Shown: in pieces, positions 1-64,000 of the stretch | Numbering within the stretch: the stretch's first letter is position 1 | How the letters are laid out: the number at the start of each line of letters is the position of its first letter | NCBI GenBank assembly: GCA_015233115.1 | Contig: JADFYJ010000006.1 | Coordinates: forward strand, 595-64,594 | Origin: Candidatus Omnitrophota bacterium | GTDB lineage: Bacteria > Omnitrophota > Gorgyraeia > Zapsychrales > Zapsychraceae | Length of the DNA: 64,000 bases | Direction: 5' to 3' | Program-made: the position numbers and the translations under genes | The notes under the pieces: generated by a model | Seen by the model: only the letters and a program-made list of their open reading frames with translations | Told to the model about the DNA's origin: nothing | Database searches by the model: none

Positions 1-1
1 C

Positions 2-202
2 CGTAAGAATAATGTGAGTGTTCGCATTGAACAATGCGGGTGCGCGGGCATGTGTTTTGCTGAGCCGCTGGTTGAGGTTTTCGTCGAAGGCGTGCCGCAA
101 GTCACGTACGGCGCGGTTAAAGAAGATACCGCCAGGGCCATCATTCAAAAGCATGTGATGGGCAAAGAAATTTTAAATGATTATATTTATAAAATGCAAT
201 GA
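2..202 (+). CDS. NuoE/HndA-like [2Fe-2S] thioredoxin-like ferredoxin subunit, C-terminal fragment (5' end lies outside window)
   Basis: The frame is open from the window edge. The C-terminal cysteine motif QCGCAGMCFAEPLV matches NuoE/HoxE/HndA. It sits immediately upstream of the NuoF-like and [FeFe]-hydrogenase genes. Confidence 0.6.
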   Translation, partial: RKNNVSVRIEQCGCAGMCFAEPLVEVFVEGVPQVTYGAVKEDTARAIIQKHVMGKEILNDYIYKMQ

Positions 203-213
203 TATAAATTTTA

Positions 214-259
214 TTGGTTTTTGGTTAATGGTTTTTGGTTAATGGTTTTTGGGTGTTGG
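214..259. repeat. Family-C block (GGTTAATGGTTTTTG tandem)
   Basis: ttggtttttggttaatggtttttggttaatggtttttgggtgttgg. Confidence 0.75.
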
Positions 260-335
260 AAATAGAAACCAAGCTTTTTTTAAAAAACAAAAACTATCAA
301 CCATGAAATATAATTTTTTGAAACCAATTTTTTCT

Positions 336-370
336 AAAAACCATAAACCATCAACTAACAACCATAAAAT
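336..370. repeat. Family-C block (reverse: AACCATAAACCATCAACTAACAACCATAAA)
   Basis: Imperfect inverted partner of the block at 214..259. Confidence 0.7.
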
Positions 371-393
371 ATAATTTTTAAAGGGTAATTATC

Positions 394-2127
394 ATGGGCT
401 ACGAGAAAAGAATTTTTATTTGTGATACGGACGGCGGAAATATTAAACCTTTTGAAGACGCGTTAAACGCCAATCTCCGGGCAGAAGGCTTGGTGGAAAA
501 GGTGCAGATCGTGCGGCTGGCAGATGCGGGCATATACCGCAAAGGCGTTATGGTTAAAGTCACCCCGGAAAATATCGTTTATATCGATGTCAAGATGGAC
601 GACATTAAAAAGATCGTGGATTCAACTGTCAAAATGGGACAGGCCGCGCCCGATATCGCGCAAAAGCCGCCGGAAAAACAGCTTAAAATTGTTTTACGCA
701 ATTGTGGAAATGTTGATCCTGAACGCATTGAAGATTATGTGGCGTTAGACGGGTATAAAGCTCTGAGTAAAGTCTTAGAATCAATGAATCCGGACCAGGT
801 CATTGATGAAATGAAAAAGAGCGGATTACGCGGACGCGGCGGCGGAGGATATCCGACCGGATTAAAATGGAGTTTTGCCCGCAAAGTCCAGGATGACCAG
901 AAATTTATTATTTGTAACGGGGATGAAGGCGATCCCGGTGCTTACATGGACCGCAGTGTTTTGGAAGGTGACCCGCATTCCGTGTTGGAAGGGATGACAA
1001 TCGGTGGTTATGCCATTGGCGCGTCTAAAGGATTTTTGTATATCCGCGCGGAATATCCGCTGGCTGTGGCACGCGTTGAAAAAGCGATTGAGCAGGCGAG
1101 AGCGTCCGGATTTTTAGGGAAAAATATTTTCGGGTCAGGTTTTGACTTTGACTTGGAAGTGCGTTTAGGCGCAGGGGCGTTTGTGTGCGGGGAAGAAACC
1201 GCATTGATCGCGTCTGTCGAAGGAAAACGCGGCTGTCCCCGTCCCCGTCCACCGTTTCCGGCTGTCAAAGGCTTGTGGAATAAGCCGACGATCATCAACA
1301 ATGTGGAAACATTAGCGAATATTCCTTATATCTTTTTAAATGGAGCGGAAAATTTCGCGAAAATCGGTACGGAATCCTCACGCGGGACCAAAGTTTTTGC
1401 CGTGACCGGTAAAGTCAAACATTCGGGCTTAGTCGAAGTTCCTATGGGGACGACGCTGCGTGAAATCGTGTTTGATATCGGCGGTGGAATTTTGGATGAC
1501 AAAAAAATTAAGGCTGTACAGACCGGCGGTCCGTCGGGCGGGGTTATCCCGGAGAATTTTCTGGATACGCCTGTTGATTATGATAATTTAGGCAAGCTCG
1601 GCTCCATCATGGGATCAGGCGGTATGATCGTCATGGATGAAGGCGATTGTGTGGTGGATATTTCCAAGTTTTATCTGGGCTTTTGCGTGGATGAATCATG
1701 CGGAAAATGTGCGCCTTGCCGTATCGGCGGGAAGCAGATGCTGACGATATTGGAGAAAATATCTCAGGGTAAAGGAGAATTATCAGACCTGGATAATTTA
1801 CGCAAAATATCTTTTGCCATGAAAAAAGCCTCTTTGTGCGGATTGGGCCAAACCGCTTCGAATCCGGTGCTGTCAACGCTGCGTTATTTCGAATTGGATT
1901 ATAAACAGCATGTGGTGGATAAACGCTGTTTTCAAGGTAAATGCAAAGACTTGTTCGTATTTACGATCATTCAGGATAAATGTAAAAAATGCAGTTTGTG
2001 TCAGCGGAATTGTCCGGTCGACGCGATCAGCGGCAGCCGTGAAGAAGGATTTTTAATCGACCAGAAAAAATGCACGCGTTGTGGCCGGTGTTTTGAAGCG
2101 TGTAAGTTTGATGCAATTTCGAGATAA
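394..2127 (+). CDS. NuoF-like NADH-binding/FMN subunit of [FeFe] hydrogenase (HydB/HndC-type) with C-terminal 2x[4Fe-4S] ferredoxin domain
   Basis: The NuoF signature GLRGRGGGGYPTGLKW is present. Two CxxCxxCxxxCP motifs occur at the C-terminus (CKKCSLCQRNCP, CTRCGRCFEACK). The gene lies between the NuoE-like and HydA genes. Confidence 0.85.
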   Translation: MGYEKRIFICDTDGGNIKPFEDALNANLRAEGLVEKVQIVRLADAGIYRKGVMVKVTPENIVYIDVKMDDIKKIVDSTVKMGQAAPDIAQKPPEKQLKIVLRNCGNVDPERIEDYVALDGYKALSKVLESMNPDQVIDEMKKSGLRGRGGGGYPTGLKWSFARKVQDDQKFIICNGDEGDPGAYMDRSVLEGDPHSVLEGMTIGGYAIGASKGFLYIRAEYPLAVARVEKAIEQARASGFLGKNIFGSGFDFDLEVRLGAGAFVCGEETALIASVEGKRGCPRPRPPFPAVKGLWNKPTIINNVETLANIPYIFLNGAENFAKIGTESSRGTKVFAVTGKVKHSGLVEVPMGTTLREIVFDIGGGILDDKKIKAVQTGGPSGGVIPENFLDTPVDYDNLGKLGSIMGSGGMIVMDEGDCVVDISKFYLGFCVDESCGKCAPCRIGGKQMLTILEKISQGKGELSDLDNLRKISFAMKKASLCGLGQTASNPVLSTLRYFELDYKQHVVDKRCFQGKCKDLFVFTIIQDKCKKCSLCQRNCPVDAISGSREEGFLIDQKKCTRCGRCFEACKFDAISR

Positions 2128-2128
2128 T

Positions 2129-2157
2129 GGGTATAGAATGTCGTATGTAGTATATAG
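2129..2157. repeat. Family-B GTATGT-type block (forward)
   Basis: gggtatagaatgtcgtatgtagtatatag, located after the hydB stop. Confidence 0.7.
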
Positions 2158-2287
2158 AAAAAGTGAATGATGGTAAAGTGTTCATTGAAAGTTAGGTTAG
2201 GAAGAGAGCAAAGAGCTGATGAGCAAATAAAAATCATTCGTTTTTTCCAATTTTTTATTATCTATCTTTTATTTTTTGAATTTTTTA

Positions 2288-2317
2288 CTACATACCACCT
2301 ACCACATACTACATACG
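2288..2317. repeat. Family-B block (reverse, ACATAC-type)
   Basis: ctacataccacctaccacatactacatacg, located before hydA. Confidence 0.75.
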
Positions 2318-2350
2318 TTTAAATTAGACAAAACAAGGAGTACTTTTCAA

Positions 2351-4093
2351 ATGGGTAAAGCAAATATAAATGGGTTCGCGGTGGAATTTCAGGACGGGAT
2401 GACTATCCTGGACGCGGCGCGGAAAGTCCAAATTGATATTCCAACTCTATGTAAGCATCCGGATGTTTTAGCGTCCGGAGCTTGCGGGATTTGTATTGTG
2501 AAGATGAAGGGGAATAACCGCATGCTGCGCGCGTGTTGTACTCCAATTGAAGAAGGTATGGATATTATTACTCATGACCCGGAGATCGTAGAAACCCGCC
2601 GAACAGTTTTGGAATTGATTTTATCCAACCATCCTAACGATTGTTTGCAATGCGGCCGCAATAATAATTGCGAACTGCAGACTATGGCATCTAATTTTGG
2701 TATCCGCGAAATTCCTTTTCCTAAAGTTGTGCCGGATATCCCCAAAGATACGTCTACGGATGCTATTGTTTTAGACCCGTCAAAATGTATTAAATGTGGA
2801 CGCTGTGTTGAGATGTGCCAGCATGTGCAGGATGTGTGGGCTTTATCATTTTTGGATCGGGGGATTGATACACGTATTTCTCCAGCCGGAGATATTTTAT
2901 TGGGAGATTCTCCTTGCGTGCGTTGCGGCCAGTGTTCAGCGCATTGTCCGACCGGAGCCATATTTGAGCAGGATGATACGGCGAAAGTTTGGAAAGTTCT
3001 TCAGGATCCTGACAAATATTGTGTGGTGCAAATCGCGCCGGCAGTGCGGGTTGCGGTTGGCGAAGGTTTCGGTTTGCCTCCAGGCACAAATTTAACCGGA
3101 AAATTATATACGTTATTACGCCGCTTAGGTTTTAAAGCGGTATTTGACACGAATTTTTCCGCGGATGTGACGATCATGGAAGAAGGATCAGAATTTGTGC
3201 AGAGATTTGTCCATAAAAAAGGCCCGCTGCCTTTGATCACGACTTGCTGTCCGTCGTGGGTGGATTATATGGAGAAATTTGACCCGGATATGATCGAGCA
3301 TTTCTCGTCGGCAAAGTCCCCGCAGGAGATGTTAGGTGCTTTATCCAAAACATATTATGCTCAGAAAAATGACCTGGATCCGGCTAAGATCGTAAATATT
3401 TCGGTCATGCCGTGTACAGCCAAGAAGTATGAGCTTAAACGCAGTAAATCTATGTATTCTTCAGGATACCAGGATACGGATATTGTCATCACGACTCGGG
3501 AACTGATCCGCATGATCAAACAGGCAGGAATTGAATTTACGAATTTACCGGAAGAACAACCGGATCATATCATGGGCGATTATACTGGTGCAGGGACGAT
3601 ATTCGGCGCAACCGGAGGGGTTATGGAAGCGGCTTTGCGTACTGCTTATCATTTGGTCACCCAAAAAGAGCTCGGCCGGGTAGAATTTGAAAATGTCCGC
3701 GGGTTAAAAGGCGTGAAAGAAACATCGGTATTTATAGAAGGGACGGAAATTAAGATTGCTGTAGCCCATGGTTTGGGTAATGTGGAATACGTCATTAATA
3801 AAATTCGTCAAGGCAAAAAAGAAGGAAAAATGCCTTACCATTTCGTCGAAGTTATGGCTTGCCCGGGTGGATGCATCGGCGGAGGCGGTCAGCCTTACGG
3901 TATTACGGACGCGGTCCGCACCCAACGCACTCAAGGGCTATATTCCGACGATGAAAAATCCACATTAAGATGCAGTCATCATAACCCTTATGTGAAAAAA
4001 TTATATGACGAATTTCTGGGCCATCCTTTGAGCCATAAAGCTCATGAGTTGTTGCATACGCGCTATGTTCCAAGGCCGGAGTATAAGAAGTAG
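2351..4093 (+). CDS. hydA: [FeFe] hydrogenase catalytic subunit (HydA) with N-terminal 2Fe-2S and 4Fe-4S domains
   Basis: All three H-cluster motifs are present: TTCCPSW (L1), MPCTAKKYE (L2) and EVMACPGGCIGGGGQP (L3). An AGGAG-like RBS (caaggag) lies 10 nt before the ATG at 2351. The ORF-track start at 2276 would run into intergenic repeat sequence. Confidence 0.9.
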   Translation: MGKANINGFAVEFQDGMTILDAARKVQIDIPTLCKHPDVLASGACGICIVKMKGNNRMLRACCTPIEEGMDIITHDPEIVETRRTVLELILSNHPNDCLQCGRNNNCELQTMASNFGIREIPFPKVVPDIPKDTSTDAIVLDPSKCIKCGRCVEMCQHVQDVWALSFLDRGIDTRISPAGDILLGDSPCVRCGQCSAHCPTGAIFEQDDTAKVWKVLQDPDKYCVVQIAPAVRVAVGEGFGLPPGTNLTGKLYTLLRRLGFKAVFDTNFSADVTIMEEGSEFVQRFVHKKGPLPLITTCCPSWVDYMEKFDPDMIEHFSSAKSPQEMLGALSKTYYAQKNDLDPAKIVNISVMPCTAKKYELKRSKSMYSSGYQDTDIVITTRELIRMIKQAGIEFTNLPEEQPDHIMGDYTGAGTIFGATGGVMEAALRTAYHLVTQKELGRVEFENVRGLKGVKETSVFIEGTEIKIAVAHGLGNVEYVINKIRQGKKEGKMPYHFVEVMACPGGCIGGGGQPYGITDAVRTQRTQGLYSDDEKSTLRCSHHNPYVKKLYDEFLGHPLSHKAHELLHTRYVPRPEYKK

Positions 4094-4233
4094 TTTGGCA
4101 ATTCACCAAGAAGGATGATATACTTTAGCTAAGAGATGTGAAAGGTAAACCACCCGTAAGGATGGGACACAAAGCTATAGGGCCCTGTACCAGAGGTAGA
4201 GGGTAGCCAGTTGCCGCGAGAAAAAAATTTGTG

Positions 4234-4268
4234 AGCCTATTCCTAGTAAAAGGGGAATAGGCTTTTTT
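4234..4268 (+). terminator. Rho-independent terminator after hydA
   Basis: Stem agcctattcc/ggaataggct followed by tttttt. Confidence 0.7.
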
Positions 4269-4278
4269 GCTAATATTG

Positions 4279-4308
4279 TTTGACAGGGGAAGGAGGTGAG
4301 AGTAAAAT
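4279..4308 (+). promoter_or_regulatory. sigma70-like promoter for the pilin operon
   Basis: TTGACA (4279-4284), an 18-nt spacer, then TAAAAT (4303-4308). It lies about 145 nt upstream of the pilA start, leaving a long leader. Confidence 0.5.
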
Positions 4309-4453
4309 CAATGCAGTAAAAATTTTAAAGTGAAAGGGGCCATTTGGTTACGGTAATTCGGAGGATACGAAACGGTCTTATAAATCATTCTTTATACCGT
4401 CAGCGCATCCGAAAACTTTAGCCAGCGGCTCTAAACCAAACAAGGAGGATCAG

Positions 4454-4840
4454 ATGAGAAGAGGACAAAAAGGTTTTACGCTGGTGGAAATCATGATCGT
4501 TGTGGCGATTATCGCGTTATTAGCCGCGATCGCGATTCCTAACTTGCTAAGAGCCAAAGTTTCGGCTAACGAAGCTTTAGCGCAAAGCACATTAAAAACA
4601 CTATCAACGTCTATTGAAACTTATACAACAGCGAATAACGGTCTTTATCCGAACGCTGAGAACTTGTTAACGGGTGCTACACCGCCATATTTGAATACGG
4701 CTTATTGCGGTCTAAGTCTTAGCGGTTACACCTATGCTTGTACTTTGGCTACCGGGGGTTACACGATTGTGGCGACTAATAATTCAACCAGCACAGGTAC
4801 CAGAACATTCACAGTTACAACAGGAGGCATTTTACGCTAA
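4454..4840 (+). CDS. pilA: Type IV major pilin (PilA-like), class III signal peptide
   Basis: N-terminus MRRGQKGFTLVEIMIVVAIIALLAAIAIP has the prepilin G|FTLVE cleavage/methylation motif. A C-terminal Cys pair forms a D-region-like loop (CGLSLSGYTYAC). The caaggagg RBS precedes the start. Confidence 0.9.
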   Translation: MRRGQKGFTLVEIMIVVAIIALLAAIAIPNLLRAKVSANEALAQSTLKTLSTSIETYTTANNGLYPNAENLLTGATPPYLNTAYCGLSLSGYTYACTLATGGYTIVATNNSTSTGTRTFTVTTGGILR

Positions 4841-4865
4841 TTGTGGTGATATAAAGTGAATTGGC

Positions 4866-4893
4866 GGGGGCTTAGCAATAAGCCCCTTTTTTT
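4866..4893 (+). terminator. Rho-independent terminator/attenuator after the major pilin gene
   Basis: Stem gggggctta/taagccccc followed by ttttttt. Confidence 0.75.
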
Positions 4894-4997
4894 ATAAATG
4901 AGCTCATCACTTAGAGAGCGAAGCGAACTAAGTGATTTGAGCGAATTTAGTTCCGTGCGAAGCTAGGAACTTCAACGCGGTCAAAATTGGAGGGGGG

Positions 4998-5465
4998 ATG
5001 GGGAAGAAGATAAATAATTCAGGCATGAGTTTAGTTGAGCTCATGGTGGCGTGCGGCATATTGGCTGTCTTCTTTTTGGGAGTAATAATTGTTTTTATTA
5101 AATGTATCCAGATGACTGAATTAGCCCGCAATTCTTCTCTCGCGATGTCGCTCGCGAAAACCCGCATGGAACAAATCCGCTTGCACAATAATATTCCTTT
5201 TAATCAAGTTCTCCTGACATATGATGGAATTATTTTTCCTACACCAGGCCTTAACGGTAAAGGAGTCAGCTATGTTGACGCGGATATCACGAATCCTAAA
5301 TTATTGACTGTAACGGTTGAGGTGTCCTGGAGAGAAAAAAGCGGACTTATTGTGGGAGAAGACAAAAATTTAGACGGTCAATTTGAAGTGGGGGAAGATA
5401 CTCTGGTGGTTAATACCCGCTTAGATTCCCCGGCTGAAATTACAGGGATAATTTATGATTACTAA
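4998..5465 (+). CDS. Minor pilin / pseudopilin with prepilin-type N-terminal motif
   Basis: MGKKINNSG|MSLVELMVACGILAVFF has a Gly-1/Glu+5 prepilin signature followed by a hydrophobic helix. Confidence 0.75.
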   Translation: MGKKINNSGMSLVELMVACGILAVFFLGVIIVFIKCIQMTELARNSSLAMSLAKTRMEQIRLHNNIPFNQVLLTYDGIIFPTPGLNGKGVSYVDADITNPKLLTVTVEVSWREKSGLIVGEDKNLDGQFEVGEDTLVVNTRLDSPAEITGIIYDY

Positions 5466-6171
5466 TGAACGAAAAAATAATAACCGCGCGGGATATAGCC
5501 TTCTTGAGCTGATGGTTGTCATCGCGATTTTAATGATGTTAATGAGCGCGTTATTTCGTCTGTTAGGCCGGGGGAGTGAAGTGTGGACTTTGTCGGATAC
5601 GAAAATTGATTTACAAAGTAATTTGCGATCATTAAGGGACCGGATCGCGGGTGAATTAGAGCAAAGCGGATCAGATGGAACGAACATGAAAGTATTTATT
5701 TCGCAGGGCACGGGAGTCAATAGTTCTGATGTCCTCAAGTTTTCTATTCCTGTTGTGTGTCAGAGCGGGGGAAGTATTATGAATTCTACGGCGGATGTAG
5801 CGTATTGGGGCGCGCCTTTAACGTATGGATGTACAGATTATACTTGCATGGATCATGATAACAATTGCGCGACTATTGATTACACTTGGCTGGTATACCA
5901 GTTAAAGTTAAATACAGATTTAACCCAATTGAATAAAAATAATCCGGTCCAGCAGTATCAACTTGTCCGTCAAGTTTTGGGCGCGGACGGAACAACTGTG
6001 GTGCGCGAAGACGTTATGGGCGCGAATGTGCCTGGTTTTAAAGCGTCCTTTGATACGGCCTCAAACGCGTTGATCACGCTGACTTTGACGGCTTCGGGTA
6101 TTTCGAATTTCCGTCGGACGGTATTGCCAATGACCACGACCTTTGAAGTGAACCTGCGGAATAAGAGGTGA
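5455..6171 (+). CDS. Minor pilin / pseudopilin (PilW/FimT-like) with prepilin N-terminal motif
   Basis: NNRAG|YSLLELMVVIAILMMLMSALF prepilin motif. The start overlaps the upstream gene by 11 nt. Confidence 0.75.
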   Translation: MITNERKNNNRAGYSLLELMVVIAILMMLMSALFRLLGRGSEVWTLSDTKIDLQSNLRSLRDRIAGELEQSGSDGTNMKVFISQGTGVNSSDVLKFSIPVVCQSGGSIMNSTADVAYWGAPLTYGCTDYTCMDHDNNCATIDYTWLVYQLKLNTDLTQLNKNNPVQQYQLVRQVLGADGTTVVREDVMGANVPGFKASFDTASNALITLTLTASGISNFRRTVLPMTTTFEVNLRNKR

Positions 6172-6174
6172 GAC

Positions 6175-7914
6175 ATGAACAATAGTGCCATGATGCGACG
6201 GATGTTGAAACCGCTCCAAAATAAAAAAGGAGTGGCCATGATCTTCACATTTTACCTGATTACCGTACTGATTGTGTTTGTGAGCATCGTCGCGGTGCGG
6301 ACGTTGAATGAAGGCCTGATGGCGAAAAAGGAACGCGAGTCGACAAAAGCTTTTTATTACGCCGAGGCAGGAGCAAACGCGGCTTTGCAGCAGATAGAAC
6401 ATTTTATCAATACCGACCTTTACGCGAACGTTAACAGCGCGTTCAATCCTCAAACTAAAGCTACAGAGATTCAGGGCTACGCGTGGGCCAATAAACCTTT
6501 AGACTTCCTTTTTAATTGTGCGCTTTCGGGAGGAGTAAATGATTTTACATATAACGTGGATAAGACGCAATTATCGAATACCTTGGGGACAACAGTATTG
6601 GGAGATGGCGCGTATACCTATACCGTGACGATCACTCCCAAAAGCACGCCGGTCTCTGTATCCTCTTCTTCCTGGAATTTTTTCTATAATTATAAAATTG
6701 TCGTGTGGGGTATTCGCGGGGCCGTAAATAAAATTATGTCCGCGACGGGTGATTTTCAAGTGACCGTACAAAAAGATAATATCGCGAAATTCGCGGTGAG
6801 CGTTCAGCAACAAAAACTCAAAGATAATACAACGCTAGTATGGTTCAATAATAACACTTATTTTAGAGGGCCGGTCCAATCCAATAATCAGCTCAATTTT
6901 TCCGGAACACCGGAATTTGACGGTGCGGTCACGCAGACTAATAATCTGGCCAATTTTTATAATGGCGGAAATATTAAACAATTGGCCAGCGACCACAATT
7001 CAACTTTGGATGTCCCGGTGTTTAATCAGTCGTTTTCCCGTAACTATCCCGCGGTGAGTCTGGATTCATCCACTGCGCAGACTGATCTTTCAAGTCAAGC
7101 TCAGGGGGCGGTTGCTCTTTCCGGGAACGGAGTTTTTATTCCGAATGATGGCACCAGAGTAACCGGAGGAATATTTACCCGGGGAGATACAACCATCCAG
7201 ATGTCCGTTGATTCGAATGGATATGCGAATTATACCGTAGGCGCTAATGGTACAACTAAAACGATTATTGTGGATCAAGACCATTTGACGACAACGGTCA
7301 AACAGGCAGGGTTAGCGGATGTGGTTTATGTCGGCTTACCTGATGGGGCGAGTAATCAAGGAACTATTATTTATACGGATGGAAAAATAACTAGTTTAAA
7401 GGGGACAGTACAACAAGATACGCAAGTGACTGTTTCCAGTGATGCGGATATTGTGATTACCGATAATATTGTGTATTCGGATTTCACCTCTCAAGTCGGA
7501 AACCCCGCTGATGACGATTATATTCCTCCGTCGGCGGAAGGCGCGAAGAATTTGTTAGGAATATTATCGTGGAACGGTGATGTGCGCGTCGCGGTTCCGT
7601 CAAGCGCGCATAGTGATTTGACCATTGATGGTGTAGTCGTGGCACAAAAAGGGGTATTCCAGGTTGACAGTTACAATTCTGGTTCTCCCCGCGGGACTGT
7701 GACGTTATTAGGAGGATCTATCACCCAAAACTATGGCGCGTTTGGGACGTTTGACGGGTCGACTCAAAGTATGCTGACTGGTTACGCGAGAAATTTTGTT
7801 TATGATTCGCGGACCGGAGCCGGACAATCTCCGCCATATTTTCCGCCTTTAAAAGCGTCAGTGGCTTTTTCCACGGATATAACAGATAAAGTGATTTGGA
7901 GGGAGGGCTTTTAG
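6175..7914 (+). CDS. PilX-N-domain pilus-associated protein (large minor pilin / tip-associated factor)
   Basis: N-terminus KGVAMIFTFYLITVLIVFVSIVAVRTLNEGLMAKKERESTKAFYYAEAGANAAL resembles the PilX N-terminal domain. The remainder is Thr/Asn/Gly-rich and likely beta-rich. Confidence 0.6.
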   Translation: MNNSAMMRRMLKPLQNKKGVAMIFTFYLITVLIVFVSIVAVRTLNEGLMAKKERESTKAFYYAEAGANAALQQIEHFINTDLYANVNSAFNPQTKATEIQGYAWANKPLDFLFNCALSGGVNDFTYNVDKTQLSNTLGTTVLGDGAYTYTVTITPKSTPVSVSSSSWNFFYNYKIVVWGIRGAVNKIMSATGDFQVTVQKDNIAKFAVSVQQQKLKDNTTLVWFNNNTYFRGPVQSNNQLNFSGTPEFDGAVTQTNNLANFYNGGNIKQLASDHNSTLDVPVFNQSFSRNYPAVSLDSSTAQTDLSSQAQGAVALSGNGVFIPNDGTRVTGGIFTRGDTTIQMSVDSNGYANYTVGANGTTKTIIVDQDHLTTTVKQAGLADVVYVGLPDGASNQGTIIYTDGKITSLKGTVQQDTQVTVSSDADIVITDNIVYSDFTSQVGNPADDDYIPPSAEGAKNLLGILSWNGDVRVAVPSSAHSDLTIDGVVVAQKGVFQVDSYNSGSPRGTVTLLGGSITQNYGAFGTFDGSTQSMLTGYARNFVYDSRTGAGQSPPYFPPLKASVAFSTDITDKVIWREGF

Positions 7915-7915
7915 A

Positions 7916-8221
7916 ATGAAATCGAATAAAGCGACAGTGATGATTGTAGCCGGAGCGATTATTTTCATGCTATTACTCGTCAATCATTGGGTATCCCGAC
8001 AAATGAAAGACGCGTTAAATGTGCCGAGAGTTGGCCATAGCATCCCTGTTCAAAAATCTTCAGAACCAAAGGCTGACCCAAAGTTTGATGATGCGGCGCC
8101 AGTATCTTCTGAAGCGCAACCAAAGGTTTTACCCAGAAAACATGGGCATATAAAACGGCCGTTTCCAGTGGTCAGTGAAGAAAAAAGTGATGCACCGCGG
8201 GGCCCGATTTTGGTGCAATGA
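7916..8221 (+). CDS. Hypothetical small membrane protein (one N-terminal TM segment, Pro-rich tail)
   Basis: ORF with a hydrophobic N-terminal segment (VMIVAGAIIFMLLLV). It is translationally coupled to the upstream gene, and no family was recognised. Confidence 0.4.
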   Translation: MKSNKATVMIVAGAIIFMLLLVNHWVSRQMKDALNVPRVGHSIPVQKSSEPKADPKFDDAAPVSSEAQPKVLPRKHGHIKRPFPVVSEEKSDAPRGPILVQ

Positions 8222-8318
8222 CAAAACGCGTGACAGTGTAACAATGTGACAATGAAAAAGCGGTTGGTTGGAAAGGCGCATTACTTTTTTAAATAATAAA
8301 TTAAATTTGAATTAAATA

Positions 8319-8345
8319 TTGCCTGCCTTGTTTTTTTGCTATAAT
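8319..8345 (+). promoter_or_regulatory. Candidate sigma70 promoter for pilMNOPQ
   Basis: TTGCCT (8319-8324), a 15-nt spacer, then TATAAT (8340-8345). The short spacer lowers confidence. Confidence 0.35.
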
Positions 8346-8385
8346 CCATTGTATAAATTCTAACTCATAATTTTACCCTAATAAA

Positions 8386-9441
8386 ATGAACAAATTTTTA
8401 GATACTTATTTTAAAACAATTAAACGGTTTTTACCGGAACGATCTGCGGAAACGTCGGTGGGAATTGACATTGGCACAGGCGAGTGCAAACTCATAGAAC
8501 TGATTAAAAAACAGGACAGTTATGAGGTTGTGAATTGGTCAATTCGTCCGGTCGATAATAATGACATCGCGAGCGCGCTTAAGGCCATGTTGTCGAAATT
8601 AGGCCCTGGAAAACGTTCCATTTACACCTCAGTTTCCGGGCGGGGAACTTTGATCCGTTATATTGAAATGCCGCACATGTCTGTCGAGGACATGAAGAAT
8701 TCTTTCGGATTGGAAGCGGATAAATATTTTCCTTTTGCGCAGAATGAAATTTATTCTGACTGTTCCATCATAGATAATGAGAACAAGAAAAAACTGATGT
8801 ATGTGATGGCTGCGGTTGCCAAAAAAGATATCATTGATCTGCGGATAAAACTTTTAAGTGACTTGGGTTATAAGGTGGATTTTATCGGGCTCAATCCGGT
8901 GGCTTTGGCCAATGTCATGAATACTCTCGGTGCGGGTGAAGAGGCCAAGTCTGAAAAAGCTGTGGCGGTTTTGGACATGGGAGGAACCATCAGCAATTTA
9001 TCCATTTTTATAAAAGACAAACCGTGGTTTACGCGCGATATTTTTGTGGGCGGTCGTGATTTTACAAAACGCATCAGCAATATTTTGGGGGTGGACATGA
9101 ATCAGGCGGAGATATTAAAAACTTCGCCCAGCGATCAGCTGGAAAAAATGCTCGACGCGTGCGACTCTGCGGTGACGAATATTGTGCAGGAAATAAAATT
9201 GTCGTTTGATTATTTTTCAACAGAACGGAATTTTGAAGTTGGAAAATTGCTGTTAACGGGAGGCGCTTCAAAGCTGGAAGGTCTCTCGGCGCGGGTAGAA
9301 AAACATTTGGAAATCCCGGTAGTCTATTGGAATCCATTAAGTTTGGTGAAAATGTCTTCGGATATTTCTCCGGAAGAAATAAAAAAAGAATCCATGAAAT
9401 TAGGCGTGGCTCTCGGGCTCGCATTATATAATTATGATTGA
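8386..9441 (+). CDS. pilM: Type IV pilus assembly protein PilM (actin-like ATPase fold)
   Basis: VGIDIGTGECKLIEL phosphate-1-like motif. The gene is 351 aa and is followed by pilNOPQ. Confidence 0.85.
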   Translation: MNKFLDTYFKTIKRFLPERSAETSVGIDIGTGECKLIELIKKQDSYEVVNWSIRPVDNNDIASALKAMLSKLGPGKRSIYTSVSGRGTLIRYIEMPHMSVEDMKNSFGLEADKYFPFAQNEIYSDCSIIDNENKKKLMYVMAAVAKKDIIDLRIKLLSDLGYKVDFIGLNPVALANVMNTLGAGEEAKSEKAVAVLDMGGTISNLSIFIKDKPWFTRDIFVGGRDFTKRISNILGVDMNQAEILKTSPSDQLEKMLDACDSAVTNIVQEIKLSFDYFSTERNFEVGKLLLTGGASKLEGLSARVEKHLEIPVVYWNPLSLVKMSSDISPEEIKKESMKLGVALGLALYNYD

Positions 9442-10018
9442 AATTAACCTCACACCACCGGAAGCGCGGAAAAAACGTACAGCTGGCGGCTTTATGAAGG
9501 GCCTGAGTGTGCCATTGGAAGTGATCATTGGCTTAGGCGGTGGTTTATTAATGTTACTGTTGTGTATTTATGTGGTACTGGTTTTCGCGAACCTGGGCAA
9601 AGCCGCTGAGCTGCGGTCATTGAATAAACAGTGGGAACAATTACAGCCGGAGAAAAAAGAAATTGATGCGGTATTAAGTGATTTGCGCTCTTTGCAGTCC
9701 ATTAAGAAAGATGTACAAAAAATTTGCAACGCGAACCGTATCCGTTGGTCTCGGAAGTTGAATATCATCACAGATGTTATTCCCAAAGGCGTCTGGCTGA
9801 TCAGAATTGATGCGGGCGACGCCAGTCTTTTTATTAAAGGCCGGGCGCTTTCAAAGCAGGGAGAGGAATTAAGGAATATTCATGCCTTTGTCGCGAATTT
9901 GAAAAACAATCCGGATTTTATGAGTGAGCTTAAAGATGTGGAATTGGGAAATATTCAATCTGTTAAAGTGAGCGGCGTTGATGTATCAGAGTTTTCGATC
10001 AAGGTGGTCTTAAAATGA
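9434..10018 (+). CDS. pilN: Type IV pilus assembly protein PilN
   Basis: Single N-proximal TM segment followed by a coiled-coil. Its position between pilM and pilO is typical, and its start overlaps pilM. Confidence 0.75.
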   Translation: MIEINLTPPEARKKRTAGGFMKGLSVPLEVIIGLGGGLLMLLLCIYVVLVFANLGKAAELRSLNKQWEQLQPEKKEIDAVLSDLRSLQSIKKDVQKICNANRIRWSRKLNIITDVIPKGVWLIRIDAGDASLFIKGRALSKQGEELRNIHAFVANLKNNPDFMSELKDVELGNIQSVKVSGVDVSEFSIKVVLK

Positions 10019-10617
10019 AAAAAGTGGAACTATTAGAAAAATATCGGGCTTTTGTGGAAAACATGGATGAAAAAACCCGCTATTATATTTTTGGTGGGAT
10101 ATTGTTACTGGTATTTTTATTGTGCTATTTTATTTTTATCCACCCGCAATTAGCATCTTTATCAAAAATATCTCCTGAGCTTGACCTGGTGCGGGAGGAT
10201 ATCAAAAAATTGAAAAATGACCGGCAACAAATTAACCAATACAAGAAGCAGGTCGCGGATTTAACCAAAGACACGGAGAAATTAAGTTTACGGATCCGGC
10301 CCAAAGAAGAAGTATCTGTGGTTATTGAATCGATTTCGCATTTGGCGAATAAATACAATGTGAAACTGGATCAGATTAATCCTAATTTGTCTGACCAACA
10401 AAAAATCATGGACAGTCAGGGGAAATCATATTACCGGCTTCCTATTTTAATCGACGGGCGGAGTGGTTATCATGATTTTGGCAGATTTTTAAATGCGTTA
10501 GAAATGAGCGATATTTATATAGAAGTGCAAAAATATTCCATTTTTCCGTCAGAAATCCAGCGTTTGCAAAAAGTCACCATTACATTGAATGCCGTGGTTT
10601 TTGATGCGGGGAAATGA
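10015..10617 (+). CDS. pilO: Type IV pilus assembly protein PilO
   Basis: N-terminal TM segment and a coiled-coil. Its start overlaps pilN by 4 nt, and it is the right size for PilO. Confidence 0.7.
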   Translation: MKKVELLEKYRAFVENMDEKTRYYIFGGILLLVFLLCYFIFIHPQLASLSKISPELDLVREDIKKLKNDRQQINQYKKQVADLTKDTEKLSLRIRPKEEVSVVIESISHLANKYNVKLDQINPNLSDQQKIMDSQGKSYYRLPILIDGRSGYHDFGRFLNALEMSDIYIEVQKYSIFPSEIQRLQKVTITLNAVVFDAGK

Positions 10618-10657
10618 TAAAAGTGGTAAACGTGGTAGAGGTGATAAAGGTGGTAAA
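10613..10657. repeat. 9-mer tandem repeat (GTGGTAAAS/GTGATAAAG x5) at pilO/pilP junction
   Basis: tgataaaagtggtaaacgtggtagaggtgataaaggtggtaaagg. Confidence 0.7.
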
Positions 10658-10715
10658 GGAAAAAACGACTGATCAAAAACGTAGGGGCGCCCTGGTTTTT
10701 AAAAAAAACACAAAC

Positions 10716-11066
10716 ATGAAAAAGAAATCATTATTTTTATTATTTGTTGTTATGATGTCGGCGGTAGCTTATGCGGCTGAGCCTGCGCTCGATTACAATG
10801 ACCATAACAAACGTGATCCTTTTTGGAGTTTGGTCAGCACGAGCGGCACCATTCTTAATTTCGACACGGAATACTCTTTATCGGAATTAAATATTGAAGG
10901 GATCATTATGGGTAAGGCAGGGGACAATATGGCCATTATCGGCGGGAAGATTGTAAAAAAAGGCGAACTCTTGGGACAATATATGGTGGTAGAGATTCAA
11001 ACAGATAAAGTTATCTTGTCAGCTGGCGGGAAAATTTCTGAAGTTAAAATGAATAAGGGAGAGTGA
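10716..11066 (+). CDS. pilP: PilP-like pilus assembly lipoprotein (signal peptide)
   Basis: The start chosen is MKKKSLFLLFVVMMSAVAYA, a signal peptide. The longer ORF-track start at 10614 reads through a 9-mer tandem repeat and is unlikely to be real. Confidence 0.6.
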   Translation: MKKKSLFLLFVVMMSAVAYAAEPALDYNDHNKRDPFWSLVSTSGTILNFDTEYSLSELNIEGIIMGKAGDNMAIIGGKIVKKGELLGQYMVVEIQTDKVILSAGGKISEVKMNKGE

Positions 11067-11067
11067 T

Positions 11068-12723
11068 ATGAAAAACCAAACTTTGCTTGTGAGCGTGATT
11101 TTTTTACTCGCCATGACAGCTGCGGCTTTTGCGGAAGAAAAAACTAAAACAACAGCTGGATCGGCGGCGGCTCCGGCAGCGGCTCCGGCAGCGGCTTCAG
11201 TTGCGGCGCAAGCTACCGCGCCTTCAGCAGAGGCTGCCGCGTCACCTACAAAAGAATCAGGGCCAGTTTATGTCCCAATTGTTTCAACTCCCATTGGGGC
11301 TTCACCCTCAAAAAATGTTCCCATAAAATCAACTCCTACCGGTGTAACGGCTGTACCTATGGAAGCTAGTGTTTATGTTTCCTCGGATACCAGCGTTCCT
11401 GCTGTGCCTATAACGGCGGAAGTTAGTCAGGGGGGTAATGTGAGTTTGGATTTTAAAGACGCGGACATCAAGAATGTGCTTAAAATTTTGGCATTTAAAA
11501 GCGGGGTTAATATTGTTCCTGCTCCAGATGTAACGGGTGTGGTTTCGATCCAGCTTAATGACGTTCCGTGGGAACAGGCTTTGGATGTTATTTTAAGAAC
11601 TTATGGCTATGCTTATGAAAAAAAGGGTAATATTATTTTGGTTATGACTGTGGATGGTATGAAAAAACGGCGGGAAGATTCTATTGCTCTGGCAGAGCAA
11701 GAAACATTTATCACCAAAACTTTTTCTTTAAATTACGCGAAAGCCGCGGATGTGTTGACTTCCATTTTAAAAATGAAGTCTGAGAAAGGGAGTGCGGAAG
11801 TGGATGAACGCACCAATACCTTGATCGTGACAGATACGGCTAGCCGGATTGAGCTGATTGAAAGCGTGATTAAAAAATTGGATCGGACGACACCACAGGT
11901 TTTGATCGAAGGGAAAGTTGTGGAAACAGACGTTAATAATGGAGATGATTTAGGGATCAAATGGAATCCGCAGGTATCTATATCAGGTCCGAAGCGGCCT
12001 TACTTATTCCCCTTTAAACAAATATCTAAAGCTCCTTCAAAAAATGATGCCACAACGAGCACTGTGAATTCGGATGGGACAGTGACTACGGTTCATTTTC
12101 CTGATCAATTCCCTGCCGCTCCTACCTCAGCGTTTGGTTATGGAACTTTAGATTTTACCTCTTTTTCCGCAACTATGAAATATTTAGAAAGCCGCAGCAG
12201 CACCAATATTCTTTCCAGCCCAAGCATTACAACTTTGGATAATCAGACCGCCAAGATTGATGTGGGGCTGAAATATCCGCTTCCTACTTTCTCGTTTAGT
12301 CAGCAGACCAACACGATTCAGCTTTCCGGTTACAATTACCAGGATATAGGAGTTTCATTTATTGTGACCCCGCATGTCAACAGCGCTGAAATGGTGACTT
12401 TGGAAGTTGAGCCAAAAATTCAGAGCAGGGGGGATAATGTGGCGATGGAAGGTGTGAACATACCCATTATAAATAACCAATCCGCAAAGACGACAGTTTT
12501 GATTAGAAGCGGTGATACTTTGGTTATAGGCGGTTTAATTACTAAGCAAAAGAATGATACCAGAACGAATGTGCCGTTTTTGTCGCGCATTCCTTTACTT
12601 GGATACTTTTTCAAAAATAAAAGTGCGACTGAAACAAAGACGGATTTGATTATTTTTATTACTCCGCACATTGTCACTCCGGAATCGCCGAGTACAGTGG
12701 TTGCAACAACAGGAAAATCATAG
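11068..12723 (+). CDS. pilQ: Type IV pilus secretin PilQ
   Basis: Signal peptide, an Ala/Pro-rich linker and a C-terminal secretin domain (…TVLIRSGDTLVIGGL…VPFLSRIPLLGYFF…LIIFITPHIV). Confidence 0.9.
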   Translation: MKNQTLLVSVIFLLAMTAAAFAEEKTKTTAGSAAAPAAAPAAASVAAQATAPSAEAAASPTKESGPVYVPIVSTPIGASPSKNVPIKSTPTGVTAVPMEASVYVSSDTSVPAVPITAEVSQGGNVSLDFKDADIKNVLKILAFKSGVNIVPAPDVTGVVSIQLNDVPWEQALDVILRTYGYAYEKKGNIILVMTVDGMKKRREDSIALAEQETFITKTFSLNYAKAADVLTSILKMKSEKGSAEVDERTNTLIVTDTASRIELIESVIKKLDRTTPQVLIEGKVVETDVNNGDDLGIKWNPQVSISGPKRPYLFPFKQISKAPSKNDATTSTVNSDGTVTTVHFPDQFPAAPTSAFGYGTLDFTSFSATMKYLESRSSTNILSSPSITTLDNQTAKIDVGLKYPLPTFSFSQQTNTIQLSGYNYQDIGVSFIVTPHVNSAEMVTLEVEPKIQSRGDNVAMEGVNIPIINNQSAKTTVLIRSGDTLVIGGLITKQKNDTRTNVPFLSRIPLLGYFFKNKSATETKTDLIIFITPHIVTPESPSTVVATTGKS

Positions 12724-12788
12724 GGCTTGGCTGGCCTGCCGGTCGGCAGGGATAGCGGGTCTATAAAATAAAAATATTAGGAAAATAA

Positions 12789-14135
12789 ATGTCGAGAGAA
12801 ATTTTAATTCAAACGCAGAAAGGCGAAAAGCTGGTCGCTATAGTACAAGACGGACGGTTAGATGAATTTCACATTGAAGTGTCCCGTTACCAGCCGTTGT
12901 TAGGAAATATTTATAAGGGAAAAGTCGAATCTATTTTACCATCGATCAACGCCGCGTTTGTGAATATCGGGCAGGCTAAAAATGGCTTTTTGTATTTAAC
13001 GGATGTGGTGAGCCCGCGGGTTGACGCGGATCAGGAATTAGAACCGCTTAATTTTATTGAAAAGATTTTTAATCCCCAGCCAAAGGTAGAAGTCAAACCT
13101 GAGCCGCCTAAACCCTCCCCTAGATCGAATAAACGGTTTAAAAAACATTCTGGAGATTTGCCCTTGAAAGTTGGGCAGGATGTTTTGGTTCAAGTGGTCA
13201 AAGAACCGTTTGGCGAAAAAGGCGCGCGTTTGACCACGCATATCACTCTGCCGGGCCGGTTCATTGTTTATATGCCTTATGACGAGCAGGTGGGGATTTC
13301 TAAAAAAATTGAAGAAGGTGAAGAGCGGAAACGTTTGCGGGAGGTCATCGCGGGTTTAAGTTTTATTAAAAGCGGTGGTTTTATTGTGCGGACAGCTTGC
13401 AGCGGCCAGGGCAAACGGGAGCTGGTGCGCGATGCTAAATTTTTGCATGATATTTGGCAGAAGATTTTAAAAAAGTCTAAGACGGAAAAATCTCCGGTCA
13501 TGATTTATGAAGAAGGAGAATTGACCTGGAAAATGGTGCGGGATTATTTGACGGAAAAAGTGGATAAGTTGGTCATTGATTCTGAAGAGCATTATACGCG
13601 CATCCGTCAATTCGTGCAGACTTTGATCGGCCCGGAAATGGTGGGTAAGATTGAATTTTATCAGGGCAAAGAGCTTTTGTTTGAAGCCAAAAAAATCATG
13701 GATGATTTGCGTACCATTTATGAGCCGACTGTGCCGGTTAAGTCAGGCGCGTATGTGGTCATTGAGCAGACTGAAGCTCTTACGGTGATTGATGTGAACA
13801 GCGGCAGGTTTAAGACCCGGGCTTCTCCCGGAGAAGCCGCGTTTATGGTGAATATGGAAGTGGTGCCGGAAATCGCGCGGCAACTGCGTTTGCGGGATTT
13901 GGGAGGTATTATTGTCATAGATTTTATTGATATGGTCAAAGAAGATAATAAACGCCGGGTGCTGCACACGTTAAAAGAAGCCTTGGCGAAAGATTACGCC
14001 AAGACCGAAGTCTATAAAATCTCTCCGTTAGGTTTGGTTGAGATGACCAGAGAACGCAGCGGCAAAACCGTAGAATCAATATCTTTCGGCCGATGCCCCT
14101 TTTGCAGCGGGCGAGGCAGGGTAAAAATTCCTTAA
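12789..14135 (+). CDS. rng: Ribonuclease G/E family endoribonuclease
   Basis: N-terminal S1 domain (GNIYKGKV) and the RNase E/G catalytic core (…VIDVNSGRF…), with a C-terminal Zn-link-like CPFCSGRG. The gene is 448 aa. Confidence 0.85.
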   Translation: MSREILIQTQKGEKLVAIVQDGRLDEFHIEVSRYQPLLGNIYKGKVESILPSINAAFVNIGQAKNGFLYLTDVVSPRVDADQELEPLNFIEKIFNPQPKVEVKPEPPKPSPRSNKRFKKHSGDLPLKVGQDVLVQVVKEPFGEKGARLTTHITLPGRFIVYMPYDEQVGISKKIEEGEERKRLREVIAGLSFIKSGGFIVRTACSGQGKRELVRDAKFLHDIWQKILKKSKTEKSPVMIYEEGELTWKMVRDYLTEKVDKLVIDSEEHYTRIRQFVQTLIGPEMVGKIEFYQGKELLFEAKKIMDDLRTIYEPTVPVKSGAYVVIEQTEALTVIDVNSGRFKTRASPGEAAFMVNMEVVPEIARQLRLRDLGGIIVIDFIDMVKEDNKRRVLHTLKEALAKDYAKTEVYKISPLGLVEMTRERSGKTVESISFGRCPFCSGRGRVKIP

Positions 14136-14137
14136 AA

Positions 14138-14172
14138 GTGACAGAGTAACCGAGTAACCGAGTAACAGAGTG
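14138..14172. repeat. Family-A tandem octamer block (GTGACAGA GTAACCGA GTAACCGA GTAACAGA)
   Basis: Directly follows the rng stop. Its inverted partner lies at 14327..14366. Confidence 0.8.
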
Positions 14173-14231
14173 AAAAGAAAAGCGATTGATGGGAAAAAAA
14201 TCTACTTTGTTTACTCTGTACTTTTTTCCTC

Positions 14232-14260
14232 TTGACGAAAAGGGATCTATTGCTTATACT
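14232..14260 (+). promoter_or_regulatory. sigma70-like promoter for rplU
   Basis: TTGACG, a 17-nt spacer, then TATACT. It lies between an inverted pair of family-A repeats. Confidence 0.5.
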
Positions 14261-14326
14261 TGGCAAACGATAAATTACGGCAAGACTAATTAGGTTCAGA
14301 GATTTTCCTATATTTTTTGTTTTTTT

Positions 14327-14366
14327 CTCTGTTACTTTGTTACTCGGTTACTTTGTCACTTAACAA
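14327..14366. repeat. Family-A block, reverse orientation (CTCTGTTACTTTGTTACTCGGTTACTTTGTCAC)
   Basis: Reverse complement of the block at 14138. It lies in the rplU 5' leader. Confidence 0.8.
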
Positions 14367-14387
14367 AATTTACTATGGAGGCAGTTT

Positions 14388-14696
14388 ATGTTTGCAGTTG
14401 TTAAAATCGGATCTGAACAATTTAAGGTTTCTGAAGGTGATTTGATCGAAGTGAATCGTCTTCCGGAAGACGCTGGAAAAGAAATTCAGCTGGATGTGTT
14501 AGCTTATGAAAACGGCACAGATGTGCGTTTTGGCCAGCCGTATTTGAAAGATGTTAAAGTTGCGGCTGCGGTTAAGGAAAACACGCGAGGAGAACGTGTA
14601 ATCGCGTTTAAATTTCGTAAACGTACCAATTGGAAAAAAATCCACGGACACCGCGCTGATTTGACAGCGTTGAATATTATTAAAATTCAGGGGTAA
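14388..14696 (+). CDS. rplU: 50S ribosomal protein L21
   Basis: MFAVVKIGSEQFKVSEGDLIEV is a typical L21 N-terminus. A ggagg RBS precedes it. Confidence 0.9.
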   Translation: MFAVVKIGSEQFKVSEGDLIEVNRLPEDAGKEIQLDVLAYENGTDVRFGQPYLKDVKVAAAVKENTRGERVIAFKFRKRTNWKKIHGHRADLTALNIIKIQG

Positions 14697-14767
14697 AATT
14701 TATTTTACCGGTTGATGGTTGATAGTTTTTGATTTTTGGAAGAAGCGATAGCTTCCTAAATCTTAAA

Positions 14768-14810
14768 AATTCCGGTTGGCCTTCATGGGGAAAACCGGAA
14801 TTTCTTTTTA
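14768..14810 (+). terminator. Rho-independent terminator after rplU
   Basis: Stem aattccggtt/aaccggaatt followed by a T-rich run. Confidence 0.65.
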
Positions 14811-14822
14811 ATTGAATCTTTA

Positions 14823-14866
14823 AAAGTAACAGAGTAACCGAGTAACAAAGTAACAGAGCAACAGAA
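14823..14866. repeat. Family-A block (forward)
   Basis: aaagtaacagagtaaccgagtaacaaagtaacagagcaacag, located after the rplU terminator. Confidence 0.8.
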
Positions 14867-14937
14867 TAAAAAACTAATATTAAGGCTGTTACTTTGATTT
14901 TGTTTTTTACAAGTATTGTTTTTTTGTAATCTTTTTT

Positions 14938-14978
14938 TGTGCTCTGTTACTCGGTCACTTTGTTACTTTGTTACTTTA
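14938..14978. repeat. Family-A block (reverse)
   Basis: gtgctctgttactcggtcactttgttactttgttacttt, located before obg. Confidence 0.8.
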
Positions 14979-15006
14979 TGGGTAAAAAATTAACGATAGG
15001 TTTAAT

Positions 15007-16005
15007 ATGTTGTTCGTCGACGAAACAATTATAAAAATTAAGGCCGGTGACGGCGGGCAGGGGTGCGAGAGTTTTTATCGCGATTTGTCGCGCGCGCCTA
15101 TGGCGGATGGCGGTGACGGCGGCAAAGGCGGGGATATTATTATTGAGGCTTCACGCTCGCATCACACGCTTTTGGATTTTAAATATCAACAGAATTATAA
15201 AGCGTCCAAAGGCGGGAATGCCAGCAGTAATAACAAAACCGGGCGTAAGGGCGAAGACCGTATACTTAAAGTTCCGGTTGGAACTATTATCCGTGATGCG
15301 GAAACCGGGCTGGTGATTAAAGATATGACCGAAGACGGCCAGCAGATTATTATCGCGAAAGGCGGGCATGGTGGCATAGGGAATCAATATAAGCATACGC
15401 CTAAACCTGCCGTGCCGGGTGAAGAACATCGAATTCTGCTCGAACTTAAAGTCATGGCAGATGTGGGATTAGTTGGTTTTCCGAATGTGGGGAAATCGAC
15501 TATTATTTCCGCGATTTCGAAAGTCAGATCTCCGGTAGCCAATTATCCTTTTACCACGAAACAGCCGATTTTAGGCATTGTGCAGGATGAATTGGATGAG
15601 AAATTGGATTTTGTGGTGGCTGATCTTCCCGGTATTATTGAAGGCGCGCATGACGGACGGGGTTTAGGCGACAGGTTTTTACGCCACGCGGAACGCACCA
15701 AGATTTTGGTCCATGTGCTGGATATGTCAGGGTCTGAAGGTCGTGACCCTCTAGAGGATTTTGAAAAATTAAATCATGAATTGAATTCATACGGAGAAAC
15801 ATTGCCGTTTAAAAGCCAGATTGTGGTAGCTAACAAGATGGACTTACCTGAAGCAAAAAATCATTTAAAACGTTTTAAAAAGCATTATAATGAAGCCATT
15901 ATTGCTGTTTCAGCAAAGGATAAAAAGGGATTAGACCAGCTAGTGAAAGAGATCCGTGCCGTCCTATGTCAAGAACGTTCCTCAGAAAAATCAAAAGAGT
16001 CATAG
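15007..16005 (+). CDS. obg: GTPase Obg (ObgE/CgtA), short form without C-terminal TGS/OCT domain
   Basis: Obg-fold Gly-rich N-domain (GDGGQGC, GGDGGKGGD) and GTPase motifs GFPNVGKST, DLPG and NKMD. Confidence 0.9.
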   Translation: MLFVDETIIKIKAGDGGQGCESFYRDLSRAPMADGGDGGKGGDIIIEASRSHHTLLDFKYQQNYKASKGGNASSNNKTGRKGEDRILKVPVGTIIRDAETGLVIKDMTEDGQQIIIAKGGHGGIGNQYKHTPKPAVPGEEHRILLELKVMADVGLVGFPNVGKSTIISAISKVRSPVANYPFTTKQPILGIVQDELDEKLDFVVADLPGIIEGAHDGRGLGDRFLRHAERTKILVHVLDMSGSEGRDPLEDFEKLNHELNSYGETLPFKSQIVVANKMDLPEAKNHLKRFKKHYNEAIIAVSAKDKKGLDQLVKEIRAVLCQERSSEKSKES

Positions 16006-16751
16006 TTAAAGTCGGCTCAGGCTTAATCGCCAATGAGCAATTTAAGCCAAGTAATACCCGCCTGCGCCGTTTGGTGGAACAGATATGTTCTGCGCAAAAA
16101 CGTGGCTATGAAGTTGTGTTAGTCTCTTCCGGCGCCATAGCATTGGGTATGGGCGAGATGCAATGTAAAAAGCGTCCGTCTGAATTATCCCAGCTACAAG
16201 CTTATGCTTCCACAGGCCAAGCTATTCTCATGCGCAAATATAATGATTTATTCCATAAATATAATTCCAAATGTGGACAAATACTTTTAACTTGGGATGA
16301 TTTTCGTAATGATTCACGTCATAAAAATGTCCGCCAGACCATCAAGACCATGTTGTCGTGGGGTGTGGTGCCGATCATTAATGAAAATGATTCAGTTTCC
16401 AACGATGAAATTAAATTCGGAGACAACGATAAATTATCCGCTTTAGTGGCCAGCTGTGTAGACGCGGATTTATTGCTTATTTTGTCGGATGTGGACGGTT
16501 TATATGACATGCGCACTCCGGATAAAAAATTATATCGTGAAGTAAAAGAGATCACGCAGGAAATAGAAAGTGTGGCTGGCGGTTCAGTTAACAAAAATGT
16601 GTCCAAAGGCGGTATGAAATCTAAAATTGACGCGATCAAAATCGCGACCGCATCCAAGGTAGCCTGTGTGATCGCGCACGGCCAGACTGAAAATATTTTA
16701 AACCGCGTTTTAGATGGGGAAAATATCGGAACATATTTTTACGAAAAATAA
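15966..16751 (+). CDS. proB: Glutamate 5-kinase (no PUA domain)
   Basis: VKVGSGLIAN... amino-acid kinase fold motifs. The gene is 261 aa and overlaps the obg 3' end. Confidence 0.8.
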   Translation: MSRTFLRKIKRVIVKVGSGLIANEQFKPSNTRLRRLVEQICSAQKRGYEVVLVSSGAIALGMGEMQCKKRPSELSQLQAYASTGQAILMRKYNDLFHKYNSKCGQILLTWDDFRNDSRHKNVRQTIKTMLSWGVVPIINENDSVSNDEIKFGDNDKLSALVASCVDADLLLILSDVDGLYDMRTPDKKLYREVKEITQEIESVAGGSVNKNVSKGGMKSKIDAIKIATASKVACVIAHGQTENILNRVLDGENIGTYFYEK

Positions 16752-16756
16752 AACGT

Positions 16757-16782
16757 CGTAGGGGCGATCTCCTGATCGCCCG
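16757..16782. repeat. Family-D 26-nt palindromic element (cgtaggggcgatctcctgatcgcccg)
   Basis: It is itself a hairpin (GGGCGATC tcct GATCGCCC). A T-run lies 9 nt downstream, so it may terminate proB transcription. Confidence 0.8.
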
Positions 16783-16827
16783 CAACAATCGTTTTTAAAT
16801 AAAAATCAAAAAGCAATAATTTTGTCA

Positions 16828-16853
16828 CGGGCGATCAGGAGATCGCCCCTACG
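16828..16853. repeat. Family-D element, exact reverse complement of 16757..16782
   Basis: cgggcgatcaggagatcgcccctacg. Confidence 0.85.
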
Positions 16854-16878
16854 AACAGTGTAAATGTAGGAACATAAT

Positions 16879-18129
16879 ATGTCTAATAACATCATCAAAA
16901 TGGCGCAGAAAGCTAAGCAGGCTTCCTTAATTTTGGCGACGGTCAGCTCGTCTGAAAAAAATAAGGCGCTCAAATTAATGGCCAAGGCTTTGCTGGCTAA
17001 ATCCGCGTATTTGATTTCTGAAAATAAAAAAGATTTGAATGCCGCAAAAAAAGCGGATTATGCCCAGGCTTTAATTGACCGTTTAGTTTTGAATGATAAA
17101 CGGATTCATGAAATGGCTGAGTGTTTGATTGATACCGCGAATTTACCTGATTTAATTGGCGAGACTATGGCGGTTTACAAACGTCCGAATGGGCTGGTGA
17201 TTAAAAAAGTCCGCTGTCCGATCGGCGTTGTCGGCATTATCTATGAATCGCGTCCGAATGTGACCAGTGACTGCATTGGGTTGTGTTTGAAATCCGGCAA
17301 CAGTGTTATTCTCAAAGGCGGGAAAGAGGCGGTTAATTCTAATAATGCGATTTTTAAGGTTCTTAAAGATGTTTTAAAAATGACTAAAGTTCCGGCGGAA
17401 AGCATTCAGATGATTGCCTCCACTGACCGTGACTCCATGCTGAAGATGCTGGGCTTAACGGATTATGTTGATTTAATTGTTCCGCGGGGCGGGGAAGCCT
17501 TGATCCGTTTCGTTGGCGAGAATTCGCGCATTCCGGTCATTAAACATTATAAAGGCGTTTGCCACACGTATGTGAGTCATAAAGCCAATTTAAAAATGGC
17601 GGAAGATATTTGTTTTAACGCGAAAGTCCAGCGTCCGGGCGTGTGTAATGCCATGGAAACCATGCTGGTCCATAAACAAGCGGCGAAGAAATTTTTACCG
17701 GTCATGATTGAGCGTTTTCAAAAAGCGGGGGTTGAAATCCGCGGCGATGTTAAGACCAGAGCGATTGTCAAAGGCATTAAAGCCGCGCAAGAAGAAGATT
17801 GGCCGACGGAATATCTGGATCTCATTTTAGCCGTGAAAGTGGTGGATTCTTTGAAAGAAGCCATTGATCACATCAATACTTATGGGTCGCGTCATTCAGA
17901 CACGATCGTTACGGAAAGCAAGACTGAAGCGGAGGAATTTTTCCGTTCAGTAGATTCCGCGTGCCTGTATCAGAACGCGTCTACGCGTTTTACTGACGGC
18001 TATCAATTCGGTTTCGGCGCGGAAGTCGGGATCAGCACAGATAAGATCCATGTCCGAGGTCCTATGGGGATTGAAGGGCTGACGTCCTACAAATATACGG
18101 TGTACGGGAAAGGTCAGGTCCGTTCGTGA
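16879..18129 (+). CDS. proA: Gamma-glutamyl phosphate reductase
   Basis: Aldehyde dehydrogenase-family fold. It is 416 aa and adjacent to proB. The stop is TGA. Confidence 0.85.
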   Translation: MSNNIIKMAQKAKQASLILATVSSSEKNKALKLMAKALLAKSAYLISENKKDLNAAKKADYAQALIDRLVLNDKRIHEMAECLIDTANLPDLIGETMAVYKRPNGLVIKKVRCPIGVVGIIYESRPNVTSDCIGLCLKSGNSVILKGGKEAVNSNNAIFKVLKDVLKMTKVPAESIQMIASTDRDSMLKMLGLTDYVDLIVPRGGEALIRFVGENSRIPVIKHYKGVCHTYVSHKANLKMAEDICFNAKVQRPGVCNAMETMLVHKQAAKKFLPVMIERFQKAGVEIRGDVKTRAIVKGIKAAQEEDWPTEYLDLILAVKVVDSLKEAIDHINTYGSRHSDTIVTESKTEAEEFFRSVDSACLYQNASTRFTDGYQFGFGAEVGISTDKIHVRGPMGIEGLTSYKYTVYGKGQVRS

Positions 18130-18701
18130 ACAAGATCGGCATATTAGGCGGCACTTTTAATCCTGTTCACGTCGGGCATTTGGCTGTGGCGGATTACGCG
18201 ATTGAAAAGCTGGGATTAAATAAAGTCATTTTTGTCCCTTCCGCTCTGCCGCCGCATAAATCCGCTAAAGGCGTGATTGAGGCTCATCACCGTTATGAAA
18301 TGCTCAAGATCGCGGCTGGAGAAAATCCGAAATTTGAAGTCTGTGATTTTGAGATCAAACAAGGCGGAAAATCCTACAGTGTTGACACAGTTAAATATCT
18401 GATTAGCCAATACCCGGCTAAAACAAAATTTTATTTTATTATCGGTGAAGATAATTACGCGGGGTTGGCCAAATGGAGAAATATCGACGAGCTTATGGCG
18501 CTCACCGAATTTGTGGTGGTGAGCCGGCCAGAATCCGCGCCTTGCCGGAGTGACGGAAAAGCGCGTTTTTTAAAAATGCCGGGCTTGGAGGTTTCGTCCA
18601 CATATATCAGAAAAAACATTGCGCAACGGACCAGTATTCGGTATCTTATACCTGCGGAAGTTTTGCAATATATTAAGGCGCATAAACTATATTTGTCGTA
18701 G
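18126..18701 (+). CDS. nadD: Nicotinate-nucleotide adenylyltransferase
   Basis: GILGGTFNPVHVGH (HxGH) nucleotidyltransferase motif. A GTG start overlaps the proA stop. Confidence 0.85.
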   Translation: MNKIGILGGTFNPVHVGHLAVADYAIEKLGLNKVIFVPSALPPHKSAKGVIEAHHRYEMLKIAAGENPKFEVCDFEIKQGGKSYSVDTVKYLISQYPAKTKFYFIIGEDNYAGLAKWRNIDELMALTEFVVVSRPESAPCRSDGKARFLKMPGLEVSSTYIRKNIAQRTSIRYLIPAEVLQYIKAHKLYLS

Positions 18702-18795
18702 AGTGATTTCAAGTCGTTGTAGAAAAGTATCGTTTTGGTTGTTTTTAAAAATACCATTATTGAATGAAAAGTCATTAATTTAAAAACGATTGATG

Positions 18796-18822
18796 CGGGC
18801 GATCGGGAGATCGCCCCTACGA
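18796..18822. repeat. Family-D element (reverse orientation)
   Basis: gcgggcgatcgggagatcgcccctacg, located after nadD. Confidence 0.8.
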
Positions 18823-18861
18823 AAGAAACGATTATTTAAAGTGTAACAATATTTTGCTGTT

Positions 18862-18886
18862 GTAGGGGAGATCTCCTGATCTCCCG
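18862..18886. repeat. Family-D element (forward orientation, slightly diverged)
   Basis: gtaggggagatctcctgatctcccg. Confidence 0.75.
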
Positions 18887-18988
18887 TTACAAAATTATCG
18901 TTTTTTTGTTTTATTTTTTAATAAATTAAACCGTTTTTTTATTTCAAAATAAACATTTTTAAAATATGAAAAATCGAAAGGTCATCAT

Positions 18989-20401
18989 ATGAGTAAACCT
19001 GCTATTAAATTCGGAACAGATGGTTGGAGAGCGGTTATCGCTGATACATTTACTTTTGAAAATGTTGCCATCGTGGCGCAGGCTGTTAGTGAATGGGTGA
19101 AGGATGATTTGGAACCCATTCAAAAGAAAAAAACCGTATGCGTCGGATATGATACCCGTTTTTCCTCGGCCAAATTCGCGGAAATTGTCGCGACGGTGTT
19201 AGCTGCCAATGGTATTTCGGTATTTTTATCGTCGAGCGATTGTCCGACTCCGTCGTTAAGCTATGGCATTACGCGCAAAAAAAGCGTAGCCGGCATCATG
19301 ATTACCGCCAGCCATAATCCAGGCTCATTTAACGGGATAAAAATCCGCACGAAAGAAGGCGGCGTAGCCAGCAATGATGTTACCGCCCGTTTGGAGAAAT
19401 ATATCGGAAAGCATGATGTGAAAATCATGAAACTGGATGAAGCGAAAAAAGCCAAAAAAATTATTATGGTTGATCTGCAAATTGAGCACGCGGCTTTTAT
19501 CCGTAAATATTTGGACCAGTCAAAAATTAAGAACGCCAAATTCCGCGTGTTATGTGATGTGATGCACGGTAGCGGTCGTCATTTAATGAAAGAGGTTTTA
19601 AAAGACTCCAGCATTAAACTGACCATGATGCGCGATGAAATTAACCCGTGGTTTGACGGTGGAAAACCGGAGCCTATACCGGAATATTTGCAAAATACCA
19701 TGGCCCGCGCGAAAAAAGAAAAGTTTGATATCACGTTGGTTTTAGACGGCGATGCGGACCGCATCGGCGCTATCACTTCCGACGGTGAATTTGTGTCTCC
19801 GCAGAAAATATTAGGCCTTTTGGTTTTGCATTTGATATCTAATAAAGGAAAAAAAGGCGGAGTGGTCAAGACGACATGCGGAACGACTATGATTGATAAT
19901 ATTGCTTCCGGGTTGGGCATTGATTTGTTCGAAACGCCGGTGGGTTTTAAATATATTTCTGATCTGATGGTTTCGCGTAAAATCGTTGCCGGCGGTGAAG
20001 AGGCCGGAGGCATGGGCGTGCAGGGTTTTGTCCCGGAACGCGACGGAACTTTGGCTGGATTATTATTGGTTGAGATGATGGTGTTTTATAAAAAGAACTT
20101 GAAACAGATTGTGGCGGATATGGAAAAGAAATACGGCCGTTATTATTATGAACGCGCTGATCTATCGTTGGTCGGCCGCAAATTTGATATTGATAAAGCT
20201 AAGGCTTTAAAAACTTTGTTAGGTCAGAAAGTCGTGGAAGTGAAAGATTTTGACGGCGTAAAACTGGTTTGTGAGAATGAAGACTGGCTGATGCTCCGTC
20301 CGTCAGGAACTGAACCATTAGTCCGCGCTTATTCTGAAGCCAAATCATTGCAACGGGCAAAAGATTTGTTGAAAATCGGCGAAAAACTTTTAACAGCGTA
20401 A
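18989..20401 (+). CDS. Phosphoglucomutase/phosphomannomutase family phosphohexomutase
   Basis: Active-site TASHNPGSFNGIK motif and metal-binding DGDADR. The gene is 470 aa. Confidence 0.85.
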   Translation: MSKPAIKFGTDGWRAVIADTFTFENVAIVAQAVSEWVKDDLEPIQKKKTVCVGYDTRFSSAKFAEIVATVLAANGISVFLSSSDCPTPSLSYGITRKKSVAGIMITASHNPGSFNGIKIRTKEGGVASNDVTARLEKYIGKHDVKIMKLDEAKKAKKIIMVDLQIEHAAFIRKYLDQSKIKNAKFRVLCDVMHGSGRHLMKEVLKDSSIKLTMMRDEINPWFDGGKPEPIPEYLQNTMARAKKEKFDITLVLDGDADRIGAITSDGEFVSPQKILGLLVLHLISNKGKKGGVVKTTCGTTMIDNIASGLGIDLFETPVGFKYISDLMVSRKIVAGGEEAGGMGVQGFVPERDGTLAGLLLVEMMVFYKKNLKQIVADMEKKYGRYYYERADLSLVGRKFDIDKAKALKTLLGQKVVEVKDFDGVKLVCENEDWLMLRPSGTEPLVRAYSEAKSLQRAKDLLKIGEKLLTA

Positions 20402-20536
20402 TAATAAAGCGCGCGGTTTGGCGGTTTGCATTTAAACCAAATCCTTCGCTCAAACAACCTTGGCGAAGCGCCAAGGAAACTCGCTCTGGGATTCGGTTTA
20501 AACACAAACCTTGTATTTGGGGCACGCGGTTTACCT

Positions 20537-21130
20537 ATGTTCAATAAGATTTTCTACTGGATATCTATCTTTGTTCTGCATGTCGCTCGTTGGTTGCATT
20601 TTCCGCTTAAGGTATATGGACGGGAAAATGTTCCGGCTAAAGGGCCGTTTATTATCGCGGGTAATCATCTTAGTAACCTTGATCCGGTCTTAATTCCGAT
20701 CTCTTGCCCCAGGCGTTTGAATTTCGTCGCTAAAGAAGAATTATTCAATAACAAAATATTCGGCTGGGTCCTTTTGACGTTAGGCGCGTTTCCGGTGCGC
20801 AGAGGCCAAACGGATTTGGGCGCGATTCGGGTGTTTTTAGACCGGTTAAAAACTGAACCAGTACTAATTTTCCCCGAAGGCACGCGCATGTCGGAAGGGA
20901 AAGAATTAAAAATACAAGAAGGAGTCGGCCTTCTGGTTAAAAAAACGCATTTACCTGTCGTTCCGGTCTGTGTCGAAGGAACGGATATTGTCATGCCCCG
21001 CGGCGCTAAAACCATGAAACGCCATCCCGTCACCTTAACTTTCGGAAAACCCATTTCTTTCGATCCAGGCCTTTCCCGCGAAGAAATCGCTTATGCTGTT
21101 CTGCAGAAGATATATGAATTGAAAAAATAG
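20537..21130 (+). CDS. plsC: 1-acyl-sn-glycerol-3-phosphate acyltransferase (PlsC family)
   Basis: Acyltransferase NHxxxxD block (AGNHLSNLDP) and FPEGTR block. The ATG at 20537 is preferred over the extended ORF-track start. Confidence 0.8.
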   Translation: MFNKIFYWISIFVLHVARWLHFPLKVYGRENVPAKGPFIIAGNHLSNLDPVLIPISCPRRLNFVAKEELFNNKIFGWVLLTLGAFPVRRGQTDLGAIRVFLDRLKTEPVLIFPEGTRMSEGKELKIQEGVGLLVKKTHLPVVPVCVEGTDIVMPRGAKTMKRHPVTLTFGKPISFDPGLSREEIAYAVLQKIYELKK

Positions 21131-21205
21131 ATTTTCAAGTCACCTTGCCCCTTATCAATATATATGTTATATTTCCGCTAATTCTAATAAGACAAGGGAT
21201 AGTTT

Positions 21206-24200
21206 ATGTCTCAATTTCGTTTTAGTTTTTGGACTAAATTGGTGTGTTCTTTTTTGTCAGTGATTTTTGCCTTGCAATGCGTTTATCCTTTGCAAGCCGC
21301 GAAAGCTGATGTCTTAACCCTTCCGGCTCCTGGATCAATGGTCAGCATGAGTCCGGCATTCGTTCCAACTTTATTGCGCGGCATGACTGTTCATCCTGAT
21401 AATCCGCTTCGCTTTGATTTTATTTTAGATAAGGGCGAAGCGGAGTCACAAGGTCACAAAGACACAAGGTCACAAAGGGAAATAAGAATTGAAACGGAAA
21501 AGTTGGTAAATTATTTCCTCGCGTCTATGACAGTTCCAGAAAAAGATTTATGGGTCAATCTTTCCCCGAACGAACCAAACCGGATTGTTTCCAAAGATTT
21601 AGGCAAAACTGAAATGGGCCGGGATTTGCTGGCTCAAGATTATATCCTAAAACAATTAACGGCTTCTTTAATGCAGCCGGATGGAGAAGCAGGCAGGGAA
21701 TTGTGGTCCAGAATTTATGAACGGGCTAAAAAAGAATTAAACACGACAGATATCCCTTTAGACACTTTTAACAAAGTCTGGATCCTGCCCGAAAGCGCGA
21801 CCATTTACGAACACAACAATACCGTCTATATCACAGACGCGAAATTGAAGGTTATGACAGATAGTGATTATAATACTAGTTTTAAACAAACTGTCATTCC
21901 CGCGAAAGCGGGAATCCAATTAACTTCTTTAATTAAAAAAATTATCATCCCCGAAATCGAAAAAGAAGTGAACACCGGCAAAAATTTTGCCCAGCTTCGC
22001 CAGATTTATTATTCACTCATTCTCGCCAAATGGTACAAAGACGTAGTCCGAAACAGTCTGCTTGAGAAAGTGTATATTGGAAAAAATAAAGTCGACGGCC
22101 TTGATTTAAACCCAAACCAAACACTTTCTCCGGCCAATATTTACAAACAATACATGTCCGCCTTCAAACAAGGCGTTTACAACAAAATTAAAGAAGAATA
22201 CGACCCCCAAACTCAGCAAATCATAGCCCGAAAATATTTTTCCGGCGGGTTTCAAGACACGGCCATGACCATTAAACAAGCCGACGCAGCGCAGATTACT
22301 CAGGCGCAAGAAGGCGAACAAAGTAGTGTGGCCGTCACATTAGACAACATTTCTGTAAGTCAAGAACCAGAAATAACTGAAAAAAATTTAAATGATTCTG
22401 AACGGATTATTTATAATAAAATTCAATTTCCTGTTTCTCCGGCACTTATCAGAGAAATTAAGAAGAGTAAGAAATTAGCCGAGACATTTTGTCTAATAAC
22501 TGGTATGGAGAAAAATGATTCGTTGCTGGCACAATTTTTGTTGTTTCATTTGTTTATCCGTATGTCAAAAGCAGAAGAGGGAGCTGTTGCAAATGAATTT
22601 TATTCATCGGCAGGTTTATTAAATCCATCTTATCAAGAAAGGCTGCCGGACGAATTAAGAAAAGATCCTCTTAAAGTGTTAAATGATTTTTTAACTGAAA
22701 CTGGGAGGGAAGAACTGCGTGCTAAGAATTTTGAAAATTGGGATGACTTCAAAGATTATTTGCTGAAAACTGATCAAGAGCCGTTATGGGAAATTTTTCA
22801 AGAATGGGTTGCTGCGCTGCCATATCGGAAATTTTTTGAGTTAGCGCATATTGAAAAAGCAGCGCAGTTTTTAAGTACCCGTCCGGATATGGTCCCTGAA
22901 GGTTTCCGGGAATCATTTGAAGTATTTCAAGACCGTGGAAAACCTGCGCCGATCGAAGAAATCGTGTCTGTTGTTGAAGATAATTATGGTCCTTTGGAAA
23001 ATTTATGTGAGAAGCGGCAGGATATCAAGGAAGGAGATAATCCTTATTTAAAACGGCTTAATGTGGGTACTGTCGCCGATACATTTTTGGTGACTTTAAA
23101 GAATGGTCAGCAGGAAGCTTGGAAAATCGTGGCTCCAAGCAAAGAAGCAAAGATTCGTCAAGGTCTTGAAACGCTGCGGGAAGTTATGGGTGAACTCGAA
23201 AAAAACAAAGTTTTTTTTGCCGGCAATGAAACTATCCGGTTATCCCCTGTAAGATTTTTTAAGGAATTTGAAAAAGCAGTGCTCAGAGAACTGGATATGA
23301 ATACTGAAGCAAAGCAGGCACGCGATATGATCCCTCATTTTCCAAAAGGGTTTGCTAAACCTGAAATTAGAGAAAGTAAAAAGCAGATCCTTCGCATGGG
23401 TTTTATCAATGGAACTAAAATAACTTTAGTTACGGACACTGAAATTAGAAAACGCCTAGCGAAAAAGATATTGCCTTTAATTGGTTTACAGGCGTTAGGA
23501 GATGAAATTTTTCATGCGGATCCCCACCCGGGAAATATTTTTTATATTGAAGAAACCGGTGAGATTGTTCTTTTTGATTTTGGTCAGGTGGGGTATTTGA
23601 CGAAGTCCGTGCGAAGGGATTTGGTAAATTTGGCGGTTCAAATTTTACAGCATAGAGAGCAGCGCGGTTTACATCAGGTCATGTACCATGCTATAGGGAA
23701 AATTTTACAATCCAAAATTGCTGCGAAAATGGCAAGATGGGGTTTATTTAATTATTATTGGTATCAAGAGCAAAAAAATCAGAAGAGACCCCAATCTAGC
23801 CCGGATTCAATCCGAAAAACAGAAAATCGACAGAAAGATCACGAATCTGAAATATCATTTGAATCCACCTTGGACTTTGATGATGTGCTTAAAAAAATGG
23901 TTGAAACGACACCCCTTAATATTGATGAAATTTTGGATTTTCTTGAGTTAAAAGGGATACAGAATACAGGATATAACCGTGACAGTTTACACGCAAAAAT
24001 ATCTGAAATCCTCACATCAAAAAGTATTCAAGGGTGGAAAGAGCAACAGCCTTATATTATGGTTGACCGCCTTGTGTATGAAGCAGAAGCTCTTGGGTTG
24101 ATTATTCAGACGCCATATTCTTCCATCATATCGCATATAATGACGTTTGCTCATAAATATGCAGATATGGACGACAATATTGAAGCGGATGAGATCGGAT

Positions 24201-25441
24201 TTAAAACCGAAGTCTCTTCAATTCTGAGATTCCGAAGGGAAGGCGAAAGCATTTTTCCTGTTGTACACCGCATCTTTTTAGCCGCAGACCGGTTTGGATA
24301 TCCGATATTGTCATCTGCCTCAATGCTGATCAAATCCTTACTTTTAGCCGAAGGCGTCCAACGGACGCTGAAACAAAATTTGGAAGGCAGGAATGATTCA
24401 AACGATTCAGCCATGACCATCAAACACGCCGACGCCGCGCAGATAACCCGTGCACAAGTAGGCGAACAAAGTCGAGGCAAAGTTACATTGTCTGATCATG
24501 CGATGCAACAAATTATTTTACCGGATTACGCTGGCAATTTAGACCCATTAGCCTTAGGTGAAAAGCCTAGGAAAGTGATTGAATTAATGCGGAAGGGGCT
24601 CAATGTTCCGAAATTTTTTGTCATAAAATCTAATGGGACGGGAAAACTGGAAATTACAGATGAATTAAGGCGGGTTTTTGATTCTTTTAAAAAACCGGTT
24701 ATTGTCCGCAGTGCGCATCCTATGGAAGGCGGCGAACATCCCTTTCCTGGTATATTTAACAGTTACTCAGCAGTCAGTTATTTGGCTTTCGAAGATATTC
24801 CTGATGGTATACGGCCTGATGCCGAGGGCAAATGGGATAAAGATCCATTAAGCGTTGATTGGGCATATGAAGATATGGTGGAAACAGCATCACCAGATTG
24901 GAATGATAAATTAGATAAATATTTGAAAGCCAATGCTATTAAAGATTTTGATCCAAAAGCAATGGATGCGGTTTTGATGGAACAAGTTGACGTGGAAGTG
25001 TTTGGTATGTTTTTTACAGAAAGCCAAATCCATCCTAATAAAATTGAGATTCGTTATATTATCCCAGACACAAATGATGGCGGAATTATATTGTTTGATA
25101 AAACAACTCAATCACTCGAAGAAAATTCTTTACCACAACGTATCCAGGAAGTTCTTACGGAATTTGGAAAAACTGCGCAAAAGATTCATGACATATATGG
25201 TTTTCAACAAATTGAGTTAGCGTCTTCTAAAATTGATAAAAAGGTTTATGTTTTTCAATCCAGAAATTTTCCTATTGGCGATCCAAACAACGTGGCTCGT
25301 TATCCTGAATATCAAACCATCATGACGCCTAATGCGGTACTTGGTTATGGTGATTATAATCTGCCGGTTATAGTTTTAGATGGGTTAGATAGTGTCACAA
25401 AATATAAGGAAGATCCAAAATATCGAGCCTTGAGTGAATAA
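21206..25441 (+). CDS. Giant multidomain protein: signal peptide/anchor + unknown N-domain + UbiB/ABC1-type atypical kinase domain + PPDK_N/PEP-utilising-enzyme ATP-grasp-like domain; internal repeats
   Basis: N-terminus MSQFRFSFWTKLVCSFLSVIFALQCVYPLQAAKA is signal-like. The ABC1/UbiB hallmarks LSTRPDMVP, AWKIVAP (Lys), HADPHPGNIFY and DFG are present. At the C-terminus, ...NVPKFFVIKSNG... and KPVIVRSAHPMEGGEHPFPGIFNSYSAV resemble PPDK_N VAVRSSAxxEDxxxxSFAGQ. The motif SAMTIK[QH]ADAAQIT appears twice. Confidence 0.6.
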   Translation: MSQFRFSFWTKLVCSFLSVIFALQCVYPLQAAKADVLTLPAPGSMVSMSPAFVPTLLRGMTVHPDNPLRFDFILDKGEAESQGHKDTRSQREIRIETEKLVNYFLASMTVPEKDLWVNLSPNEPNRIVSKDLGKTEMGRDLLAQDYILKQLTASLMQPDGEAGRELWSRIYERAKKELNTTDIPLDTFNKVWILPESATIYEHNNTVYITDAKLKVMTDSDYNTSFKQTVIPAKAGIQLTSLIKKIIIPEIEKEVNTGKNFAQLRQIYYSLILAKWYKDVVRNSLLEKVYIGKNKVDGLDLNPNQTLSPANIYKQYMSAFKQGVYNKIKEEYDPQTQQIIARKYFSGGFQDTAMTIKQADAAQITQAQEGEQSSVAVTLDNISVSQEPEITEKNLNDSERIIYNKIQFPVSPALIREIKKSKKLAETFCLITGMEKNDSLLAQFLLFHLFIRMSKAEEGAVANEFYSSAGLLNPSYQERLPDELRKDPLKVLNDFLTETGREELRAKNFENWDDFKDYLLKTDQEPLWEIFQEWVAALPYRKFFELAHIEKAAQFLSTRPDMVPEGFRESFEVFQDRGKPAPIEEIVSVVEDNYGPLENLCEKRQDIKEGDNPYLKRLNVGTVADTFLVTLKNGQQEAWKIVAPSKEAKIRQGLETLREVMGELEKNKVFFAGNETIRLSPVRFFKEFEKAVLRELDMNTEAKQARDMIPHFPKGFAKPEIRESKKQILRMGFINGTKITLVTDTEIRKRLAKKILPLIGLQALGDEIFHADPHPGNIFYIEETGEIVLFDFGQVGYLTKSVRRDLVNLAVQILQHREQRGLHQVMYHAIGKILQSKIAAKMARWGLFNYYWYQEQKNQKRPQSSPDSIRKTENRQKDHESEISFESTLDFDDVLKKMVETTPLNIDEILDFLELKGIQNTGYNRDSLHAKISEILTSKSIQGWKEQQPYIMVDRLVYEAEALGLIIQTPYSSIISHIMTFAHKYADMDDNIEADEIGFKTEVSSILRFRREGESIFPVVHRIFLAADRFGYPILSSASMLIKSLLLAEGVQRTLKQNLEGRNDSNDSAMTIKHADAAQITRAQVGEQSRGKVTLSDHAMQQIILPDYAGNLDPLALGEKPRKVIELMRKGLNVPKFFVIKSNGTGKLEITDELRRVFDSFKKPVIVRSAHPMEGGEHPFPGIFNSYSAVSYLAFEDIPDGIRPDAEGKWDKDPLSVDWAYEDMVETASPDWNDKLDKYLKANAIKDFDPKAMDAVLMEQVDVEVFGMFFTESQIHPNKIEIRYIIPDTNDGGIILFDKTTQSLEENSLPQRIQEVLTEFGKTAQKIHDIYGFQQIELASSKIDKKVYVFQSRNFPIGDPNNVARYPEYQTIMTPNAVLGYGDYNLPVIVLDGLDSVTKYKEDPKYRALSE

Positions 25442-28400
25442 TTGGTCCTCGCGAGAAGAAGTGGTGAAATCGAAAAGGAAAGACGACTAAGTGATTTGAA
25501 TGAAAATCTAATAGATCAAGCCCGGGAAAAATATAGAGAAGAATTGAGGAGATTTATTAGTAAACATCCAGAATATATTCTTGTCATTAAAGACGCGGAG
25601 GATTTAGCTTATTATCCTGCTGGTGATGATATTTGGACTACCAAAAATTATTCTTTTGTAAATGAACTCTCTGCCAAAGCCAAGGTCGTTATTAAAGGAA
25701 AGTACCAAAATGCAATTCGCCATGAAGATTGGGATAACATTGAGATGGGCGGGATTGTCATTGAACCGAAACAGGATGATCGGGTTATGAAAGCATTTTT
25801 TAGTACAAAGCCGGACTCATTTAAAGAAGAACCCACTTGGGTTATAGGTAAAACAGATAATATAAAAAAATTAGGTGTCAAAAGAATTCACACGGGGGAT
25901 TTTCTACATGTTTTATCAAATACAGATGGTTGTTTTATTTGGTATGGGGAAGAGGAGCATCGGGATTCAGCCATGATCATTAAGCAAGCCGATAAAGCTA
26001 TGGTTAAAAAGGGATCAGTTAATGAACAACAAAAGCTGATTACAGTGGAATTGGCTGACTATTCAATGAATTCGCTTTCTGACATTGAGGGTGTTGGCAG
26101 CATTTCATCTGCGATTAAAGATAAATATTTAAGTTCTGCGATGGAGCAGCAATTCATTATGTTAAAGAAGCGGCTTCCGAATCTGGACGTAACAAGTTTA
26201 TTATTATTTTACGGGAGAATTCTTGGCTTCCTCAATACCAGAACGCCCAAAAATCAGGAACGGTTTGATTTTTTACCAATTCCGGAATTTATTAAGCAAG
26301 AGGTTTTTGCCGCAAAAAATATTAAGGATTATAAGGAAGGGATGTACGTAGTAGAAGAAACTTTGAAGCGTTACGAAAAACAAGTATTTTTCGATAGCCC
26401 TTACTGGCTTGATAAAGTTATGAAAAACGTAAAAATAAATGGTGGCGCATCCGGTGAAATTATATTAAGGGATTTACTCGTGCTTATGAGGAGAGGTGTT
26501 TTTGCCTATTTATCCCAGTATCTCTACAGAATAGGCGGTGCCTCATCCATTACAGAATTGTTACAGGAACGTCACTACACGAAAGTATCTATGCCTCACA
26601 TTGGTGGTCAAGAACAGTTTCTTCCTGTAAGTGAGTTAGTTCCAATACAAGATATTTTAGAAAAATATCACTTGGATTCTGAAGGAAAACCTATTGGTAG
26701 CGTAAAAGACAAGGCCATGTCAAGTAAGGTTGCCGCTTTTAACCCTTCCTTTATATTAAAAATGCGTCTGGCTGTTTCTATGCTGCCGAATGTTCAAAAA
26801 GGTGAATATAGCCGGGAAGCGTTTATAAATCATTTGGATTTGCCTGATATTTATGAGCAGGCATTTGCCATTGCGAATCCGGGTAAAATTTTACAGGAAG
26901 AGGACCGTAAAAGATTACAGCAGTTGTCTTTGCATGTAACGCAGGTATTAACGGCTTGGCTGGATCAGCGTACGAAAATTCCGGATGATTCAATGGTGTG
27001 GTTGTTAAGCATTATTTTTCATGATGTCGGCAAAGTGGTTGCTTTGCAAAATCATGAAGAGTTAAGTGATAAATTTTTAACGGAAAACCTGGTTATTGAA
27101 AAATTTGTTGCGAGCGGATTGATTAACACGAAGCAGGCGGATCTGATTAAATTGCTGGTGCGGTATCATTTGCCTTTGGGCCTTATGTTTATGGGAGAAA
27201 TGAACTTTAATGATTGGAAAGATTTTTTCCGCGATGCCCGATTAAGAACTTTAGTGAAACAAGGGGTGCTTTTAAAAGACATTTTACAGCAAATTAAACG
27301 CATCACATTTTTTGATCAAACCGCGTATTCTCCAGCGGCCCCTTTCAAAACAGTTTTACAATTTCAGGATGAAATTATTGAGCAGTTAAGCGAGATAGAT
27401 ATTGACGCGAATGATATCGATGCAAAATTGGATGTTATGAGCGCTGATTTTATTAAGTCAAGGATCAAGGGTTTGGTGAGTTGGGGGGATATTAATTTAG
27501 ATCAGCCTAAGGTTTATTATGATGAATTGATGCGGAATGTGATATATCGTTTTAAGACCATTGAACCTGGTTTTGATTCTACAAGAATGTATCATGTATT
27601 ATCGCGAATAAATTTACGTCAATTTTGTATTATTGCCGCGTCTTTAGCTTGGGTCGCAGAACAGCCTAATAGTTTTGAAGAGTTTGTTCCTGCCGCGGAA
27701 AATTTTCGTAACATATCTGCAGGCGCGCAAATAAATGTCAATTTTGTAAAATTGCTTTCTGTTATAGTGTCGCAGGTTAAAACTGTGAATTTTTCTCATG
27801 TGGTGATCGAAGGTTCAGACGGCCAGGCTCCCAGCCGGGTTGTTGCGGATGATCCTTACCAGTTTGCAAAGTTTGTTTATGAATTAAATAATATTTTGAG
27901 TAAAGAACAGTCCGTGGACCAGCAGGGCAATAACTTTTTCTTTTTGGATGAACACGGACAGCGGCTGAGTGATATAACCAGAATGGTTATTGACGAGCAG
28001 GCAGCAACATTAAAAATTATCATTGATAGCGGGACGACGGCTGTGAAAAATGAACAAAAACAGGAGCCGGTTGTTGCTCAACCCGAGATCGAACAGCATC
28101 CGGGGGAGTTAATTCCGTTCAATCGCGCGAAGATTAATCCACTACTCACGACCATGCAAACCGTTAAGTTAAGCTTTTTGCCGGCAGGGCAAAGCATCCT
28201 GTTCAATGTGAGCGGCACGATAACACATTTTGTGGATTTTAGTGTTGGAGATCCTGACGATAAAAGGTTTATTATTACGATTCTACCGGAGGATGAACCG
28301 GAAGAAAAAGCATACATTTTAACAGTAGGAAATGTTGATACTGATGTCGAAGGAACAGCCGCTCAATTAAAAATAGTTGATTCCGCAGTACTTTCTGACG

Positions 28401-28630
28401 TTGGTGGTATTGATATGACCAAGGTTGGGTTTAAGCGGGAAGCAAGCCCTGCATCCCACGTGGTGCAGGGTAAACATGAAATTATTTTTAATTTTGACCC
28501 GGCCATGCTGGAACAATTTCAATCTGGAAATTTCAAAAGTTTTCAGGCTGTTATCACAAATGTGACGCCTTTGCCAAGCGTCCTGCCGCTTTTGGGTTTA
28601 TCGCTGGATAAAAAGAATAAGGCTGGTTAG
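25442..28630 (+). CDS. Second large ORF in the same frame (separated from the previous ORF by a single TAA): HD-domain phosphohydrolase-containing multidomain protein
   Basis: It continues the frame of 21206..25441 immediately after the TAA. The HD signature is ...WLLSIIFHDVGKVV... with downstream His/Asp. A third copy of the SAMIIKQADKA repeat is present. The true start is unclear; the track shows a TTG directly after the stop. Confidence 0.5.
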   Translation: MVLARRSGEIEKERRLSDLNENLIDQAREKYREELRRFISKHPEYILVIKDAEDLAYYPAGDDIWTTKNYSFVNELSAKAKVVIKGKYQNAIRHEDWDNIEMGGIVIEPKQDDRVMKAFFSTKPDSFKEEPTWVIGKTDNIKKLGVKRIHTGDFLHVLSNTDGCFIWYGEEEHRDSAMIIKQADKAMVKKGSVNEQQKLITVELADYSMNSLSDIEGVGSISSAIKDKYLSSAMEQQFIMLKKRLPNLDVTSLLLFYGRILGFLNTRTPKNQERFDFLPIPEFIKQEVFAAKNIKDYKEGMYVVEETLKRYEKQVFFDSPYWLDKVMKNVKINGGASGEIILRDLLVLMRRGVFAYLSQYLYRIGGASSITELLQERHYTKVSMPHIGGQEQFLPVSELVPIQDILEKYHLDSEGKPIGSVKDKAMSSKVAAFNPSFILKMRLAVSMLPNVQKGEYSREAFINHLDLPDIYEQAFAIANPGKILQEEDRKRLQQLSLHVTQVLTAWLDQRTKIPDDSMVWLLSIIFHDVGKVVALQNHEELSDKFLTENLVIEKFVASGLINTKQADLIKLLVRYHLPLGLMFMGEMNFNDWKDFFRDARLRTLVKQGVLLKDILQQIKRITFFDQTAYSPAAPFKTVLQFQDEIIEQLSEIDIDANDIDAKLDVMSADFIKSRIKGLVSWGDINLDQPKVYYDELMRNVIYRFKTIEPGFDSTRMYHVLSRINLRQFCIIAASLAWVAEQPNSFEEFVPAAENFRNISAGAQINVNFVKLLSVIVSQVKTVNFSHVVIEGSDGQAPSRVVADDPYQFAKFVYELNNILSKEQSVDQQGNNFFFLDEHGQRLSDITRMVIDEQAATLKIIIDSGTTAVKNEQKQEPVVAQPEIEQHPGELIPFNRAKINPLLTTMQTVKLSFLPAGQSILFNVSGTITHFVDFSVGDPDDKRFIITILPEDEPEEKAYILTVGNVDTDVEGTAAQLKIVDSAVLSDVGGIDMTKVGFKREASPASHVVQGKHEIIFNFDPAMLEQFQSGNFKSFQAVITNVTPLPSVLPLLGLSLDKKNKAG

Positions 28631-28714
28631 TAATTTATTAATAATTTTTTGGGCAATTATTTTAGCTTCTGGCGTCTGACTTTTAACTTCCGGCATGCTC
28701 CGCTATCTTTCCTA

Positions 28715-28744
28715 TTGACAAATCAAACAATTTTGCCATAATAT
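28715..28744 (+). promoter_or_regulatory. sigma70-like promoter for rpsA
   Basis: TTGACA (28715-28720), a 17-nt spacer, then ATAATA/TAATAT. Confidence 0.5.
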
Positions 28745-28799
28745 TTGCCTTCTGGGCGGATAGTCCGGAAAATGACGAAAGGGAAAGAGGTATTTACAA

Positions 28800-30347
28800 A
28801 TGGTACAAGATAATCGCAGCGTGATGGAGGAACTGTATAAAGGCACGTTCCGAGAAATTAAGGAAGGAGAGATCGTAACCGGCACTATCGTCGGCTTCAA
28901 TGATAAAGAAGCGGCAGTCGATATTGGTTTTAAGTCGGAAGGCTTTGTTTCAATTGAAGAATTCAGAAGCCCTAAAGACATTAAAGTCGGGACACAGATC
29001 GACGTGTTGGTTGAGTCTATCGAAGATGAAGAAGGCCGCCTGGTTCTATCGCATAACAAAGCTGAAAGGCTTCGTGGATGGATGAACCTGGGTGATAATA
29101 TAAATGAAGGCGACCAGGTTATCGGCCGCGTGGTGAAGCAGGTTAAGGGCGGATTCATTATTGATATCAAAGGCGTCGAAGCATTTTTGCCGATGTCATT
29201 GTCCGCGTTCAAAGGTGTTTCTTCCGAACAGATTTTGGCTAATGAATATACATTTGTTATTGCCAAATTAAATAAAGCCCGCCGTAATTTAATCGTATCC
29301 CGACGTGAAGTGGTTCAAAAAGAGCGCGAAGCAGTCCGCGACCGTTTATGGGATGAATTGAAAAAAGGCGAACGCCGCATGGGTACAGTCAAAGGTATTA
29401 CTGACTTTGGCGCATTCATTGATCTAGGCGGAGTGGATGGGTTATTGCACATTACCGATATGAGCTGGACGCGTATTAATCATCCGTCTGAAGTGGTTTC
29501 AATCGGCGATAAAGTGGAAGTGCTTATTTTAGATTTTGATAAAAAAGAATCTAAAGTCAGTTTAGGATTAAAACAGATTTCAGATAATCCTTGGGCTGAT
29601 ATTTACGATAAATATCCGACAGGTACCCGTGTTAAAGGCAGTGTCGTTAATGTCATGTCTTACGGTGTGTTTGTGGAAATTGAAAAAGGTATTGAAGGGT
29701 TATTGCATTCATCAGAAATTACCTGGCAGAAAAAACTGGTTAATCCGCAGGATATGTTCAAAGTTGGAGATCAGATTGAAGTGCAGGTTATTAATGTTGA
29801 TAAAGATTCCAAACGTATTTCTTTGAGCATGAAACAGCTCGAAGATAATCCGTGGTTACGCGCAGGCGACAAATATCCAGTAAATTTCCGCGCTAAGGGT
29901 AAAGTTCGCGGGTTTACAGATTACGGCGCGTTCGTTGAGTTAGATGAAGGTTTGGAAGGCATGATTCACATTTCCGATATGTCTTGGACTAAAAAGATTA
30001 ACCATCCACAAGATGTGTTGACTAAAGGGCAAGAAGTAGAAGTTATTGTCTTAGGTGTCGATGCTGAAAACCGCAAAATTAATTTAGGTTTAAAGCAATT
30101 GATGGAAAATCCTTGGCCTGAATTAGCGGCTAAATATCCGGTTGATTCTGAAGTGGAAGCGGAAGTGGTCTTGAATTCTAATTTTGGCGTATTTGTCAAA
30201 TTAGAAAAAGACGTGGAAGCTTTGGTCTATTCTTCAGAGATTGATAAAGAAAAAGCCACAGCGTTGAAACCGGGCGATAAATTAAAAGTCCGCATCATTA
30301 AAGTGGACGTGGAACAAATGAAGATCGGCGTAAGCGCGAGAGTTTAA
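28800..30347 (+). CDS. rpsA: 30S ribosomal protein S1
   Basis: Multiple S1 RNA-binding domain repeats. The protein is 515 aa. Confidence 0.9.
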   Translation: MVQDNRSVMEELYKGTFREIKEGEIVTGTIVGFNDKEAAVDIGFKSEGFVSIEEFRSPKDIKVGTQIDVLVESIEDEEGRLVLSHNKAERLRGWMNLGDNINEGDQVIGRVVKQVKGGFIIDIKGVEAFLPMSLSAFKGVSSEQILANEYTFVIAKLNKARRNLIVSRREVVQKEREAVRDRLWDELKKGERRMGTVKGITDFGAFIDLGGVDGLLHITDMSWTRINHPSEVVSIGDKVEVLILDFDKKESKVSLGLKQISDNPWADIYDKYPTGTRVKGSVVNVMSYGVFVEIEKGIEGLLHSSEITWQKKLVNPQDMFKVGDQIEVQVINVDKDSKRISLSMKQLEDNPWLRAGDKYPVNFRAKGKVRGFTDYGAFVELDEGLEGMIHISDMSWTKKINHPQDVLTKGQEVEVIVLGVDAENRKINLGLKQLMENPWPELAAKYPVDSEVEAEVVLNSNFGVFVKLEKDVEALVYSSEIDKEKATALKPGDKLKVRIIKVDVEQMKIGVSARV

Positions 30348-30350
30348 AGA

Positions 30351-30383
30351 TAGTATGTAGTATGTGGTATGTCGTATGTAGTG
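30351..30383. repeat. Family-B block (forward)
   Basis: tagtatgtagtatgtggtatgtcgtatgtagtg, located after the rpsA stop. Confidence 0.8.
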
Positions 30384-30579
30384 AAAAAGCAATTGATTGT
30401 GAAATAATAAATATATTAGAGCAAATATAGATAAAAAGCGTTGTGTGAAACGTATAGAAATTTTAGTCTGTTTAAAATATTTTTAAAAAATTTTGATTTC
30501 TATTTTTATTTATATTTAGGCTTTACGATATAACTAAGTATTACTTCATTTTGCTTGTTTTTTAAAAATTTTATTTTTA

Positions 30580-30610
30580 CGACATACCACATACGACATA
30601 CTACATACTA
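30580..30610. repeat. Family-B block (reverse)
   Basis: cgacataccacatacgacatactacatact. It ends 8 nt before the tyrS ATG. Confidence 0.8.
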
Positions 30611-30618
30611 TTTATTTT

Positions 30619-31791
30619 ATGTCATCCATTAAACAAATTATCACCGACCTTTCCCGCGGCACGACCGAGATTATTAATACGGAGTTGCTCGAGGCGAAAT
30701 TGCGGAGAAGTCAGGAAACCGGCAAACCTTTGCATATTAAAGCGGGGTTTGATCCGACGGCGCCGGATATCCATTTAGGGCATTCAGTTTTACTGCGCAA
30801 GATGCGCCAGTTTCAGGAATTAGGGCATAAAGTTTTCTTTTTGATTGGGGATTTTACGGCTTTAATCGGAGATCCGACGGGAAAAAATCAGTTGCGTCCG
30901 CGTTTGGAACCCGCGTTTATTGAAGAAAACGCGAAAACCTATGCGAAGCAGGTATTCAAGATCCTGGATCCTAAAAAAACTGAAGTGGTTTTTAATAGTC
31001 ATTGGCTGGGAAAAATGACGCCGCAGGATTTAGTGGCTTTAACCGCGCAATCAACAGTCGCGCAGATGTTAGTGAGATCGGATTTTAAAAAGCGTTTTGA
31101 TGCCGGGCGAGAGATCAGTGTGTTGGAGTTTATTTATCCTTTGTTGCAAGGGTATGACTCAGTGGCGATGAAAGCGGATGTTGAGCTGGGAGGGAGCGAT
31201 CAGAAATTTAATTTGTTGATGGGACGGCAGATTCAGCAGGCTTACGGCCAGGAACCGCAGGTCGTGATGATGACCCCGCTTTTGGAAGGTTTGGACGGCG
31301 AAAATAAAATGAGCAAGTCGCTCAATAATTACGTCGGGATCAATGAACAGCCTTCAGAAATTTTCGGTAAGATTATGTCTATCAGCGATGAGCTGATGTT
31401 TAAATACGCGGAATGTTTGACGAGTCTCAACTTGGATGAGTTGCATCAGATGCATCCGAAAGAAGCCAAAATGAAATTGGCTGAGACGATTGTAGTACAG
31501 TATTATGACGCACACGCTGGCCAGGCCGCCCGGGAAGCATTTGAGCGGGTTTTTGCCAAAGGAGAGAATCCAGAGGATATGACGGAATTCTCATTGGCTC
31601 AAGCAAAGACTGGTTTATCATTGGCGGAATTACTGGTGGATCTGAAATTGGTCGGGTCTCGGAATGAGGTCCGCCGCCTAATGCAGCAGGGCGGGATCAG
31701 TGTTAATAATGAAAAGATCACCGATGAAAAATGGCCGCTTCGTCCCGGAATCATCAAGGTCGGAAAACGCCGTTTTCTTAAAATTTCATAG
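30619..31791 (+). CDS. tyrS: Tyrosyl-tRNA synthetase
   Basis: Class I HIGH motif variant (PDIHLGH) and KMSKS. A C-terminal S4-like domain is present. Confidence 0.85.
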   Translation: MSSIKQIITDLSRGTTEIINTELLEAKLRRSQETGKPLHIKAGFDPTAPDIHLGHSVLLRKMRQFQELGHKVFFLIGDFTALIGDPTGKNQLRPRLEPAFIEENAKTYAKQVFKILDPKKTEVVFNSHWLGKMTPQDLVALTAQSTVAQMLVRSDFKKRFDAGREISVLEFIYPLLQGYDSVAMKADVELGGSDQKFNLLMGRQIQQAYGQEPQVVMMTPLLEGLDGENKMSKSLNNYVGINEQPSEIFGKIMSISDELMFKYAECLTSLNLDELHQMHPKEAKMKLAETIVVQYYDAHAGQAAREAFERVFAKGENPEDMTEFSLAQAKTGLSLAELLVDLKLVGSRNEVRRLMQQGGISVNNEKITDEKWPLRPGIIKVGKRRFLKIS

Positions 31792-31815
31792 CTAAGTATA
31801 TATTTTCAAAAAGCC

Positions 31816-31843
31816 TTGACAAATAAAATTTTTTGTATATACT
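31816..31843 (+). promoter_or_regulatory. sigma70-like promoter upstream of tRNA-Thr/rpmG/tRNA-Trp/secE/nusG
   Basis: TTGACA (31816-31821), a 16-nt spacer, then TATACT (31838-31843). Confidence 0.5.
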
Positions 31844-31890
31844 TGGTTGTCTATTAGAATACTCTGCCTGTAATGTAGCGTGGGCATTTT

Positions 31891-31963
<73 letters not shown>

Positions 31964-32016
31964 TATTTATTTTTATTAATTCATGTGGTCAACCCAAAAT
32001 AGCAGACGGTAAGATA

Positions 32017-32169
32017 ATGAGAGAACCTATCCAGTTTCAATGTACAGAATGTAAACGTATAAATTATTCCGGAATGAAGGACAAAAAAAAGCATCCCGAG
32101 CGCATCGAGCTTTCAAAATATTGTCCGTCTGAACGCAAGCATACACCTCATAAAGAAATGAAGAAGTAA
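32017..32169 (+). CDS. rpmG: 50S ribosomal protein L33
   Basis: 50-aa ORF not in the ORF track: MREPIQFQCTECKRINYSGMKDKKKHPERIELSKYCPSERKHTPHKEMKK. It has the CxxC...C L33 zinc-ribbon pattern, and the tRNA-Thr/rpmG/tRNA-Trp/secE synteny is conserved. Confidence 0.8.
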   Translation: MREPIQFQCTECKRINYSGMKDKKKHPERIELSKYCPSERKHTPHKEMKK

Positions 32170-32174
32170 CAACT

Positions 32175-32247
32175 AGGCCAGTAGCTCTAATGGTAGAGCA
32201 TCGGTCTCCAAAACCGAGTGTTGTAGGTTCGAGTCCTACCTGGCCTG
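32175..32247 (+). tRNA. tRNA-Trp (anticodon CCA)
   Basis: Acceptor AGGCCAG/CTGGCCT, anticodon loop CTCCAAA, T-arm GTAGG TTCGAGT CCTAC. Confidence 0.85.
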
Positions 32248-32253
32248 TGAGAT

Positions 32254-32445
32254 ATGGATATGATACAAAAAATTAGACAATTTGTCGCGGAAGTCATCAC
32301 AGAACTTAAAAAAGTAAACTGGACTTCCCGTCGGGAACTTTTGGAAGCGGCGTGGATCGTATTGGTCAGTTCTACGGTTGTGGCAATTTTTATTTTTTTC
32401 ATAGATTTTGTATTGGCTAAAATTATAACAACGATTATTAGTTAA
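32254..32445 (+). CDS. secE: Preprotein translocase subunit SecE
   Basis: 63 aa with a single C-terminal TM helix. It lies immediately upstream of nusG. Confidence 0.8.
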   Translation: MDMIQKIRQFVAEVITELKKVNWTSRRELLEAAWIVLVSSTVVAIFIFFIDFVLAKIITTIIS

Positions 32446-32452
32446 GGGATAT

Positions 32453-32986
32453 ATGGGCGATAGAAAGTGGTATGTTGTTCATACTCAGACCGGGGCGGAA
32501 GAAAAAGCTAAAGCAGGCTTGGAAACCAAGATTGCCGCTTCCGTGCTTAAAGAATATATTGATGAAGTTGTGGTTCCCACCGAGCAAGTTTCGGAAGTCC
32601 GAGGCGGAAAAAAGCGCATTACGGAACGGAAATTTTTTCCCGGTTATCTGTTGATCAAGATGGAAATGAATAAGGACAGCTGGTATCTGGTAAAAAGTAC
32701 TCCCGGAATTACTGGCTTTATCGGACCGGGCCGCAAGCCTACCCCAATCTCTGAACAAGAGGTTGATTCAATTTTAAGACGTACCGAAGATACGGAAACT
32801 AAGCCTACACCGAAAACAACCTTTGATATCGGCGAAGCGATCCGAATTGCCGAGGGTCCTTTTGCTAATTTTAACGGCTCCGTGATGGAAGTGTTTCCGG
32901 ATAGAGGAAAAATTAAGGTGAGTGTATCGATCTTTGGTCGGTCAACACTCGTTGAACTAGAAAACTGGCAAGTGGAAAAAGTGTAA
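32453..32986 (+). CDS. nusG: Transcription termination/antitermination factor NusG
   Basis: [19 protein letters not shown] domain and a C-terminal KOW domain. Confidence 0.9.
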
Positions 32987-32987
32987 T

Positions 32988-33413
32988 ATGGCAAAAGAAG
33001 TCGTCGCAAAAATTAAATTGTATGTACCTGCAGGGGCAGCAAATCCTGCGCCGCCGGTTGGTCCCGCGTTAGGTCAGCATGGCGTTAACATTATGGGCTT
33101 CTGCAAGTCCTTTAACGAAAAGACCAAGGGGAGAGAAGGCCTCATCCTGCCCGCGGTTATTACGGTCTATAAAGATAAGTCATTTGATTTTATCATTAAG
33201 ACTCCGCCAAGTTCGGTCTTGATTAAAAAAGCCGCGAATTTGGCAAAGGCATCTGGTTTGGCCGGTAAAGAAAAGATCGCGAAGATCACCGGGAAACAGG
33301 TGGAAGAAATCGCAAAAACTAAAATGGAAGACTTAAATACCAATGAGATGGAGCAGGCGGTGTTATCAATCCGCGGAACAGCTCGGAGCATGGGTATTGA
33401 GGTGGTGGACTAA
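32988..33413 (+). CDS. rplK: 50S ribosomal protein L11
   Basis: [36 protein letters not shown]. Confidence 0.95.
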
Positions 33414-33414
33414 T

Positions 33415-34095
33415 ATGTTAAAAGTAAGTAAACGAATGAAGTCAGCTTCCTTAGTTGTCGGAGAGAAAACGCCGATGGATTTGGGAGCAGCAGTTGACTT
33501 GATCGCGAAATTTCCTAAAGTGAAATTCGACGAGACGGTTGAGCTCCATTTTCATTTACACATTGACCCTAAAAAAAATGAAGAATCAGTGCGCGGGACA
33601 GTTGTTCTCCCTCACGGATTAGGTAAAGCGGTACGTATCGCCGTAGTTTGTAAGGGTGAAGTGGAGAAAAAAGCGCGCGACGCCGGAGCCGATGTGGTCG
33701 GCGGTGAAGAATTAATTGCTAAAGTTCTTGCTGGGTTTATGGATTTTGACGTTGTGGTCGCAACCCCGGATATGATGCGAGACTTAAGTAAATTAGGTAA
33801 GCTTTTAGGTCCGCGTGGTTTGATGCCGACACCAAAAGCCGGGACAGTTACGCTGGATGTGGAAAAAGCTATAAAAGAATTAAAAGCCGGTAAAATTGAG
33901 TTTAAGTCTGATAAGCAAGCCGGTATCCACGTCGGAATTGGAAAGGTTTCGTTTTCTAAGGATAAATTATTGGATAACGCAAAAACTATTATGGAAGCTA
34001 TTAACACTGCCAAACCCAATAGTGTCAAAGGCGTCTTCATTCGGAGTTTGTCTTTGAGTACTTCCATGGGACCAGGCTTGAGGATATTAGTATGA
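33415..34095 (+). CDS. rplA: 50S ribosomal protein L1
   Basis: ATG at 33415, 1 nt after the rplK stop. ...VRGTVVLPHGLGKAVRIAVV... is a conserved L1 motif. The ORF-track start at 33343 is an upstream in-frame extension. Confidence 0.9.
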   Translation: MLKVSKRMKSASLVVGEKTPMDLGAAVDLIAKFPKVKFDETVELHFHLHIDPKKNEESVRGTVVLPHGLGKAVRIAVVCKGEVEKKARDAGADVVGGEELIAKVLAGFMDFDVVVATPDMMRDLSKLGKLLGPRGLMPTPKAGTVTLDVEKAIKELKAGKIEFKSDKQAGIHVGIGKVSFSKDKLLDNAKTIMEAINTAKPNSVKGVFIRSLSLSTSMGPGLRILV

Positions 34096-34622
34096 AAAGA
34101 GTAGGCCAAGTATTCCGACAAAAATTATTAGAAAGCGTTCAGACTCAGGCACGTGATAATTCGGCGACTTTTGTTTTGAATTATCAGAAACTTTCTGCTA
34201 AGCAATTGACTGAATTGCGTAAGGAATTGCGCAAGGCTAAAGCAAAAGTGGTGGTGTCGAAAAACGCGATTGCTAAATTAGCTCTTAAAGATTTTGATTG
34301 TCCTGGTTTAGCGGATCGTTTATCCGGTCAGACGGCGTTTATTTATACCAATAATGACGCTTCCGCCGTATCCAAGATTTTGGTTAAATTTTCCGGAGCA
34401 TTGGAAGGTTCCATGCTTCAAGGCGGTCTGCTCGATGGAAAAGAATTAAAGCAGACAGATGTACAAAGGCTCTCAGATCTTCCTTCGAGAGAGGTGCTCT
34501 TGTCCCAGTTATTGTCAGCTATCCAATCGCCTCTAACACGGTTGGCTGGCGCCCTCATCGCGAAGAATCGAGATTTATTATCAATATTGAAACAATTAAG
34601 TGAAAAAAATGGAGGTAATTAA
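34092..34622 (+). CDS. rplJ: 50S ribosomal protein L10
   Basis: Conserved position between rplA and rplL. It is 176 aa. Confidence 0.85.
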
Positions 34623-34623
34623 A

Positions 34624-35028
34624 ATGTCAGAAGTAAAGGATCTTTCTCCGAAATTAGCAGAACTTGTTAAATCTATAGAAGGTTTAACGGCTCTTGAGCT
34701 TTCCGATCTCGTGAAGGCTTTAGAAGACAAATTTGGTATTAAGGCCGCGGCACCGATGCCTGCAGGTTTCATGATGGGCGCAGGTCCGGCCGCAGCAGCA
34801 CCCGTAGCTGAAGAAAAAACGGAATTCAATGTGGTATTAGTTGAAGGCGGCGCCAACAAAATCGCTGTCATTAAAGAAGTCCGTACCATCACCAGTTTAG
34901 GCCTCAAGGAAGCCAAAGATTTAGTTGAAGGCGCTCCGAAGGTTGTAAAAGAATCTGTCGCTAAAGCTGAAGCTGAAGAAATCAAAAAGAAACTTGAAGC
35001 TGCCGGCGCCAAAGTCGAATTAAAGTAA
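34624..35028 (+). CDS. rplL: 50S ribosomal protein L7/L12
   Basis: The start chosen is MSEVKD. An Ala/Pro-rich hinge is followed by a C-terminal ...[17 protein letters not shown]...[18 protein letters not shown]. Confidence 0.95.
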
Positions 35029-35030
35029 AT

Positions 35031-35068
35031 TTGATGGTTGTTGGTTGATGGTTGTTAGTTTTGGTTAA
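35031..35068. repeat. Family-C block (forward)
   Basis: ttgatggttgttggttgatggttgttagttttggttaa, located after the rplL stop. Confidence 0.75.
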
Positions 35069-35100
35069 AGCATTGGAGTTGTTTAAAATAAGCGCTTTTT

Positions 35101-35130
35101 CCAAAAACTATAAACTTCCAACTAAAACCC
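35101..35130. repeat. Family-C block (reverse)
   Basis: ccaaaaactataaacttccaactaaaaccc, located before rpoB. Confidence 0.65.
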
Positions 35131-35198
35131 CCGATATTATGTTTCAGGTGATGTTAATTTAATCAAACCAATACCGAACGGTTAAGATCGCCATATAT

Positions 35199-38100
35199 AT
35201 GAAAAATTTCAAAATACGCGACTTTAGTAAGCATAAAGACACGTTTGAGCTCCCGTCTTTACTGGATATTCAAACTGTATCATATGCGCATTTTTTGCAA
35301 AGGGAAATAGACCCTGACAAGCGCAAAGATCATGGCTTAGAAGAAGTCTTTCGTGAAGTTTTTCCTTTAGAGAGTTATGACGGGCAAATACGCTTGGAAT
35401 ATTTAAACTACTCTTTAGGACGGGAAAAATATAATGCTACAGAATGCAAAAGCCGCGGGTTGAATTACGCCGCACCTTTGAAGGTAAAGCTGCGTTTGAT
35501 TACGCCGGTGGATATCAAAGAGCAGGAAGTTTACTTCGGTGACTTTCCCTTAATGACGGATACCGGAACGTTTATCATTAATGGTGATGAACGGGTGGTG
35601 GTTTCCCAGATTCAGCGCCCGCCTGGTGCTTCTTTTGAAGAAGAATTGCATCCGACTGGAAAAAGTATTTACCATGGCAGGATCATTCCGTCTCGCGGAG
35701 CTTGGTTCGAGGTTAAGTATGATTTGAACAACATACTGTTAGCTTATATTGACCGCCGTCGTAATTTTCCGGCAACGCAGATTTTGCGTATTATGGGTCT
35801 TTCGACCGAAGAAGAAGTACGTAAGATGTTCGGAGATGATTTTGATAAACTCGCACCGACTTTTGAAAAGGATCACACTAAATCAAAAGACGAAGCGTTA
35901 TTAGATTTTTACCGTAAAATGCGTCCTACTGAGCCGGCAACGGTGGAAGTGGCAGAATCATTATTTTATCGTTTATTCTATGATCCGAAACGTTATGATT
36001 TGAGCAAAGTCGGTCGCCATATCATCAACCGTAAACTCGGCATGGATGTATTACTCGAAAATCGTGTTTTAGACATTGCCACCCTCGTCGAAGTTATGCG
36101 CTATTTAATGCGTTTGCGCGAAGGGGTCGGCGAGACAGATGATATCGACCATTTAGGCAACCGCCGTATTAAAACTGTCGGTGAATTAGTGCAAAATCAG
36201 GTGCGTATCGGTTTGGCTCGTCTGGAACGTTCCATTAAAGAACGTCTGGTGGTCATGACCAGTTTTGAAAATTTAACCGCACACCATTTGATTAACTCCC
36301 GTTTATTTTCAAACCAGATTCAAGATTTTTTCTCTCGTAGTCAATTATCTCAATTTATGGATCAGGTTAACCCGTTATCCGAAATGACGCACAAACGCCG
36401 TTTGAGCGCTTTAGGGCCGGGTGGTCTTTCCCGTGAACGCGCAGGGTTTGAAGTACGCGACGTCCATCCAACTCATTATGGCCGGGTTTGTCCGATTGAG
36501 ACGCCTGAAGGTCCAAATATTGGTTTAATTTCATCGCTGACAAATTGCGCCCGTGTAAATGAACTGGGATTTATTGAGACGCCTTACCGCAAGGTTGAAG
36601 ACGGTAAGGTGACAAATAAAACATCGTATTTCACCGCTGATAAAGATCAGGGCGAATATATTGCTCCGGCGAGTACACCGCTGGAAGAAGACGGAACATT
36701 TAAAGATAAAATTATTACTTGCCGTTATAAAACTGATTTTCCTAAAATAGCGCCTAAAGATGTGGCTTTGATGGATGTTTCTCCTTATCAGGTCGTATCT
36801 GTGGCTACGTCCATGATCCCGTTTTTGGAACATGACGACGCAAACCGCGCGTTAATGGGCTCTAACATGCAGCGCCAGGCTGTCCCTTTACTTCAACCGC
36901 AGGTGCCGTTGGTTGGTACCGGCATTGAAGCGAAAGTGGCGAAAGATTCCGGCGTAGTTGTGGTTGCCAAAGAAGCTGGTATCGTCACGAAAGTGGATGC
37001 CAAAGAAATTGTTATTAATGAAACGGTATACCCGCTCATTTCTTTCCAGAGAACCAACGCCAATACCTGTATTAATCAGCGCTCCTTGGTCAATGTGGGT
37101 GATAAAGTTAAAGAAGGACAAGTTATTGCCGACGGTGTTTCGACCAAAGACGGAAAATTGGCTTTAGGCCGCAACGTTTTGGTCGCGTTCATGCCCTGGC
37201 GTGGATATAACTTCGAAGATGCGATTTTATTAAATGAAAAATTAGTCAAGGAAGACGCGTTTACTTCAATCCATATTGAACGTTTTGAAGTCGAATGCCG
37301 GGAAACCCGTTTGGGGAATGAAGAAATTACCCGCGATATTTCCAATGTCGGCGAAGAAGCTTTAGCAAATTTGGATGAGACAGGTATTGTCCGCATCGGT
37401 GCTGAAGTGAAGCCGGGAAGTATTCTGGTTGGAAAAGTTACGCCGAAAAGCGAAAAAGAACTTTCTCCAGAAGAGCGTTTAATTCGCGCGATTTTCGGTG
37501 AAAAAGCTGATGATGTCCGTGATACATCACTCACCCTGCCGCCTGGTGTGGAAGGTGTGATTGTTAATATTGAAGTGTTCCAGCGCAATGAACGCGGCCG
37601 TAAATCCAAAGACGACAAAAAACGCGATGGAGAAGCGGTTGAAAAAGTCAAAGCGTATTATGTGCAGGAACGTTTATTTATTGAAGACGAAAAAAATAGA
37701 AAATTATGCGAGATGTTAGGAATTGACGCGAAAAAGCTGGCAAAGATGGATTTGCGCAAGACCGATCATCCCGAAGTGAATGAATTGCTGGAATTTTACC
37801 AGGATAAAATGCAGGAATTGGAACGCGAAGAAGAGCAGGAAGTGGAACGCGTCCGTAAAGGCGATGAACTTCCTTCCGGCGTTTTGAAAAAAGTTGTAGT
37901 GCATGTGGCGACCAAACGGAAGATCTCCGAAGGGGATAAGATGGCCGGACGCCATGGTAACAAAGGTATTGTGTCTCGTATCCTTCCGAGTGAAGATATG
38001 CCGTTTTTAGCAGATGGGACAGCGGTCGATGTCGTGTTAAATCCGCTAGGTGTTCCTTCTCGTATGAACGTGGGACAGCTTTTGGAAACCCATTTAGGGT

Positions 38101-38687
38101 GGGCGGCTCAAACTTTAGGTTTTTACGCTGTGACTCCGGTATTTAACGGAGCAACCGAAGCGGAAATTCATGAATGTTTGAAAGAGGCTGGTTTGCCGGA
38201 AAATGGTAAAACGAAATTATACGACGGTCATACAGGTATTCCGTTTGATCAAGAGGTGACTGTTGGATATTTGTATATGTTGAAATTGAATCATTTAGTC
38301 GACGAAAAGATCCACGCCCGTTCTATTGGGCCGTATTCTTTAGTTACTCAACAGCCTTTAGGCGGTAAAGCGCATTTTGGCGGTCAGCGTTTCGGGGAAA
38401 TGGAAGTTTGGGCCCTGGAAGCTTACGGCGCTGCCTATACGTTACAAGAAATGTTGACAGTTAAGAGCGACGATGTCATTGGCCGGAGCAAAATGTATGA
38501 AGCAATTGTTAAAGGCCAGCAAAAATTGGCCACAGGAACGCCAGAGTCTTTCAATGTTTTGGTTAAGGAACTTCAAGGATTATGTCTCGATATCAAATTG
38601 ATATGTCCGAATGAAGTTAAAGAGCAGGAAGCAGCGGAAAGCGCTGAAAAATCCAAAGAAACCAAAGAAAAAGATAAAAAGAAATAA
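35199..38687 (+). CDS. rpoB: DNA-directed RNA polymerase subunit beta
   Basis: 1162 aa with conserved beta-subunit blocks (e.g. ...NMQRQAVPL..., ...GRHGNKGI...). Confidence 0.97.
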
Positions 38688-38689
38688 AT

Positions 38690-41600
38690 ATGGCAAAGAA
38701 AAAGACTGATATTTTAGCCGAAGATCGTATTGAAATTCAGATCGCCTCACCGGAAGTCATTCGCGCATGGTCGTGCGGAGAAGTGAGAAAAGCGGAGACA
38801 TTAAATTACCGCACTTTGAAACCGGAGAAGGATGGACTTTTTTGCGAGAAGATCTTTGGACCTGTCCGTGATTGGGAATGTAATTGCGGCAAATATAAAG
38901 GCATTAAATTCAAGGGGATCACCTGTGACCGTTGCGGTGTTTTAGTAACCCGTTCCGCTGTCCGCCGTGAAAGAATGGGACATATTGAGTTAGCGTGTCC
39001 TGTGACCCATATTTGGTTTTATAAAGCGGTGCCCTCACGTTTGGCCGCGTTATTGCAGATTTCTTTGCGCGACCTGGAAAAATTGATCTATTATGAAGAA
39101 TATGTGGTCATTGATCCGGGCAATACGCCATTAAAAGCGAAACAATTTTTGTCGGAAGATGAATATCAGGATGCCCTCGTCAAATACGGCGGAGGTTTTA
39201 AATCTGAAATTGGCGCGCAAGCTGTTAAATATCTATTGAAAGAGATGGATATGGATCTTTTATGTAAAAAATTGCGTAAAGATTTAGAGAATTCTAATCC
39301 TACCGGCGCGAATGCTAAAAAAATATCTAAGACTCTTAAGATTATTGAAGAGTTTAAAAGTTCCGGGAATCAGGCCGAGTGGATGGTTTTGGGTATGCTT
39401 CCGGTTATTCCTCCGGATTTGCGTCCTTTAGTTCCTCTAGAGGGTGGACGTTTTGCGACATCTGATCTTAATGATCTTTATCGCCGGGTTATCAACCGCA
39501 ACAACCGTTTAAAGAAATTGATGGACCTCAAAGCTCCGGAAATTATTTGCCGCAATGAAAAACGTATGCTGCAGGAAGCGGTTGACGCTTTGTTGGATAA
39601 TGGCCGTCATGGCCGTCCGGTTTTAGGTTCTGGAAACCGTCCTTTGAAATCCTTGTCAGATATGTTAAAAGGAAAACAAGGTCGTTTCCGTATGAATTTG
39701 TTAGGTAAACGTGTAGATTACTCCGGCCGTTCAGTTATCGTAGTCGGTCCTGAATTAAAATTGCATCAATGCGGTTTGCCGAAAAAGATGGCTTTGGAAT
39801 TATTTGAGCCGTTTATTATTCGTAAATTGCGCGAAAAAGGTTACGTTCACACCAACAAAGGCGCCAAACGTATGGTGGAACGCGCTAAGGTCGAAGTTTG
39901 GGATATGCTCGACGAAGTATTAAAAGACCATCCGATCATGCTCAATCGCGCGCCTACACTTCACCGTTTGAGTATTCAAGCGTTTTATCCGGTTTTGGTT
40001 GAAGGGAAAGCCATTAAATTACACCCCTTGGTTTGCGCGGCTTTTAACGCGGATTTTGACGGTGACCAAATGGCTGTGCATATTCCGCTTTCTTTAGAAG
40101 CCCAAATTGAGTGCCGGTTACAATTGCTTTCTATCAATAACCTGTTCTCACCGGCAGATGGCCGCCCGGTCATTTCTCCGTCACAGGATGTGGTTCTTGG
40201 TTTATATTATTTATCAAAAGAGTATGATGAGTCAACCGAAGATGACGGTCGTCTTTATTCGGATATGAAAGAAGTTTTAGTCGCTTATACCGACGGATAT
40301 TTAGGTCTGCAAAAACGCATTAAATTACGTTTAGACCGTCCGGTTTGGGGTGAAGAAAAGCCCTCCATGATTATCAGTCAAGAGCAGGCCATTCAACAGG
40401 CCGGCGGCGAAAAAGCTAATGTGGATGAGCATACAAAAGCGCATATAATTGAAACCACAGTTGGCCGGGTTATCTTTAATCAAATTTTGGATAAAGAGTA
40501 CGGTTACGTGAATGAGCTTCTCGATAAAAAGAAAATCGGGGCGGTCATTGCGGATTGCTATAAACGTTTTGGTCAGCGCAGGACTGTTAAATTCCTCGAT
40601 GATCTAAAAGATATGGGTTTCAAACAGGCGACGTTGGCAGGAATTTCTATTGGTATCGCTGACTTAACCGTTCCGGTTGAGAAGGGTGAGATCATTAAAA
40701 AATCTACCGCTGAAGTAGCCAAGGTTGATGAGCAATATCGTCGCGGTATTATTACTGGCCGTGAACGATATAACAAAGTTATTGATATTTGGACCCACAC
40801 GACAGAATCTATTTCAGATCATTTGTTTAAACAAATGCATCCGATGAATCCGGTGTTTATTATGGCGGATTCAGGCGCTCGTGGTTCTCGCTTACAGGTT
40901 CGTCAGTTGTCTGGGATGCGCGGTTTGATGGCTAAACCGTCTGGTGAAATTATTGAGAACCCAATCACGGCTAGTTTCCGTGAAGGTCTTTCGGTTTTGG
41001 AATATTTTATCTCGACCCATGGTGCCCGTAAAGGTTTGGCTGATACGGCCCTTAAAACGGCAGACGCTGGTTATCTAACCCGCCGTCTGGTGGACGTGGC
41101 TCAAGAAATTGTCATTAATGAAGCAGACTGCGGCACCTTAAATGGTATCACGGTTTCTGCTATCGTTGAAGGCGATGAAATGGTGGTCAGTCTGAGGGAG
41201 CGTATTATTGGGCGCGTCGCTCTGGATACCATTGTGGATATCGTAACTGATCAAAAAGTTGTTGAAGCCGGCGAAATTATTACTGAAGAAAAAGCAGAAT
41301 TTATCGAACATTTGGGTATTGAAAAAGTCCGTATCCGCAGCGTTTTGACCTGCGAGTCAGAACACGGTGTGTGCGCGCGCTGTTACGGCCGTAACTTGTC
41401 GACTCAGCGTCTGGTTGAAATAGGTGAAGCGGTCGGTATCGTAGCCGCCCAGAGTATCGGTGAGCCTGGTACACAGTTAACCATGCGTACGTTCCACATC
41501 GGTGGTACAGCGAGCCGTTCAATCGAACAATCATTCTATAAAGCAAAAAATGAAGGTATCGTCCGTTATCATCAATTGCGCGTAGTTGCTAAAGGTAATG

Positions 41601-42820
41601 AATTTATTGTCTTGAACCGCAACGGAGCGCTGAGTATTAATAATGAATTCGGACGTGAATTTGAACGTTATCCGCTTCCGCAAGGCGCAGTTATTAAATT
41701 TGCCGACGGGACGGAAATTAAAAAAGATACAGTGTTCGTCACTTGGGATCCTTATACTGTTCCGATTATTACGGAAATGAAAGGTAAGGTTAATTCCGAG
41801 GATATTATTCCGGATGTGACGGTTCAGGAAGAACAGAATCAGATTACCGGAGTTGTGGAACGCGTGGTCGTGGAACATAAACAGGAATACCATCCGCAGA
41901 TTATTATTACGGATGAACATGATGAGATCGTCGGAATTTACTCAATTCCTATCGGCGCTCACATTATGGTTCAGGATAAGCAGACTGTCAGCGCCGGTGA
42001 GTTGATCGCGAAGATCCCCCGCGTGGCAGGTAAGACGAGAGATATTACCGGAGGTCTTCCGCGTGTGGCCGAATTGTTTGAGGCGCGCAAACCTAAAGAT
42101 CCGGCTGTTATTAGCGAGATCGACGGTATTGTGGAATTCGGCGAAGATAAGCGTGGTCGACGGACAATTATTGTTAAATCGTCGACAGGTATGTCATCCG
42201 AATACACCATTCCGCACGGTAAGCATCCTAACGTTTATAAAAATGATAAGGTCTTTGCCGGCCAGCAGTTGACCGACGGACCAGTCGTGCCGCACGATAT
42301 TTTAAGGGTCTGCGGGGATAAAGTTTTACAGGAATATCTCCTCAATGAAATTCAGGAAGTTTATCGTTTGCAGGGTGTGCGCATCAATGATAAACATATT
42401 GAGTTAATTATTTCACAGATGTTGAAAAAAGTTAAGATCGAAGATTCTGGCGATACGCCATTCCTCGTCGGTGAAATGGTTAATCGTGTGACATTTAAAA
42501 AAGTCACCGAGGACGTTATTAAGAAAAAAGGGAAACCAGCACAAGCAACGCCTCAGCTATTGGGGATTACCAAGGTGTCTTTGACGACGGAGAGTTTTAT
42601 TTCCGCGGCCAGCTTCCAAGAAACAACAAGAGTCTTGACAGAAGCGGCATCGTCTGGTAAAATTGACGTTCTTCGTGGGTTGAAAGAAAACGTCATTGTA
42701 GGACATTTAATCCCTGCGGGTACTGGTTTAAATATTTATAAAGAAGTAGAAATGGTGAAATATGCCGACGATACAACAGTTGATCAGAAAGAGCAGAATT
42801 CAGAAACGACCGAAGAGTAA
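38690..42820 (+). CDS. rpoC: DNA-directed RNA polymerase subunit beta'
   Basis: 1376 aa with Zn-finger [21 protein letters not shown] and the catalytic NADFDGD. Confidence 0.97.
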
Positions 42821-43139
42821 ATCTCCGGCCCTGACTTCCTGTCCGTTTAGACGTGGAGTGTGTTTACAAGTTAAAACCATGACTCCCAAAAAACCAAACT
42901 CTGCCTTGCGCAAAATTGCCAGGGTGAGATTATCTAACAAATATGAAGTGACTTCGTATATCCCTGGCGAAGGCCATAATTTGCAAGAGCACTCGATCGT
43001 GTTAGTCCGCGGTGGACGTGTCAAAGATTTGCCGGGTGTCCGTTATCACATCGTTAGGGGTTCGTTGGATGCTGCTGGCGTAGCCAAGCGCAAGAAATCC
43101 CGTTCCAAGTATGGAGCTAAAAGCGAAAAGAATAAGTAA
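42762..43139 (+). CDS. rpsL: 30S ribosomal protein S12
   Basis: [12 protein letters not shown]...[10 protein letters not shown]... is the universally conserved S12 N-terminus. The start lies 59 nt inside the rpoC 3' end in another frame. Confidence 0.9.
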
Positions 43140-43141
43140 AT

Positions 43142-43615
43142 ATGAGAAGACGTAGTGCTGAAAAAAGAGAACCGTTATCAGATCCCAAATATAACAGCCG
43201 TTTATTGTCCAAGTTTATCAATACCGTAATGGATTCTGGTAAAAAGACAGTGGCGGAGTCAATCGTGTATGGCGCTTTAGAGATCTTAGAGCATAAAATC
43301 CAGGATGGTGGAAATGGATTAAAGATCTTCTCAAAGGCTATCGAAAACGTACGTCCGAGAGTTGAAGTTAAAGGACGCCGCGTCGGTGGGTCAACCTACC
43401 AAGTCCCTATCGAGGTAACGGTTCCGCGTGGGAATGCTTTAGCGATGCGTTGGTTGCGTGACTATGCTCGCAAAAAGAAGGGTCGTCCCATGCAACATAA
43501 ATTAGCAGATGAATTATTGGCTGCCTATAAAGGTGAAGGCTCCGCGATCAAAAAACGCGACGAGGTTCACAAAATGGCGGAATCAAATAAAGCATTTGCA
43601 CATTTACGTTGGTAA
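43142..43615 (+). CDS. rpsG: 30S ribosomal protein S7
   Basis: 157 aa with conserved S7 blocks (…[14 protein letters not shown]…). Confidence 0.95.
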
Positions 43616-43627
43616 TGGTATACTTTT

Positions 43628-43662
43628 CCCCAACTTAGTCGGATTGCGTTGGGGATTTTTTT
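43628..43662 (+). terminator. Rho-independent terminator between rpsG and fusA
   Basis: Stem ccccaac/gttgggg followed by a T-run. Confidence 0.65.
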
Positions 43663-43778
43663 AGTATTGTGGTTTAACTACAGTTATTTTAAAAAAATAT
43701 ATAATCAAAATTTTGAACGTCAATCTTTGATCTGATGTTTAAAAATTAAATTGATTTAGAAAAGTAAGAGTAATTATT

Positions 43779-45872
43779 ATGGCTAAGACACCACTTATAG
43801 ATTATCGTAACATTGGGATCATTGCCCATATCGACGCGGGTAAAACCACGACGACTGAGCGTATTTTGTATTACACCGGCGTTATCCATAAAATGGGTAA
43901 TATCGATGATGGTAATACCGCTATGGATTGGATGGAGCAGGAACAAGAGCGCGGGATCACGATTACCTCGGCGAGTACCGTTTGTTTTTGGAAAGGCAAG
44001 CAGATCAATCTGATCGATACTCCCGGACACGTTGATTTTACGATGGAAGTCGAGCGTTCATTAAAAGTTTTGGACGGAGCGGTTGTGGTTTTGTGCGGAA
44101 CCAGCGGTGTTCAACCTCAAACCGAAACTGTCTGGCGTCAAGCTGACCGCTATAGTGTTCCCCGTATTTTATTCGTTAATAAATTAGACCGTTTAGGTGC
44201 GAATTTTGAGCGCGTTATTGATGAGAGTCACGAACGCTTAGGCGCAAATTCTGCCGCGATTCAGCTTCCGGATGGCCACGAAGACCAATTTCATGGCATT
44301 ATTGATATTATTGAAGAAAAATATTACGTATATAAAGATGATGCGGGCGAAGACATTGATACTTTACCTGTTCCGGAAAAATTTAAAGCTAAAGTCGCTG
44401 AGATGAGGCACAAATTGCTGGAACGTTTGTCAGACGCTGATGATATGATTATGGAGAGATTTTTAGAAGAAAAACCGGTAACGGTTGAAGAAATCAAGAG
44501 TGCTATCCGCCGCGGTGTTATTGCTTGTACGTTTGTCCCAGTTCTTTGCGGTACCGCATTGCGCAATAAAGGAGTTCAATTTGTTTTAGATGCTGTGACT
44601 GAATATTTACCTTCTCCGTTAGATATTCCTCCGGTTAAAGGAATTAATCCTTCTTCTAAAGAAGAAGAACTTCGTGCTCCAGATCCTGCCGCTCCTTTTT
44701 CAGGATTAGTTTTCAAAATTGCCACAGATCCTTACGTTGGTAAATTATTTTATACTCGTATTTATTCCGGAACAGTTAATTCTGGAGATTCAGTTTGGAA
44801 CGCGTCTGAGGGATGTAAAGAACGTATTTCTAAAATGGTTTTGATGCACGCCAACCGTCAGGAAATTGTTCCTTCTGTATCAGCCGGAGATATTATCGCT
44901 TTGGTAGGTTTAAAAGATAGCAAAACCGGAACCTCTTTGTGCGATCAAACTAAGAAAATTTTACTTGAGAATATGCGTATTCCTGAACCGGTTGTTTCCA
45001 TGTCGATTGAGCCAAAAACTAAAGCTGACTCAGACCGCATGGGTATGGTATTAAAGAAATTTCTCGATGAAGATCCTTCCTTACGTTGCACCTATAATCA
45101 TGAAACCGCTCAAAGTATTATTTCTGGTATGGGCGAGCTTCATTTGGAAATTATCATTGATCGTATGAAACGCGAATTTAATTTGGAGACGAGTGTAGGC
45201 CGTCCTGAAGTTGCTTATAAAGAGACTGTCCAGCGTAAAGTAACGGGTGTAGTGGGTAAACACATTGCCCAATCTGGCGGACGCGGTCAATATGGTCACT
45301 GTGTTATTGATATTGAACCTCAGGAAGTCAGAGGAACTGGTTATCAATTCGTTGATATGATTAAAGGTGGCGCGATTCCTCGTGAATTTATTAAATGCGT
45401 TGATGAAGGTTTACGCATGGGTTTGACTAGCGGTATTTTAGCCGGATACCCGGTTGTGGATATAAAAGTTACTCTTGTGGATGGTTCTTATCACGATGTT
45501 GACTCTAATGAGCTGGCTTTTCAGTTAGCCGCCAAAAACGCACTTAAAGATGCTTTAGCAAAAGCTGGTTCTATTTTCCTTGAGCCGATTATGGATATCG
45601 AAGTGGTAGCTCCGGAAGAATACATGAGCTCCGCGATCGGCGACTTGAATCAGCGCCGTGCTAAAATTTTAAGTTTAGGTCAACGCGGCCATTTGAAAGT
45701 GACCCGATGCGAGGTTCCTCTTTCAGAGATGTTTAATTACGTGAATGCATTACGTTCGTTATCACAAGGACGCGCGACATATACGATGGAACCAAAGTTT
45801 TACGATGTTGTTCCAAAATTCATAGCTGATAAAATTATCGGCGAAAGAACAGCGTCTGGACATAAAAGATAG
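43779..45872 (+). CDS. fusA: Elongation factor G
   Basis: [16 protein letters not shown]1 motif. It is 697 aa. Confidence 0.97.
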
Positions 45873-45904
45873 TGACAGAGTAACCGAGTAACCGAGTAAC
45901 CGAG
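45872..45904. repeat. Family-A block (forward)
   Basis: agtgacagagtaaccgagtaaccgagtaaccgag. It starts at the fusA stop codon. Confidence 0.8.
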
Positions 45905-46095
45905 AAAAAGCGGTTGGTGAAAAGCGAATGGTGAAAGCGTTGGCGTATAAAAAGTGATTAGGTTTTAAAAAATATATTATTTGATTAAAATTAAAGTTTG
46001 GTTTTTTTTGTTTATGTTTGGTAATTATTATTCGATTTGTTGTTTTGTTCTTTGGTAAAATAATTTTTTTGTTGTTAGTTATTTGTTATTTTTTT

Positions 46096-46130
46096 ACTTT
46101 GTTACTCGGTTACATGGTTACTTTGTTACT
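46096..46130. repeat. Family-A block (reverse)
   Basis: ctttgttactcggttacatggttactttgttact, in the tuf leader. Confidence 0.8.
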
Positions 46131-46163
46131 AATATTTTTTCCAAATAAAAAGGAGGCAGTCAC

Positions 46164-47357
46164 ATGGCTAAAGGTAAGTTTATACGTAATAAGCCGCACA
46201 TGAACATCGGTACGATCGGTCACGTAGACCACGGTAAAACAACTTTGTCTGCTGCGATTACTGCTGTACAGGCAAATCAAGGTAAAGCGGAATTCCGTAG
46301 TTATGATTCTATTGATAACGCTCCGGAAGAACGTGAACGTGGTGTTACGATTAATATCGCGCATTTGGAATATGAAACTGATAAACGTCACTATGCCCAC
46401 ATTGATTGTCCCGGACACGCTGACTATATCAAAAACATGATTACTGGTGCTGCTCAGATGGATGGCGCTATCCTCGTCGTTGCTGCTACCGACGGTGCTA
46501 TGCCTCAAACCAAAGAACACATTCTTTTAGCTCGTCAGGTAAACGTTCCTTCATTGGTCGTTTTCATGAATAAATGCGATCAGGTTGAAGACGCAGAATT
46601 GTTAGACCTGGTTGAAATGGAATTGCGAGAGTTGCTTTCCAAATATAACTATAACGGCGACAAAACTCCGATTATTCGCGGTAGCGCTTTAAATGCGTTA
46701 AATGCTCCTAAAGATCCAGCAGCCATTCAGCCGATTTTAGACCTTATGAAAGCGGTTGATGATTACTTTGTGGATCCAGTTCGTGAATTAGATAAGCCGT
46801 TCTTAATGGCTGTTGAAGACGTGTTCTCGATTTCCGGCCGCGGTACTGTAGCGACGGGTCGTATTGAACGCGGTAAGATTCATGTTGGAGAAGAAGTTGA
46901 AATTGTGGGTTTGAGCAAAACAGTCGGTAAAACGGTTGTTACCGGTGTGGAAATGTTCCGCAAGGAAATGGACGAAGGACAAGCTGGAGATAACGTAGGT
47001 TTACTCTTGCGCGGCGTTAGTAAAGATGATATTCAACGCGGGCAAGTTTTAGCAGCTATCGGTTCTATTACACCGCACAAGAAATTCAAGGCTAAAGCAT
47101 ACATTTTAACCAAGGAAGAAGGCGGCCGTCATACTCCGTTCTTCACTGGTTACAGACCGCAGTTTTATTTCCGTACGACAGACGTCACGGGTACGGCGAC
47201 ATTACCAGCAGGTCAAGAAATGTGTATGCCTGGCGATAACGTAGAAATGGTCGTGGAATTGCTCGAGCCGATCGCTTGCGAAAAAGAATTGCGTTTTGCT
47301 ATTCGCGAAGGCGGCAGAACAGTTGGAGCTGGTGTTATCCACGAGATTATTGAATAA
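46164..47357 (+). CDS. tuf: Elongation factor Tu
   Basis: [18 protein letters not shown] and NKCD motifs. An aaaggagg RBS precedes it, and it is 397 aa. Confidence 0.97.
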
Positions 47358-47374
47358 GATATTGGTGAGATAAA

Positions 47375-47677
47375 ATGCAAAAAATTAGAATTAAGTTAAA
47401 GGCGTTTGATCACAGATTGATTGATCAATCTGCGCAAGAAATCGTGGATACCGCGATCCGTACTGGCGCGAAAGTGGCTGGTCCGGTTCCGTTACCTACG
47501 AAGAAAGAACTCTATACTGTGCTGAAGTCGCCGGTGATCAACAAAAAAGCACGTGAACAATTCCAGTTAGCAACTCATAAGCGACTGATTGATTTACTGG
47601 AACCGACATCAAAAACCGTTGAGGCATTAAGAAAATTGAATTTGCCTGCCGGTGTGGATGTTGAGATTAAACAATAA
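47375..47677 (+). CDS. rpsJ: 30S ribosomal protein S10
   Basis: [19 protein letters not shown]. Confidence 0.95.
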
Positions 47678-47691
47678 GGTTGTGTGGGCCG

Positions 47692-48420
47692 ATGATAAAA
47701 GGATTATTAGGTAAGAAAATCGGGATGACTCAGATCTTTGACAGGGATGGCAATTTAGTGCCAGTCACAGCCGTCGAGGTAGGTCCTTGCACGATCTTGG
47801 AGCTTAACGATAAAGATAAAAAGGTGAAGGTAGGCTTTGAAGAAATCAAAGCCAGCCATGTGAATAAACCAGATGCTGGTTACTTCAAAAAAATAGGGGT
47901 TGCCCCGACGCGTTACAGCCGGGAAATTTCTTCGGTCGATAATAAAGATTATCAAGTAGGTCAGCAATTAAAAGCTGATGTATTCCGCGCCGGAGATTTT
48001 GTGGATGTAACTGGGATTAGTGTCGGTAAAGGTTTTCAAGGTGGTATGAAACGCTGGCATTGGGAAGGTGGTCCAGGTGGTCACGGGTCTATGCATCATA
48101 GACGAGTCGGATCGATTGGTTCAACGACTTTTCCAGGACGCACGCTCAAAGGCCATCATATGCCCGGTCATATGGGCAATGCGACCGCGACAGTTCAGAA
48201 TCTTAGGGTTATGGATGTCGATGTGGAGAGCAATACTATTTTGATCAAAGGCGGTATTCCGGGTTCAAACAATTCTTTGGTACAGATCAATAAATCATTT
48301 AAACGCTCGTTCAAGGCTTTGGATGAGGTGAAAGTGGTCATCACCAAGAAGGTCAACCCGATGAAACAGGCAAAAGCGGCCGCAGGTGCTAAGAAAGCAG
48401 CTCCCGCGAAGAAAAAATAA
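47692..48420 (+). CDS. rplC: 50S ribosomal protein L3
   Basis: MIKGLLGKKIGMTQIF. A Lys/Ala-rich C-terminal tail is present. Confidence 0.9.
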   Translation: MIKGLLGKKIGMTQIFDRDGNLVPVTAVEVGPCTILELNDKDKKVKVGFEEIKASHVNKPDAGYFKKIGVAPTRYSREISSVDNKDYQVGQQLKADVFRAGDFVDVTGISVGKGFQGGMKRWHWEGGPGGHGSMHHRRVGSIGSTTFPGRTLKGHHMPGHMGNATATVQNLRVMDVDVESNTILIKGGIPGSNNSLVQINKSFKRSFKALDEVKVVITKKVNPMKQAKAAAGAKKAAPAKKK

Positions 48421-48455
48421 AGATTTTAAAGTCATTAAAGAAAAAAGAGGTTAGT

Positions 48456-49085
48456 GTGGTGAAACTTCCAGTTTTAGATATTAATGGTACCGAGGTCGAG
48501 CAGATCGATTTACCAGAAGGTGTATTTGGCGGTCGCGTAAAATCTGATATTATTCATCAGGCGGTCGTTATGTACCAAGCATGTTTACGTCAAGGTACAG
48601 TCAACACCAAGGTACGGAAAGAAATTTCCGGCGGCGGTAAAAAACCTTTTAAACAAAAGGGCACAGGTCAGGCTCGCGCTGGTTCTTCCCGGTCCCCATT
48701 GTGGCATAAGGGTGGCGTAGTATTTGGACCACACCCACGTGATTTCGGTTACACGATTCCTGTTAAAGTACGTCGTGCGGCCTTACGTGAAAGTTTAAAC
48801 GCGAAATTTTTAGGACAATCTCTGGTCTGCGTGCAGGACTTTAAAAGTCCTTTGAATAAGACAAAAGAATTCGCGGGAATTATGAAAAATTTAAAGCTTA
48901 AAGGTAAAGTATTAGCTTGCCTTGAAGGAAGCGATGCCTCAATTGACCGCGTAACTAACAATCTTCCGTTCTTTAATGCAGTACGGGCTCAAGATGTAAA
49001 CGCGTACGATGTGATGAAATTCAATAAATTATTAGTTACTAAAACAGCATTTCAAAAAATATTGGAGCGTATCGAAAAGTGTTAA
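48456..49085 (+). CDS. rplD: 50S ribosomal protein L4
   Basis: GTG start. Position and size fit L4. Confidence 0.9.
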   Translation: MVKLPVLDINGTEVEQIDLPEGVFGGRVKSDIIHQAVVMYQACLRQGTVNTKVRKEISGGGKKPFKQKGTGQARAGSSRSPLWHKGGVVFGPHPRDFGYTIPVKVRRAALRESLNAKFLGQSLVCVQDFKSPLNKTKEFAGIMKNLKLKGKVLACLEGSDASIDRVTNNLPFFNAVRAQDVNAYDVMKFNKLLVTKTAFQKILERIEKC

Positions 49086-49357
49086 CCTGTTACGATATTA
49101 TCAAAAGTTTAGTTCATACGGAAAGAGGATTGGCTCTCGAGCCAGATCGTAAATATCTTTTCGATGTTGCCACCTTTGCAAACAAAATTCAGATTAAGTC
49201 AGCGATAGAAGAAATTTATAAGGTAAAGGTGCAGTCAGTTAATGTGGTGACCATGCCGGGAAAACTCAAACGGGTTCGTCAGGCGGTAGGCAAAACGCCT
49301 TCATGGAAGAAGGCCATTGTAACTCTCAAAGAAGGTCAAAAAATAGAGGTAAGATAA
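49079..49357 (+). CDS. rplW: 50S ribosomal protein L23
   Basis: GTG start overlapping the rplD end. 92 aa. Confidence 0.9.
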
Positions 49358-49358
49358 A

Positions 49359-50198
49359 GTGGGACTTAAGCGATTTAAACCAATTACGAATGGATTGCGT
49401 CACGCGGTTTTAACCGACTTCGCAGAAATTACAAAAAAAGATCCGGAAAAATCATTGCTCATGCCTTTAAAAAGCACGGGTGGACGGAATAGTTATGGAC
49501 GCATCACGTGTCGTTGGCGCGGCGGTGGGCATAAAAGAATGTACCGCTTGGTTGATTTTCGCCGTCAGCGTGTAGATGAAGTATCAACTGTTCTCGCGAT
49601 TGAGTATGATCCAAACCGCACAGCACGTATTGCGTTGATTCAGTTTCCGGATGGTGAAAAATCCTATATTCTTGCTCCTTTGGAAATTAAAGTCGGCGAC
49701 AAGCTGATGAGTTCTTTCGAAAAAGATATTGAGATCCGCCCGGGTAATTGTATGCCGCTGAGTAAAATCCCGTTAGGTTCTGCTATTCACAATATAGAAA
49801 TGAAGCCTGGTAAAGGGGGACAATTGGTCCGTTCTGCCGGAACTTCAGCCCAGATCATGGCTCGCGAAGGTGAAGTGGCTTTTATCCGGATGCCGTCGAG
49901 TGAAGTTCGTAAATTATCTGTGGATTGCCGTGCGACTCTTGGACAAATTGGTAATGTGGAACACGATAGCCAATCTATTGGAAAAGCTGGTCGTAACCGT
50001 TGGAAAGGCCGCCGCGGTCATGTCCGCGGGGTAGTTATGAATCCTCATGACCATCCACACGGTGGTGGTGAAGGTAAATCTCCACAAGGAAATCCTCATC
50101 CGGTCAGCCGTTGGGGACAACCAACCAAAGGGTTCAAGACTAGAAAAAAACGTAAGTATTCGGATAAATTCATTGTCAGAAGAAGAGGGGCTAAGTAA
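49359..50198 (+). CDS. rplB: 50S ribosomal protein L2
   Basis: GTG start. [15 protein letters not shown] and ...HPHGGGEGK... Confidence 0.95.
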
Positions 50199-50485
50199 TG
50201 GGACGTTCAATTAATAAAGGTCCATTTGTTCAAGAAGCGTTGATGAAGAAAATACAGAAGATGGTCGACGGTGGACAAAAACAAACCATCAAGACCTGGT
50301 CCCGGCGTTCGGTGATTACCCCTGTATTTGTGGGATATACTATTGCGGTTCATGACGGACGTAAGCATGTTCCGTTGTTCGTGACGGAAAATATGGTCGG
50401 GCACAAACTAGGTGAATTCGCTCCAACTCGCACGTTTAAACAGCATAGCGGTGTTAAAGCGAAAAAAGCAGCTCAAAAAACTTAA
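50198..50485 (+). CDS. rpsS: 30S ribosomal protein S19
   Basis: [11 protein letters not shown]... Confidence 0.95.
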
Positions 50486-50517
50486 AAAGTTAACAGGTTA
50501 AAAGAGAAGATTTATAT

Positions 50518-50856
50518 ATGATTTCGCAAGCTAATGGAAAATTTTTAAGAGGATCTCCGATCAAGGCCCGTTTGGTTTTAGACCTTATCAGGGGGAAGGA
50601 TGTTTTAACGTCCCAGGCAATTTTGGCACAGGTCGAAAAAGGATCAGCGGATAAAATTTTAAAAGTTTTAAATTCTGCTGTTGCTAGTGCTAAACAAAAA
50701 GGTTTGGCTGAAGAACAATTGATCATTTCTAAAATTACGGCAAATCAAGGCCCGCATTGGAAACGTTTTAGATCCGCTCCGTTCGGCCGGGCTATGAGAA
50801 TTTTGAAAAAGACCATGCATTTAAGCGTAGAATTAGACGTAAAAATAAAAAAATAA
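50518..50856 (+). CDS. rplV: 50S ribosomal protein L22
   Basis: 112 aa in the conserved position. Confidence 0.9.
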   Translation: MISQANGKFLRGSPIKARLVLDLIRGKDVLTSQAILAQVEKGSADKILKVLNSAVASAKQKGLAEEQLIISKITANQGPHWKRFRSAPFGRAMRILKKTMHLSVELDVKIKK

Positions 50857-50881
50857 GGACTGTTAAAAAAGAGGAGTTTCT

Positions 50882-51571
50882 GTGGGGCAAAAAGTAAATC
50901 CTATAGCGTTGCGACTTGGATATTTGGAAAACTGGAGAAGTCTTTGGTTTGCGGAGAAGAATGAATATGCCAAAAGCCTTTTAGAAGACCAAAAAATCCG
51001 AAAATTTATCAAAGAAAAATACGCGCAAGCGTCAGTTTCCAAGGTTGTTATTGAACGTTTGGCTGATAAAATCAAAGTAATTATTTATACAGCACGTCCG
51101 GGTGTGATTATTGGCCGTCGGGGAGCTGACATTGATCGTTTACGTGCCGAGTTGGGAAAGATTTCTGTTAAAGAAATTATGATTGATCCTCGTGAAGTAA
51201 AAAATGCAGTGACGGACGCGCAGTTGATTGCTCAGAACGTCGCTTTTCAGCTAGAGAAACGTGTGGCTTTCCGCCGCGCCGTTAAAAGAGTTATTGATCA
51301 GGCGATGCAATCCGGAGCTAAAGGAATTAAAATCCGTTGTGCCGGACGTTTAAATGGCGCGGAAATGGCTCGTCAGGAAAAATATCACGTGGGAAAACTA
51401 CCTTTGCATACGTTGCGCGCGAATATTGATTACGGTTTTGCTGAAGCATTAACCACATACGGTATCATTGGGGTTAAGGTTTGGGTCAATCACGGAGAAG
51501 TCATTAAAGAAGTGAAACGTCAAGAAGCGGCTAAAGCTAGTGTAGGGACGGTCCAGGAACCGGCCAGATAA
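50882..51571 (+). CDS. rpsC: 30S ribosomal protein S3
   Basis: GTG start. MGQKVNPIALRLG, with KH and S3-C domains. Confidence 0.95.
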   Translation: MGQKVNPIALRLGYLENWRSLWFAEKNEYAKSLLEDQKIRKFIKEKYAQASVSKVVIERLADKIKVIIYTARPGVIIGRRGADIDRLRAELGKISVKEIMIDPREVKNAVTDAQLIAQNVAFQLEKRVAFRRAVKRVIDQAMQSGAKGIKIRCAGRLNGAEMARQEKYHVGKLPLHTLRANIDYGFAEALTTYGIIGVKVWVNHGEVIKEVKRQEAAKASVGTVQEPAR

Positions 51572-51590
51572 AAATATAAGGAGTATTTAG

Positions 51591-52007
51591 ATGTTGTTAA
51601 TGCCTCGTAAAGTTAAATATCGTAAGTCCCAAAAAGGGAAAACTCGCGGGATTGCGACTCGTGGTTGCGAATTGCATTATGGTGAGTTTGGACTGAAATC
51701 ATTGCAAAATGGTTTGGTGAAGGCGAACCACGTAGAAGCGTGCCGTTTAACCATTGCCCGTAAAGTCAAAGGTGCAGGAAAATTGTGGATCAATATGTTC
51801 CCTAGCAAACCGGTCAGTAAAAAACCGGCAGAAACCCGTATGGGTAAGGGAAAAGGTGAACACGATCATTGGGCCTGCCCGATCCGCCGCGGTAAAGTGG
51901 TATTGGAGATGAGCGGTATTCCTGAAGATTTCGCGAAAAGAATTTTAAGAGTTGTTGCATTTAAATTACCAGTTAAAACTAAATTTATTACACGGACGCA
52001 AGTTTAA
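51591..52007 (+). CDS. rplP: 50S ribosomal protein L16
   Basis: MLLMPRKVKYRK... Confidence 0.95.
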   Translation: MLLMPRKVKYRKSQKGKTRGIATRGCELHYGEFGLKSLQNGLVKANHVEACRLTIARKVKGAGKLWINMFPSKPVSKKPAETRMGKGKGEHDHWACPIRRGKVVLEMSGIPEDFAKRILRVVAFKLPVKTKFITRTQV

Positions 52008-52042
52008 TTTTAATAGTCCCTTCTGGACGTTTGAGGTGGATA

Positions 52043-52237
52043 ATGAAAGCAAATCAGTTTCGAGATTTAAATACCGAAGAGTTAAACCAAAAAATTAAGG
52101 GATTTAAAAAAGAGCTTTTCGATCTCAATGCTCAAAAAAGAATTGGTACAGTTGAGAAACCGGCTCGTTTTAAATCTTTAAAACAAGATATTGCGAGAAT
52201 TATGACTATTTTAAAGGAAAGAGAAAAAGGGAAATGA
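52043..52237 (+). CDS. rpmC: 50S ribosomal protein L29
   Basis: ATG at 52043 ([17 protein letters not shown]...). The track ORF begins 4 codons upstream at a TTG. Confidence 0.85.
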
Positions 52238-52503
52238 GCGAGACGCAAGCACGAGAAAATAGACGTAAGGTGTTTCAAGGAATCGTCGTCAGCGACAAAA
52301 TGAACAAGACTCGCGTGGTGCAGGTGGCGTTCTCACAAAAACATGATCAGTACAACAAGGTCATGAAAAAGCACAGCAAATTTAAGGCGCATGACGAGAA
52401 AAACGAAACAAAGACTGGTGACCAGGTTAAAATCATGGAAACGCGCCCGTTATCAAAAGATAAACGCTGGATTATTAAAGAAGTTTTTAAAACGAAGCAA
52501 TAA
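52234..52503 (+). CDS. rpsQ: 30S ribosomal protein S17
   Basis: 89 aa, follows rpmC and overlaps its stop. Confidence 0.9.
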
Positions 52504-52508
52504 TAAAG

Positions 52509-52590
52509 GTAGTATGTAGTGCGTAGTATGTCGTATGTAGAAAAAGAAAAATAATAAAAGCTGTATGTCGTGCGCAGTATTAAGTATGTA
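52509..52590. repeat. Family-B blocks (forward, two copies)
   Basis: gtagtatgtagtgcgtagtatgtcgtatgtag and a degenerate copy ctgtatgtcgtgcgcagtattaagtatgta, located after the rpsQ stop. Confidence 0.75.
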
Positions 52591-52610
52591 AAAAAGATAC
52601 GTTTTTAAAA

Positions 52611-52640
52611 CCACATACCACATACCACATACCACATACT
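52611..52640. repeat. Family-B block (reverse)
   Basis: ccacataccacataccacataccacatact, located before rplN. Confidence 0.8.
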
Positions 52641-52656
52641 CTACAAAAGGTTACTT

Positions 52657-53025
52657 ATGATTTTATTAAAATCCATTTTAGTTGTCGCGGATAACACCGG
52701 CGCTCGTAAGGCTTCGATGATCGGCGTGTTAAATGCCAAGAATCGCAGGACGGCGGGGATTGGTGATACGATCCGGGTTAATATTAAGGAATCATCGCCG
52801 GATGCGGCGGTGAAAAAAGGGCAAAAGGCCAAAGGCATTGTGGTCAGGACCAAATCTGCGATTCACCGTGCGGATGGGACGTATGTCCGTTTTGATACCA
52901 ACGCCGTGGTTTTAATTGATGATGCAGGTAACCCAAAAGGTACCCGCGTTTTCGGACCAGTGGCGCGTGAATTGCGAAATTTAGATTATATGAAAATCGT
53001 TTCTTTAGCTCCAGAGGTAATTTAA
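52657..53025 (+). CDS. rplN: 50S ribosomal protein L14
   Basis: [18 protein letters not shown]. Confidence 0.95.
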
Positions 53026-53026
53026 G

Positions 53027-53338
53027 ATGCTGTCGATTAAAAAAAATGATCAAGTCATGGTAATTGCAGGAAAAGATAAAGGTAAGACAGGAAAAGTTTT
53101 ACAAGTGATGCTGGCTGAAGGTCGGATTTTGGTGGAAGGCATTAATTTCCAAAAAAAAGCGGTTCGTAAAAGTCAAGAAAATCCGAACGGTGGCCATTTG
53201 GATATCGAGAAATCCATCCATATTTCTAATGTTATGCTTTTAGATAAAAAATTAAATAAACCGTCACGTTTCGGGGTTAAGATTTTGAATGATGGTTCCA
53301 AAGTAAGAATCAGTAAAAAAAGCGGAGAGGTAATATAG
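53027..53338 (+). CDS. rplX: 50S ribosomal protein L24
   Basis: KOW-domain protein, 103 aa. Confidence 0.9.
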   Translation: MLSIKKNDQVMVIAGKDKGKTGKVLQVMLAEGRILVEGINFQKKAVRKSQENPNGGHLDIEKSIHISNVMLLDKKLNKPSRFGVKILNDGSKVRISKKSGEVI

Positions 53339-53898
53339 TGAGACCACGGTTGCAGCAAAAATATAGAGAGGAAGTCATTCCTCAAATGAAAGAAAAATTC
53401 GGGATTAAAAATGTTATGGCTGTCCCGAAAATAACTAAAATTGTCATTAACATGGGTGTGGGCAAAGCCATCAATGATATGCGTATCATGGACTCGGCTG
53501 TGCAGGATTTGACCACCATCTGCGGGCAAAAACCTGTTATTACCCGTTCTAAAGAAGCGATCTCTAATTTTAAACTGCGTGAAGGCATGCCGATTGGCTG
53601 TAAAGTTACTTTACGCGGTAGCCGCATGTATGAATTTTTGGACCGTTTGATCACTTTCGCTTTACCGCGAATCCGTGACTTCAATGGTTTATCATTTAAA
53701 TCTTTTGATAAAGGTGGCAATTTTACATTAGGACTTCAGGAACAATCGATTTTTCCGGAAATTGATTTAGTAAAAGTGACCCATACCCAAGGGATGGATA
53801 TCACGATCGTGTTTGACAAAGGGCCGAAAGAACATACTTGTGAAGTATTAAGAATATTAGGTGTACCTTTCCGTAAGAAAACGCATTTGGGCGAATAA
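53338..53898 (+). CDS. rplE: 50S ribosomal protein L5
   Basis: GTG start. 186 aa in the conserved spc position. Confidence 0.9.
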   Translation: MRPRLQQKYREEVIPQMKEKFGIKNVMAVPKITKIVINMGVGKAINDMRIMDSAVQDLTTICGQKPVITRSKEAISNFKLREGMPIGCKVTLRGSRMYEFLDRLITFALPRIRDFNGLSFKSFDKGGNFTLGLQEQSIFPEIDLVKVTHTQGMDITIVFDKGPKEHTCEVLRILGVPFRKKTHLGE

Positions 53899-53916
53899 TT
53901 GTAAACGAGGATAAGC

Positions 53917-54102
53917 ATGGCAAAGACATCATTAATTGTTAAATGTAAACGAACACCAAAATTTTCGACGAGAAAATATAACCGCTGTCAGTTATGCGGC
54001 CGTCCGCACGGTTTTTTACGCCGTTTTGGGCTCTGTCGTATTTGTTTCCGAGAGTTGGCTTGGAAGGGTGAAATTCCGGGTGTGAAAAAAGCAAGTTGGT
54101 AA
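53917..54102 (+). CDS. rpsN: 30S ribosomal protein S14 type Z (zinc-binding)
   Basis: 61 aa with CxxC...CxxC (CQLCGRP...CRIC). Confidence 0.9.
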
Positions 54103-54117
54103 AAGGAAAAAGGCAAT

Positions 54118-54513
54118 ATGTCATTAAGTGATCCGATTAGTAATTTTTTAACAAATGTCCGAAACGCCATCAAAGTCCGTAAAGAAACGGTTGATGTTCC
54201 TGCGTCAAAATTAGTGGGAAAAATCCTTGAAATATTCAAGGCGGATGGCTACATCGAAGATTTCCGTTTGATGAAGGATAATGTGCAGGGCACATACAAG
54301 ATTTATTTGAAATATCAGGGAAAAGCTTCCGCCATTACTGGGTTGAAGCGTATTTCAAAACCAGGTTTAAGAGTTTATGTTCAACGAGACGAAATTCCAA
54401 AAGTATTGAACGGTTTAGGTACGGCAGTCATTTCAACGTCCAAAGGCGTGGTGACCAACCGTGAAGCTAAAAAGTTAAGTGCCGGCGGAGAAGTCTTATG
54501 TTACATTTGGTAG
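54118..54513 (+). CDS. rpsH: 30S ribosomal protein S8
   Basis: MSLSDPISNFLTNVRNA. Confidence 0.95.
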   Translation: MSLSDPISNFLTNVRNAIKVRKETVDVPASKLVGKILEIFKADGYIEDFRLMKDNVQGTYKIYLKYQGKASAITGLKRISKPGLRVYVQRDEIPKVLNGLGTAVISTSKGVVTNREAKKLSAGGEVLCYIW

Positions 54514-54610
54514 GCCGTTCGCGGGAGCTCACGGCACTACTTCGGACATTTCGTCCTCGGTCGGCCGTTCGCAGGAGCTCACGGCACTACTTCGGACATT
54601 GCGTCCTCGG
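54513..54610. repeat. Direct tandem repeat, 2 x 48 nt (period 50) between rpsH and rplF
   Basis: ggccgttcgc[g/a]ggagctcacggcactacttcggacatt[t/g]cgtcctcgg x2. It begins at the last base of the rpsH stop codon. Confidence 0.9.
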
Positions 54611-54665
54611 GCGAAGTTCAAAGTTAATCGCTGTTTTTTAAGTTAACAATTTTGGCAGGAGTTAT

Positions 54666-55208
54666 ATGTCGAGAATAGGTAAGATCCCAGTTCAAGTTTT
54701 AAAAGATGCAAAAATCACGATCAATAAGTCTGACATATTAGTCGAAGGGCCTAAAGGTAAACTCAGTCTACCTCTTCCCCCGAAAATAGTTGTCAAACAG
54801 GATAAAGACGTGTTGGTAGTAACTCGTTTAGGCGAGGATAAACAAACCCGTGCTAATCATGGGACTATCCGTGCGCGTTTGAAGGCCATGATCATAGGCG
54901 TTACTAAAGGTCATAGAAAAGATTTGGAAATTCAAGGGGTAGGTTTCCGTGCGGCACAGGCAGGAAACAAGATAACATTTAATTTGGGTTTAAGTCATCC
55001 GATCGAATTTGTGGTGCCAGCTGATGTGAAAGCCACAGTGACGAGCCAAACTCAAATTTCCATTGAAGGGGCAGATATTATTAAGGTGGGGCAGGCTGCC
55101 GCGGAGATCCGCGCGTTTAAACCGGCTGAACCTTATAAAGCCAAAGGCGTCCGCTATGTCGGAGAAGTTATTAGACGAAAACAAGGTAAATCCGCAGGTA
55201 AGAAATAA
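54666..55208 (+). CDS. rplF: 50S ribosomal protein L6
   Basis: MSRIGKIPVQV. Confidence 0.95.
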   Translation: MSRIGKIPVQVLKDAKITINKSDILVEGPKGKLSLPLPPKIVVKQDKDVLVVTRLGEDKQTRANHGTIRARLKAMIIGVTKGHRKDLEIQGVGFRAAQAGNKITFNLGLSHPIEFVVPADVKATVTSQTQISIEGADIIKVGQAAAEIRAFKPAEPYKAKGVRYVGEVIRRKQGKSAGKK

Positions 55209-55210
55209 TT

Positions 55211-55579
55211 ATGAGTAAGACGAACGATAAAGAAGTGAAACGTAAGTTTCGCCATCAAAGAATCCGCGCGAAAGTGGTTGGATCGGCGGAAAAACCAAGA
55301 TTATGTTTACACCGCAGTTTAAAAAACATGTCGGCGCAGATTGTAAACGATGGTAACAGTAAAGTATTATTCGGGCTATCCACGCTTTCAAAGACCGTAA
55401 AAGCTTCAGTAAAGAGTGGCGGGAATGTTGATGGCGCAACCAAGTTTGGTGAGATCTTTGCTGCTGAAGCGATTAAGGAAGGGTTTAAAAAAGTATGTTT
55501 TGACCGCGGAGGGTATTTATACCACGGCCGGATCAAAGCCTTTGCTGAAGCGGCACGTAATCAGGGAATGGAGTTTTAG
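55211..55579 (+). CDS. rplR: 50S ribosomal protein L18
   Basis: 122 aa in the conserved position. Confidence 0.9.
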
Positions 55580-55584
55580 TCATA

Positions 55585-56259
55585 ATGAAAAAGCCAATGG
55601 ATGATAAAAATAAAAAAGTAGGTCCGGAAGAGGTGAAAAAACCGGAATTTTCCGGCGAAGAAAAGATCAAGGCCGCTGTTACCCGTAAAGGTGATGGCCG
55701 TCGTCGTTCTGGTTCAGAAGAGGACGATACCGCCGCGATTGCCCGCCGCAGAAGCCGTGAAATGTTAAACGCGGGAGCGGAAGAAGATTCTGGTCTCGTC
55801 GAACAAGTGATTAAGATCAACCGCGTTACAAAAGTTACTAAGGGCGGTAAAAAATTGTCTTTTAGTGCTTTAGTCGTGGTGGGGGATAAAAAGGGTCAAG
55901 TTGGTTATTCTCAAGCTAAAGCGAGTGAAGTATCTACGGCTATTAAGAAAGCCATGAATAAAGCTAAAAAGAATATGATTAGGGTTCCTATGAAGGGAAC
56001 AACCATCCCTCACGAGATTATCGGCCAATGTGGCGCTGCCCGGGTTTTATTAAAACCGGCTGGCGAAGGTACGGGAGTTATCGCGGCAGGTCCAGTCCGC
56101 GCGATATGCGACGCGTCTGGGATAACGAATATTTTATCTAAGTGTCACAGATCCAATAATCCGGTCAATGTTATTAAAGCGACCATGGATGGGATCATGA
56201 GATTAAAAAGTGCGAAAACGGTGTCTGATCTCGACAGAGATTTGGCGAAAAGCATTTAA
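55585..56259 (+). CDS. rpsE: 30S ribosomal protein S5 with ~60-aa charged N-terminal extension
   Basis: The core is ...[39 protein letters not shown].... The Lys/Glu/Arg-rich N-terminal extension makes it 224 aa versus about 166 for a typical S5. Confidence 0.9.
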
Positions 56260-56369
56260 TTGGCGATAAGTTTTAATTTTTAGTAAATTGTTTCAGGTCG
56301 AGATCTGACACCATTTATTAAATCGCCATTATTAAGAAGAACCAACGTCATATGTAAGGATAAGATTTA

Positions 56370-56876
56370 ATGCAATTACACCAATTAGTTTCACCAAAAG
56401 GTTCAAGAAAAAGCAAAAGAATTATTGGCCGAGGACCTGGTTCTGGTCGAGGAAAGACTTCTGGCCGTGGCCAAGACGGACAAGGTTCGCGTTCAGGCGA
56501 ACGCATCATGCGTAGTTTAGAGGGTGGTCAAAATCCGATCATCAAACGTATTCCTAAAGTGGGTTTCCGTTGTCCTAGACCGGTGTTGAACCAGGTGGTT
56601 AATGTGGATGATCTCAACCGTTTTAAAAGCGGCGATGTGGTTGATGCTCAATCTTTGAAAAAGATTTCTTTAATAGCCAGTCTTAACCGTCCAGTCAAAA
56701 TTTTGGGAACAGGGGAAGTGACTAAAAAATTGACAGTGCAGGGCGTGAGTATTTCCAAGTCAGCCAAAGAGAAGATTGAGAAGGCTGGCGGTACAGTCAC
56801 GCTAAAAGAAAAGAAATCAGAAGAAAGAAAAAAACCTTCGGAAAGAAATAAACCAGTTGGAAAAAAAGAAAAGTAA
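56370..56876 (+). CDS. rplO: 50S ribosomal protein L15
   Basis: MQLHQLVSPKGSRKSKRIIGRGPGSGRGKTSGRG. Confidence 0.9.
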   Translation: MQLHQLVSPKGSRKSKRIIGRGPGSGRGKTSGRGQDGQGSRSGERIMRSLEGGQNPIIKRIPKVGFRCPRPVLNQVVNVDDLNRFKSGDVVDAQSLKKISLIASLNRPVKILGTGEVTKKLTVQGVSISKSAKEKIEKAGGTVTLKEKKSEERKKPSERNKPVGKKEK

Positions 56877-56885
56877 TAATTAGCT

Positions 56886-58232
56886 ATGATTAGTTCATTT
56901 GTTAATTGTTTCAAAATTCCTGAATTACGCGCCAAAATTCTTTTTACCATAGGTATTATTGTTGTTTACCGAATTGGATGTTATATTCCTGTTCCCGGAG
57001 TGAATGGGGCGATGTTGTCTGAGTATTTTCAGCGCATGGAACATGGTATGGGCGGTAATGTGTTCGGCGTTATGAATATGTTTTCTGGCCGTTCTTTGGA
57101 AAAAATGACTTTATTCGCTTTAGGCGTTATGCCGTATATTTCCAGCTCAATTATCATGCAATTGCTGACGGCAGTTATTCCTACTCTTGAAAAATTAGCA
57201 AAAGAAGGACAGGCAGGATACCAAAAGATTAATCAATACACTCGTTATGGCACTTTGTTTTTGGCCATGATTCAATCATTTTTTATTGCGCTTTGGCTGG
57301 AACGCGGTTTTCATGATCTGCAACTCGTTAATACTCCGGGGTTGGGCTTTCGCGTAGTTACAGTTTTGACTTTATCGGCGGGTACGATTCTTCTGATGTG
57401 GCTGGGTGAGCAAATTCAGGAACGGGGGATCGGAAACGGTATTTCTATTATAATTGCGGCTGGTATTATTTCCGCCGCGCCTTCAGCGGTCCGCATGTTA
57501 GCCAATTTGATTTCTCCTCAGCAAAGCGGCGGAGCACAGCAGATTCAACCACTGACTTTGTTGATCATGATATTTTTCTTAATCGGTGTTATTATTTCGA
57601 TCACATTGATTACGCAGGCTCAGCGCAGGATTCCTGTTCAGTATGCTCGACGGGTCGTCGGAAGAAAAGTTTACGGCGGGCAAGCAACTTATATTCCTTT
57701 AAAGGTTGACACAGCCGGAATTATTGCTATCATTTTCGCTCAATCTATTTTGATGTTTCCTGCGACTATCGCGAGTTTTATGCCGTTTGGATGGTTACGG
57801 GAGATGGCATCATTTATGCAACGCGGTCATTGGTTTTATTATAGCGCTTATGGTTTACTCATTGTGTTTTTCTGTTATTTTTATACAGCGATTGTATTCA
57901 ACCCTATTGAGGTTGCAGAAAATATGAAAAAACACGGCGGCTTTATTCCTGGTGTTCGACCGGGAACGCAAACTTCTGATTATTTGGATTTTGTTTTAAC
58001 TCGTATCACGTTAGCCGGCGCATTGTTCATTTGTTTTATCGCTGTTATGCCGGATGCTATTATGGCATCTTTCCGAGTTCCGTATTTAGTTGCTTCATTT
58101 TTTGGAGGCACCGGAGTTTTGATCATCGTAGGTGTTATGTTGGACACCATGAAGCAAATCGAATCACATTTAGTGATGAGACATTATGATGGTTTTATGA
58201 AATCCGGCCAACGTTTAAGGGGGAGACGATAA
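56886..58232 (+). CDS. secY: Preprotein translocase subunit SecY
   Basis: 448 aa, 10-TM pattern, with the conserved ...GIGNGISIII... block. Confidence 0.95.
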   Translation: MISSFVNCFKIPELRAKILFTIGIIVVYRIGCYIPVPGVNGAMLSEYFQRMEHGMGGNVFGVMNMFSGRSLEKMTLFALGVMPYISSSIIMQLLTAVIPTLEKLAKEGQAGYQKINQYTRYGTLFLAMIQSFFIALWLERGFHDLQLVNTPGLGFRVVTVLTLSAGTILLMWLGEQIQERGIGNGISIIIAAGIISAAPSAVRMLANLISPQQSGGAQQIQPLTLLIMIFFLIGVIISITLITQAQRRIPVQYARRVVGRKVYGGQATYIPLKVDTAGIIAIIFAQSILMFPATIASFMPFGWLREMASFMQRGHWFYYSAYGLLIVFFCYFYTAIVFNPIEVAENMKKHGGFIPGVRPGTQTSDYLDFVLTRITLAGALFICFIAVMPDAIMASFRVPYLVASFFGGTGVLIIVGVMLDTMKQIESHLVMRHYDGFMKSGQRLRGRR

Positions 58233-58882
58233 TGAAAGTTGTTTTATTAGGGCCTCCAGGCGCAGGTAAAGGAACTTTAGCTGCAGCTATTAAAGACGGG
58301 TTAAACCTTTTGCACATTTCAACCGGAGATATTCTTCGCGCGGAAATGAAAGGCGGCACGCCATTAGGTTTGGAAGCCAAACGTTATGTCGAAAGCGGTG
58401 GTTTGGTTCCTGATGAATTGGTCACTCGTTTAGTTGAAAATAAATTGAAGAATTGCGGCGGAACAACGAATGGCTATTTGTTGGATGGTTTTCCGAGAAC
58501 AGTTCAGCAAGCGGAAGATTTAGATAAAATATTAAGTACTATGAAAACTCAAGTGGACTGTGCGTTATATATGGAAGCCACTTTGCCGGTCGTTTTACAA
58601 CGTTTGACAGGGCGTCGGGTGTGTAAGTCTTGCGGAGCGGTTTTTCATGTTACGAATATGCCTTCCCAAAAAGAAGGCGTGTGTGATAAATGCGGCGGTG
58701 AACTATATCAGCGTGCGGATGATAAAGAAGAAACCATCAAGAATCGGATGGATGTTTACGTAAAAAGTACATCGCCGATCATTGAATTTTACAACAAGCA
58801 AAATAAGCTAAAAAAGGTGAATGCGGATAAAGAATCTCAGGAAGTTAAAGAGATGGCTTTGCGCATCCTTAAAAATGGCTAG
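58232..58882 (+). CDS. adk: Adenylate kinase (zinc-binding lid)
   Basis: GPPGAGKGT P-loop and lid CKSCGAVFH...CDKCGG. Confidence 0.95.
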   Translation: MKVVLLGPPGAGKGTLAAAIKDGLNLLHISTGDILRAEMKGGTPLGLEAKRYVESGGLVPDELVTRLVENKLKNCGGTTNGYLLDGFPRTVQQAEDLDKILSTMKTQVDCALYMEATLPVVLQRLTGRRVCKSCGAVFHVTNMPSQKEGVCDKCGGELYQRADDKEETIKNRMDVYVKSTSPIIEFYNKQNKLKKVNADKESQEVKEMALRILKNG

Positions 58883-59624
58883 TATAAGCATTAAAACTAA
58901 AGAAGATTTAAAAATCTTGCAGGAAGCTGCAAAGATTTTACGCGGTATTATAGATCGATTAAAGTGCTCTTTAAAATCTGGAATGCGGACTCAAGATGTT
59001 GATGGTTTGGCGGGAATGATCATGAAGCAATTCAAAGTCAAGTCCGCGTTTAAAGGATATCGTGGTTATCCGGCCAATGTTTGTGTTTCCATTAATGATG
59101 AAGTCGTGCATGGTATTCCGGGAAGCCGTTTGATCAAAGAGGGCGATTTGGTGAGTATCGACGCGGGGATCATTCATAAGGGGTTTTACGCGGATATGGC
59201 TGTAACTGTTGGGATTGGAACGATCGACCAAGATCTTAAAAAAATGCTTTTAGTCGCAGAAGGGGCATTGATCAAAGGCATCGGACAAACACAGGTTGGC
59301 CATTATTTGTCGGATATATCGCATGCGATTCAAACTTATGTGGAAAGTAACGGGTTTTCTGTAGTACGCGAATTTGTTGGGCATGGAATCGGACGAGAAC
59401 TTCATGAAGATCCTGAAATTCCTAATTATGGTATTCCGAAACGTGGTCCTATTTTGCAAGAGGGAATGGTTTTTTGCATAGAACCGATGGTTAATCAAGG
59501 GGATTGGAAGACACGGATTTGCGATGATGGATGGACAGTGGTGACTATGGACGGAAAACCATCAGCCCATTTTGAACATATGGTGGCTATTACAAAAAAT
59601 GGCCCGTTAATTTTAACGCAGTAG
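58875..59624 (+). CDS. map: Methionine aminopeptidase type I
   Basis: The start chosen is MASISIKTKED, which overlaps the adk end by 8 nt. Metal ligands are ...DAGIIHKGFYADMA....HGIGRELHE... Confidence 0.9.
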   Translation: MASISIKTKEDLKILQEAAKILRGIIDRLKCSLKSGMRTQDVDGLAGMIMKQFKVKSAFKGYRGYPANVCVSINDEVVHGIPGSRLIKEGDLVSIDAGIIHKGFYADMAVTVGIGTIDQDLKKMLLVAEGALIKGIGQTQVGHYLSDISHAIQTYVESNGFSVVREFVGHGIGRELHEDPEIPNYGIPKRGPILQEGMVFCIEPMVNQGDWKTRICDDGWTVVTMDGKPSAHFEHMVAITKNGPLILTQ

Positions 59625-59633
59625 ACGGTAAAA

Positions 59634-59852
59634 ATGGCAAAAGAAGATCTAATAGAAGTTGAAGGTGTTGTAAAAGAGGCGTTGCCTAACGCGAAATTTA
59701 AAGTGGAGTTGGAGAACAACCACATTATTGAGGCGCACATTTCCGGAAAGATCCGTATGAATTTCATCCGTATTCTTCCTGGAGATAGGGTTAAAATGGA
59801 ATTGTCTCCATACGATTTGAGAAAAGGGCGGATTATCTACAGGGTTAAATAA
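59634..59852 (+). CDS. infA: Translation initiation factor IF-1
   Basis: [30 protein letters not shown]..., 72 aa. Confidence 0.95.
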
Positions 59853-59853
59853 T

Positions 59854-59967
59854 ATGAAAGTAAAGTCATCAGTAAAAAGAATTTGTGGTAATTGTAAGAT
59901 CATTCGCCGTTGTGGAGTGGTCCGGGTGATCTGTACAAATCCAAAACATAAACAAAGACAAGGGTAG
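59854..59967 (+). CDS. rpmJ: 50S ribosomal protein L36
   Basis: 37-aa ORF not in the track: [37 protein letters not shown]. Confidence 0.85.
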
Positions 59968-59971
59968 AGAT

Positions 59972-60355
59972 ATGCCAAGAATTTTAGGTGTGGATATTCC
60001 TCGGGAAAAACGGATTGAAGCAGCTTTGCCGTATGTTTTCGGGGTTGGCCGGACGAATGTCAAGCAGATCCTGGCGCAAGCCAATATCAGTTTAGATCGC
60101 CGGGCTAAAGATTTAACCGATGAAGAAGTGGCCCGTATTACAGCGATTATCCAATCGAATTATGTCGTTGAAGGGGATCTCCGCCGGGATATAGCTCAGA
60201 ATGTTAAGCGTTTGATCGAGATCGGTTCTTATCGAGGCATGCGTCACCGTAAAGGTCTTCCGGTGCGTGGGCAAAGAACCAAAACAAATGCGCGAACACG
60301 CAAAGGGAAGAGATCTCAGGTCGGAGCTAAATTAAAGAAGAAGACTGACAATTAA
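59972..60355 (+). CDS. rpsM: 30S ribosomal protein S13
   Basis: [10 protein letters not shown]. Confidence 0.95.
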
Positions 60356-60375
60356 TAATTGAGGTGAAGCAGTCC

Positions 60376-60789
60376 ATGGCACAAGATAAACAGCAACAAC
60401 AAATTAAGCGTAAAGATAAGGCCAAGAAAAAGGTCCTCAAAGGGATCACTCACGGCGTGGCGCATATTTGCGCGACTTTTAATAACACGATTGTGAGTAT
60501 TTCTGATGCTCAAGGTAATGTCATCAGCTGGGCAACTCCCGGTGGTGTAGGATTTAGCGGTTCTAAGAAATCGACTCCTTTCGCCGCTCAGGTCGCGAGT
60601 GCTGATGCTGCGAAAAAGGTTAAAGACTTAGGAATTAAGACCGTTGATGTTTTGGTCAAAGGGCCTGGCGCCGGACGTGAATCAGCGATCCGCGCATTAC
60701 AAGCATCAGGGCTTGTGGTCACATCAATTAAAGACGTAACGCCTCTGCCTCATAACGGATGTCGTCCTAAGAAAAAACGCAGAGTTTAA
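60376..60789 (+). CDS. rpsK: 30S ribosomal protein S11
   Basis: ATG at 60376 (MAQDKQ...) preceded by gaggtga. ...[18 protein letters not shown]... The track start at 60364 is an in-frame GTG. Confidence 0.9.
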
Positions 60790-60817
60790 TTTAAAAGTAG
60801 GAAAGGGAGAAAAATAG

Positions 60818-61429
60818 ATGGCTAGATATACGGGTCCAGCATGCCGATTATGCCGCAGAGAAGGAATCAGCATTTGCGGTCACAAAAAATGCGCGCAGAC
60901 AAATCGTCCTTTTGCTCCGGGTCAACACGGCGCGGGAAAACGCACGAAATTGTCCAATTATGGTATTCAACTTCGTGAGAAACAAAAGGTTAAACGATTG
61001 TACGGTTTATTAGAAAAACAATTCCGTCTTTATTACGAAAAGGCTGCTGTTTCCAAGGGTGTCACAGGTACTGTGTTGCTTCAATTATTGGAAACCCGTT
61101 TGGATAACGTGATCTACCGTTCAGGTTTTGGCACGTCCCGTCCGCAAGCGCGGCAAATTGTCAGCCACGGGATGGTTTTTGTCAATAACCGGAAAGTCAA
61201 CATCGCTTCTTATCATGTGCAACAGGGCGATGAAGTGGAAGTCCGCGTGAAAGATAAATCAAAAAAATTCATCGAGAGCAATATTGAATGCTCGAAAGAC
61301 CGGACTATTCCGGAATGGCTTAAAGTAGACGCTAAGAATTTTAAAGGAATGATCGAACGGTTACCCGTGCGTGAAGACATTGTTTTCCCGATCAAAGAAC
61401 AGTTGATCGTCGAGCTTTATTCAAAATAA
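60818..61429 (+). CDS. rpsD: 30S ribosomal protein S4 (zinc-finger form)
   Basis: MARYTGPACRLCRREG. Confidence 0.95.
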   Translation: MARYTGPACRLCRREGISICGHKKCAQTNRPFAPGQHGAGKRTKLSNYGIQLREKQKVKRLYGLLEKQFRLYYEKAAVSKGVTGTVLLQLLETRLDNVIYRSGFGTSRPQARQIVSHGMVFVNNRKVNIASYHVQQGDEVEVRVKDKSKKFIESNIECSKDRTIPEWLKVDAKNFKGMIERLPVREDIVFPIKEQLIVELYSK

Positions 61430-61483
61430 TTTATGAACGGCCGGCGCCACGCATGACTTTGGCGCGGGATACAGGAGGAAGAC

Positions 61484-62473
61484 ATGGGAATTAAATGGCG
61501 TGATTTTCAGATGCCCAAGAGGCTTGATTGTGATGAAGCAAGTTATACCGATACCTACGGTAAATTCATCGCAGAACCGTTCGAACGGGGTTATGGTATT
61601 ACCTTGGGAAATTCATTACGCAGAGTTTTATTATCATCCATTGAAGGAAGCGCAGTCACATCCGTACGCGTGGAAGGCGCTCGTCATGAATACGCGACCA
61701 TCCCAGGCGTTATGGAATCTACGACTGAGATCATTTTGAATATTAAACAATTAGTCATCCGTTCTCATTCCAAAGTCCCTAAAAAGATTTTTATTCGCGC
61801 GGATAAAAAAGGCGTGATCAAAGCCGGGGATATTATTTGTGACGAGATGGTCGAAGTATTGAACCAGGATCTGCATATTGCCACTTTGACCCGTGATACC
61901 AAATTCGTCGTGGAAATGGAAGTTTCCCGCGGGCGCGGTTATGTGCCGGCCGAAGCCAATAAAAAAGATGCTGAACCGGATACGATTGCTATTGACTCTA
62001 TTTTTACTCCGATCGTTAAAGTCAGTTATGATGTCTCGAATACACGCGTCGGGCAAAAAACAGATTATGATCAGCTGGCGTTAGAAATCTGGACCAACGG
62101 TAGTATTAATCCTAAAGAAGCTTTACTTTACGCGTCTAATATTCTACAGCGACATTTAGATGTGTTTGTCAGTTATGGTCAGCTTCCCGAAGAAGAAGAG
62201 GAAGAAGAAGATATTTCGAATGAAGAGAAGTTGCTTTATGAAAAATTGCGTTTGCCGATTTCCGAGTTGGAGCTTTCGGTTCGCAGTGCCAATTGTTTGA
62301 AGGATGCGAATATCAAGACCATTGCTGACTTGGTTAAAAAGACTGAAGCGGAACTTTTAACTTTCCGTAATTTTGGTAAAAAATCTCTCACCGAGATCGA
62401 CGATCTTTTAAAAGTTATGGGATTACAGTTAGGAATGAAAGTTGATCCGAAGAAATTAAGGAAGAAAGAATAA
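61484..62473 (+). CDS. rpoA: DNA-directed RNA polymerase subunit alpha
   Basis: ...FERGYGITLGNSLRRVLLSSIEGSAVT..., 329 aa. Confidence 0.95.
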   Translation: MGIKWRDFQMPKRLDCDEASYTDTYGKFIAEPFERGYGITLGNSLRRVLLSSIEGSAVTSVRVEGARHEYATIPGVMESTTEIILNIKQLVIRSHSKVPKKIFIRADKKGVIKAGDIICDEMVEVLNQDLHIATLTRDTKFVVEMEVSRGRGYVPAEANKKDAEPDTIAIDSIFTPIVKVSYDVSNTRVGQKTDYDQLALEIWTNGSINPKEALLYASNILQRHLDVFVSYGQLPEEEEEEEDISNEEKLLYEKLRLPISELELSVRSANCLKDANIKTIADLVKKTEAELLTFRNFGKKSLTEIDDLLKVMGLQLGMKVDPKKLRKKE

Positions 62474-62474
62474 A

Positions 62475-63044
62475 ATGAAACACGGTCTATCTGGTAATAA
62501 GTTAAATAGGCAGCAAAGTCATAGAAAAGCCACGATGCGCGATATCGCTAAAGCGACGATATTGTGCCAACGCATCTGTACCACTAAAGCTAAGGCCAAA
62601 GAAGCCCGTAAATTGGTTGAGCAATTAATTACCATGGGTAAAAAAGGTACATTAGCGCACAAGCGTCAGGCTTTTGCGGTTTTGCAAGATCATGCTTTAG
62701 TTAGCAGTCTTTTTGGAACTATAGCTCCTTTATTTGCCAAACGTGCAGGCGGTTATACGCGAATCATTCCTTGGGTTAAACGCCGGGGAGATAACGCGGA
62801 AATGGTATTTCTTGAATTGACTGAAAAACGCGTCGAAGAAAAGAAAGAACCTAAAACAGCTGTCAAGAAATCCGAAGCAGTCGCAGCGCCTAAAAAAACT
62901 GAAGAGAAGAAAACGGTTGAAAAGAAAACGGCGGAAAAGAAAGCCGTTGAAAAGAAAACCGCGGACACGAAAGTGGCTGACAAAAAGACTTCAGAGAAAA
63001 AAGGCGGCGTTATGAAGAGGATGTTTGGAAAACGCGGCGAATAA
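62475..63044 (+). CDS. rplQ: 50S ribosomal protein L17 with Lys-rich repetitive C-terminal extension
   Basis: MKHGLSGNKLNRQQSHRKA... core. The tail consists of KKT(A/V)EKK repeats. Confidence 0.9.
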   Translation: MKHGLSGNKLNRQQSHRKATMRDIAKATILCQRICTTKAKAKEARKLVEQLITMGKKGTLAHKRQAFAVLQDHALVSSLFGTIAPLFAKRAGGYTRIIPWVKRRGDNAEMVFLELTEKRVEEKKEPKTAVKKSEAVAAPKKTEEKKTVEKKTAEKKAVEKKTADTKVADKKTSEKKGGVMKRMFGKRGE

Positions 63045-63060
63045 AAAAGGAGAGCGGCTG

Positions 63061-64000
63061 TGAAATTTAATCGGCGAATTGAGCAGGTGGTAGGTTCCAC
63101 AACATTGGCCATTACGGCTAAAGCCAAGGAATTGAAAGCTCAAGGGTTCGATGTGGTTAATTTTGCGGCAGGCGAACCGGATTTTGATACCCCAGATTCA
63201 ATTAAAAAAGCGGCGATCAAAGCTATTAACGACGGTTTAACCAAATATACTCCTAGTTCCGGTATTATAGAGTTAAGAAAAAGTATTGCCGCGAAATTCA
63301 AACGCGATAATAATTTAGAATATGCGCCGAATCAAATAGTTGTTTCATGCGGTGCCAAGCATTCGATTTATAATGTTATATTGTGCTTAGTTGACGACGG
63401 AGATGAAGTGATTGTTCCTTCTCCATATTGGGTCAGCTATCCAGAAATGATCAAAATTGCCGGTGGTGTGCCGAAGTATATTAAAACGACGGCATCCACC
63501 GGCTTTAAATTATCGGCACAACAGCTTTCCGATGCCGTTACTTCCAAGACCAAATTGCTTATCCTTAATTCTCCGTCTAATCCCACAGGTATGGTTTATT
63601 CTAAGGCAGAATTACAAGCTATCGCTGATGTCTGTGTCAAGAATAATATCTATGTGATTAGTGATGAAATCTACGAAGAACTGATTTACGATACCACCGA
63701 ATATACGTCAATTGCGTCTTTGGGAAAAGAAATTTATAATTTGACGATCACGGTTAATGGTGTGTCAAAAGCCTATGCCATGACGGGCTGGCGGATTGGT
63801 TATGCTGCCGGGTCGAAAGAAATTATGGAGGTAGTACAAAAACTTCAAGACCATTCAACGTCAAATCCAACGACGATCAGTCAATATGCCACGTTACAAG
63901 CGCTTAATGAGCCTAAAGAAATTACCAAAGGCATGCGAGACGAATTTCGTAAACGAAGAGATTTAATTTACAATTTGTTTTTAGATTGTCCTAAGGTAAA
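63061..64000 (+). CDS. Class I/II pyridoxal-phosphate aminotransferase (aspartate aminotransferase-like), 3' end outside window
   Basis: GTG start and an open frame running to the window end. ...NSPSNPTGMVYS... and ...SKAYAMTGWRIGY... (PLP-Lys) are class I aminotransferase motifs. Confidence 0.8.

Follow-up and report, generated by a model that had tools for sequence, protein, structure and literature searches.

The window (the whole stretch of DNA that was analysed, 64 kb in length) carries all of its genes on the + strand, and the features below are given on that strand. Close to its beginning, the gene for a small thioredoxin-like [FeFe]-hydrogenase subunit (hydC; stop codon at 200-202) is followed by the gene for a NuoF-like HydB (394-2127), and the spacer between them holds an element of a repeat family that we call family C (site 1; 203-379), a quasi-palindrome of about 170 nt delimited by its folding and by the orthologous junctions of relatives. 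Its left arm (211-259) consists of TGGTTNN heptamers with a 14-nt super-period (TGGTTTT/TGGTTAA); TRF reports 211-252 with a period of 14 (TTAATGGTTTTTGG; 3.0 copies, 96% matches) and also with a period of 7 (5.6 copies). The outer right arm (332-375) is made of G-free AAACCAT heptamers (338-368, period 7, 4.4 copies by TRF), stops some 20 nt short of the hydB start, and pairs with 208-254 in a predicted duplex of -32.2 kcal/mol. A sequence-only reading of this DNA had placed arms at 214-259 and 336-370, and TRF and an inverted-repeat search both confirmed them, the latter returning 218-250 and 336-368 (33 nt, 79% complementary, with 85 nt between the arms). That reading did not include an inner AC-rich arm (278-306; AAAAAACAAAAACTATCAACCATG), which pairs with the left arm towards its 3' end (235-262; duplex -18.6 kcal/mol); the spacer is therefore one nearly continuous hairpin of about 170 nt, and its interior is not unrelated to its arms. 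The base of this hairpin lies at position 208, 5 nt 3' of the hydC stop codon, and its apex (263-280; AGAAACCAAGCTT followed by T7) includes an AAGCTT palindrome at which the terminator scan made no call. A Shine-Dalgarno-like sequence and the hydB start codon (380-396; AAAGGGTAATTATCATG) lie outside the hairpin.

The same kind of arm had been claimed for the spacer between rplL (stop codon at 35026-35028) and rpoB (start at 35199), and inverted GT-rich and AC-rich arms are indeed found at both places. At this second site the left arm (35031-35067) starts 2 nt 3' of the rplL stop codon and is built from TGGTTGT/TGGTTGA heptamers (35031-35066 by TRF: period 7, 5.3 copies; period 14, 2.1 copies, 93%). 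It is followed by an apex (35068-35100; AAAGCATTGGAGTTGTTTAAAATAAGCGCTTTTT) with an AGCGCT palindrome and T5, again with no terminator call, and by a right arm (35101-35134) that is a degenerate AC-rich complement (CCAAAAACTATAAACTTCCAACTAAAACC), clearly more degenerate than the right arm of site 1, and that ends 64 nt upstream of the rpoB start. Paired with 35095-35134, the left arm gives a duplex of -27.2 kcal/mol in the sense orientation versus -18.7 kcal/mol in the antisense orientation. A third, shorter family-C-like hairpin (about 14707-14775; CCGGTTGATGGTTGATAGTTTTTGATTTTTGG ... CCTAAATCTTAAAAATT) stands directly after a stop codon, with a canonical terminator and a bracket of family A downstream of it. 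The three copies have a common centre, GG-AA(A/G)TAG ... GC-TTTTT-(CC)AAAAAC.

Bracketing of spacers, by which we mean a short tandem array accompanied by its reverse complement, is a habit of this genome: about 10 of the 20 spacers of at least 50 nt in the window are bracketed. The units are an 8-mer, GAGTAACN (three brackets), the 7-mer GTATGTN (three), TGGTTNN (two to three), and a GC-rich family (two) whose arms are themselves palindromic, so that the earlier description of family C as a further repeat family with an architecture common to others holds. With arrays defined strictly (period 6-9, at least three copies), a reverse-complement partner lies within 400 nt of 10 of the 22 arrays in the window, versus none in control segments 2 kb away, and arrays are about four times as dense in the window as in relatives or in diverse bacteria sampled over 1.5 Mb. 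In families A and B the arms are kept and the interiors, of 45-200 nt, are unrelated. Two Omnitrophota relatives (L081 and L082) also have brackets, with other units and at other junctions (GACACAA, GGTATACGG, AAATCAA and GGGTTAC). The GC-rich family at 16755-16854 fits the REP/BIME/REPIN pattern of palindromic units in inverted pairs, a pattern not found in family C, the arms of which are not self-complementary. As a separate observation, one half (GRTTGRTG) of a AAAAGCGRTTGRTG box resembles the family-C unit; the box was rejected as a family-C arm, its parts being in the reverse order to those of the family-C hairpins and its complement lacking.

The family-C arms stand out clearly from the rest of the window. 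Four or more copies of TGGTT within 40 nt occur at sites 1 and 2 and nowhere else in the 64 kb; the true partner of the site 1 left arm is equalled in pairing by only 9 of 9,050 windows, and that of the site 2 left arm by 57 of 9,023. The best partner of the site 2 left arm anywhere in the window is the right arm of site 1 (-36.8 kcal/mol), from which it follows that the two sites form one family. Folding of the bracketed regions, proposed as a check in the sequence-only reading, predicts for the sense RNA one long imperfect hairpin at each site, with minimum free energies of -40.0 kcal/mol at site 1 (z = -2.74) and -40.6 kcal/mol at site 2 (z = -2.67, both relative to dinucleotide shuffles). 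At site 2 the predicted stem (35031-35134) has about 30 pairs and is broken by bulges. At both sites the modelled stem is in principle long enough to be a substrate of RNase III. No family of Rfam 15 matched at the gathering threshold, the only hits being chance-level matches to miRNAs and introns (E about 0.5-0.9), and assignment to a known RNA family was accordingly rejected.

The sense strand of the rplL-rpoB spacer folds much better than the antisense strand (-40.6 versus -29.6 kcal/mol; z = -2.67 versus -1.03), and at site 1 neither strand folds better than the other. In the 22 brackets for which gene orientation is known, 38 mismatches could be tolerated as G-U pairs in the sense RNA, versus 29 in the antisense RNA (p = 0.33), and selection on the sense strand through G-U asymmetry was rejected as not significant; the commonest mismatches in these brackets are transversions (79). 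The sense duplex of the arms is the better one in 7 of 10 comparisons, a measure that composition and C-to-T mutation bias both confound. Those positions of the unit that vary are not complementary between the arms, leaving a mismatch every 7 nt, so that base pairing itself may not be the conserved property. Pairing beyond the common core is not visibly selected, and the conserved TGGTT core could alternatively reflect recognition of a motif or the history of the arrays.

These observations bear on the idea that the arrays work as DNA, binding a protein or forming a cruciform or G-quadruplex that locally affects transcription or replication. A conserved pentamer with free positions, recurring every 7 nt, does look like a row of binding sites, no RNA signal specific to one strand was seen, the DNA fold at site 1 is weakly favourable (z = -1.76), and the units of Xanthomonas and Nostoc form G-quadruplexes in vitro (PMC4692102). 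We nevertheless consider a DNA-level role quite unlikely, since a 7-bp spacing is out of helical phase and the unrelated unit families within and between genomes would require many specific proteins. As for G-quadruplexes, we rejected them as the common denominator of the brackets: G3 tracts are lacking, family C having only GG tracts and families A and B no G tracts. For the same reason the G-quadruplex explanation proposed for Xanthomonas is not applicable to TGGTTNN, and finding the same architecture in units unable to form such structures weakens that explanation.

Comparison with orthologous junctions bears on the origin of these elements. In three Omnitrophota relatives (HydB 68-69% and the upstream small subunit 53-55% identical), the small-subunit stop codon is separated from the hydB ATG by 1-2 nt in all three, versus 191 nt here. 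The relatives' junction reads ...AAAGGTGAATTAAAATG, which positions 380-396 of the window resemble (judged by eye), so that roughly 203-379 is extra DNA, coinciding exactly with the hairpin. The next junction of the operon is also enlarged: the hydB-hydA spacer measures 24-40 nt in the relatives versus 225 nt here, where it holds a bracket of family B (2129-2158 and 2288-2317; the listed TTG start of hydA at 2276 is wrong, the true start being the ATG at 2353). Between rplL and rpoB, three Omnitrophota relatives (L081, L082 and L083; RplL 76-82% identical, the 82% belonging to the nearest relative compared) have spacers of 110, 65 and 49 nt, respectively, versus 170 nt here, and none of these three spacers contains a TGGTT or AACCA array. 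A further candidate for the closest RplL (P0002/L084) was discarded, since the organism is unrelated and of high GC and its protein has the C-terminal domain duplicated, and the corresponding locus of the best RpoB match among those listed (L001; 57% identical) has no brackets. The conservation in related genomes that the sequence-only reading had looked for is thus missing, the hydC-hydB junction being 1-2 nt and the rplL-rpoB spacer armless, each in the three relatives compared for it. Absence of the arms from the relatives' orthologous junctions points to lineage-specific insertion or expansion: judged from these comparisons, the family-C sites are lineage-specific additions rather than conserved regulatory sites, and the element is recent. 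Of the proposal that the brackets mark operon-internal regulatory junctions, the operon-internal position stands for both sites; a conserved regulatory site does not, given that the arms are absent from relatives.

The same data bear on the most specific proposal for site 2, namely that it is a regulatory site conserved inside the operon and the counterpart of the attenuator plus RNase III site between rplL and rpoB of E. coli. The gene junction is the same, the long predicted stem could be cut by RNase III, and there is a T-run at the apex. The 'aagcgcttttt' palindrome and T-run pointed out earlier between the arms are present, but they amount to a 4-bp palindrome (AAGCGCTT) without a loop and make no terminator, so that a terminator-like hairpin with its U-run is lacking. 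Scans of the + strand returned neither a sigma-70-like promoter nor an intrinsic terminator at either site (34900-35400 was scanned at site 2), and the E. coli analogy is not supported. In addition, the three relatives lack the element in their rplL-rpoB spacers, and elements of the same type occur at junctions without known attenuation and, elsewhere, between convergent genes. The family-C element is not an attenuator, and we regard an equivalent of the E. coli site as highly improbable.

Junctions that look like insertions might also suggest a MITE, in which the arms would serve a transposase as terminal inverted repeats and family C would have transposed into both junctions. Such an origin would suit the arm type and similar centre that the copies have in common, the pairing preference of the site 2 left arm for the right arm of site 1, and a possible weak flanking duplication around site 1 (judged by eye). 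Against it, the copies differ in length (about 170, 105 and 70 nt) and in their interiors, and they can be aligned only in the low-complexity arms and the short centre, with a mean column identity of 56%; full-length homologous copies in the manner of a MITE were not found among the three within the 64 kb. The arms are arrays of variable copy number with no defined termini, no clear target-site duplication was seen at the element ends at sites 1 and 2, families A and B preserve arms around unrelated interiors, and the arrays of Xanthomonas are not associated with mobile elements (PMC4692102). A MITE is in our view unlikely, and we rate it, the DNA-level role and the attenuator alike as less likely explanations.

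Inverted TGGTT arrays extend well beyond this genome. A scan of metagenomes with the pattern (TGGTTNN)3TGGTT found, among the matches listed, a complement within 300 nt downstream in 19 of 89 arrays versus upstream in one, and paired arrays at 16 or more loci ranging from 29 to 73% GC. The GT-rich arm therefore comes first in 19 of the 20 paired arrays among the matches listed, as it does at sites 1 and 2, and at the metagenome loci with pairs it begins 2-25 nt 3' of a stop codon. Where neighbouring genes are co-directional (L105, L116, L129, L142 and L161), the partner arm adjoins the start codon that follows; where they are convergent (L090, L100, L112, L114 and L149), it adjoins the stop codon of the neighbouring gene. 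L114 also contains a GCGATCGC site, which we take to be the cyanobacterial HIP1 repeat. In an Acidobacteriota MAG (L018) taken from the unbiased rpoB sample, at least six brackets use the heptamers CGGGAGG, AGTCCAA, AGCTATC, CGTAAAA (twice) and ATCGGGTG, and are located between rplK and rplA, between rpoB and rpoC, after rpoC, between tuf and rpsJ, and around tRNAs. Where arms are strongly skewed in G/C, the G-rich arm is always first; this is not so for all weakly skewed arms. Avoidance of Rho as the cause of the G-first polarity was rejected on account of the weakly skewed arms of relatives in which the A/C-rich arm leads (GACACAA in L081, AAATCAA in L082), and a purine-first rule is broken by TGGTT itself.

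An alternative origin is as a neutral or selfish by-product, in which slippage-prone arrays and their fold-back copies accumulate wherever replication and repair tolerate them, the hairpin having no selected role and its placement by stop and start codons merely reflecting very short native spacers. Several observations fit such an origin: the element is lineage-specific and missing at the orthologous junctions of relatives (a lack of conservation compatible with no selected function), unit sequences vary among loci and genomes, there is no strand-specific wobble signal and the variable positions are uncompensated, arrays are about four times as dense as in relatives or in the broad bacterial sample, and the Xanthomonas arrays vary in copy number, serve as VNTR markers, and have had no function found for them. 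It does not readily account for the strong, fixed polarity (19 versus 1 for TGGTT among the matches listed, and G-rich arms first where the skew is strong), the restriction of variation mainly to particular unit positions while the core is retained, the similar arm length of about 4-6 units among families, or fixation, in a compact genome, at essential junctions that used to be tightly coupled. We treat a neutral origin as a serious rival, albeit one that we doubt.

On balance, with a little better than even confidence, we favour a slippage-grown, co-transcribed hairpin element that, if it is active at all, acts as an RNA stem at the boundary between cistrons. The element would not be ancestral; the junction sequences suggest that it was inserted, or grew in situ, in a formerly tight operon junction, probably by replication slippage of 7-nt units together with copying or fold-back of the opposite arm. 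Because the spacers have no promoter or terminator and the operons (hydCBA and rplJL-rpoBC) are conserved, the element should be part of the polycistronic mRNA, and it would then be transcribed together with its operon. There, according to the prediction, the GU-rich arm (2-5 nt past the stop codon) and the AC-rich arm would form an imperfect stem of about 35-50 bp that would loop out almost the whole spacer. Such a cistron-boundary hairpin would take the place of the former translational coupling and, by analogy with other spacer repeats, might serve as a target of RNase III, as a barrier to 3' exonucleases, or both, so that the fates of the upstream and downstream cistrons would become separate. 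Annotation and operon models should accordingly treat both sites as hairpin insertions particular to this lineage, which do away with the 1-2-nt translational coupling that hydC and hydB had ancestrally, and not as conserved signals regulating the hydrogenase or rplL-rpoB operons.

More tentatively, and with a low probability in our estimation, hairpins of inverted heptamer arrays may be a distinct cross-phylum class of cistron-boundary element rather than repeat debris. Such hairpins occur in Omnitrophota, Acidobacteriota, Xanthomonas and cyanobacteria, and in numerous uncultured lineages with 29-73% GC. The regularities seen (several unit families that are interchangeable within a genome, arms of about 4-6 units, a start only a few nucleotides from a stop codon, and a fixed polarity, with the G-rich arm 5' and the C-rich arm 3' on whichever strand) could stem from a dedicated generating mechanism or from a common RNA-level function, neither of which has yet been described for inverted heptamer arrays; the common function could be punctuation of polycistronic mRNA, or family-wide pairing of 3' and 5' untranslated arms. 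Since 2015, when they were described in Xanthomonas (PMC4692102), inverted heptamer arrays have stood as an oddity without an explanation. The question is now testable, given units that are not G-quadruplex formers, several unit families coexisting in one genome, occurrences in two or more additional phyla at the junctions of ribosomal-protein and RNA-polymerase genes, and a near-invariant polarity as a further regularity. The predictions are RNA ends at the arm bases, dependence on RNase III, and polymorphism in copy number.

Among known systems, REP/BIME, ERIC and the Correia elements of Neisseria are inverted repeats in co-transcribed spacers, and the folds they form in mRNA alter RNase III processing or protection from 3' exonucleases. 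The mode of action proposed here for family C would be like theirs, but those elements have a sequence defined and conserved over its full length and an enzyme, known or suspected, that mobilises them, whereas the copies of family C have only a simple-repeat core in common and differ in interior and length. The E. coli rplL-rpoB spacer, in which Barry, Squires and Squires are said to have described an attenuator and an RNase III site in 1980, is comparable in being the same junction and in having structured RNA (predicted in our case); it differs in that our site has no terminator, bears no sequence relationship to it, and is not conserved even within Omnitrophota. Heptameric STRRs of cyanobacteria were reportedly described by Mazel in 1990. 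According to the summary in PMC4679880, heptamers are the most abundant class of long SSRs in bacteria, and polymerase slippage has been proposed for them (Mrazek 2007). As far as that summary goes, family C is like those SSRs (of 5-11 nt) in being an over-represented intergenic heptamer array of sporadic phylogenetic distribution, and unlike both them and the STRRs, which are direct arrays, inverted pairing and the bracketing of spacers falling outside the definition. TAACTGA repeats of Beggiatoaceae, Cyanobacteria and Bacteroidetes are likewise heptamers in spacers, including those of ribosomal-protein operons, a few nucleotides from coding sequences; their units contain stop codons, and a post-transcriptional role is suspected (MacGregor 2015; PMC4679880). 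In contrast to family C, they repeat in direct orientation immediately before start codons, with 1 of 170 inverted and no hairpin predicted (PMC4679880).

The closest precedent is provided by the tandem heptanucleotide repeats of Xanthomonas, (GGGAATC)n, and Nostoc, (GGGGAYT)n, in which four units are preferred (Rehm et al. 2015, PLoS One, PMC4692102). Each Xanthomonas genome has 70-75 convergent array pairs capable of forming stem-loops; the arrays lie no more than 50 bp downstream of stop codons or upstream of ORFs, mostly between co-directional genes, are mostly transcribed, and vary in length among related species, and their function is unresolved (PMC4692102). Family C likewise consists of intergenic tandem 7-mers of about four units, in which the core is conserved and one or two positions are free. 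Its 7-nt units are repeated 4.4-5.6 times at 214-252, 338-368 and 35031-35066; a complementary array lies nearby in convergent orientation at both sites, GT-rich first and then AC-rich; the left arms begin 5 and 2 nt after stop codons; and the core TGGTT is retained while NN varies (TT, AA, GT, GA). The differences are three. TGGTTNN contains no G3 tract, a feature that was the focus of those authors and is no requirement of the architecture; this genome uses several unit families together, an 8-mer included; and the Xanthomonas arrays mostly have the same flanking genes in two species, whereas those described here are absent from relatives, which are much more distant ones. We found no report of inverted heptamer arrays in Omnitrophota in the literature. 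The inverted heptamer-array architecture is thus already on record, and what family C adds to it is a unit that is unable to form a G-quadruplex.

Arrays of the 8-mer GAGTAACN (family A) have inverted partners in the window and form brackets, a left-arm tandem array and a right-arm reverse-complement array that together enclose whole spacers, the fusA-tuf spacer among them. Complete brackets lie at 14136-14181/14316-14361, 14823-14877/14923-14977 and 45870-45909/46092-46131 (left arm/right arm), with a left arm only at 8230-8254; inside one of them, at approximately 14230-14260, is a near-consensus promoter, TTGACG-17-TATACT. Family B, arrays of the 7-mer GTATGTN with inverted partners, occurs at three places: between hydB and hydA (2129-2158/2288-2317), upstream of a tRNA-synthetase-like gene (30350-30394/30567-30611) and between rpsQ and rplN (52507-52540/52610-52643). 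The mechanical ORF start of hydA, TTG 2276, falls within the right arm at hydB-hydA, and the true start is probably ATG 2353, with AAGGAG at 2337.

Immediately 3' of family A and B left arms, on the + strand of the window, we found a box, AAAAGCGRTTGRTG (at 2159, 8256, 14178, 18782, 30385, 45906 and 45920). The box has 19 matches at two or fewer mismatches, compared with 3.4 expected; in spacers the box is confined to the + strand, and no complement of it lies near the right arms. At 45906-45936 the box is itself a 14-nt tandem repeat.

The same bracket architecture, built from six different heptamers, is present in a locus of a metagenome-assembled genome from an unrelated phylum, Acidobacteriota (L018, 4477-4556, 4800-4906, 6551-6661, 8067-8154, 14208-14334, 18622-18701 and 23171-23283). 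The sites there include ribosomal-protein and RNA-polymerase junctions (rplK-rplA, rpoB-rpoC and tuf-rpsJ), and one family, CGTAAAA, serves two junctions. Three metagenome contigs carry very long heptamer or 8-mer arrays, the longest arms reaching about 150 nt (L112, 4327-4690; L104, 3423-3629; L139, 6165-6500), each followed by an inverted array of equal length and lying between convergent or co-directional genes; L112 holds three different paired array families in 6 kb.

Inverted repeats of other kinds were also observed. At the end of rpsE (56216-56235/56297-56316) the arms have in common with inverted-repeat arms at another locus, in a different Omnitrophota genus (L081, 5519-5641), the 13-mer GGTGTCWGATCTC, for which 0.03 chance matches are expected in the window. 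Downstream of hydA in a relative (L205, 13529-13923) is a near-perfect inverted repeat of about 300 nt that is not a tandem repeat.

At 4134-4218 (+), upstream of ORF 4454-4840, lies a c-di-GMP-I riboswitch aptamer, with terminator-like hairpins after it; the aptamer matches Rfam RF01051 at 58.7 bits, where the gathering score is 35. The rpsH-rplF spacer (54509-54610) contains two copies, 94% identical, of a 50-nt GC-rich direct repeat, and ORF 62475-63044 contains a 15-nt/30-nt tandem repeat (62907-62973). An 8-mer array, GTCACAAG (3.9 copies, 21445-21477), falls within a 1411-aa ORF (21206-25441) and is therefore coding or near the N-terminus. Finally, a GC-rich inverted pair, CGTAGGGGCGATCTCCTGATCGCCCG, both arms of which are individually palindromic, occurs at 16755-16788/16822-16854 and 18800-18823/18860-18882; its architecture is REP/REPIN-like and separate from the heptamer families.

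What the first reader, a model, noticed from the sequence alone, without database searches (positions are those of the whole stretch)
2129..2317. Family-B (GTATGT)n / (ACATAC)n inverted brackets between hydB and hydA, recurring at rpsA-tyrS and at the S10/spc operon junction
Blocks of 5-6 imperfect GTATGT hexamers in one orientation are followed 100-200 nt later by blocks in the opposite orientation. They enclose very AT-rich DNA in every case.

Three loci carry them:
- 2129-2157 and 2288-2317, between hydB and hydA.
- 30351-30383 and 30580-30610, between rpsA and tyrS.
- 52509-52590 and 52611-52640, between rpsQ and rplN. This is exactly where E. coli separates the S10 operon from the spc operon and its promoter.

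The reverse arm abuts the start codon of tyrS, 8 nt upstream with no SD. At hydA it overlaps the spurious 5' extension of the ORF. The alternating purine-pyrimidine TG/CA character could also adopt non-B DNA.
Basis: seen in the sequence. Interest (0 to 1): 0.6.

Follow-up and report, generated by a model that had tools for sequence, protein, structure and literature searches.

The report
Heptamer-repeat hairpin elements between operon genes
The GTATGT/ACATAC "brackets" are real: they are three of at least eight gene-less copies of a dispersed hairpin element, inserted between co-transcribed genes of an uncultured Omnitrophota bacterium, with the same repeat-built arms that enclose a small "23S rRNA intervening-sequence protein" gene in many other bacteria.

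Summary
**Observation:** confirmed. The unit is a heptamer (NGTATGT), not a hexamer. Two adjacent units occur 15 times against 0.07 expected, and only at the three named loci.

**Architecture:** each pair of arms folds into a 22-47 bp stem. The stem starts 0-10 nt after the upstream stop codon and ends 8-34 nt before the next start. Five more brackets in the window share this build with other 7/8-nt units. Arms are 85-92% alike between copies; loops are unrelated.

**Relatives:** Omnitrophota relatives lack the brackets. Their rpsQ and rplN overlap or lie 9 nt apart, and rpsA-tyrS is 4-78 nt.

**Link to IVP genes:** in an unbiased metagenome sample, 38 of 63 PF05635 (23S-rRNA IVS protein) genes sit inside the same kind of inverted 7/8-mer arrays, with the same geometry.

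**Best reading (0.5):** gene-less, IVS-like intercistronic elements whose stem is probably cut by RNase III in the polycistronic mRNA. Cleavage is inferred, not shown. Stem mismatches show no G·U excess, so RNA-level selection is unproven.

**Rejected:** the promoter/operon-boundary and Z-DNA readings are not supported.

**Prior work:** inverted heptamer arrays are already described in Xanthomonas, so this is a new member of a known but unexplained kind.

The parts
2129..2157 (+). B1 forward arm: about 4 degenerate NGTATGT units, starting 1 nt after the hydB stop codon
2158..2285 (+). B1 loop, AT-rich and non-coding. It holds the motif GAAAAAGTGAATGATG (2157-2172) and an inverted copy of it (2232-2247).
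2286..2317 (+). B1 reverse arm (ACATACN)x4.4. It ends 33 nt before the hydA ATG at 2351, and the Shine-Dalgarno AAGGAG lies between them.
30350..30383 (+). B2 forward arm (NGTATGT)x4.6 plus the start of the A-run. It begins 3 nt after the rpsA stop codon.
30384..30577 (+). B2 loop, about 190 nt, very AT-rich. It contains no ORF and no IVP remnant.
30578..30611 (+). B2 reverse arm (ACATACN)x4.4, ending 8 nt before the tyrS ATG at 30619
52509..52540 (+). B3 forward arm, starting 5 nt after the rpsQ stop codon
52563..52590 (+). B3 second, degenerate copy of the forward arm (51-nt tandem duplication spanning 52499-52597)
52610..52640 (+). B3 reverse arm (CCACATA)x4.3, 100% regular, ending 16 nt before the rplN ATG at 52657
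14136..14361 (+). A1 bracket of octamers, (GAGTAACN)n / (NGTTACTC)n, between the RNase G gene and rplU. The stem is 46 nt with 39 Watson-Crick pairs; folding gives dG -88.7 kcal/mol.
14823..14977 (+). A2 bracket between rplU and obg
45866..46131 (+). A3 bracket between fusA and tuf. The forward arm overlaps the fusA stop codon.
211..368 (+). C1 bracket, (TTGGTTN / TTAATGGTTTTTGG)n / (AAACCAT)n, between the 2Fe-2S ferredoxin gene and hydB
35031..35128 (+). C2 bracket, (TTGTTGG/TGATGGT)n and its complement, between rplL and rpoB
8229..8269 (+). Family-A-like forward array with the GAAAAAGCGGTTGG motif but without a recognisable reverse partner (half-site)

Best explanation
**What they are.** The three GTATGT brackets belong to a dispersed family of gene-less stem-loop elements. 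The window holds at least 8 copies in three arm families.

**Where they sit.** They have been added at operon-internal junctions of this Omnitrophota genome. Each fills the gap between the stop codon of one gene and the ribosome-binding region of the next.

**Their ends.** The termini are inverted arrays of 7- or 8-nt units, with the G/T-rich array 5' of the loop.

**What they resemble.** They are the ORF-less form of a bracket that, in many phyla, encloses a PF05635 '23S rRNA intervening-sequence protein' (four-helix-bundle) gene at exactly the same kind of position.

**Inferred mechanism.**
1. The element is transcribed as part of the polycistronic mRNA.
2. The arms anneal into a 22-47 bp duplex that loops out the AT-rich interior.
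3. The duplex is a substrate for RNase III, as shown for the heptamer-containing 28-bp stem of the Coxiella 23S rRNA IVS.
4. The insertion is thereby removed or neutralised at the RNA level and the flanking cistrons are separated.

**Shown:** architecture, dispersal, lineage-specific insertion, and the association with IVP brackets.

**Inferred:** transcription through the element, RNase III cleavage, and any benefit to the host.
For: 1. **Real, non-random arrays and stems.** 15 hits against 0.07 expected. RNA folds close the whole spacer, with z = -9.2 (B2), -3.0 (B1) and -3.3 (B3) against dinucleotide shuffles. All 8 brackets fold this way. Stems are 22-47 columns with 240/302 Watson-Crick pairs.
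2. **Arms conserved, loops not.** B2-B3 forward arms match 35/39, B1-B2 reverse arms 33/37, A1-A3 forward arms 37/40 (z 5-13). Loops score z -1.2 to 1.4.
3. **Insertions at coupled junctions.**
   - rpsQ/rplN overlap by 4 nt or lie 9 nt apart in 7 relatives.
   - rpsA-tyrS is 4-78 nt in relatives. The two gaps flanking rplU are 99 and 9 nt in a relative, against 252 and 310 nt here.
   - hydB-hydA is 11 or 65 nt in two relatives.
4. **No strong promoters inside B brackets**. This is consistent with read-through transcription.
5. **The same GTATGT arrays enclose a PF05635 gene** in L016 (E = 9e-38, between rny and ymdB), L081, L082, L090 and L104. Other units do the same in L017, L078 and L068.
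6. **Unbiased sample.**
   - 38 of 63 metagenomic IVP genes have flanking arms above the 99th percentile of a mismatched-locus null. Almost all have period 7 or 8.
   - Median stem length is 36 bp.
   - The upstream arm starts a median of -2 nt from the upstream stop codon. The downstream arm ends a median of 24 nt before the next start.
   - IVP genes are co-oriented with their neighbours in 57/62 and 51/59 cases.
   - L154 and L163 arms resemble window families A and C.
7. **Literature.** The Coxiella IVS stem (28 bp) carries 2-3 tandem heptamers, is cut there by RNase III in vitro, and holds an S23p ORF (PMC4990558).
Against: - No transcript or cleavage data exist for this organism.
- Stem mismatches show no excess of G·U over A·C: 21 vs 13 in the window, 75 vs 75 in the IVP brackets. 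Selection on RNA pairing is therefore not demonstrated, and a DNA-level copying or homogenising process would fit equally well.
- No IVP gene or remnant is present in the window (best E = 0.72, outside the brackets). The link to IVP elements rests on architecture and shared units, not on homology of the interior.
- None of 40 IVP loci tested lies in 23S rRNA. The experimentally studied IVSs are therefore atypical relatives.
- A1 contains a 10/12 promoter-like site, so some loops may carry host signals.
- Two arrays lack a partner (8229-8254 and 14712-14740).
- An rnc gene could not be checked in this MAG.
Confidence: 0.5

Rival explanations
1. Neutral by-product of DNA metabolism. Heptamer simple-sequence repeats arise by polymerase slippage in non-coding DNA. 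Inverted pairs are created and kept complementary by intrastrand template switching (quasi-palindrome correction). They have no function, and RNA processing is irrelevant.
For: - Heptamers are reported as the most over-represented long SSR class in prokaryotes, attributed to slippage (Mrazek 2007, as summarised in PMC4679880).
- G·U and A·C mismatches are equally frequent in stems, as expected without selection on RNA.
- Units are extremely diverse between loci.
- The B3 forward arm shows a tandem duplication.
Against: - Slippage alone does not explain why copies at different loci share the same order of variant units plus the adjacent A-run/T-run and the GAAAAAGCGRTTGRTG motif.
- It does not explain why arms abut stop codons and stop about 24 nt before start codons in both data sets.
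- It does not explain why 60% of IVP genes are enclosed.
- It does not explain why the G-rich array is 5' of the loop in about 60 of 64 brackets.
Confidence: 0.2
2. A DNA transposon of the MITE type. The arrays are terminal inverted repeats recognised by a transposase encoded elsewhere. The RNA hairpin is incidental.
For: - Copies are dispersed with conserved ends and variable interior.
- Presence is lineage-specific.
- In one orthologous pair of metagenome loci, the IVP gene plus its arms is 98% identical while the flanks are about 81%. This suggests the element is younger than the host divergence.
Against: - No target-site duplication is visible at any of the window brackets.
- No transposase was seen next to any bracket.
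- Interiors of copies are unrelated rather than diverged.
- Termini built of tandem 7-mers with variable copy number are not typical of bacterial MITEs (own knowledge).
- Placement exactly between stop and start codons would need strong post-insertion filtering.
Confidence: 0.15
3. The arrays are paired protein-binding or non-B-DNA 'brackets' that insulate or regulate promoters at operon boundaries (for example S10/spc).
For: - Loops are AT-rich.
- A1 holds a TTGACG-17-TATACT site.
- GTATGT alternates purine and pyrimidine.
Against: - Relatives have rpsQ and rplN overlapping or 9 nt apart, so there is no boundary there.
- There is no plus-strand promoter-like site in B1 or B3, and only a 9/12 match in B2. 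Strong sites lie outside the brackets.
- hydB-hydA and ferredoxin-hydB are junctions inside one hydrogenase operon.
- Families A and C do not alternate purine and pyrimidine.
Confidence: 0.07
4. Unusually large transcription terminators or attenuators that set the expression ratio between neighbouring genes.
For: - Relatives have an ordinary hairpin plus T-run at rpsA-tyrS.
- E. coli has an attenuator and an RNase III site between rplL and rpoB (own knowledge), where bracket C2 sits.
- B2 is followed by TATTTATTTT.
Against: - Loops of 45-195 nt and AU-rich stems are unlike intrinsic terminators.
- A T-run after the 3' arm is absent in B1, B3 and A1.
- Canonical GC-stem terminators exist elsewhere in the window (4233-4264, 4866-4887), so the organism uses the normal type.
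Confidence: 0.08

Closest known systems
Inverted pairs of heptameric simple-sequence repeats in Xanthomonas (GGGAATC)n, and the Nostoc GGGGA(C/T)T repeats (Rehm et al. 2015, PMC4692102)
   Same: - Tandem heptamers, mostly about 4 units.
- 89-93% are intergenic and lie very close to the upstream stop codon (mean 28 nt).
- 70-75 cases per genome occur as two arrays in convergent orientation that can form a stem-loop.
- Mostly between co-directional genes; the majority are transcribed; function unknown.
   Different: - The units there are G-rich and were studied as G-quadruplex formers. GTATGT has no G-runs.
- No link to IVP/S23p genes was drawn in that paper.
- The host phylum differs.
- In the window several unit families, including an octamer, coexist in one genome.
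23S rRNA intervening sequences (IVS) of Coxiella, Leptospira and Salmonella (Warrier et al. 2016, PMC4990558, and works cited there)
   Same: - An insertion bordered by complementary termini that form a stem of about 28 bp.
- The Coxiella stem region contains 2-3 tandem heptamers (GACAGAT) whose number varies between strains.
- RNase III cuts within the stem.
- Some carry an S23p/PF05635 ORF and some (Salmonella) do not.
- Regarded as selfish elements.
   Different: - IVSs sit in helix 25 or 45 of 23S rRNA. The window elements sit between protein-coding genes, and 0 of 40 bracketed or unbracketed IVP loci sampled were in rRNA.
- The window copies have no ORF.
- Cleavage has not been tested.
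TAACTGA heptamer direct repeats of marine Beggiatoaceae, cyanobacteria and Bacteroidetes (MacGregor 2015, PMC4679880), and the cyanobacterial heptamer repeats of Calothrix cited in PMC4692102
   Same: - Intergenic tandem heptamers, often ending a few nt before a start codon that lacks a Shine-Dalgarno sequence.
- Present in ribosomal-protein operons.
- Close relatives have shorter spacers without repeats.
   Different: - Almost all are unpaired direct arrays: 169 direct sets against 1 inverted.
- They were proposed to be sites for a translational regulator.
- No stem is predicted.
MITEs and REP/REPIN elements
   Same: Short, dispersed, non-coding, hairpin-forming intergenic repeats. The window also holds true REP-like GC-rich palindrome doublets (16756-16854 and 18795-18885).
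   Different: - The brackets have no target-site duplication and no conserved interior.
- Their arms are AT-rich and made of tandem 7/8-mers.
- No RAYT or transposase association was seen.

Membership tests
Inverted heptameric SSR pairs (Xanthomonas type, PMC4692102) | Tandem repeats of a 7-nt unit, at least 2 units and typically about 4 | tested here: met
   Period 7 with 4.3-4.6 copies in B arms
Inverted heptameric SSR pairs (Xanthomonas type, PMC4692102) | Two arrays in convergent orientation close together, in an intergenic region next to the upstream stop codon | tested here: met
   Arms start 1-5 nt after the stop codons; partners lie 70-195 nt away
Inverted heptameric SSR pairs (Xanthomonas type, PMC4692102) | G-tract unit able to form a G-quadruplex | tested here: not met
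   NGTATGT has no GGG run. This feature defines the studied subfamily, not the arrangement.
23S rRNA intervening sequence (IVS) | Located within helix 25 or 45 of the 23S rRNA gene | tested here: not met
   The elements lie between protein-coding genes. Rfam finds no rRNA in the window.
23S rRNA intervening sequence (IVS) | Complementary termini forming a stem of at least 20 bp that encloses the element | tested here: met
   Stems of 30-47 columns; z = -3 to -9
23S rRNA intervening sequence (IVS) | Excision by RNase III | not testable with these tools
   Needs an in vitro assay or end mapping. Shown only for Coxiella and others in the literature.
23S rRNA intervening sequence (IVS) | Optional S23p / PF05635 ORF inside | tested here: not met
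   An HMM built from 80 IVP sequences finds nothing in the window (best E = 0.72). The ORF is present in brackets with the same units elsewhere.
MITE | Terminal inverted repeats plus target-site duplication, with a conserved interior among copies | tested here: not met
   Inverted ends are present. No flanking direct repeat was seen, and the loops are unrelated.
REP / REPIN | GC-rich imperfect palindrome of 20-40 nt, often in inverted doublets | tested here: not met
   The arms are AT-rich tandem arrays. Genuine REP-like palindromes are a separate class in this window.
Intrinsic terminator | Short GC-rich stem, small loop, followed by a U-tract | tested here: not met
   None of the terminator-scan hits coincides with a bracket. 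Loops are 45-195 nt.
Any Rfam family | Match at gathering score | tested here: not met
   Only 2 tRNAs and a c-di-GMP-I riboswitch were found in the window.

The most novel reading that the evidence does not exclude
**Proposed class.** Inverted 7/8-mer arrays, with or without a PF05635 gene, form one phylum-spanning and so far undescribed class of intercistronic cassette.

**Its properties.**
- It lodges exactly between the stop codon and the start region of co-transcribed genes.
- Its termini are kept alike between copies while its interior is free to change.
- It is made harmless at the RNA level, either by RNase III excision or by re-initiation across the base of the stem.

**Consequences if true.** The classical 23S rRNA IVSs would be the rare rRNA-borne special case of this class. 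The Xanthomonas and cyanobacterial inverted heptamer arrays would be its ORF-less majority.

**Possible origin.** In about 60 of 64 brackets the G-rich array is 5' of the loop, an arrangement that reads the same on both strands. Stems also show no G·U excess. Both facts would fit an origin by templated addition of the same short repeat to both 3' ends of a break.
Probability: 0.3. Interest if true: 0.8.

Novelty: new member of a known kind. Interest (0 to 1): 0.55.

Why it matters
Heptamer arrays are the most over-represented long simple repeats in bacteria and have had no accepted explanation since they were first described in cyanobacteria around 1990. PF05635 four-helix-bundle proteins are among the commonest bacterial proteins of unknown function.

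The work here ties the two together. It shows that the arrays come as stems placed precisely between cistrons, and that about 60% of sampled IVP genes sit inside such stems. It also links both to the only experimentally studied case, RNase III-processed rRNA intervening sequences.

That turns an old descriptive observation into testable questions in cultured organisms such as Xanthomonas, Flavobacterium and Coxiella:
- Does RNase III excise these elements from mRNAs?
- Do they alter the stoichiometry of operon products? In this window that means ribosomal proteins, EF-Tu, RNA polymerase and hydrogenase.
- How do they spread?

For annotation, the brackets explain long "empty" spacers and spurious 5' ORF extensions in Omnitrophota MAGs.

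Tried and rejected
- **Exact-protein look-ups failed.** Look-ups of window TyrS and L14 found no contig. The MAG (protein MBF0478688.1) is not in the gene-position index. A genome-wide inventory and a strain comparison for this organism were therefore impossible.
- **Genome scan hit its row limit.** The scan for (GTATGTN)3 stopped at 115 stretches without returning the window's own genome.
- **L071 is a different genome.** This Omnitrophota MAG from a similar accession series has 33% GC and none of the window's families.
- **Rfam found nothing at the brackets**.
- **No IVP remnants in the loops**.
- **Strand test was uninformative.** G·U versus A·C mismatches gave 21:13 and 75:75.
- **Polarity argument withdrawn.** I first read "G-rich arm first" as polarity relative to transcription. 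An inverted repeat has the same polarity on both strands, so I withdrew that argument.
- **First IVP alignment was too divergent.** The alignment of 9 sequences could not be used for the locus scan; a 3-sequence alignment worked.
- **A script timed out.** My first shuffle script ran past its limit.
- **Loops do not align.** No homology was found between loops of different copies.
- **Literature.** Searches found no paper linking IVP genes in general to inverted heptamer arrays. The library holds open-access papers only, so prior description cannot be excluded.
Full report
**1. The observation**

The window (42.2% GC, all genes on the + strand) carries the described blocks at 2129-2157/2286-2317, 30350-30383/30578-30611 and 52509-52540 (plus a degenerate second copy at 52563-52590)/52610-52640. 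The repeat unit is a heptamer, NGTATGT, and its complement ACATACN. TRF reports period 7 with 4.3-4.6 copies.

Two adjacent units with at most one mismatch occur 15 times, only at these three loci. Dinucleotide-preserving shuffles give 0.07 on average and never more than 2.

The arms are complementary. For B2, 45 nt pair at 84% and a 26-nt core pairs at 96%. Gapless alignments give 27/37, 39/47 and 24/30 Watson-Crick columns for B1, B2 and B3. In each case pairing continues from the arrays into an A-run after the forward arm and a T-run before the reverse arm.

As RNA, each spacer folds into one long hairpin closed by the arms:

| Bracket | dG (kcal/mol) | z against 200 dinucleotide shuffles |
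|---|---|---|
| B2 | -79.1 | -9.2 |
| B1 | -44.2 | -3.0 |
| B3 | -31.8 | -3.3 |

**2. The B brackets are part of a wider architecture in this genome**

Five further spacers have the same build with other units:
- Octamer family A, (GAGTAACN)n / (NGTTACTC)n, at 14136-14361, 14823-14977 and 45866-46131.
- Heptamer family C, (TTGGTTN)n and its complement, at 211-368 and 35031-35128.
- Two arrays without a partner, at 8229-8254 and 14712-14740.

All eight brackets fold as a single hairpin. Stems span 22-47 columns, with 240 of 302 columns Watson-Crick.

Every bracket starts 0-10 nt after a stop codon; in A3 the forward arm overlaps the stop codon. Every bracket but C2 ends 8-34 nt before the next start, leaving only the ribosome-binding region; C2 ends about 70 nt before the rpoB start.

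The junctions are operon-internal ones: ferredoxin-hydB-hydA, RNase G-rplU-obg, rpsA-tyrS, rplL-rpoB, fusA-tuf and rpsQ-rplN.

Copies of one family share their ends in detail, including the order of variant units. B2-B3 forward arms match 35/39, B1-B2 reverse arms 33/37, and A1-A3 forward arms 37/40 (z = 5-13). The loops are no more alike than shuffled sequence (z -1.2 to 1.4).

A motif, GAAAAAGCGRTTGRTG, follows the forward arm in both A and B copies.

**3. Organism and orthologous junctions**

TyrS, L14 and HydA are 100% identical to proteins of a 'Candidatus Omnitrophica bacterium' MAG on a 149,334-bp contig (accession MBF0478688.1). The nearest relatives are distant: 66-68% identity for TyrS, 83-86% for L14 and 77-78% for HydA.

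| Junction | In relatives | In the window |
|---|---|---|
| rpsA-tyrS | 72, 4 and 78 nt; two of the three hold an ordinary GC hairpin plus T-run | 271 nt |
| RNase G-rplU and rplU-obg | 99 and 9 nt | 252 and 310 nt |
| rpsQ-rplN | overlap by 4 nt in three relatives, 9 nt apart in four | 153 nt |
| hydB-hydA | 11 and 65 nt in two relatives; 342-563 nt of GC-rich palindromic repeats in a third lineage, with length differing between samples | 223 nt |

The brackets are therefore lineage-specific additions to junctions that are otherwise tight or translationally coupled. The same junctions can be colonised by other hairpin repeats elsewhere.

**4. Promoters and terminators**

Strong sigma-70-like sites (11/12) lie outside the brackets, at 28715 before rpsA, at 31816 before the tRNA-rpmG cluster, and at 4280. 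No plus-strand site lies inside B1 or B3. B2 has one 9/12 match that overlaps the arm. Only A1 has a 10/12 site.

No terminator-like hit coincides with a bracket. Ordinary GC-stem terminators exist elsewhere in the window.

The idea that B3 marks an S10/spc boundary with its promoter is therefore not supported. Rfam has nothing at the brackets.

**5. The same thing elsewhere**

The hits came from Omnitrophota (at least 5 MAGs), Planctomycetota (Sedimentisphaerales, Pirellulales, Scalindua), Bacteroidota, Patescibacteria/Peregrinibacteria and others.

A strict TRF-plus-complement test detected 21 further inverted array pairs in those loci. They were almost always of period 7, with loops of 3-465 nt.

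All four pairs with loops of about 400 nt enclose a gene of Pfam PF05635, '23S rRNA-intervening sequence protein' (IVP, a four-helix bundle). For L016 the match has E = 9e-38, and the element lies between rny and ymdB. More IVP genes flanked by arrays were found in L081, L090 (two), L104, L068, L046 and L078.

**6. An unbiased test of the association**

Eighty metagenomic loci were chosen only for encoding an IVP. Sixty-three of them had at least 160 nt on both sides.
- In 38 (60%), the upstream and downstream flanks are complementary beyond the 99th percentile of a null made by pairing flanks from different loci. Scores reach 48, against a null mean of 8.9 and a 99th percentile of 17.
- Nearly all of these arms are tandem arrays of period 7, with some of period 8. 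Many sub-threshold cases are shorter arrays of the same kind.
- The units differ from locus to locus, but the two arms of a locus match each other.
- Some units resemble window families A (L154) and C (L163).
- Median stem length is 36 bp (range 22-89) with 82% Watson-Crick columns.
- The upstream arm begins a median of 2 nt before the end of the upstream stop codon. The downstream arm ends a median of 24 nt before the next start. This is the same geometry as in the window.
- IVP genes are co-oriented with their upstream neighbour in 57/62 loci and with their downstream neighbour in 51/59.
- None of 40 loci tested is inside an rRNA gene.
- The window itself has no IVP gene or remnant. Its brackets are therefore ORF-less versions.

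**7. What is known**

- *Rehm et al. 2015 (PMC4692102).* They described about 185 GGGAATC heptamer arrays per Xanthomonas genome, mostly of 4 units. Of these, 89-93% are intergenic and lie on average 28 nt from the upstream ORF. In 70-75 cases two arrays lie in convergent orientation and can form a stem-loop. Most are transcribed and their function is unknown.
- *MacGregor 2015 (PMC4679880).* She described unpaired TAACTGA heptamer arrays just upstream of start codons. She also summarised Mrazek's finding that heptamers are the commonest long SSR class.
- *Warrier et al. 2016 (PMC4990558).* The Coxiella 23S rRNA IVS has a 28-bp terminal stem and an S23p (PF05635 family) ORF. It carries 2-3 tandem GACAGAT heptamers whose number varies between strains. 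RNase III cuts in that stem in vitro.

I found no paper that connects IVP genes in general with inverted heptamer arrays. The library is limited to open-access text.

**8. Interpretation**

The best-supported reading is that the B brackets are gene-less copies of an IVS-like intercistronic element. Its conserved parts are its repeat-built, mutually complementary ends.

A 26-47 bp duplex in a polycistronic mRNA is a textbook RNase III substrate. This rests on established knowledge of RNase III and on the IVS experiments cited. I therefore infer that read-through transcripts are cut in the stem, which removes the loop and separates the cistrons.

This step is inference only. Two results caution against over-reading it:
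- Stem mismatches show no excess of G·U over A·C (21:13 in the window, 75:75 in the IVP set). There is thus no signature of selection on RNA pairing. The complementarity could instead be maintained by a DNA-level copying process.
- The regular placement of the G/T-rich array 5' of the loop (8/8 window, 36/38 IVP, 16/18 other) is identical on both strands of an inverted repeat. It says nothing about the direction of transcription. It may reflect selection against ATG/GTG/SD-like strings just before start codons, or the way the arms are made.

The rivals are set out separately with their evidence: neutral slippage plus quasi-palindrome correction, MITE-like DNA transposition, promoter insulation or non-B DNA, and giant terminators.

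One hint of mobility comes from an orthologous pair of metagenome loci. The IVP gene plus its arms is 98% identical, while the 1.9-kb alignment as a whole is 85.8% identical, which implies about 81% in the flanks.

**9. Verdict**

The finding is real and statistically solid. Its functional suggestions (operon boundary, promoter, Z-DNA) are not supported.

The arrangement itself has been described before in Xanthomonas, so this is a new member of a known but unexplained kind. The quantitative link to PF05635 genes and the stop-to-start geometry appear to be new and are testable.

Noticed in passing
window 4134-4218 (+): c-di-GMP-I riboswitch (RF01051, 58.7 bits). It follows a TTGGCA-18-TATACT promoter-like site at 4095 and lies upstream of a type-IV-pilin-like gene (4454-4840, N_methyl motif).
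   Followed up: partly
window 16756-16788 / 16822-16854 and 18795-18822 / 18858-18885: GC-rich REP-like palindromes (GGGGCGATCTCCTGATCGCCCCTACGA) occur as inverted doublets around AT-rich DNA. They resemble REPINs and are a different class from the heptamer brackets.
   Followed up: no
window 54509-54610: A GC-rich 50-nt unit is repeated twice (94% match), filling the rpsH-rplF spacer (152 nt). In a relative (L202) that spacer is 6 nt. This is another lineage-specific insertion in the spc cluster.
   Followed up: partly
window 2157, 8254, 14176, 30383, 45904 (and inverted at 2232-2247): The motif GAAAAAGCGRTTGRTG lies directly after the forward arms of both family A and family B brackets. There are 23 hits with up to 3 mismatches against 4.3 expected. 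A similar AAAAACGATTGATG / ATCGTTTTTT pair flanks the REP-like doublet at 18780-18905. This suggests nested or modular ends.
   Followed up: partly
L209-L211, positions about 2040-2600 (hydB-hydA spacer of a related Omnitrophota lineage): The HydA protein is identical in three samples, but the spacer is 563, 434 and 342 nt. It is made of GC-rich palindromes and a tandem unit of about 105 nt. Two of the three contain scaffold Ns, so part of the length variation may come from assembly.
   Followed up: partly
L148 and L156, 1380-1929: In these orthologous metagenome loci the IVP gene plus both arms is 98% identical. The whole 1.9-kb alignment is 85.8% identical, which puts the flanks at about 81%. 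The element looks younger than, or converted between, the hosts.
   Followed up: partly
L093 2930-3300 (Flavobacterium MAG): Three different heptamer families are nested in one spacer: AAATTCC with its complement TTTGGAA, and ACAACAT. The spacer looks like elements inserted within elements.
   Followed up: no
window 21445-21477: A 16-nt unit (GTCACAAGGTCACAAAGA-like) is repeated about twice, in frame, inside the 1411-aa ORF 21206-25441. It resembles family A units but is coding and unpaired.
   Followed up: no
window 45906-45936: Inside the A3 loop a 14-nt unit (AAAAGCGAATGGTG) is repeated 2.2 times. It extends the shared post-arm motif into a second tier of tandem repeats.
   Followed up: no

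Follow-up and report, generated by a model that had tools for sequence, protein, structure and literature searches.

Paired tandem-octamer arrays at rplU and obg belong to a group of lineage-specific hairpin-forming elements, probably insertions, in an Omnitrophota genome

Tandem repeats with units of 5-11 nt are sporadically abundant in bacteria, heptamers being the commonest according to the summary of Mrazek's 2007 survey given in PMC4679880. The spacer between hupS and asr0689 in Nostoc, with its ttgtcag and ctgac arrays, is an example of the STRR type (PMC2408588). TAACTGA heptamers precede start codons in marine Beggiatoaceae, cyanobacteria, and Bacteroidetes, and an RNA-binding protein has been proposed as the reader of the Beggiatoaceae arrays (PMC4679880). 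Extragenic repeats of another kind, the REPINs, are inverted REP doublets that fold into hairpins and move as one unit, with RAYT transposases as the mobilizing enzymes (PMC3116915). Finally, Correia elements carry promoters and are bound or cut by RNase III (PMC2649163).

The 64-kb stretch of DNA analysed here (the window) contains arrays that recall several of these systems at once. Contiguous octamers of the form (R)AGTAAC(MR) run forward over 14137-14172 and 14823-14866; at 14327-14366 and 14938-14978 they recur as reverse complements. The genes of this region code for an Rne/Rng-family RNase (rng), ribosomal protein L21 (rplU), and Obg. The arrays, reported in the original prediction as brackets around the rplU and obg promoters, are indeed present: the two-unit pattern of this family (family A) matches the window 20 times against 0.09 expected from shuffles, and none of 100 shuffles reaches 20. 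The two arm pairs, A1 and A2, are the longest inverted repeats of the window (46 nt, 85% complementary, and 55 nt, 75%). The octamer brackets make up two of a set of at least eight hairpin-forming insertions specific to this lineage and are not dedicated promoter regulators of rplU and obg; a third family-A pair (A3), between fusA and tuf, and five heptamer pairs escaped the original prediction. The features of family A and its surroundings are as follows.

14137-14172, plus strand: A1 5′ arm, AGTGACAG AGTAACCG AGTAACCG AGTAACAG AGTG
14173-14192, plus strand: shared internal motif GAAAAGAAAAGCGATTGATGG (consensus GAAAAAGCGRTTGRTGG), directly 3′ of the A1 5′ arm
14232-14260, plus strand: sigma-70-like promoter TTGACG-17-TATACT in the A1 loop, a 10/12 match to the consensus
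14327-14366, plus strand: A1 3′ arm, octamer array in reverse complement
14709-14765, plus strand: family-B-like G/T-rich hairpin after rplU, upstream of the A2 pair
14771-14810, plus strand: canonical intrinsic terminator after rplU, UUCCGGUU...AACCGGAAUUUCUUUUU, upstream of the A2 pair
14823-14866, plus strand: A2 5′ arm, octamer array with a variant GCAAC unit
14938-14978, plus strand: A2 3′ arm, ending 28 nt before the obg ATG (15007)
45871-45904, plus strand: A3 5′ arm, overlapping the fusA stop codon (45870-45872)
46093-46131, plus strand: A3 3′ arm, followed by AATATTTTTT and ending 32 nt before the tuf ATG (46164)

The A1 5′ arm begins 1 nt past the rng stop codon (14133-14135), and 21 nt, including a GGAGG RBS, separate the end of the 3′ arm from the rplU ATG (14388). 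With the canonical rplU terminator ahead of it, A2 may seldom have its 5′ arm transcribed. The 5′ arms of A1 and A3 have 30 identical nucleotides in common, including the first variant unit GTGAC, while the interiors of A1, A2, and A3 give no mutual alignment, their sole shared part being the motif of about 15 nt beside the 5′ arm.

The further pairs belong to two heptamer families, B and C, and are laid out as in family A; an unpaired array, D, resembles family A.

211-369, plus strand: B1, upstream of nuoF; 5′ arm 211-258 (TTGGTTT/TTAATGG units), 3′ arm 336-369 (AAACCAT units)
2133-2318, plus strand: C2, between nuoF and the [FeFe] hydrogenase gene; 5′ arm 2133-2158 (TATGTNG units), 3′ arm 2286-2318
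8230-8254, plus strand: D, unpaired octamer array GTGACAGT GTAACAAT GTGACAAT, then GAAAAAGCGGTTGGTTGG
30351-30611, plus strand: C1, between rpsA and tyrS; 5′ arm 30351-30383 (TAGTATG units), loop of 194 nt, 3′ arm 30578-30611
35031-35134, plus strand: B2, between rplL and rpoB; 5′ arm 35031-35066 (TTGATGG/TTGTTGG units), 3′ arm 35103-35134
52509-52643, plus strand: C3, between rpsQ and rplN; 5′ arm 52509-52541, 3′ arm 52610-52643, (ACCACAT)x4.3

The interior of C2 holds an A-tract/stem/T-tract hairpin (2157-2247), and C3 a second, degenerate copy (52562-52591). After the C1 3′ arm comes TTTATTTT, which adjoins the tyrS ATG (30619), and the D array begins 8 nt past a stop codon.

Altogether, the window contains eight inverted pairs and one single array, all intergenic. 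Each arm is built of three to five units of 7 or 8 nt, and at least three families of arms can be told apart: the octamer AGTAACNN (A), the heptamers TTGRTGG / TTGGTTT (B), and the heptamer TATGTNG (C), with D as a single A-like array. TRF reports these arrays with a period of 7 or 8 and 3.5-6.8 copies. Both heptamer patterns are far more frequent in the window than expected (15 matches against 0.07 for family C, 8 against 0.38 for family B), and all 17 arms lie in intergenic DNA. The one comparable array within coding sequence, at 21445-21475, corresponds to a peptide repeat. The arms are 26-48 nt long, the aligned pairs are 75-96% complementary, and the spacers between them measure 36-194 nt.

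The position of the elements follows one pattern. In eight of the nine, the 5′ arm starts from -2 to +8 nt relative to the upstream stop codon. The distance from the end of the 3′ arm to the following start codon is 7-64 nt, and 7-33 nt in seven of the eight pairs. The order is always stop codon, purine/G-rich arm, A-rich half, T-rich half, complementary G-poor arm, RBS region, and start codon, the purine-rich arm leading in all eight pairs. In addition, the non-repetitive motif GAAAAAGCGRTTGRTGG follows the 5′ arms of the pairs A1, A3, C1, and C2, as well as that of D. Its exact form AAAAGCRNTTGRT occurs four times, always within 10 nt past a 5′ arm, and the elements concerned belong to three arm families; if one mismatch is permitted, 16 matches are found against 3.6 expected. 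By-eye inspection revealed no target-site duplication outside the arm ends of A1, A2, and A3, the 64-kb window contains no transposase or recombinase gene, and at gathering thresholds no Rfam family matches at or near the elements. The window also has REPIN-like GC-rich doublets at 16756-16854 and 18796-18887, and the proB-proA and nadD-PGM junctions are likewise lengthened by doublets of this kind.

Among the genomes compared, only one carries the elements. No inverted pairs of 7-8-mers were found in about 118 kb from six syntenic Omnitrophota relatives, including one whose Obg is 87% identical (L001). The junctions compared measure 153-310 nt here and 0-133 nt in the relatives. Thus, the rng-rplU spacer is 252 nt here vs. 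71, 133, 32, and 27 nt in relatives; rplU-obg, 310 nt vs. 111, 16, 33, and 33 nt; fusA-tuf, 291 nt vs. 39 and 69 nt; rpsA-tyrS, 271 nt vs. 74, 75, and 61 nt; rpsQ-rplN, 153 nt, the two genes overlapping in one relative. In three relatives, the rpsA-tyrS spacer bears a canonical terminator hairpin whose T-run adjoins the tyrS ATG, so that C1 stands where a conserved terminator or attenuator lies. In L001, the stem of the rplU-obg terminator pairs (TAAGAGG)x3.6 with a degenerate complement, and a T-run comes after it (-27.8 kcal/mol, z -5.7). Orthology between the rplU promoter and an L001 promoter was considered and rejected: the spacer alignment is not significant (p ~0.18) and falls in another register, so no claim is made that the promoter is older than the arms. 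By eye, the two promoters have CTTGACGAAA and TAT..T.GGCA in common.

Beyond these relatives, a scan of metagenome contigs for AGTAACMRAGTAACMRAGTAAC returned more than 120 loci with a GC content of 0.24-0.69, mostly unpaired and microsatellite-like, an inverted partner being present in about ten; viral contigs yielded 31 loci, none of them paired. The octamer array is therefore a common simple repeat. In one unrelated metagenome contig (L054), AAGTAACA arrays flank an A9-stem-T9 bidirectional terminator between convergent genes. A full-text literature search found no report joining Omnitrophota and intergenic tandem repeats.

The original interpretation is only partly supported by these data. 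Each pair had been thought to enclose a promoter; the rplU pair does so, while the obg loop contains no sigma-70-like site of at least 9/12. Nor is promoter bracketing a common feature, since a site of at least 10/12 is present in only one of the eight loops; three loops have a 9/12 site, a level common in AT-rich DNA, and the other four lack even that. The arms are indeed paired at junctions, but these are cistron junctions and not ancestral operon boundaries: in relatives, the rng-rplU-obg spacers can be as short as 16-33 nt, and rpsQ and rplN overlap. The suggested restriction to translation-apparatus genes does not hold, as nuoF and the [FeFe] hydrogenase gene are flanked too, and a single DNA-binding regulator is hard to reconcile with at least three unrelated unit sequences in 7- and 8-nt periods. 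Comparison with related genomes, proposed as a check, goes against a conserved regulator, the elements being absent from all six syntenic relatives.

The structural part of the original prediction fared better. It was supposed that a transcript reading through from the upstream gene would fold the two arms together, and a near-perfect basal stem of 30-45 bp is indeed predicted; a transcript starting at the rplU promoter would, as proposed, carry the 3′ arm only. Predicted folding energies of whole elements on the sense strand range from -29 to -88 kcal/mol, with B2 giving a hairpin of -29 kcal/mol (z -3.5), and the entire intergenic regions reach -90.8 kcal/mol (rng-rplU, z -9.2) and -95 kcal/mol (rplU-obg, z -8.2). 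The arm duplexes are predicted to contain 24-39 Watson-Crick and 1-4 G-U pairs; those of A1 and A2, with 36-39 Watson-Crick and 3 G-U pairs, are predicted at -59.6 and -50.2 kcal/mol. As modelled, such duplexes would be long enough for RNase III, which acts on near-continuous double-stranded RNA of about 20 bp or more. Folded alone, the 5′ halves are not significantly structured (z -1.0 to +1.3), and the G-poor 3′ arms are predicted to be unstructured. For A1 and A2, an internal terminator made of the proximal degenerate 3′ arm and a T-run was considered and, the folds being weak (z about -1), rejected as a general feature. Predicted accessibility of the start region and RBS does not change consistently between folds with and without the 5′ arm.

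Whole elements are more stable as sense than as antisense RNA in seven of eight cases; for the arm duplexes alone, the sense strand is favoured in five, the antisense strand in two (C2 and C3), and one is a tie. The GC skew is about +0.15 throughout the window. The sense-strand excess is weak evidence, since strand-biased C-to-T mutation could also produce it; the asymmetry between G-U and A-C pairs was discarded as a marker of the functional strand, being confounded by the same bias. There is no pair-specific covariation, and each arm fits foreign partners as well as its own, which lends no support to selection on pairing.

The family-A blocks may tentatively be regarded, with a likelihood a little below even, as the inverted terminal arms of palindromic extragenic elements of about 100-270 bp that proliferated in one Omnitrophota lineage. 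The best reading is a REPIN/MITE-like burst of co-transcribed, self-folding elements with arms of simple sequence. They would have arisen by insertion, or by copying from locus to locus, into cistron junctions that are short in all relatives examined. The surrounding genes are all co-directional, so each element should be transcribed within a polycistronic mRNA, in which the basal stem would close off the whole insertion; because the elements fold on themselves without consistently altering the predicted accessibility of start regions, such insertions would be tolerable. An element may then serve as a candidate RNase III cleavage site or as a block to exonucleases, giving adjacent cistrons separate fates, and individual copies may have been co-opted, as perhaps at rplU, with its promoter in the loop, and at tyrS and tuf, where a U-run follows the copy. 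The general function of the elements is not to bracket promoters. The absence of target-site duplications, the interiors that are non-homologous, unlike those of classical MITEs, and the lack of a transposase or recombinase gene in the window count against this reading, as do the missing pair-specific covariation, the greater antisense stability of the C2 and C3 arm duplexes, the mutational explanation of the sense-strand excess, the position of A2 behind a terminator, and the restriction of the elements to one genome.

The U-runs and the rplU promoter also fit purpose-built insulators, in which the arms with a U-run act as a split terminator or RNase III site against upstream transcripts, while transcripts from a loop promoter, carrying only the 3′ arm, escape; neighbouring cistrons would thereby be insulated in minimal space. 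The 10/12 promoter in the A1 loop, TTTATTTT between the C1 3′ arm and the tyrS ATG, AATATTTTTT after the A3 3′ arm, and the location of C1 at the place of the terminator of three relatives all agree with such a design, and the A-rich and T-rich halves would allow co-transcriptional zipping of the hairpin. However, the promoter counts given above do not favour it, the U-run follows the 3′ arm in only two of the eight pairs (C1 and A3), and the loops of 36-194 nt are far from those of known intrinsic terminators. C3, moreover, lies in the S10-spc ribosomal protein cluster and has no promoter, so that termination at this point would keep transcription from the genes beyond it, and relatives with the same gene order manage without any element. 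We consider this explanation unlikely, and slightly less likely is growth in place with neither dispersal nor function, whereby slippage of 7-8-nt units lengthened ordinary hairpins or terminators, template switching kept the arms complementary, and the result is neutral junk. Slippage is known as a sporadic source of long simple-sequence repeats with 5-11-nt units (PMC4679880), the heptamer stem of the L001 terminator and the AAGTAACA arrays extending on both sides of the terminator in L054 are in keeping with such a process, and unpaired AGTAACNN arrays are frequent microsatellites of metagenome and viral contigs. Yet independent slippage would not give A1 and A3 one and the same 30-nt arm with its GTGAC unit, and it accounts neither for the fact that families A and C each occur three times nor for the non-repetitive GAAAAAGCGRTTGRTGG beside arms of different families; besides, junctions that overlap or are shorter than 40 nt in relatives offered no hairpin to grow from.

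The arrays could instead be binding sites, either for a DNA-looping regulator or for an RNA-binding protein of the S1, Csp, or CsrA type that recognizes the G-poor 3′ arm as a single strand just before the RBS. The unstructured 3′ arms predicted 7-33 nt before the start codon in seven of the eight pairs and the uniform polarity of the pairs would suit this possibility, and the TAACTGA arrays upstream of start codons, including those of ribosomal protein operons, provide a published parallel (PMC4679880). It is nonetheless improbable: three or more unrelated units in two periods would call for several specificities, relatives with the same genes lack the arrays, and no candidate binding protein was identified. 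A contiguous periodicity of 7-8 bp, furthermore, does not suit the helical phasing of duplex-DNA binders. Scarcely credible are invertons, i.e., promoter segments whose inversion by a site-specific recombinase turns expression of the gene behind them on or off, despite a superficial resemblance in the inverted repeats of 30-45 bp around 36-194 bp and the promoter in one segment. The genes to be switched are essential ones with housekeeping roles (rplU, tuf, rpoB, rplN), only one of the eight loops has a strong promoter, the obg loop having no site even of 9/12, and three or more arm families would demand several recombinases, of which the window encodes none; frequent flipping would also erase the A-rich/T-rich polarity of the interior, which is the same in all copies.

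A more speculative version of the mobile-element reading, to which we give about as little credence as to growth in place, is that the elements represent a new class of non-autonomous mobile DNA. Evolvable simple-sequence terminal inverted repeats (A-D) together with a conserved GAAAAAGCGRTTGRTGG core would be placed precisely between the stop codon and the RBS by an undescribed enzyme, and the host would adopt the insertions as punctuation that splits compact operons, S10-spc included, into separately processed or promoted units, the hairpin serving as a split-terminator/RNase III insulator and the loop giving room for promoters.

If the REPIN/MITE-like reading is true, many of the tightest operon junctions (rng-rplU-obg, fusA-tuf, rplL-rpoB, rpsQ-rplN) have been opened by self-folding palindromes, which would make this genome a natural experiment both on the load of insertions tolerated by polycistronic mRNAs of essential genes and on the rise of new intergenic terminators, processing sites, and promoters. 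It would also tie STRR-like simple-sequence arrays to REPIN/MITE hairpins, both poorly understood, and extend them to an uncultivated phylum. For annotation, the long spacers and "promoter brackets" of this genome should not be taken for conserved regulatory regions.

Among the described systems, the cyanobacterial STRR and long simple-sequence repeats are similar in their head-to-tail units of 7-8 nt, intergenic location, several families per genome, and sporadic phylogenetic spread, and there, too, arrays of opposite orientation can occupy one spacer. The two marks of this class, head-to-tail units of 5-11 nt beyond chance expectation and a non-coding location, are both present here. In contrast to STRRs, the arrays considered here have an inverted partner 36-194 nt away in eight of nine elements, comprise only 3-5 units, abut stop codons, and are followed by a non-repetitive motif after several 5′ arms, and the host belongs to Omnitrophota and not to cyanobacteria. 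The TAACTGA arrays are likewise lineage-specific, located a few nucleotides upstream of start codons, including those of ribosomal protein operons, and suspected of a post-transcriptional role; however, they form 169 direct sets and one indirect set overlapping the RBS position, whereas here the arrays are inverted pairs whose first arm abuts the preceding stop codon.

Intrinsic terminators and invertons match poorly: loops of 36-194 nt, a U-tract in two of eight pairs, and a terminator scan with no hit at the pairs do not describe the former, nor does a promoter of at least 10/12 in one of eight loops describe the latter. With REPINs, the elements share inverted repeats around a less conserved spacer, a predicted hairpin in single-stranded DNA or mRNA, an extragenic location, and several families per genome, and in both cases, it is the doublet and not the singlet that makes the unit. 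Thus, an inverted extragenic multi-copy hairpin doublet is present, but not the self-folding palindromic arm: REP arms are small GC-rich palindromes, while those described here are non-palindromic tandem arrays around longer, AT-rich spacers, and the 64-kb window has no gene for a RAYT (Y1 transposase). Correia (NEMIS) elements and MITEs (PMC2649163, PMC10969869) correspond in their 100-270 bp, terminal inverted repeats, proximity to genes, co-transcription, and long hairpins. The possible promoters and RNase III binding or cleavage of Correia elements offer, by analogy, a functional picture that would match the one originally proposed for the rplU and obg brackets. Correia elements differ in having a conserved core, fixed non-repetitive inverted repeats of 26 bp, and a TA target duplication, whereas here the terminal inverted repeats are of simple sequence, the interiors are unrelated, and a target duplication is not to be seen. 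Of the kinds already described, STRR/LSSR repeats, REPINs, and Correia elements come closest.

The window comes from a Candidatus Omnitrophota genome, and its Obg matches an NCBI MAG protein with 100% identity. All genes in the window lie on the + strand, and the stretch is strongly GC-skewed. Blocks of (R)AGTAAC(MR) octamers (family A) and their reverse complements lie upstream of rplU and obg, where the original prediction put them; the two-unit pattern matches 20 times in the window against 0.09 expected, and no inverted repeats in the 64 kb are longer than the family-A arm pairs.

Genes and octamer blocks around rplU and obg
12789-14135, + strand, Rne/Rng-family RNase gene (rng)
14137-14172, forward octamer block
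14327-14366, reverse complements of the octamers
14388-14696, + strand, L21 gene (rplU)
14823-14866, forward octamer block
14938-14978, reverse complements of the octamers
15007-16005, + strand, Obg gene

As had been anticipated for read-through transcripts, both spacers are predicted to be strongly structured (rng-rplU, -90.8 kcal/mol, z -9.2; rplU-obg, -95 kcal/mol, z -8.2). The arrangement rplU-rpmA-obg is common; rpmA (L27) is absent between rplU and obg in the window (14697-15006) and likewise in the related loci L001, L124, L126, and L128.

The rplU and obg brackets (A1 and A2) are one case of a general pattern, which comprises eight pairs and a single unpaired array.

Further elements in the window
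45871-45904 / 46093-46131, fusA-tuf spacer, third family-A pair (A3)
nuoF-[FeFe] hydrogenase (C2), rpsA-tyrS (C1), and rpsQ-rplN (C3), family C, heptamer TATGTNG, 15 matches against 0.07 expected
upstream of nuoF and rplL-rpoB, family B, heptamer TTGRTGG / TTGGTTT, 8 matches against 0.38 expected
8230-8254, A-like octamer array GTGACAAT without a partner (D)

In all eight pairs, the purine/G-rich arm precedes its G-poor complement, a polarity that belongs to the element itself, independent of the strand read. In eight of the nine elements, the distance from the real upstream gene's stop codon to the start of the 5′ arm is -2 to +8 nt, and the 3′ arm ends 7–64 nt before the next start codon (7–33 nt in 7/8 pairs). 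Because the loops are A-rich in the left half and T-rich in the right, between complementary arms, the whole spacer forms an imperfect palindrome. Immediately 3′ of the first arm, a non-repetitive motif, GAAAAAGCGRTTGRTGG, recurs in A1, A3, C1, C2, and D, whatever the arm family (at 8256, 14178, 30385, and 45906-45945, with a variant at 2157); in A3, it is present in three tandem copies with a period of ~14 nt. All four exact AAAAGCRNTTGRT matches in the window stand directly after 5′ arms, and the complement of GAAAAAGCGRTTGRTGG is not conserved beside the second arm.

It was originally proposed that each pair encloses a promoter. This holds for the rplU pair, where TTGACG-17-TATACT (14232-14260) matches the consensus in 10/12 positions, but not for the obg pair, which has no site reaching 9/12 and lies behind a canonical rplU terminator (14771-14810). 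The remaining six loops contain no match of at least 10/12, and 9/12 matches, expected in AT-rich DNA, occur in only 2–3 of them. The flanked genes include, besides translation genes, those for hydrogenase and NADH-dehydrogenase-type subunits. What the elements have in common is therefore not a bracketed promoter.

The elements were compared with six syntenic Omnitrophota loci: L001, the nearest other genome (Obg 87% identical), L124, L126, and L128 (Obg about 66%), and L130 and L131 (EF-G about 75%). The gene order is the same as in the window, but the junctions are short.

Junction lengths in the window and in relatives
rng-rplU: window 252 nt; relatives 71, 133, 32, 27 nt
rplU-obg: window 310 nt; relatives 111, 16, 33, 33 nt
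fusA-tuf: window 291 nt; relatives 39, 69 nt
rpsA-tyrS: window 271 nt; relatives 74, 75, 61 nt
rpsQ-rplN: window 153 nt; relatives, overlapping genes

Since about 118 kb of these loci also contain no inverted pairs of 7–8-mer arrays, the elements are most likely recent, labile additions in this lineage, and the occupied junctions were not ancestral operon boundaries. The close relatives lack the elements, which by the original prediction's own standard leaves a conserved regulatory role unsupported. In L001, the rplU-obg junction carries a compact terminator hairpin (predicted -27.8 kcal/mol, z -5.7), in whose stem (TAAGAGG)x3.6 faces a degenerate complement; a T-run comes next.

We tentatively prefer to read the elements as palindromic REPIN/MITE-like insertions with simple-sequence arms, which would have dispersed among loci and would be co-transcribed with their neighbours, the RNA folding back on itself into a long duplex that could serve as a putative RNase III site or exonuclease barrier. 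Single copies may have been co-opted, as with the promoter in the rplU loop and the terminator-like end before tyrS and tuf. Copying between loci is favoured by the 30 identical nt common to the A1 and A3 5′ arms, variant first unit included, by the three copies each of families A and C, and by the cross-family motif. Three observations argue against a classical MITE: A1, A2, and A3 have interiors that do not align with one another, no target duplication is visible at the elements, and no transposase or recombinase gene lies within the window. Each arm matches partners from other copies as well as its own, so there is no pair-specific covariation.

Dedicated insulators are an unlikely alternative, and neutral growth of stems in place is somewhat less likely still. 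Outside this genome, AGTAACNN arrays are common, mostly unpaired, with inverted pairs in a few metagenome contigs. One such contig, from an unrelated organism (L054, Ga0308157_10000177, GC 0.35), carries inverted AAGTAACA arrays at 2864-2966, which lengthen an A9-stem-T9 bidirectional terminator on both sides between convergent ybaB-like and threonine-aldolase-like genes; either transcript reaches a purine-rich arm just past its stop codon, and this terminator is a compact form of the bracket arrangement. Arrays for protein binding are improbable, and invertons, whose defining features the elements lack as they lack those of intrinsic terminators, are hardly credible.

The predicted arm duplexes comprise 24–39 Watson–Crick and 1–4 G-U pairs, and 7/8 whole elements are predicted to be more stable as sense than as antisense RNA. 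This excess is compatible with G-U tolerance in mRNA, but the strong strand mutation bias seen here would give the same result. Removing the 5′ arm shifts the predicted accessibility of the start region downstream in no consistent direction, and the hairpin would close off the insertion itself, not the RBS. A U-run follows the 3′ arm only in C1 and A3. The relatives have a canonical terminator at rpsA-tyrS, whose T-run abuts the tyrS ATG just as in C1.

Hairpin and T-run abutting the tyrS start
L124, 17599-17672
L126, 17737-17811
L128, 17717-17777
window, 30578-30618

As all four spacers leave no space for a promoter or Shine–Dalgarno sequence before tyrS, its expression may depend on read-through of an attenuator, and C1, being in the same place, may have assumed an attenuator or terminator role.

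GC-rich REPIN-like inverted doublets (TCGTAGGGGCGATCTCCTGATCGCCCG...) have lengthened two other junctions of the same genome.

REPIN-like doublets
16756-16788 / 16822-16854, proB-proA spacer
18796-18825 / 18850-18887, nadD-PGM spacer

All the arms are small palindromes in their own right. The predicted fold of the first pair reaches -62.9 kcal/mol (z -13.4), and the nadD-PGM spacer measures 287 nt against 15 nt in L001. In general, this lineage seems to tolerate extragenic elements that form hairpins. The first doublet begins immediately 3′ of a shortened proB (15966-16751), which encodes the amino-acid kinase domain alone (261 aa); relatives' proB products have 362–363 aa and a C-terminal PUA domain. 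A GC-rich 50-nt element, GGCCGTTCGCAGGAGCTCACGGCACTACTTCGGACATTKCGTCCTCGG, stands twice in tandem between rpsH and rplF (54509-54610) and occurs again, about 90% identical, downstream of proB in L001 (12070-12122) with GTGTC octamer arrays on either side; it has no Rfam match and is a dispersed repeat kept across genomes.

Elsewhere in the window, a c-di-GMP-I riboswitch aptamer (4134-4218, + strand; Rfam RF01051) scores 58.7 bits, above the gathering threshold of 35. It precedes a pilin-like gene (4454-4840) whose product bears an N-terminal methylation motif, and together they head a type II secretion/pilus gene cluster. Two very large ORFs separate plsC from rpsA (21206-28630); in relatives, rpsA comes straight after plsC. 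The first ORF codes for 1411 aa, has an ABC1 atypical-kinase-like domain, and carries an octamer-like repeat in frame at 21445-21475; the other, of 1062 aa, matches nothing in Pfam.

Among known systems, MITEs are set apart by a conserved core and target duplication, and REPINs (PMC3116915), a close kind, by palindromic arms, all missing here. Correia elements (PMC2649163) and the Beggiatoaceae TAACTGA arrays (PMC4679880) are also among the closest kinds, as are the cyanobacterial STRR/long simple-sequence repeats (PMC4679880, PMC2408588), whose definition as simple-sequence repeats fits the window's elements.

Follow-up and report, generated by a model that had tools for sequence, protein, structure and literature searches.

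Probable GTAG-tagged REP elements, including a REPIN-like dimer, in an operon of Candidatus Omnitrophica

The DNA analyzed here is a stretch of 64,000 nucleotides (64 kb, hereafter the window) whose ProA is 100% identical to MBF0478681.1 of Candidatus Omnitrophica. All genes of the window lie on the plus strand, the GC content is 42% and the GC skew is strongly positive. The genes near the elements described below are pilMNO, a secretin gene, rne, rplU, obg, proB, proA, nadD and pgm. The products of the last four contain AA_kinase, Aldedh, CTP_transf_like and PGM_PMM domains respectively, and so the names given to them in a first-pass annotation of the sequence were right. They are arranged as follows.

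proB, 15966 to 16751, plus strand: truncated, 261 amino acids, AA_kinase domain only
proA, 16879-18129, plus strand: Aldedh domain; lies between the two repeat loci
nadD, 18126-18701, plus strand: CTP_transf_like domain; lies between the two repeat loci
pgm, 18989 to 20401, plus strand: phosphoglucomutase family, PGM_PMM domain; lies 3' of the second repeat locus

The start of pgm that is conserved with related species is probably the ATG near 19011.

The first-pass annotation had described a 26-nt GC-rich palindromic element, present as an exact inverted pair at 16757-16782 and 16828-16853, as a diverged pair at 18796-18822 and 18862-18886, and as a fragment at 10676-10688. We find all of these at those coordinates with the sequences reported. 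The cores of the first pair have no mismatches, those of the second pair have one and two, and the head of the element is present in the fragment, at 10681. Searching the window with the 24-mer core GTAGGGGCGATCTCCTGATCGCCC, allowing up to three mismatches, gave four matches, where dinucleotide-preserving shuffles lead to an expectation of 0.00. The head sequence GTAGGGGNGNNC was observed five times in the window against 0.11 expected, the fifth occurrence being that at 10681. When the 64 kb were searched generically for any perfect GC-rich hairpin preceded by GTAG, exactly the same four copies, U1 to U4, came up. The census of the window stands at four intact copies and two relics, all inside 8 kb. 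All are extragenic, being located in the proB-proA and nadD-pgm spacers and in that between pilO and the next gene. The units and their surroundings are these.

Relic, 10681 to 10710, plus strand: GTAGGGGCG joined to CCC, then GTTTTTAAA; head GTAGGGGCGCCC
E1, 16756 to 16854, no strand assigned: whole REPIN-like dimer with GTAG ends outward ('HH' sensu Di Nocera)
U1, 16758 to 16781, plus strand: no mismatches; GTAG tag, stem GGGCGATC/GATCGCCC, loop TCCT
E1 spacer, 16782 to 16828, no strand assigned: AT-rich, 47 nt; the overlapping tails of U1 and U2
U2, 16829 to 16852, minus strand: no mismatches; exact reverse complement of U1
U5 relic, 18716 to 18745, plus strand: GTTGTAG followed directly by the tail; left partner of U3
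U3, hairpin 18797 to 18820 with tail 18775-18796, minus strand: one mismatch, in the loop (TCCC)
Locus-2 linker, 18821 to 18861, no strand assigned: 41 nt between inward GTAG ends ('TT' junction)
U4, 18862 to 18927 including the tail, hairpin 18862-18885, plus strand: two mismatches; stem GGGAGATC/GATCTCCC

Each of the four intact copies is 24 nt long and contains two GATC sites. The stem is GC-rich and pairs perfectly over 8 bp, as the first-pass annotation had noted, and the loop has 4 nt. An unpaired GTAG lies directly 5' of the stem in all four, and GTAG is retained in both relics. The two mismatches of U4 constitute a compensatory exchange of C:G for A:T, by which the perfect 8-bp stem is kept. 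We rejected the idea that the elements are explained by GATC being avoided or enriched; GATC occurs in the window at 1.28 times the expected frequency.

The 26-nt palindrome is real, but it is only part of what is repeated. Behind each hairpin comes an AT-rich tail, which extends the similarity between units to 48-56 nt. With the tails included, U3 is 94% identical to U1 (16756-16803 compared with 18775-18822, over 48 nt), and U4 is 84% identical to U2 (16797-16852 compared with 18862-18917, over 56 nt). There are two types of tail. U1 and U3 share GCAACAATCGTTTTTAAAT, and U2 and U4 share GTGACAAAATTATYG running to TTTTT.

We have compared the window with four syntenic relatives, comprising L108 (ProA 87% identical) and L141, L142 and L143/144 (about 70%). 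These are other species, not strains. Gene order and orientation are the same in the window and in all four. The nadD-pgm gap is 287 nt in the window, and 15, 19, 55 and 18 nt in the relatives. The proB-proA gap is 127 nt behind a truncated proB, compared with −1 to 11 nt in three relatives, and the gap between pilO and the next gene is 98 nt, compared with 5 nt in L108 and 5 nt or an overlap in the relatives generally. No GTAG-tagged hairpin was found in the 14-21 kb searched in each of the four. Since the relatives have tight junctions with no such element, the elements of the window are insertions into an ancestrally tight operon. The first-pass annotation had proposed a check for insertion polymorphism, and the sites are empty in these four species. 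It had also held that the idea of a mobile family would fail if only two loci existed and relatives carried an uninterrupted, different spacer. Short uninterrupted spacers in relatives are, however, just what insertion predicts, so that this objection does not hold.

Other repeats occupy intergenic spacers of the window. A family distinct from the REP-like hairpins is built from an 8-nt unit, AGTAACMG / CKGTTACT, and forms inverted arrays with 45-180 nt enclosed between them (14137-14181 with 14316-14361, 14817-14877 with 14923-14977, 45871-45909 with 46086-46131, and 8230-8268). These arrays are found in the rne-rplU, rplU-obg and fusA-tuf spacers, and array-bearing spacers are much longer than those of L108 (252 compared with 71 nt, and 310 compared with 111 nt). 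Two more families, inverted arrays of short periodic units typified by GTATGTAG and by GGTTAATGG, lie in other intergenic spacers, at 2121-2169/2281-2325, 30345-30393/30567-30617 and 52504-52552/52605-52648, and also at 219-264/328-377, 14713-14744 and 35022-35062. A GC-rich unit of 50 nt, GGTAGGCCGTTCGCGGGAGCTCACGGCACTACTTCGGACATTTCGTCCTC, stands twice in tandem at 54509-54608, and L108 carries a close homologue of it between proB and proA (9403-9455). Its presence in both points to a conserved repeat or small RNA common to the two. The window further contains a c-di-GMP-I riboswitch at 4134-4218 (58.7 bits, gathering score 35), directly 3' of which are three genes (4454-6171) encoding N-terminal methylation (pilin-like) motifs. 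Between plsC and rpsA (21206-28630) there is a 1411-amino-acid gene with an ABC1 kinase-like domain and a 1062-amino-acid gene without a Pfam match, which have internal repeats in common (22262-22341 and 24410-24489); in three relatives plsC is followed directly by rpsA.

Locus 1, between proB and proA, is occupied by the dimer E1. U1 starts 6 nt past the proB stop codon and U2 ends 26 nt ahead of the proA start codon. E1 measures about 99 nt, its terminal inverted repeats taking up 33 nt each, and is predicted to fold into a perfect 27-bp hairpin with a folding energy of −62.9 kcal/mol as RNA and −39.3 kcal/mol as DNA (z about −13; −13.5 for the RNA). DNA homology to L108 ends at ...GAAAAATAAAA, just left of E1, and restarts at GAACAG, right after the ...CCCCTAC of E1. 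Because the homology breaks at these points, E1 can be taken as a discrete unit with its GTAG ends as boundaries.

The outline of E1, a unit of about 99 nt with long terminal inverted repeats, could be that of a classical MITE, the first-pass annotation having called the elements MITE-like. Such a MITE would descend by deletion from a DDE-type insertion sequence and move by cut-and-paste. But no target-site duplication is visible at the E1 boundaries set by comparison with L108, where the annotation had advised looking for one. Moreover the inverted repeats are self-complementary GTAG-tagged hairpins, and they match REPs that elsewhere flank genes for Y1 (HUH) transposases, not DDE transposases. 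A MITE is therefore a very improbable identity for the element.

The position of E1 coincides exactly with a deletion junction in proB. ProB of the window aligns to residues 1-261 of the 362-amino-acid ProB of L108 with 85% identity. The PUA domain is absent in the window and present in all four relatives (360-362 amino acids), and no PUA remnant was found elsewhere in the 64 kb. A single insertion or deletion event might have removed the domain. Both proA and pgm keep an intact ribosome-binding region.

Locus 2, between nadD and pgm, has the opposite arrangement, with GTAG ends inward and tails outward where those of locus 1 have GTAG ends outward. Outwardly it resembles a circular permutation of locus 1. 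However, U5 corresponds to U4 minus its 25-nt hairpin, with 27 of 30 positions identical, a score reached by none of 2978 random windows and none of 2000 shuffles. To the right of U4 the tail runs to about 18927, and the expected partner hairpin is absent. As read from its sequence, locus 2 is a small BIME-like cluster of two adjacent dimers of the locus-1 kind, both in the same, inverted orientation and each without its outer hairpin. This explains the locus, and we have rejected a true circular permutation. Further left, the last codon of nadD is a TAG within TCGTAG (18696-18701), which resembles the head of a REP. REP termini have been reported as a source of TAG stop codons for adjacent genes (PMC3733652).

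The relic at 10681 lies 3' of pilO, in the gap of 98 nt that precedes the next gene. It has lost the inner 12 nt of the hairpin, and its GTTTTTAAA is as in the tail of U1. It is a probable relic of a solo REP.

Inverted repeats of 48-56 nt with 84-94% identity now stand on either side of proA-nadD, and in principle might serve as a substrate for recombination that inverts or excises this 2-kb segment. Yet the four relatives have the same order and orientation of the genes without having the repeats, there is no recombinase gene close by, and the permuted look of locus 2 is accounted for by the two adjacent dimers with lost outer hairpins. We give recombination hardly any credence as an explanation.

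What kind of element is this? Di Nocera et al. 2013 (PMC3733652) define GTAG REPs by stems of 6-13 bp and loops of a few nucleotides. They describe dimers whose members are 20-100 bp apart and carry GTAG either on the outside ('HH') or on the inside ('TT'), the HH form being commoner, with spacers that tend to be conserved. REPs of this kind are units of 20-40 nt that usually lie closely downstream of a gene and occur in many copies throughout a genome. REPIN is the term of Bertels and Rainey (2011) for two inverted REPs with their spacer (PMC3116915 and PMC3337134). The window has a pair with GTAG outward across a 47-nt spacer and a pair with GTAG inward across a 41-nt linker. E1 forms the long hairpin of a REPIN, its boundaries lack a target-site duplication, and the corresponding sites in the four relatives are empty. 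Since GTAG with a short perfect hairpin, extragenic and in inverted pairs, is the published definition, we identify the elements as GTAG-tagged REPs. The unit would be a REPIN-like, non-autonomous inverted dimer spread by a REP-associated tyrosine transposase (RAYT), and we put the probability of this reading as a whole at roughly 0.8. The first-pass annotation had suggested REP- or BIME-like elements that might be targets of a RAYT, and this is supported by the GTAG hairpin dimers, by their absence in the relatives and by the association of the same 24-mer with RAYT genes elsewhere.

The anatomy of the elements is already known, and is textbook for REPs. A literature search found no papers naming both Omnitrophica and REPs, and a search for the literal REP sequence gave unrelated primer matches only. 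The elements had no match in Rfam at the gathering score. Sub-threshold matches were to eukaryotic miRNA-precursor models only; these reflect a generic long hairpin, and we rejected a known RNA family.

No RAYT was found in the window, where a profile HMM made from 78 RAYT homologues and run against the six-frame translation had no match at E ≤ 10. Elsewhere the exact 24-mer is linked to RAYT genes. On the metagenome contig L120 the 24-mer and close variants flank a gene of 154 amino acids. It scores 23.9 bits against Pfam Y1_Tnp, for which the cut-off is 23, and matches NCBIfam NF047646, 'REP-associated tyrosine transposase', with E = 1e-16, below the equivalog cut-off. The protein has the motifs HVH and YIENNP. 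L145/L146 carry a 155-amino-acid gene, P0122, the product of which is a homologue of the L120 RAYT with 65% identity. Upstream are five REP copies on the plus strand, four of them the exact 24-mer, and downstream are more than seven copies on the minus strand, exact or near-exact. This is the classical layout of a REPtron. L151 is a partial case of the exact 24-mer flanking a RAYT gene. More distant RAYTs of the same clade are flanked by the related REPs GTAGGGGCGCTCTCCGAGCGCCC and GTAGGGGCGATTTCCAATCGCCC. Since related RAYTs carry related REPs beginning with GTAGGGGCG, the REP sequence tracks the lineage of the transposase. These RAYT-linked copies differ from those of the window in having GC-rich hosts, which are not Omnitrophica, and GC-rich spacers. 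Of ten RAYT homologues looked up by cluster, one is named as Anaerolineales.

A metagenome scan for the hairpin with its AT-rich tail (GTAGGGGNGATCNNNNGATCNCCCGNNNCAA) gave no match, and viral contigs gave only two unrelated single-locus matches to a loose REP pattern. An IS200 TnpA sequence compared against the PDB returned IS200/IS605 transposase structures only, and no TnpA-REP.

The genomes in which this class of REP occurs are many and phylogenetically scattered. Among the matches listed in a genome scan with a degenerate pattern, Gordonibacter, Oscillospiraceae and Christensenellales have the exact 24-mer, while Phototrophicaceae and Anaerolineae are rich in loop variants. Among these same matches the class is often found in regular dimers with GTAG outward, including in Gordonibacter and Chloroflexota. 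The spacing differs between hosts. Phototrophicaceae OZ243934.1 (L002-L104) has GTAG-outward heterodimers with a fixed 21-nt spacer, in Gordonibacter (L021-L107) the dimer spacers are 55-56 or about 90 nt, and in Clostridia MAGs pairs with GTAG inward are about 15 nt apart. The hosts of the identical 24-mer include Omnitrophota at 42% GC, Gordonibacter (Actinomycetota) at about 65% GC and Clostridia (Bacillota); Chloroflexota have it as loop variants.

The GC content of the RAYT genes is lower than that of their surroundings, i.e. 0.42 compared with 0.57 for L120 319-783, 0.47 compared with 0.66 for L145 3001-3468, and 0.51 compared with 0.60 for L147 3001-3468. Genes lying 9-19 GC points below their hosts fit recent import. 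Together with the identical 24-nt core in such distant phyla, they hint that a REPtron lineage has spread horizontally. It is possible, and we propose it tentatively as something short of an even chance, that one REP-RAYT lineage moved horizontally among distant phyla and then built lineage-specific REPIN spacers. If true, this would go against the view of essentially vertical inheritance; REPIN-RAYT systems are described as mostly vertically inherited (10.1101/2022.05.22.493013). A 24-nt core with one RAYT clade in several phyla offers a concrete test of horizontal spread.

According to PMC8266576, RAYT/TnpA-REP binds the REP hairpin on single-stranded DNA and requires GTAG, cleaves and rejoins at a nearby dinucleotide, and does not take the reverse-complement strand as a substrate. 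By extension from that published work, the copies of the window would have been spread by an enzyme similar to P0121/P0122, encoded in another part of the genome or no longer present. This RAYT would recognize the hairpin and its 5' GTAG in single-stranded form, then cut and rejoin nearby, and the elements would spread without target-site duplication. Copies transcribed within the one-strand operon would then give very stable RNA hairpins, which could uncouple or stabilize the neighboring cistrons.

The state of the copies has two sides. The identity of the two E1 copies, their perfect hairpin and the compensatory change in U4 suggest recent copying or selection on structure. On the other hand, decay is still going on, as seen from the hairpins that have collapsed and the partner that is missing. 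With several copies decayed, the family may no longer be active in the Omnitrophica genome. Taken further, the elements might be dead relics of a horizontally acquired REPtron that has lost its RAYT, passively decaying with no mobility and no role for the host. That would fit the two of six units without a hairpin and the one missing partner, spacers diverged to 84-94% identity, the want of a RAYT in the 64 kb and the lack of copies in the nearest relative, L108, in the region compared. Loss of REPtrons by deletion in some strains is also described (PMC3733652). Against it stand the E1 copies, still identical and with a perfect 27-bp hairpin, and the compensatory stem change in one copy. We consider it somewhat unlikely, though a genuine possibility as a variant of the main reading, that the elements are only relics.

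Whatever their origin, the elements may plausibly have a role as hairpins in the mRNA. They are almost certainly transcribed, given their position inside an operon on a single strand, and a 27-bp RNA duplex as predicted for E1 could act as an exonuclease barrier or as the target of a double-strand RNase. It is conceivable that the host keeps the hairpins because they block 3' exonucleases, are cut by RNase III or terminate transcription in part, so that proB would be uncoupled from proA, and nadD from pgm. In favor of this, all the genes lie on one strand and the operon into which the elements were inserted was once tight, a very stable RNA hairpin is predicted, the insertions have spared the ribosome-binding regions of proA and pgm, and such roles for REPs are discussed in the literature (PMC3733652). 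Against this, the relatives do without the elements, and the copies lie in both orientations and are partly decayed. A consensus scan for terminators, defined as a GC-rich hairpin with a T-run within 0-2 nt, called none of the four intact copies, because the T-run begins 10-15 nt beyond the stem. The role as terminators suggested in the first-pass annotation is consequently not borne out for the intact copies, and we have rejected an intrinsic terminator; the only call was for the collapsed relic, at 10682. We judge maintenance by the host for regulation to be fairly unlikely.

On the reading as GTAG-tagged REPs, Omnitrophota would be added to the phyla with GTAG-tagged REPs or REPIN-like elements, and the locus would be a clean example of REPs splitting a tight operon, coinciding with loss of the PUA domain of ProB. 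Knowledge of the mechanism of REPs is not changed by the finding.

The elements share with the GTAG REP super-family the GTAG end, the perfect stem with a short loop, the position near the 3' end of the upstream gene, dimers facing in or out with spacers of 20-100 nt, and compensatory stem variants. Points of difference are the 4-nt loop, the stem GGGCGATC, the two GATC sites per copy, the strongly AT-rich spacers and the Omnitrophica host. The closest tested system is the REP of Stenotrophomonas maltophilia, which has an 8-bp perfect palindrome and a 3-nt loop (PMC8266576). As in REPIN-RAYT systems, E1 forms a long hairpin, the singletons and relics resemble decayed dimers, and the identical REP flanks RAYT genes elsewhere. 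They differ from those systems in having a REP core common to distant phyla; the 64 kb contain four intact copies and no RAYT. In the BIMEs of E. coli, clustered REPs alternate in orientation and are joined by defined linkers. Locus 2 is similar in its alternating REPs, in sharing its tail-side spacers with locus 1 and in having a separate kind of linker, of 41 nt, between the GTAG ends. But as a cluster it is tiny, with two intact copies and one relic, and with one partner missing, and the stems of the Omnitrophica elements are perfect where those of E. coli BIMEs are bulged.
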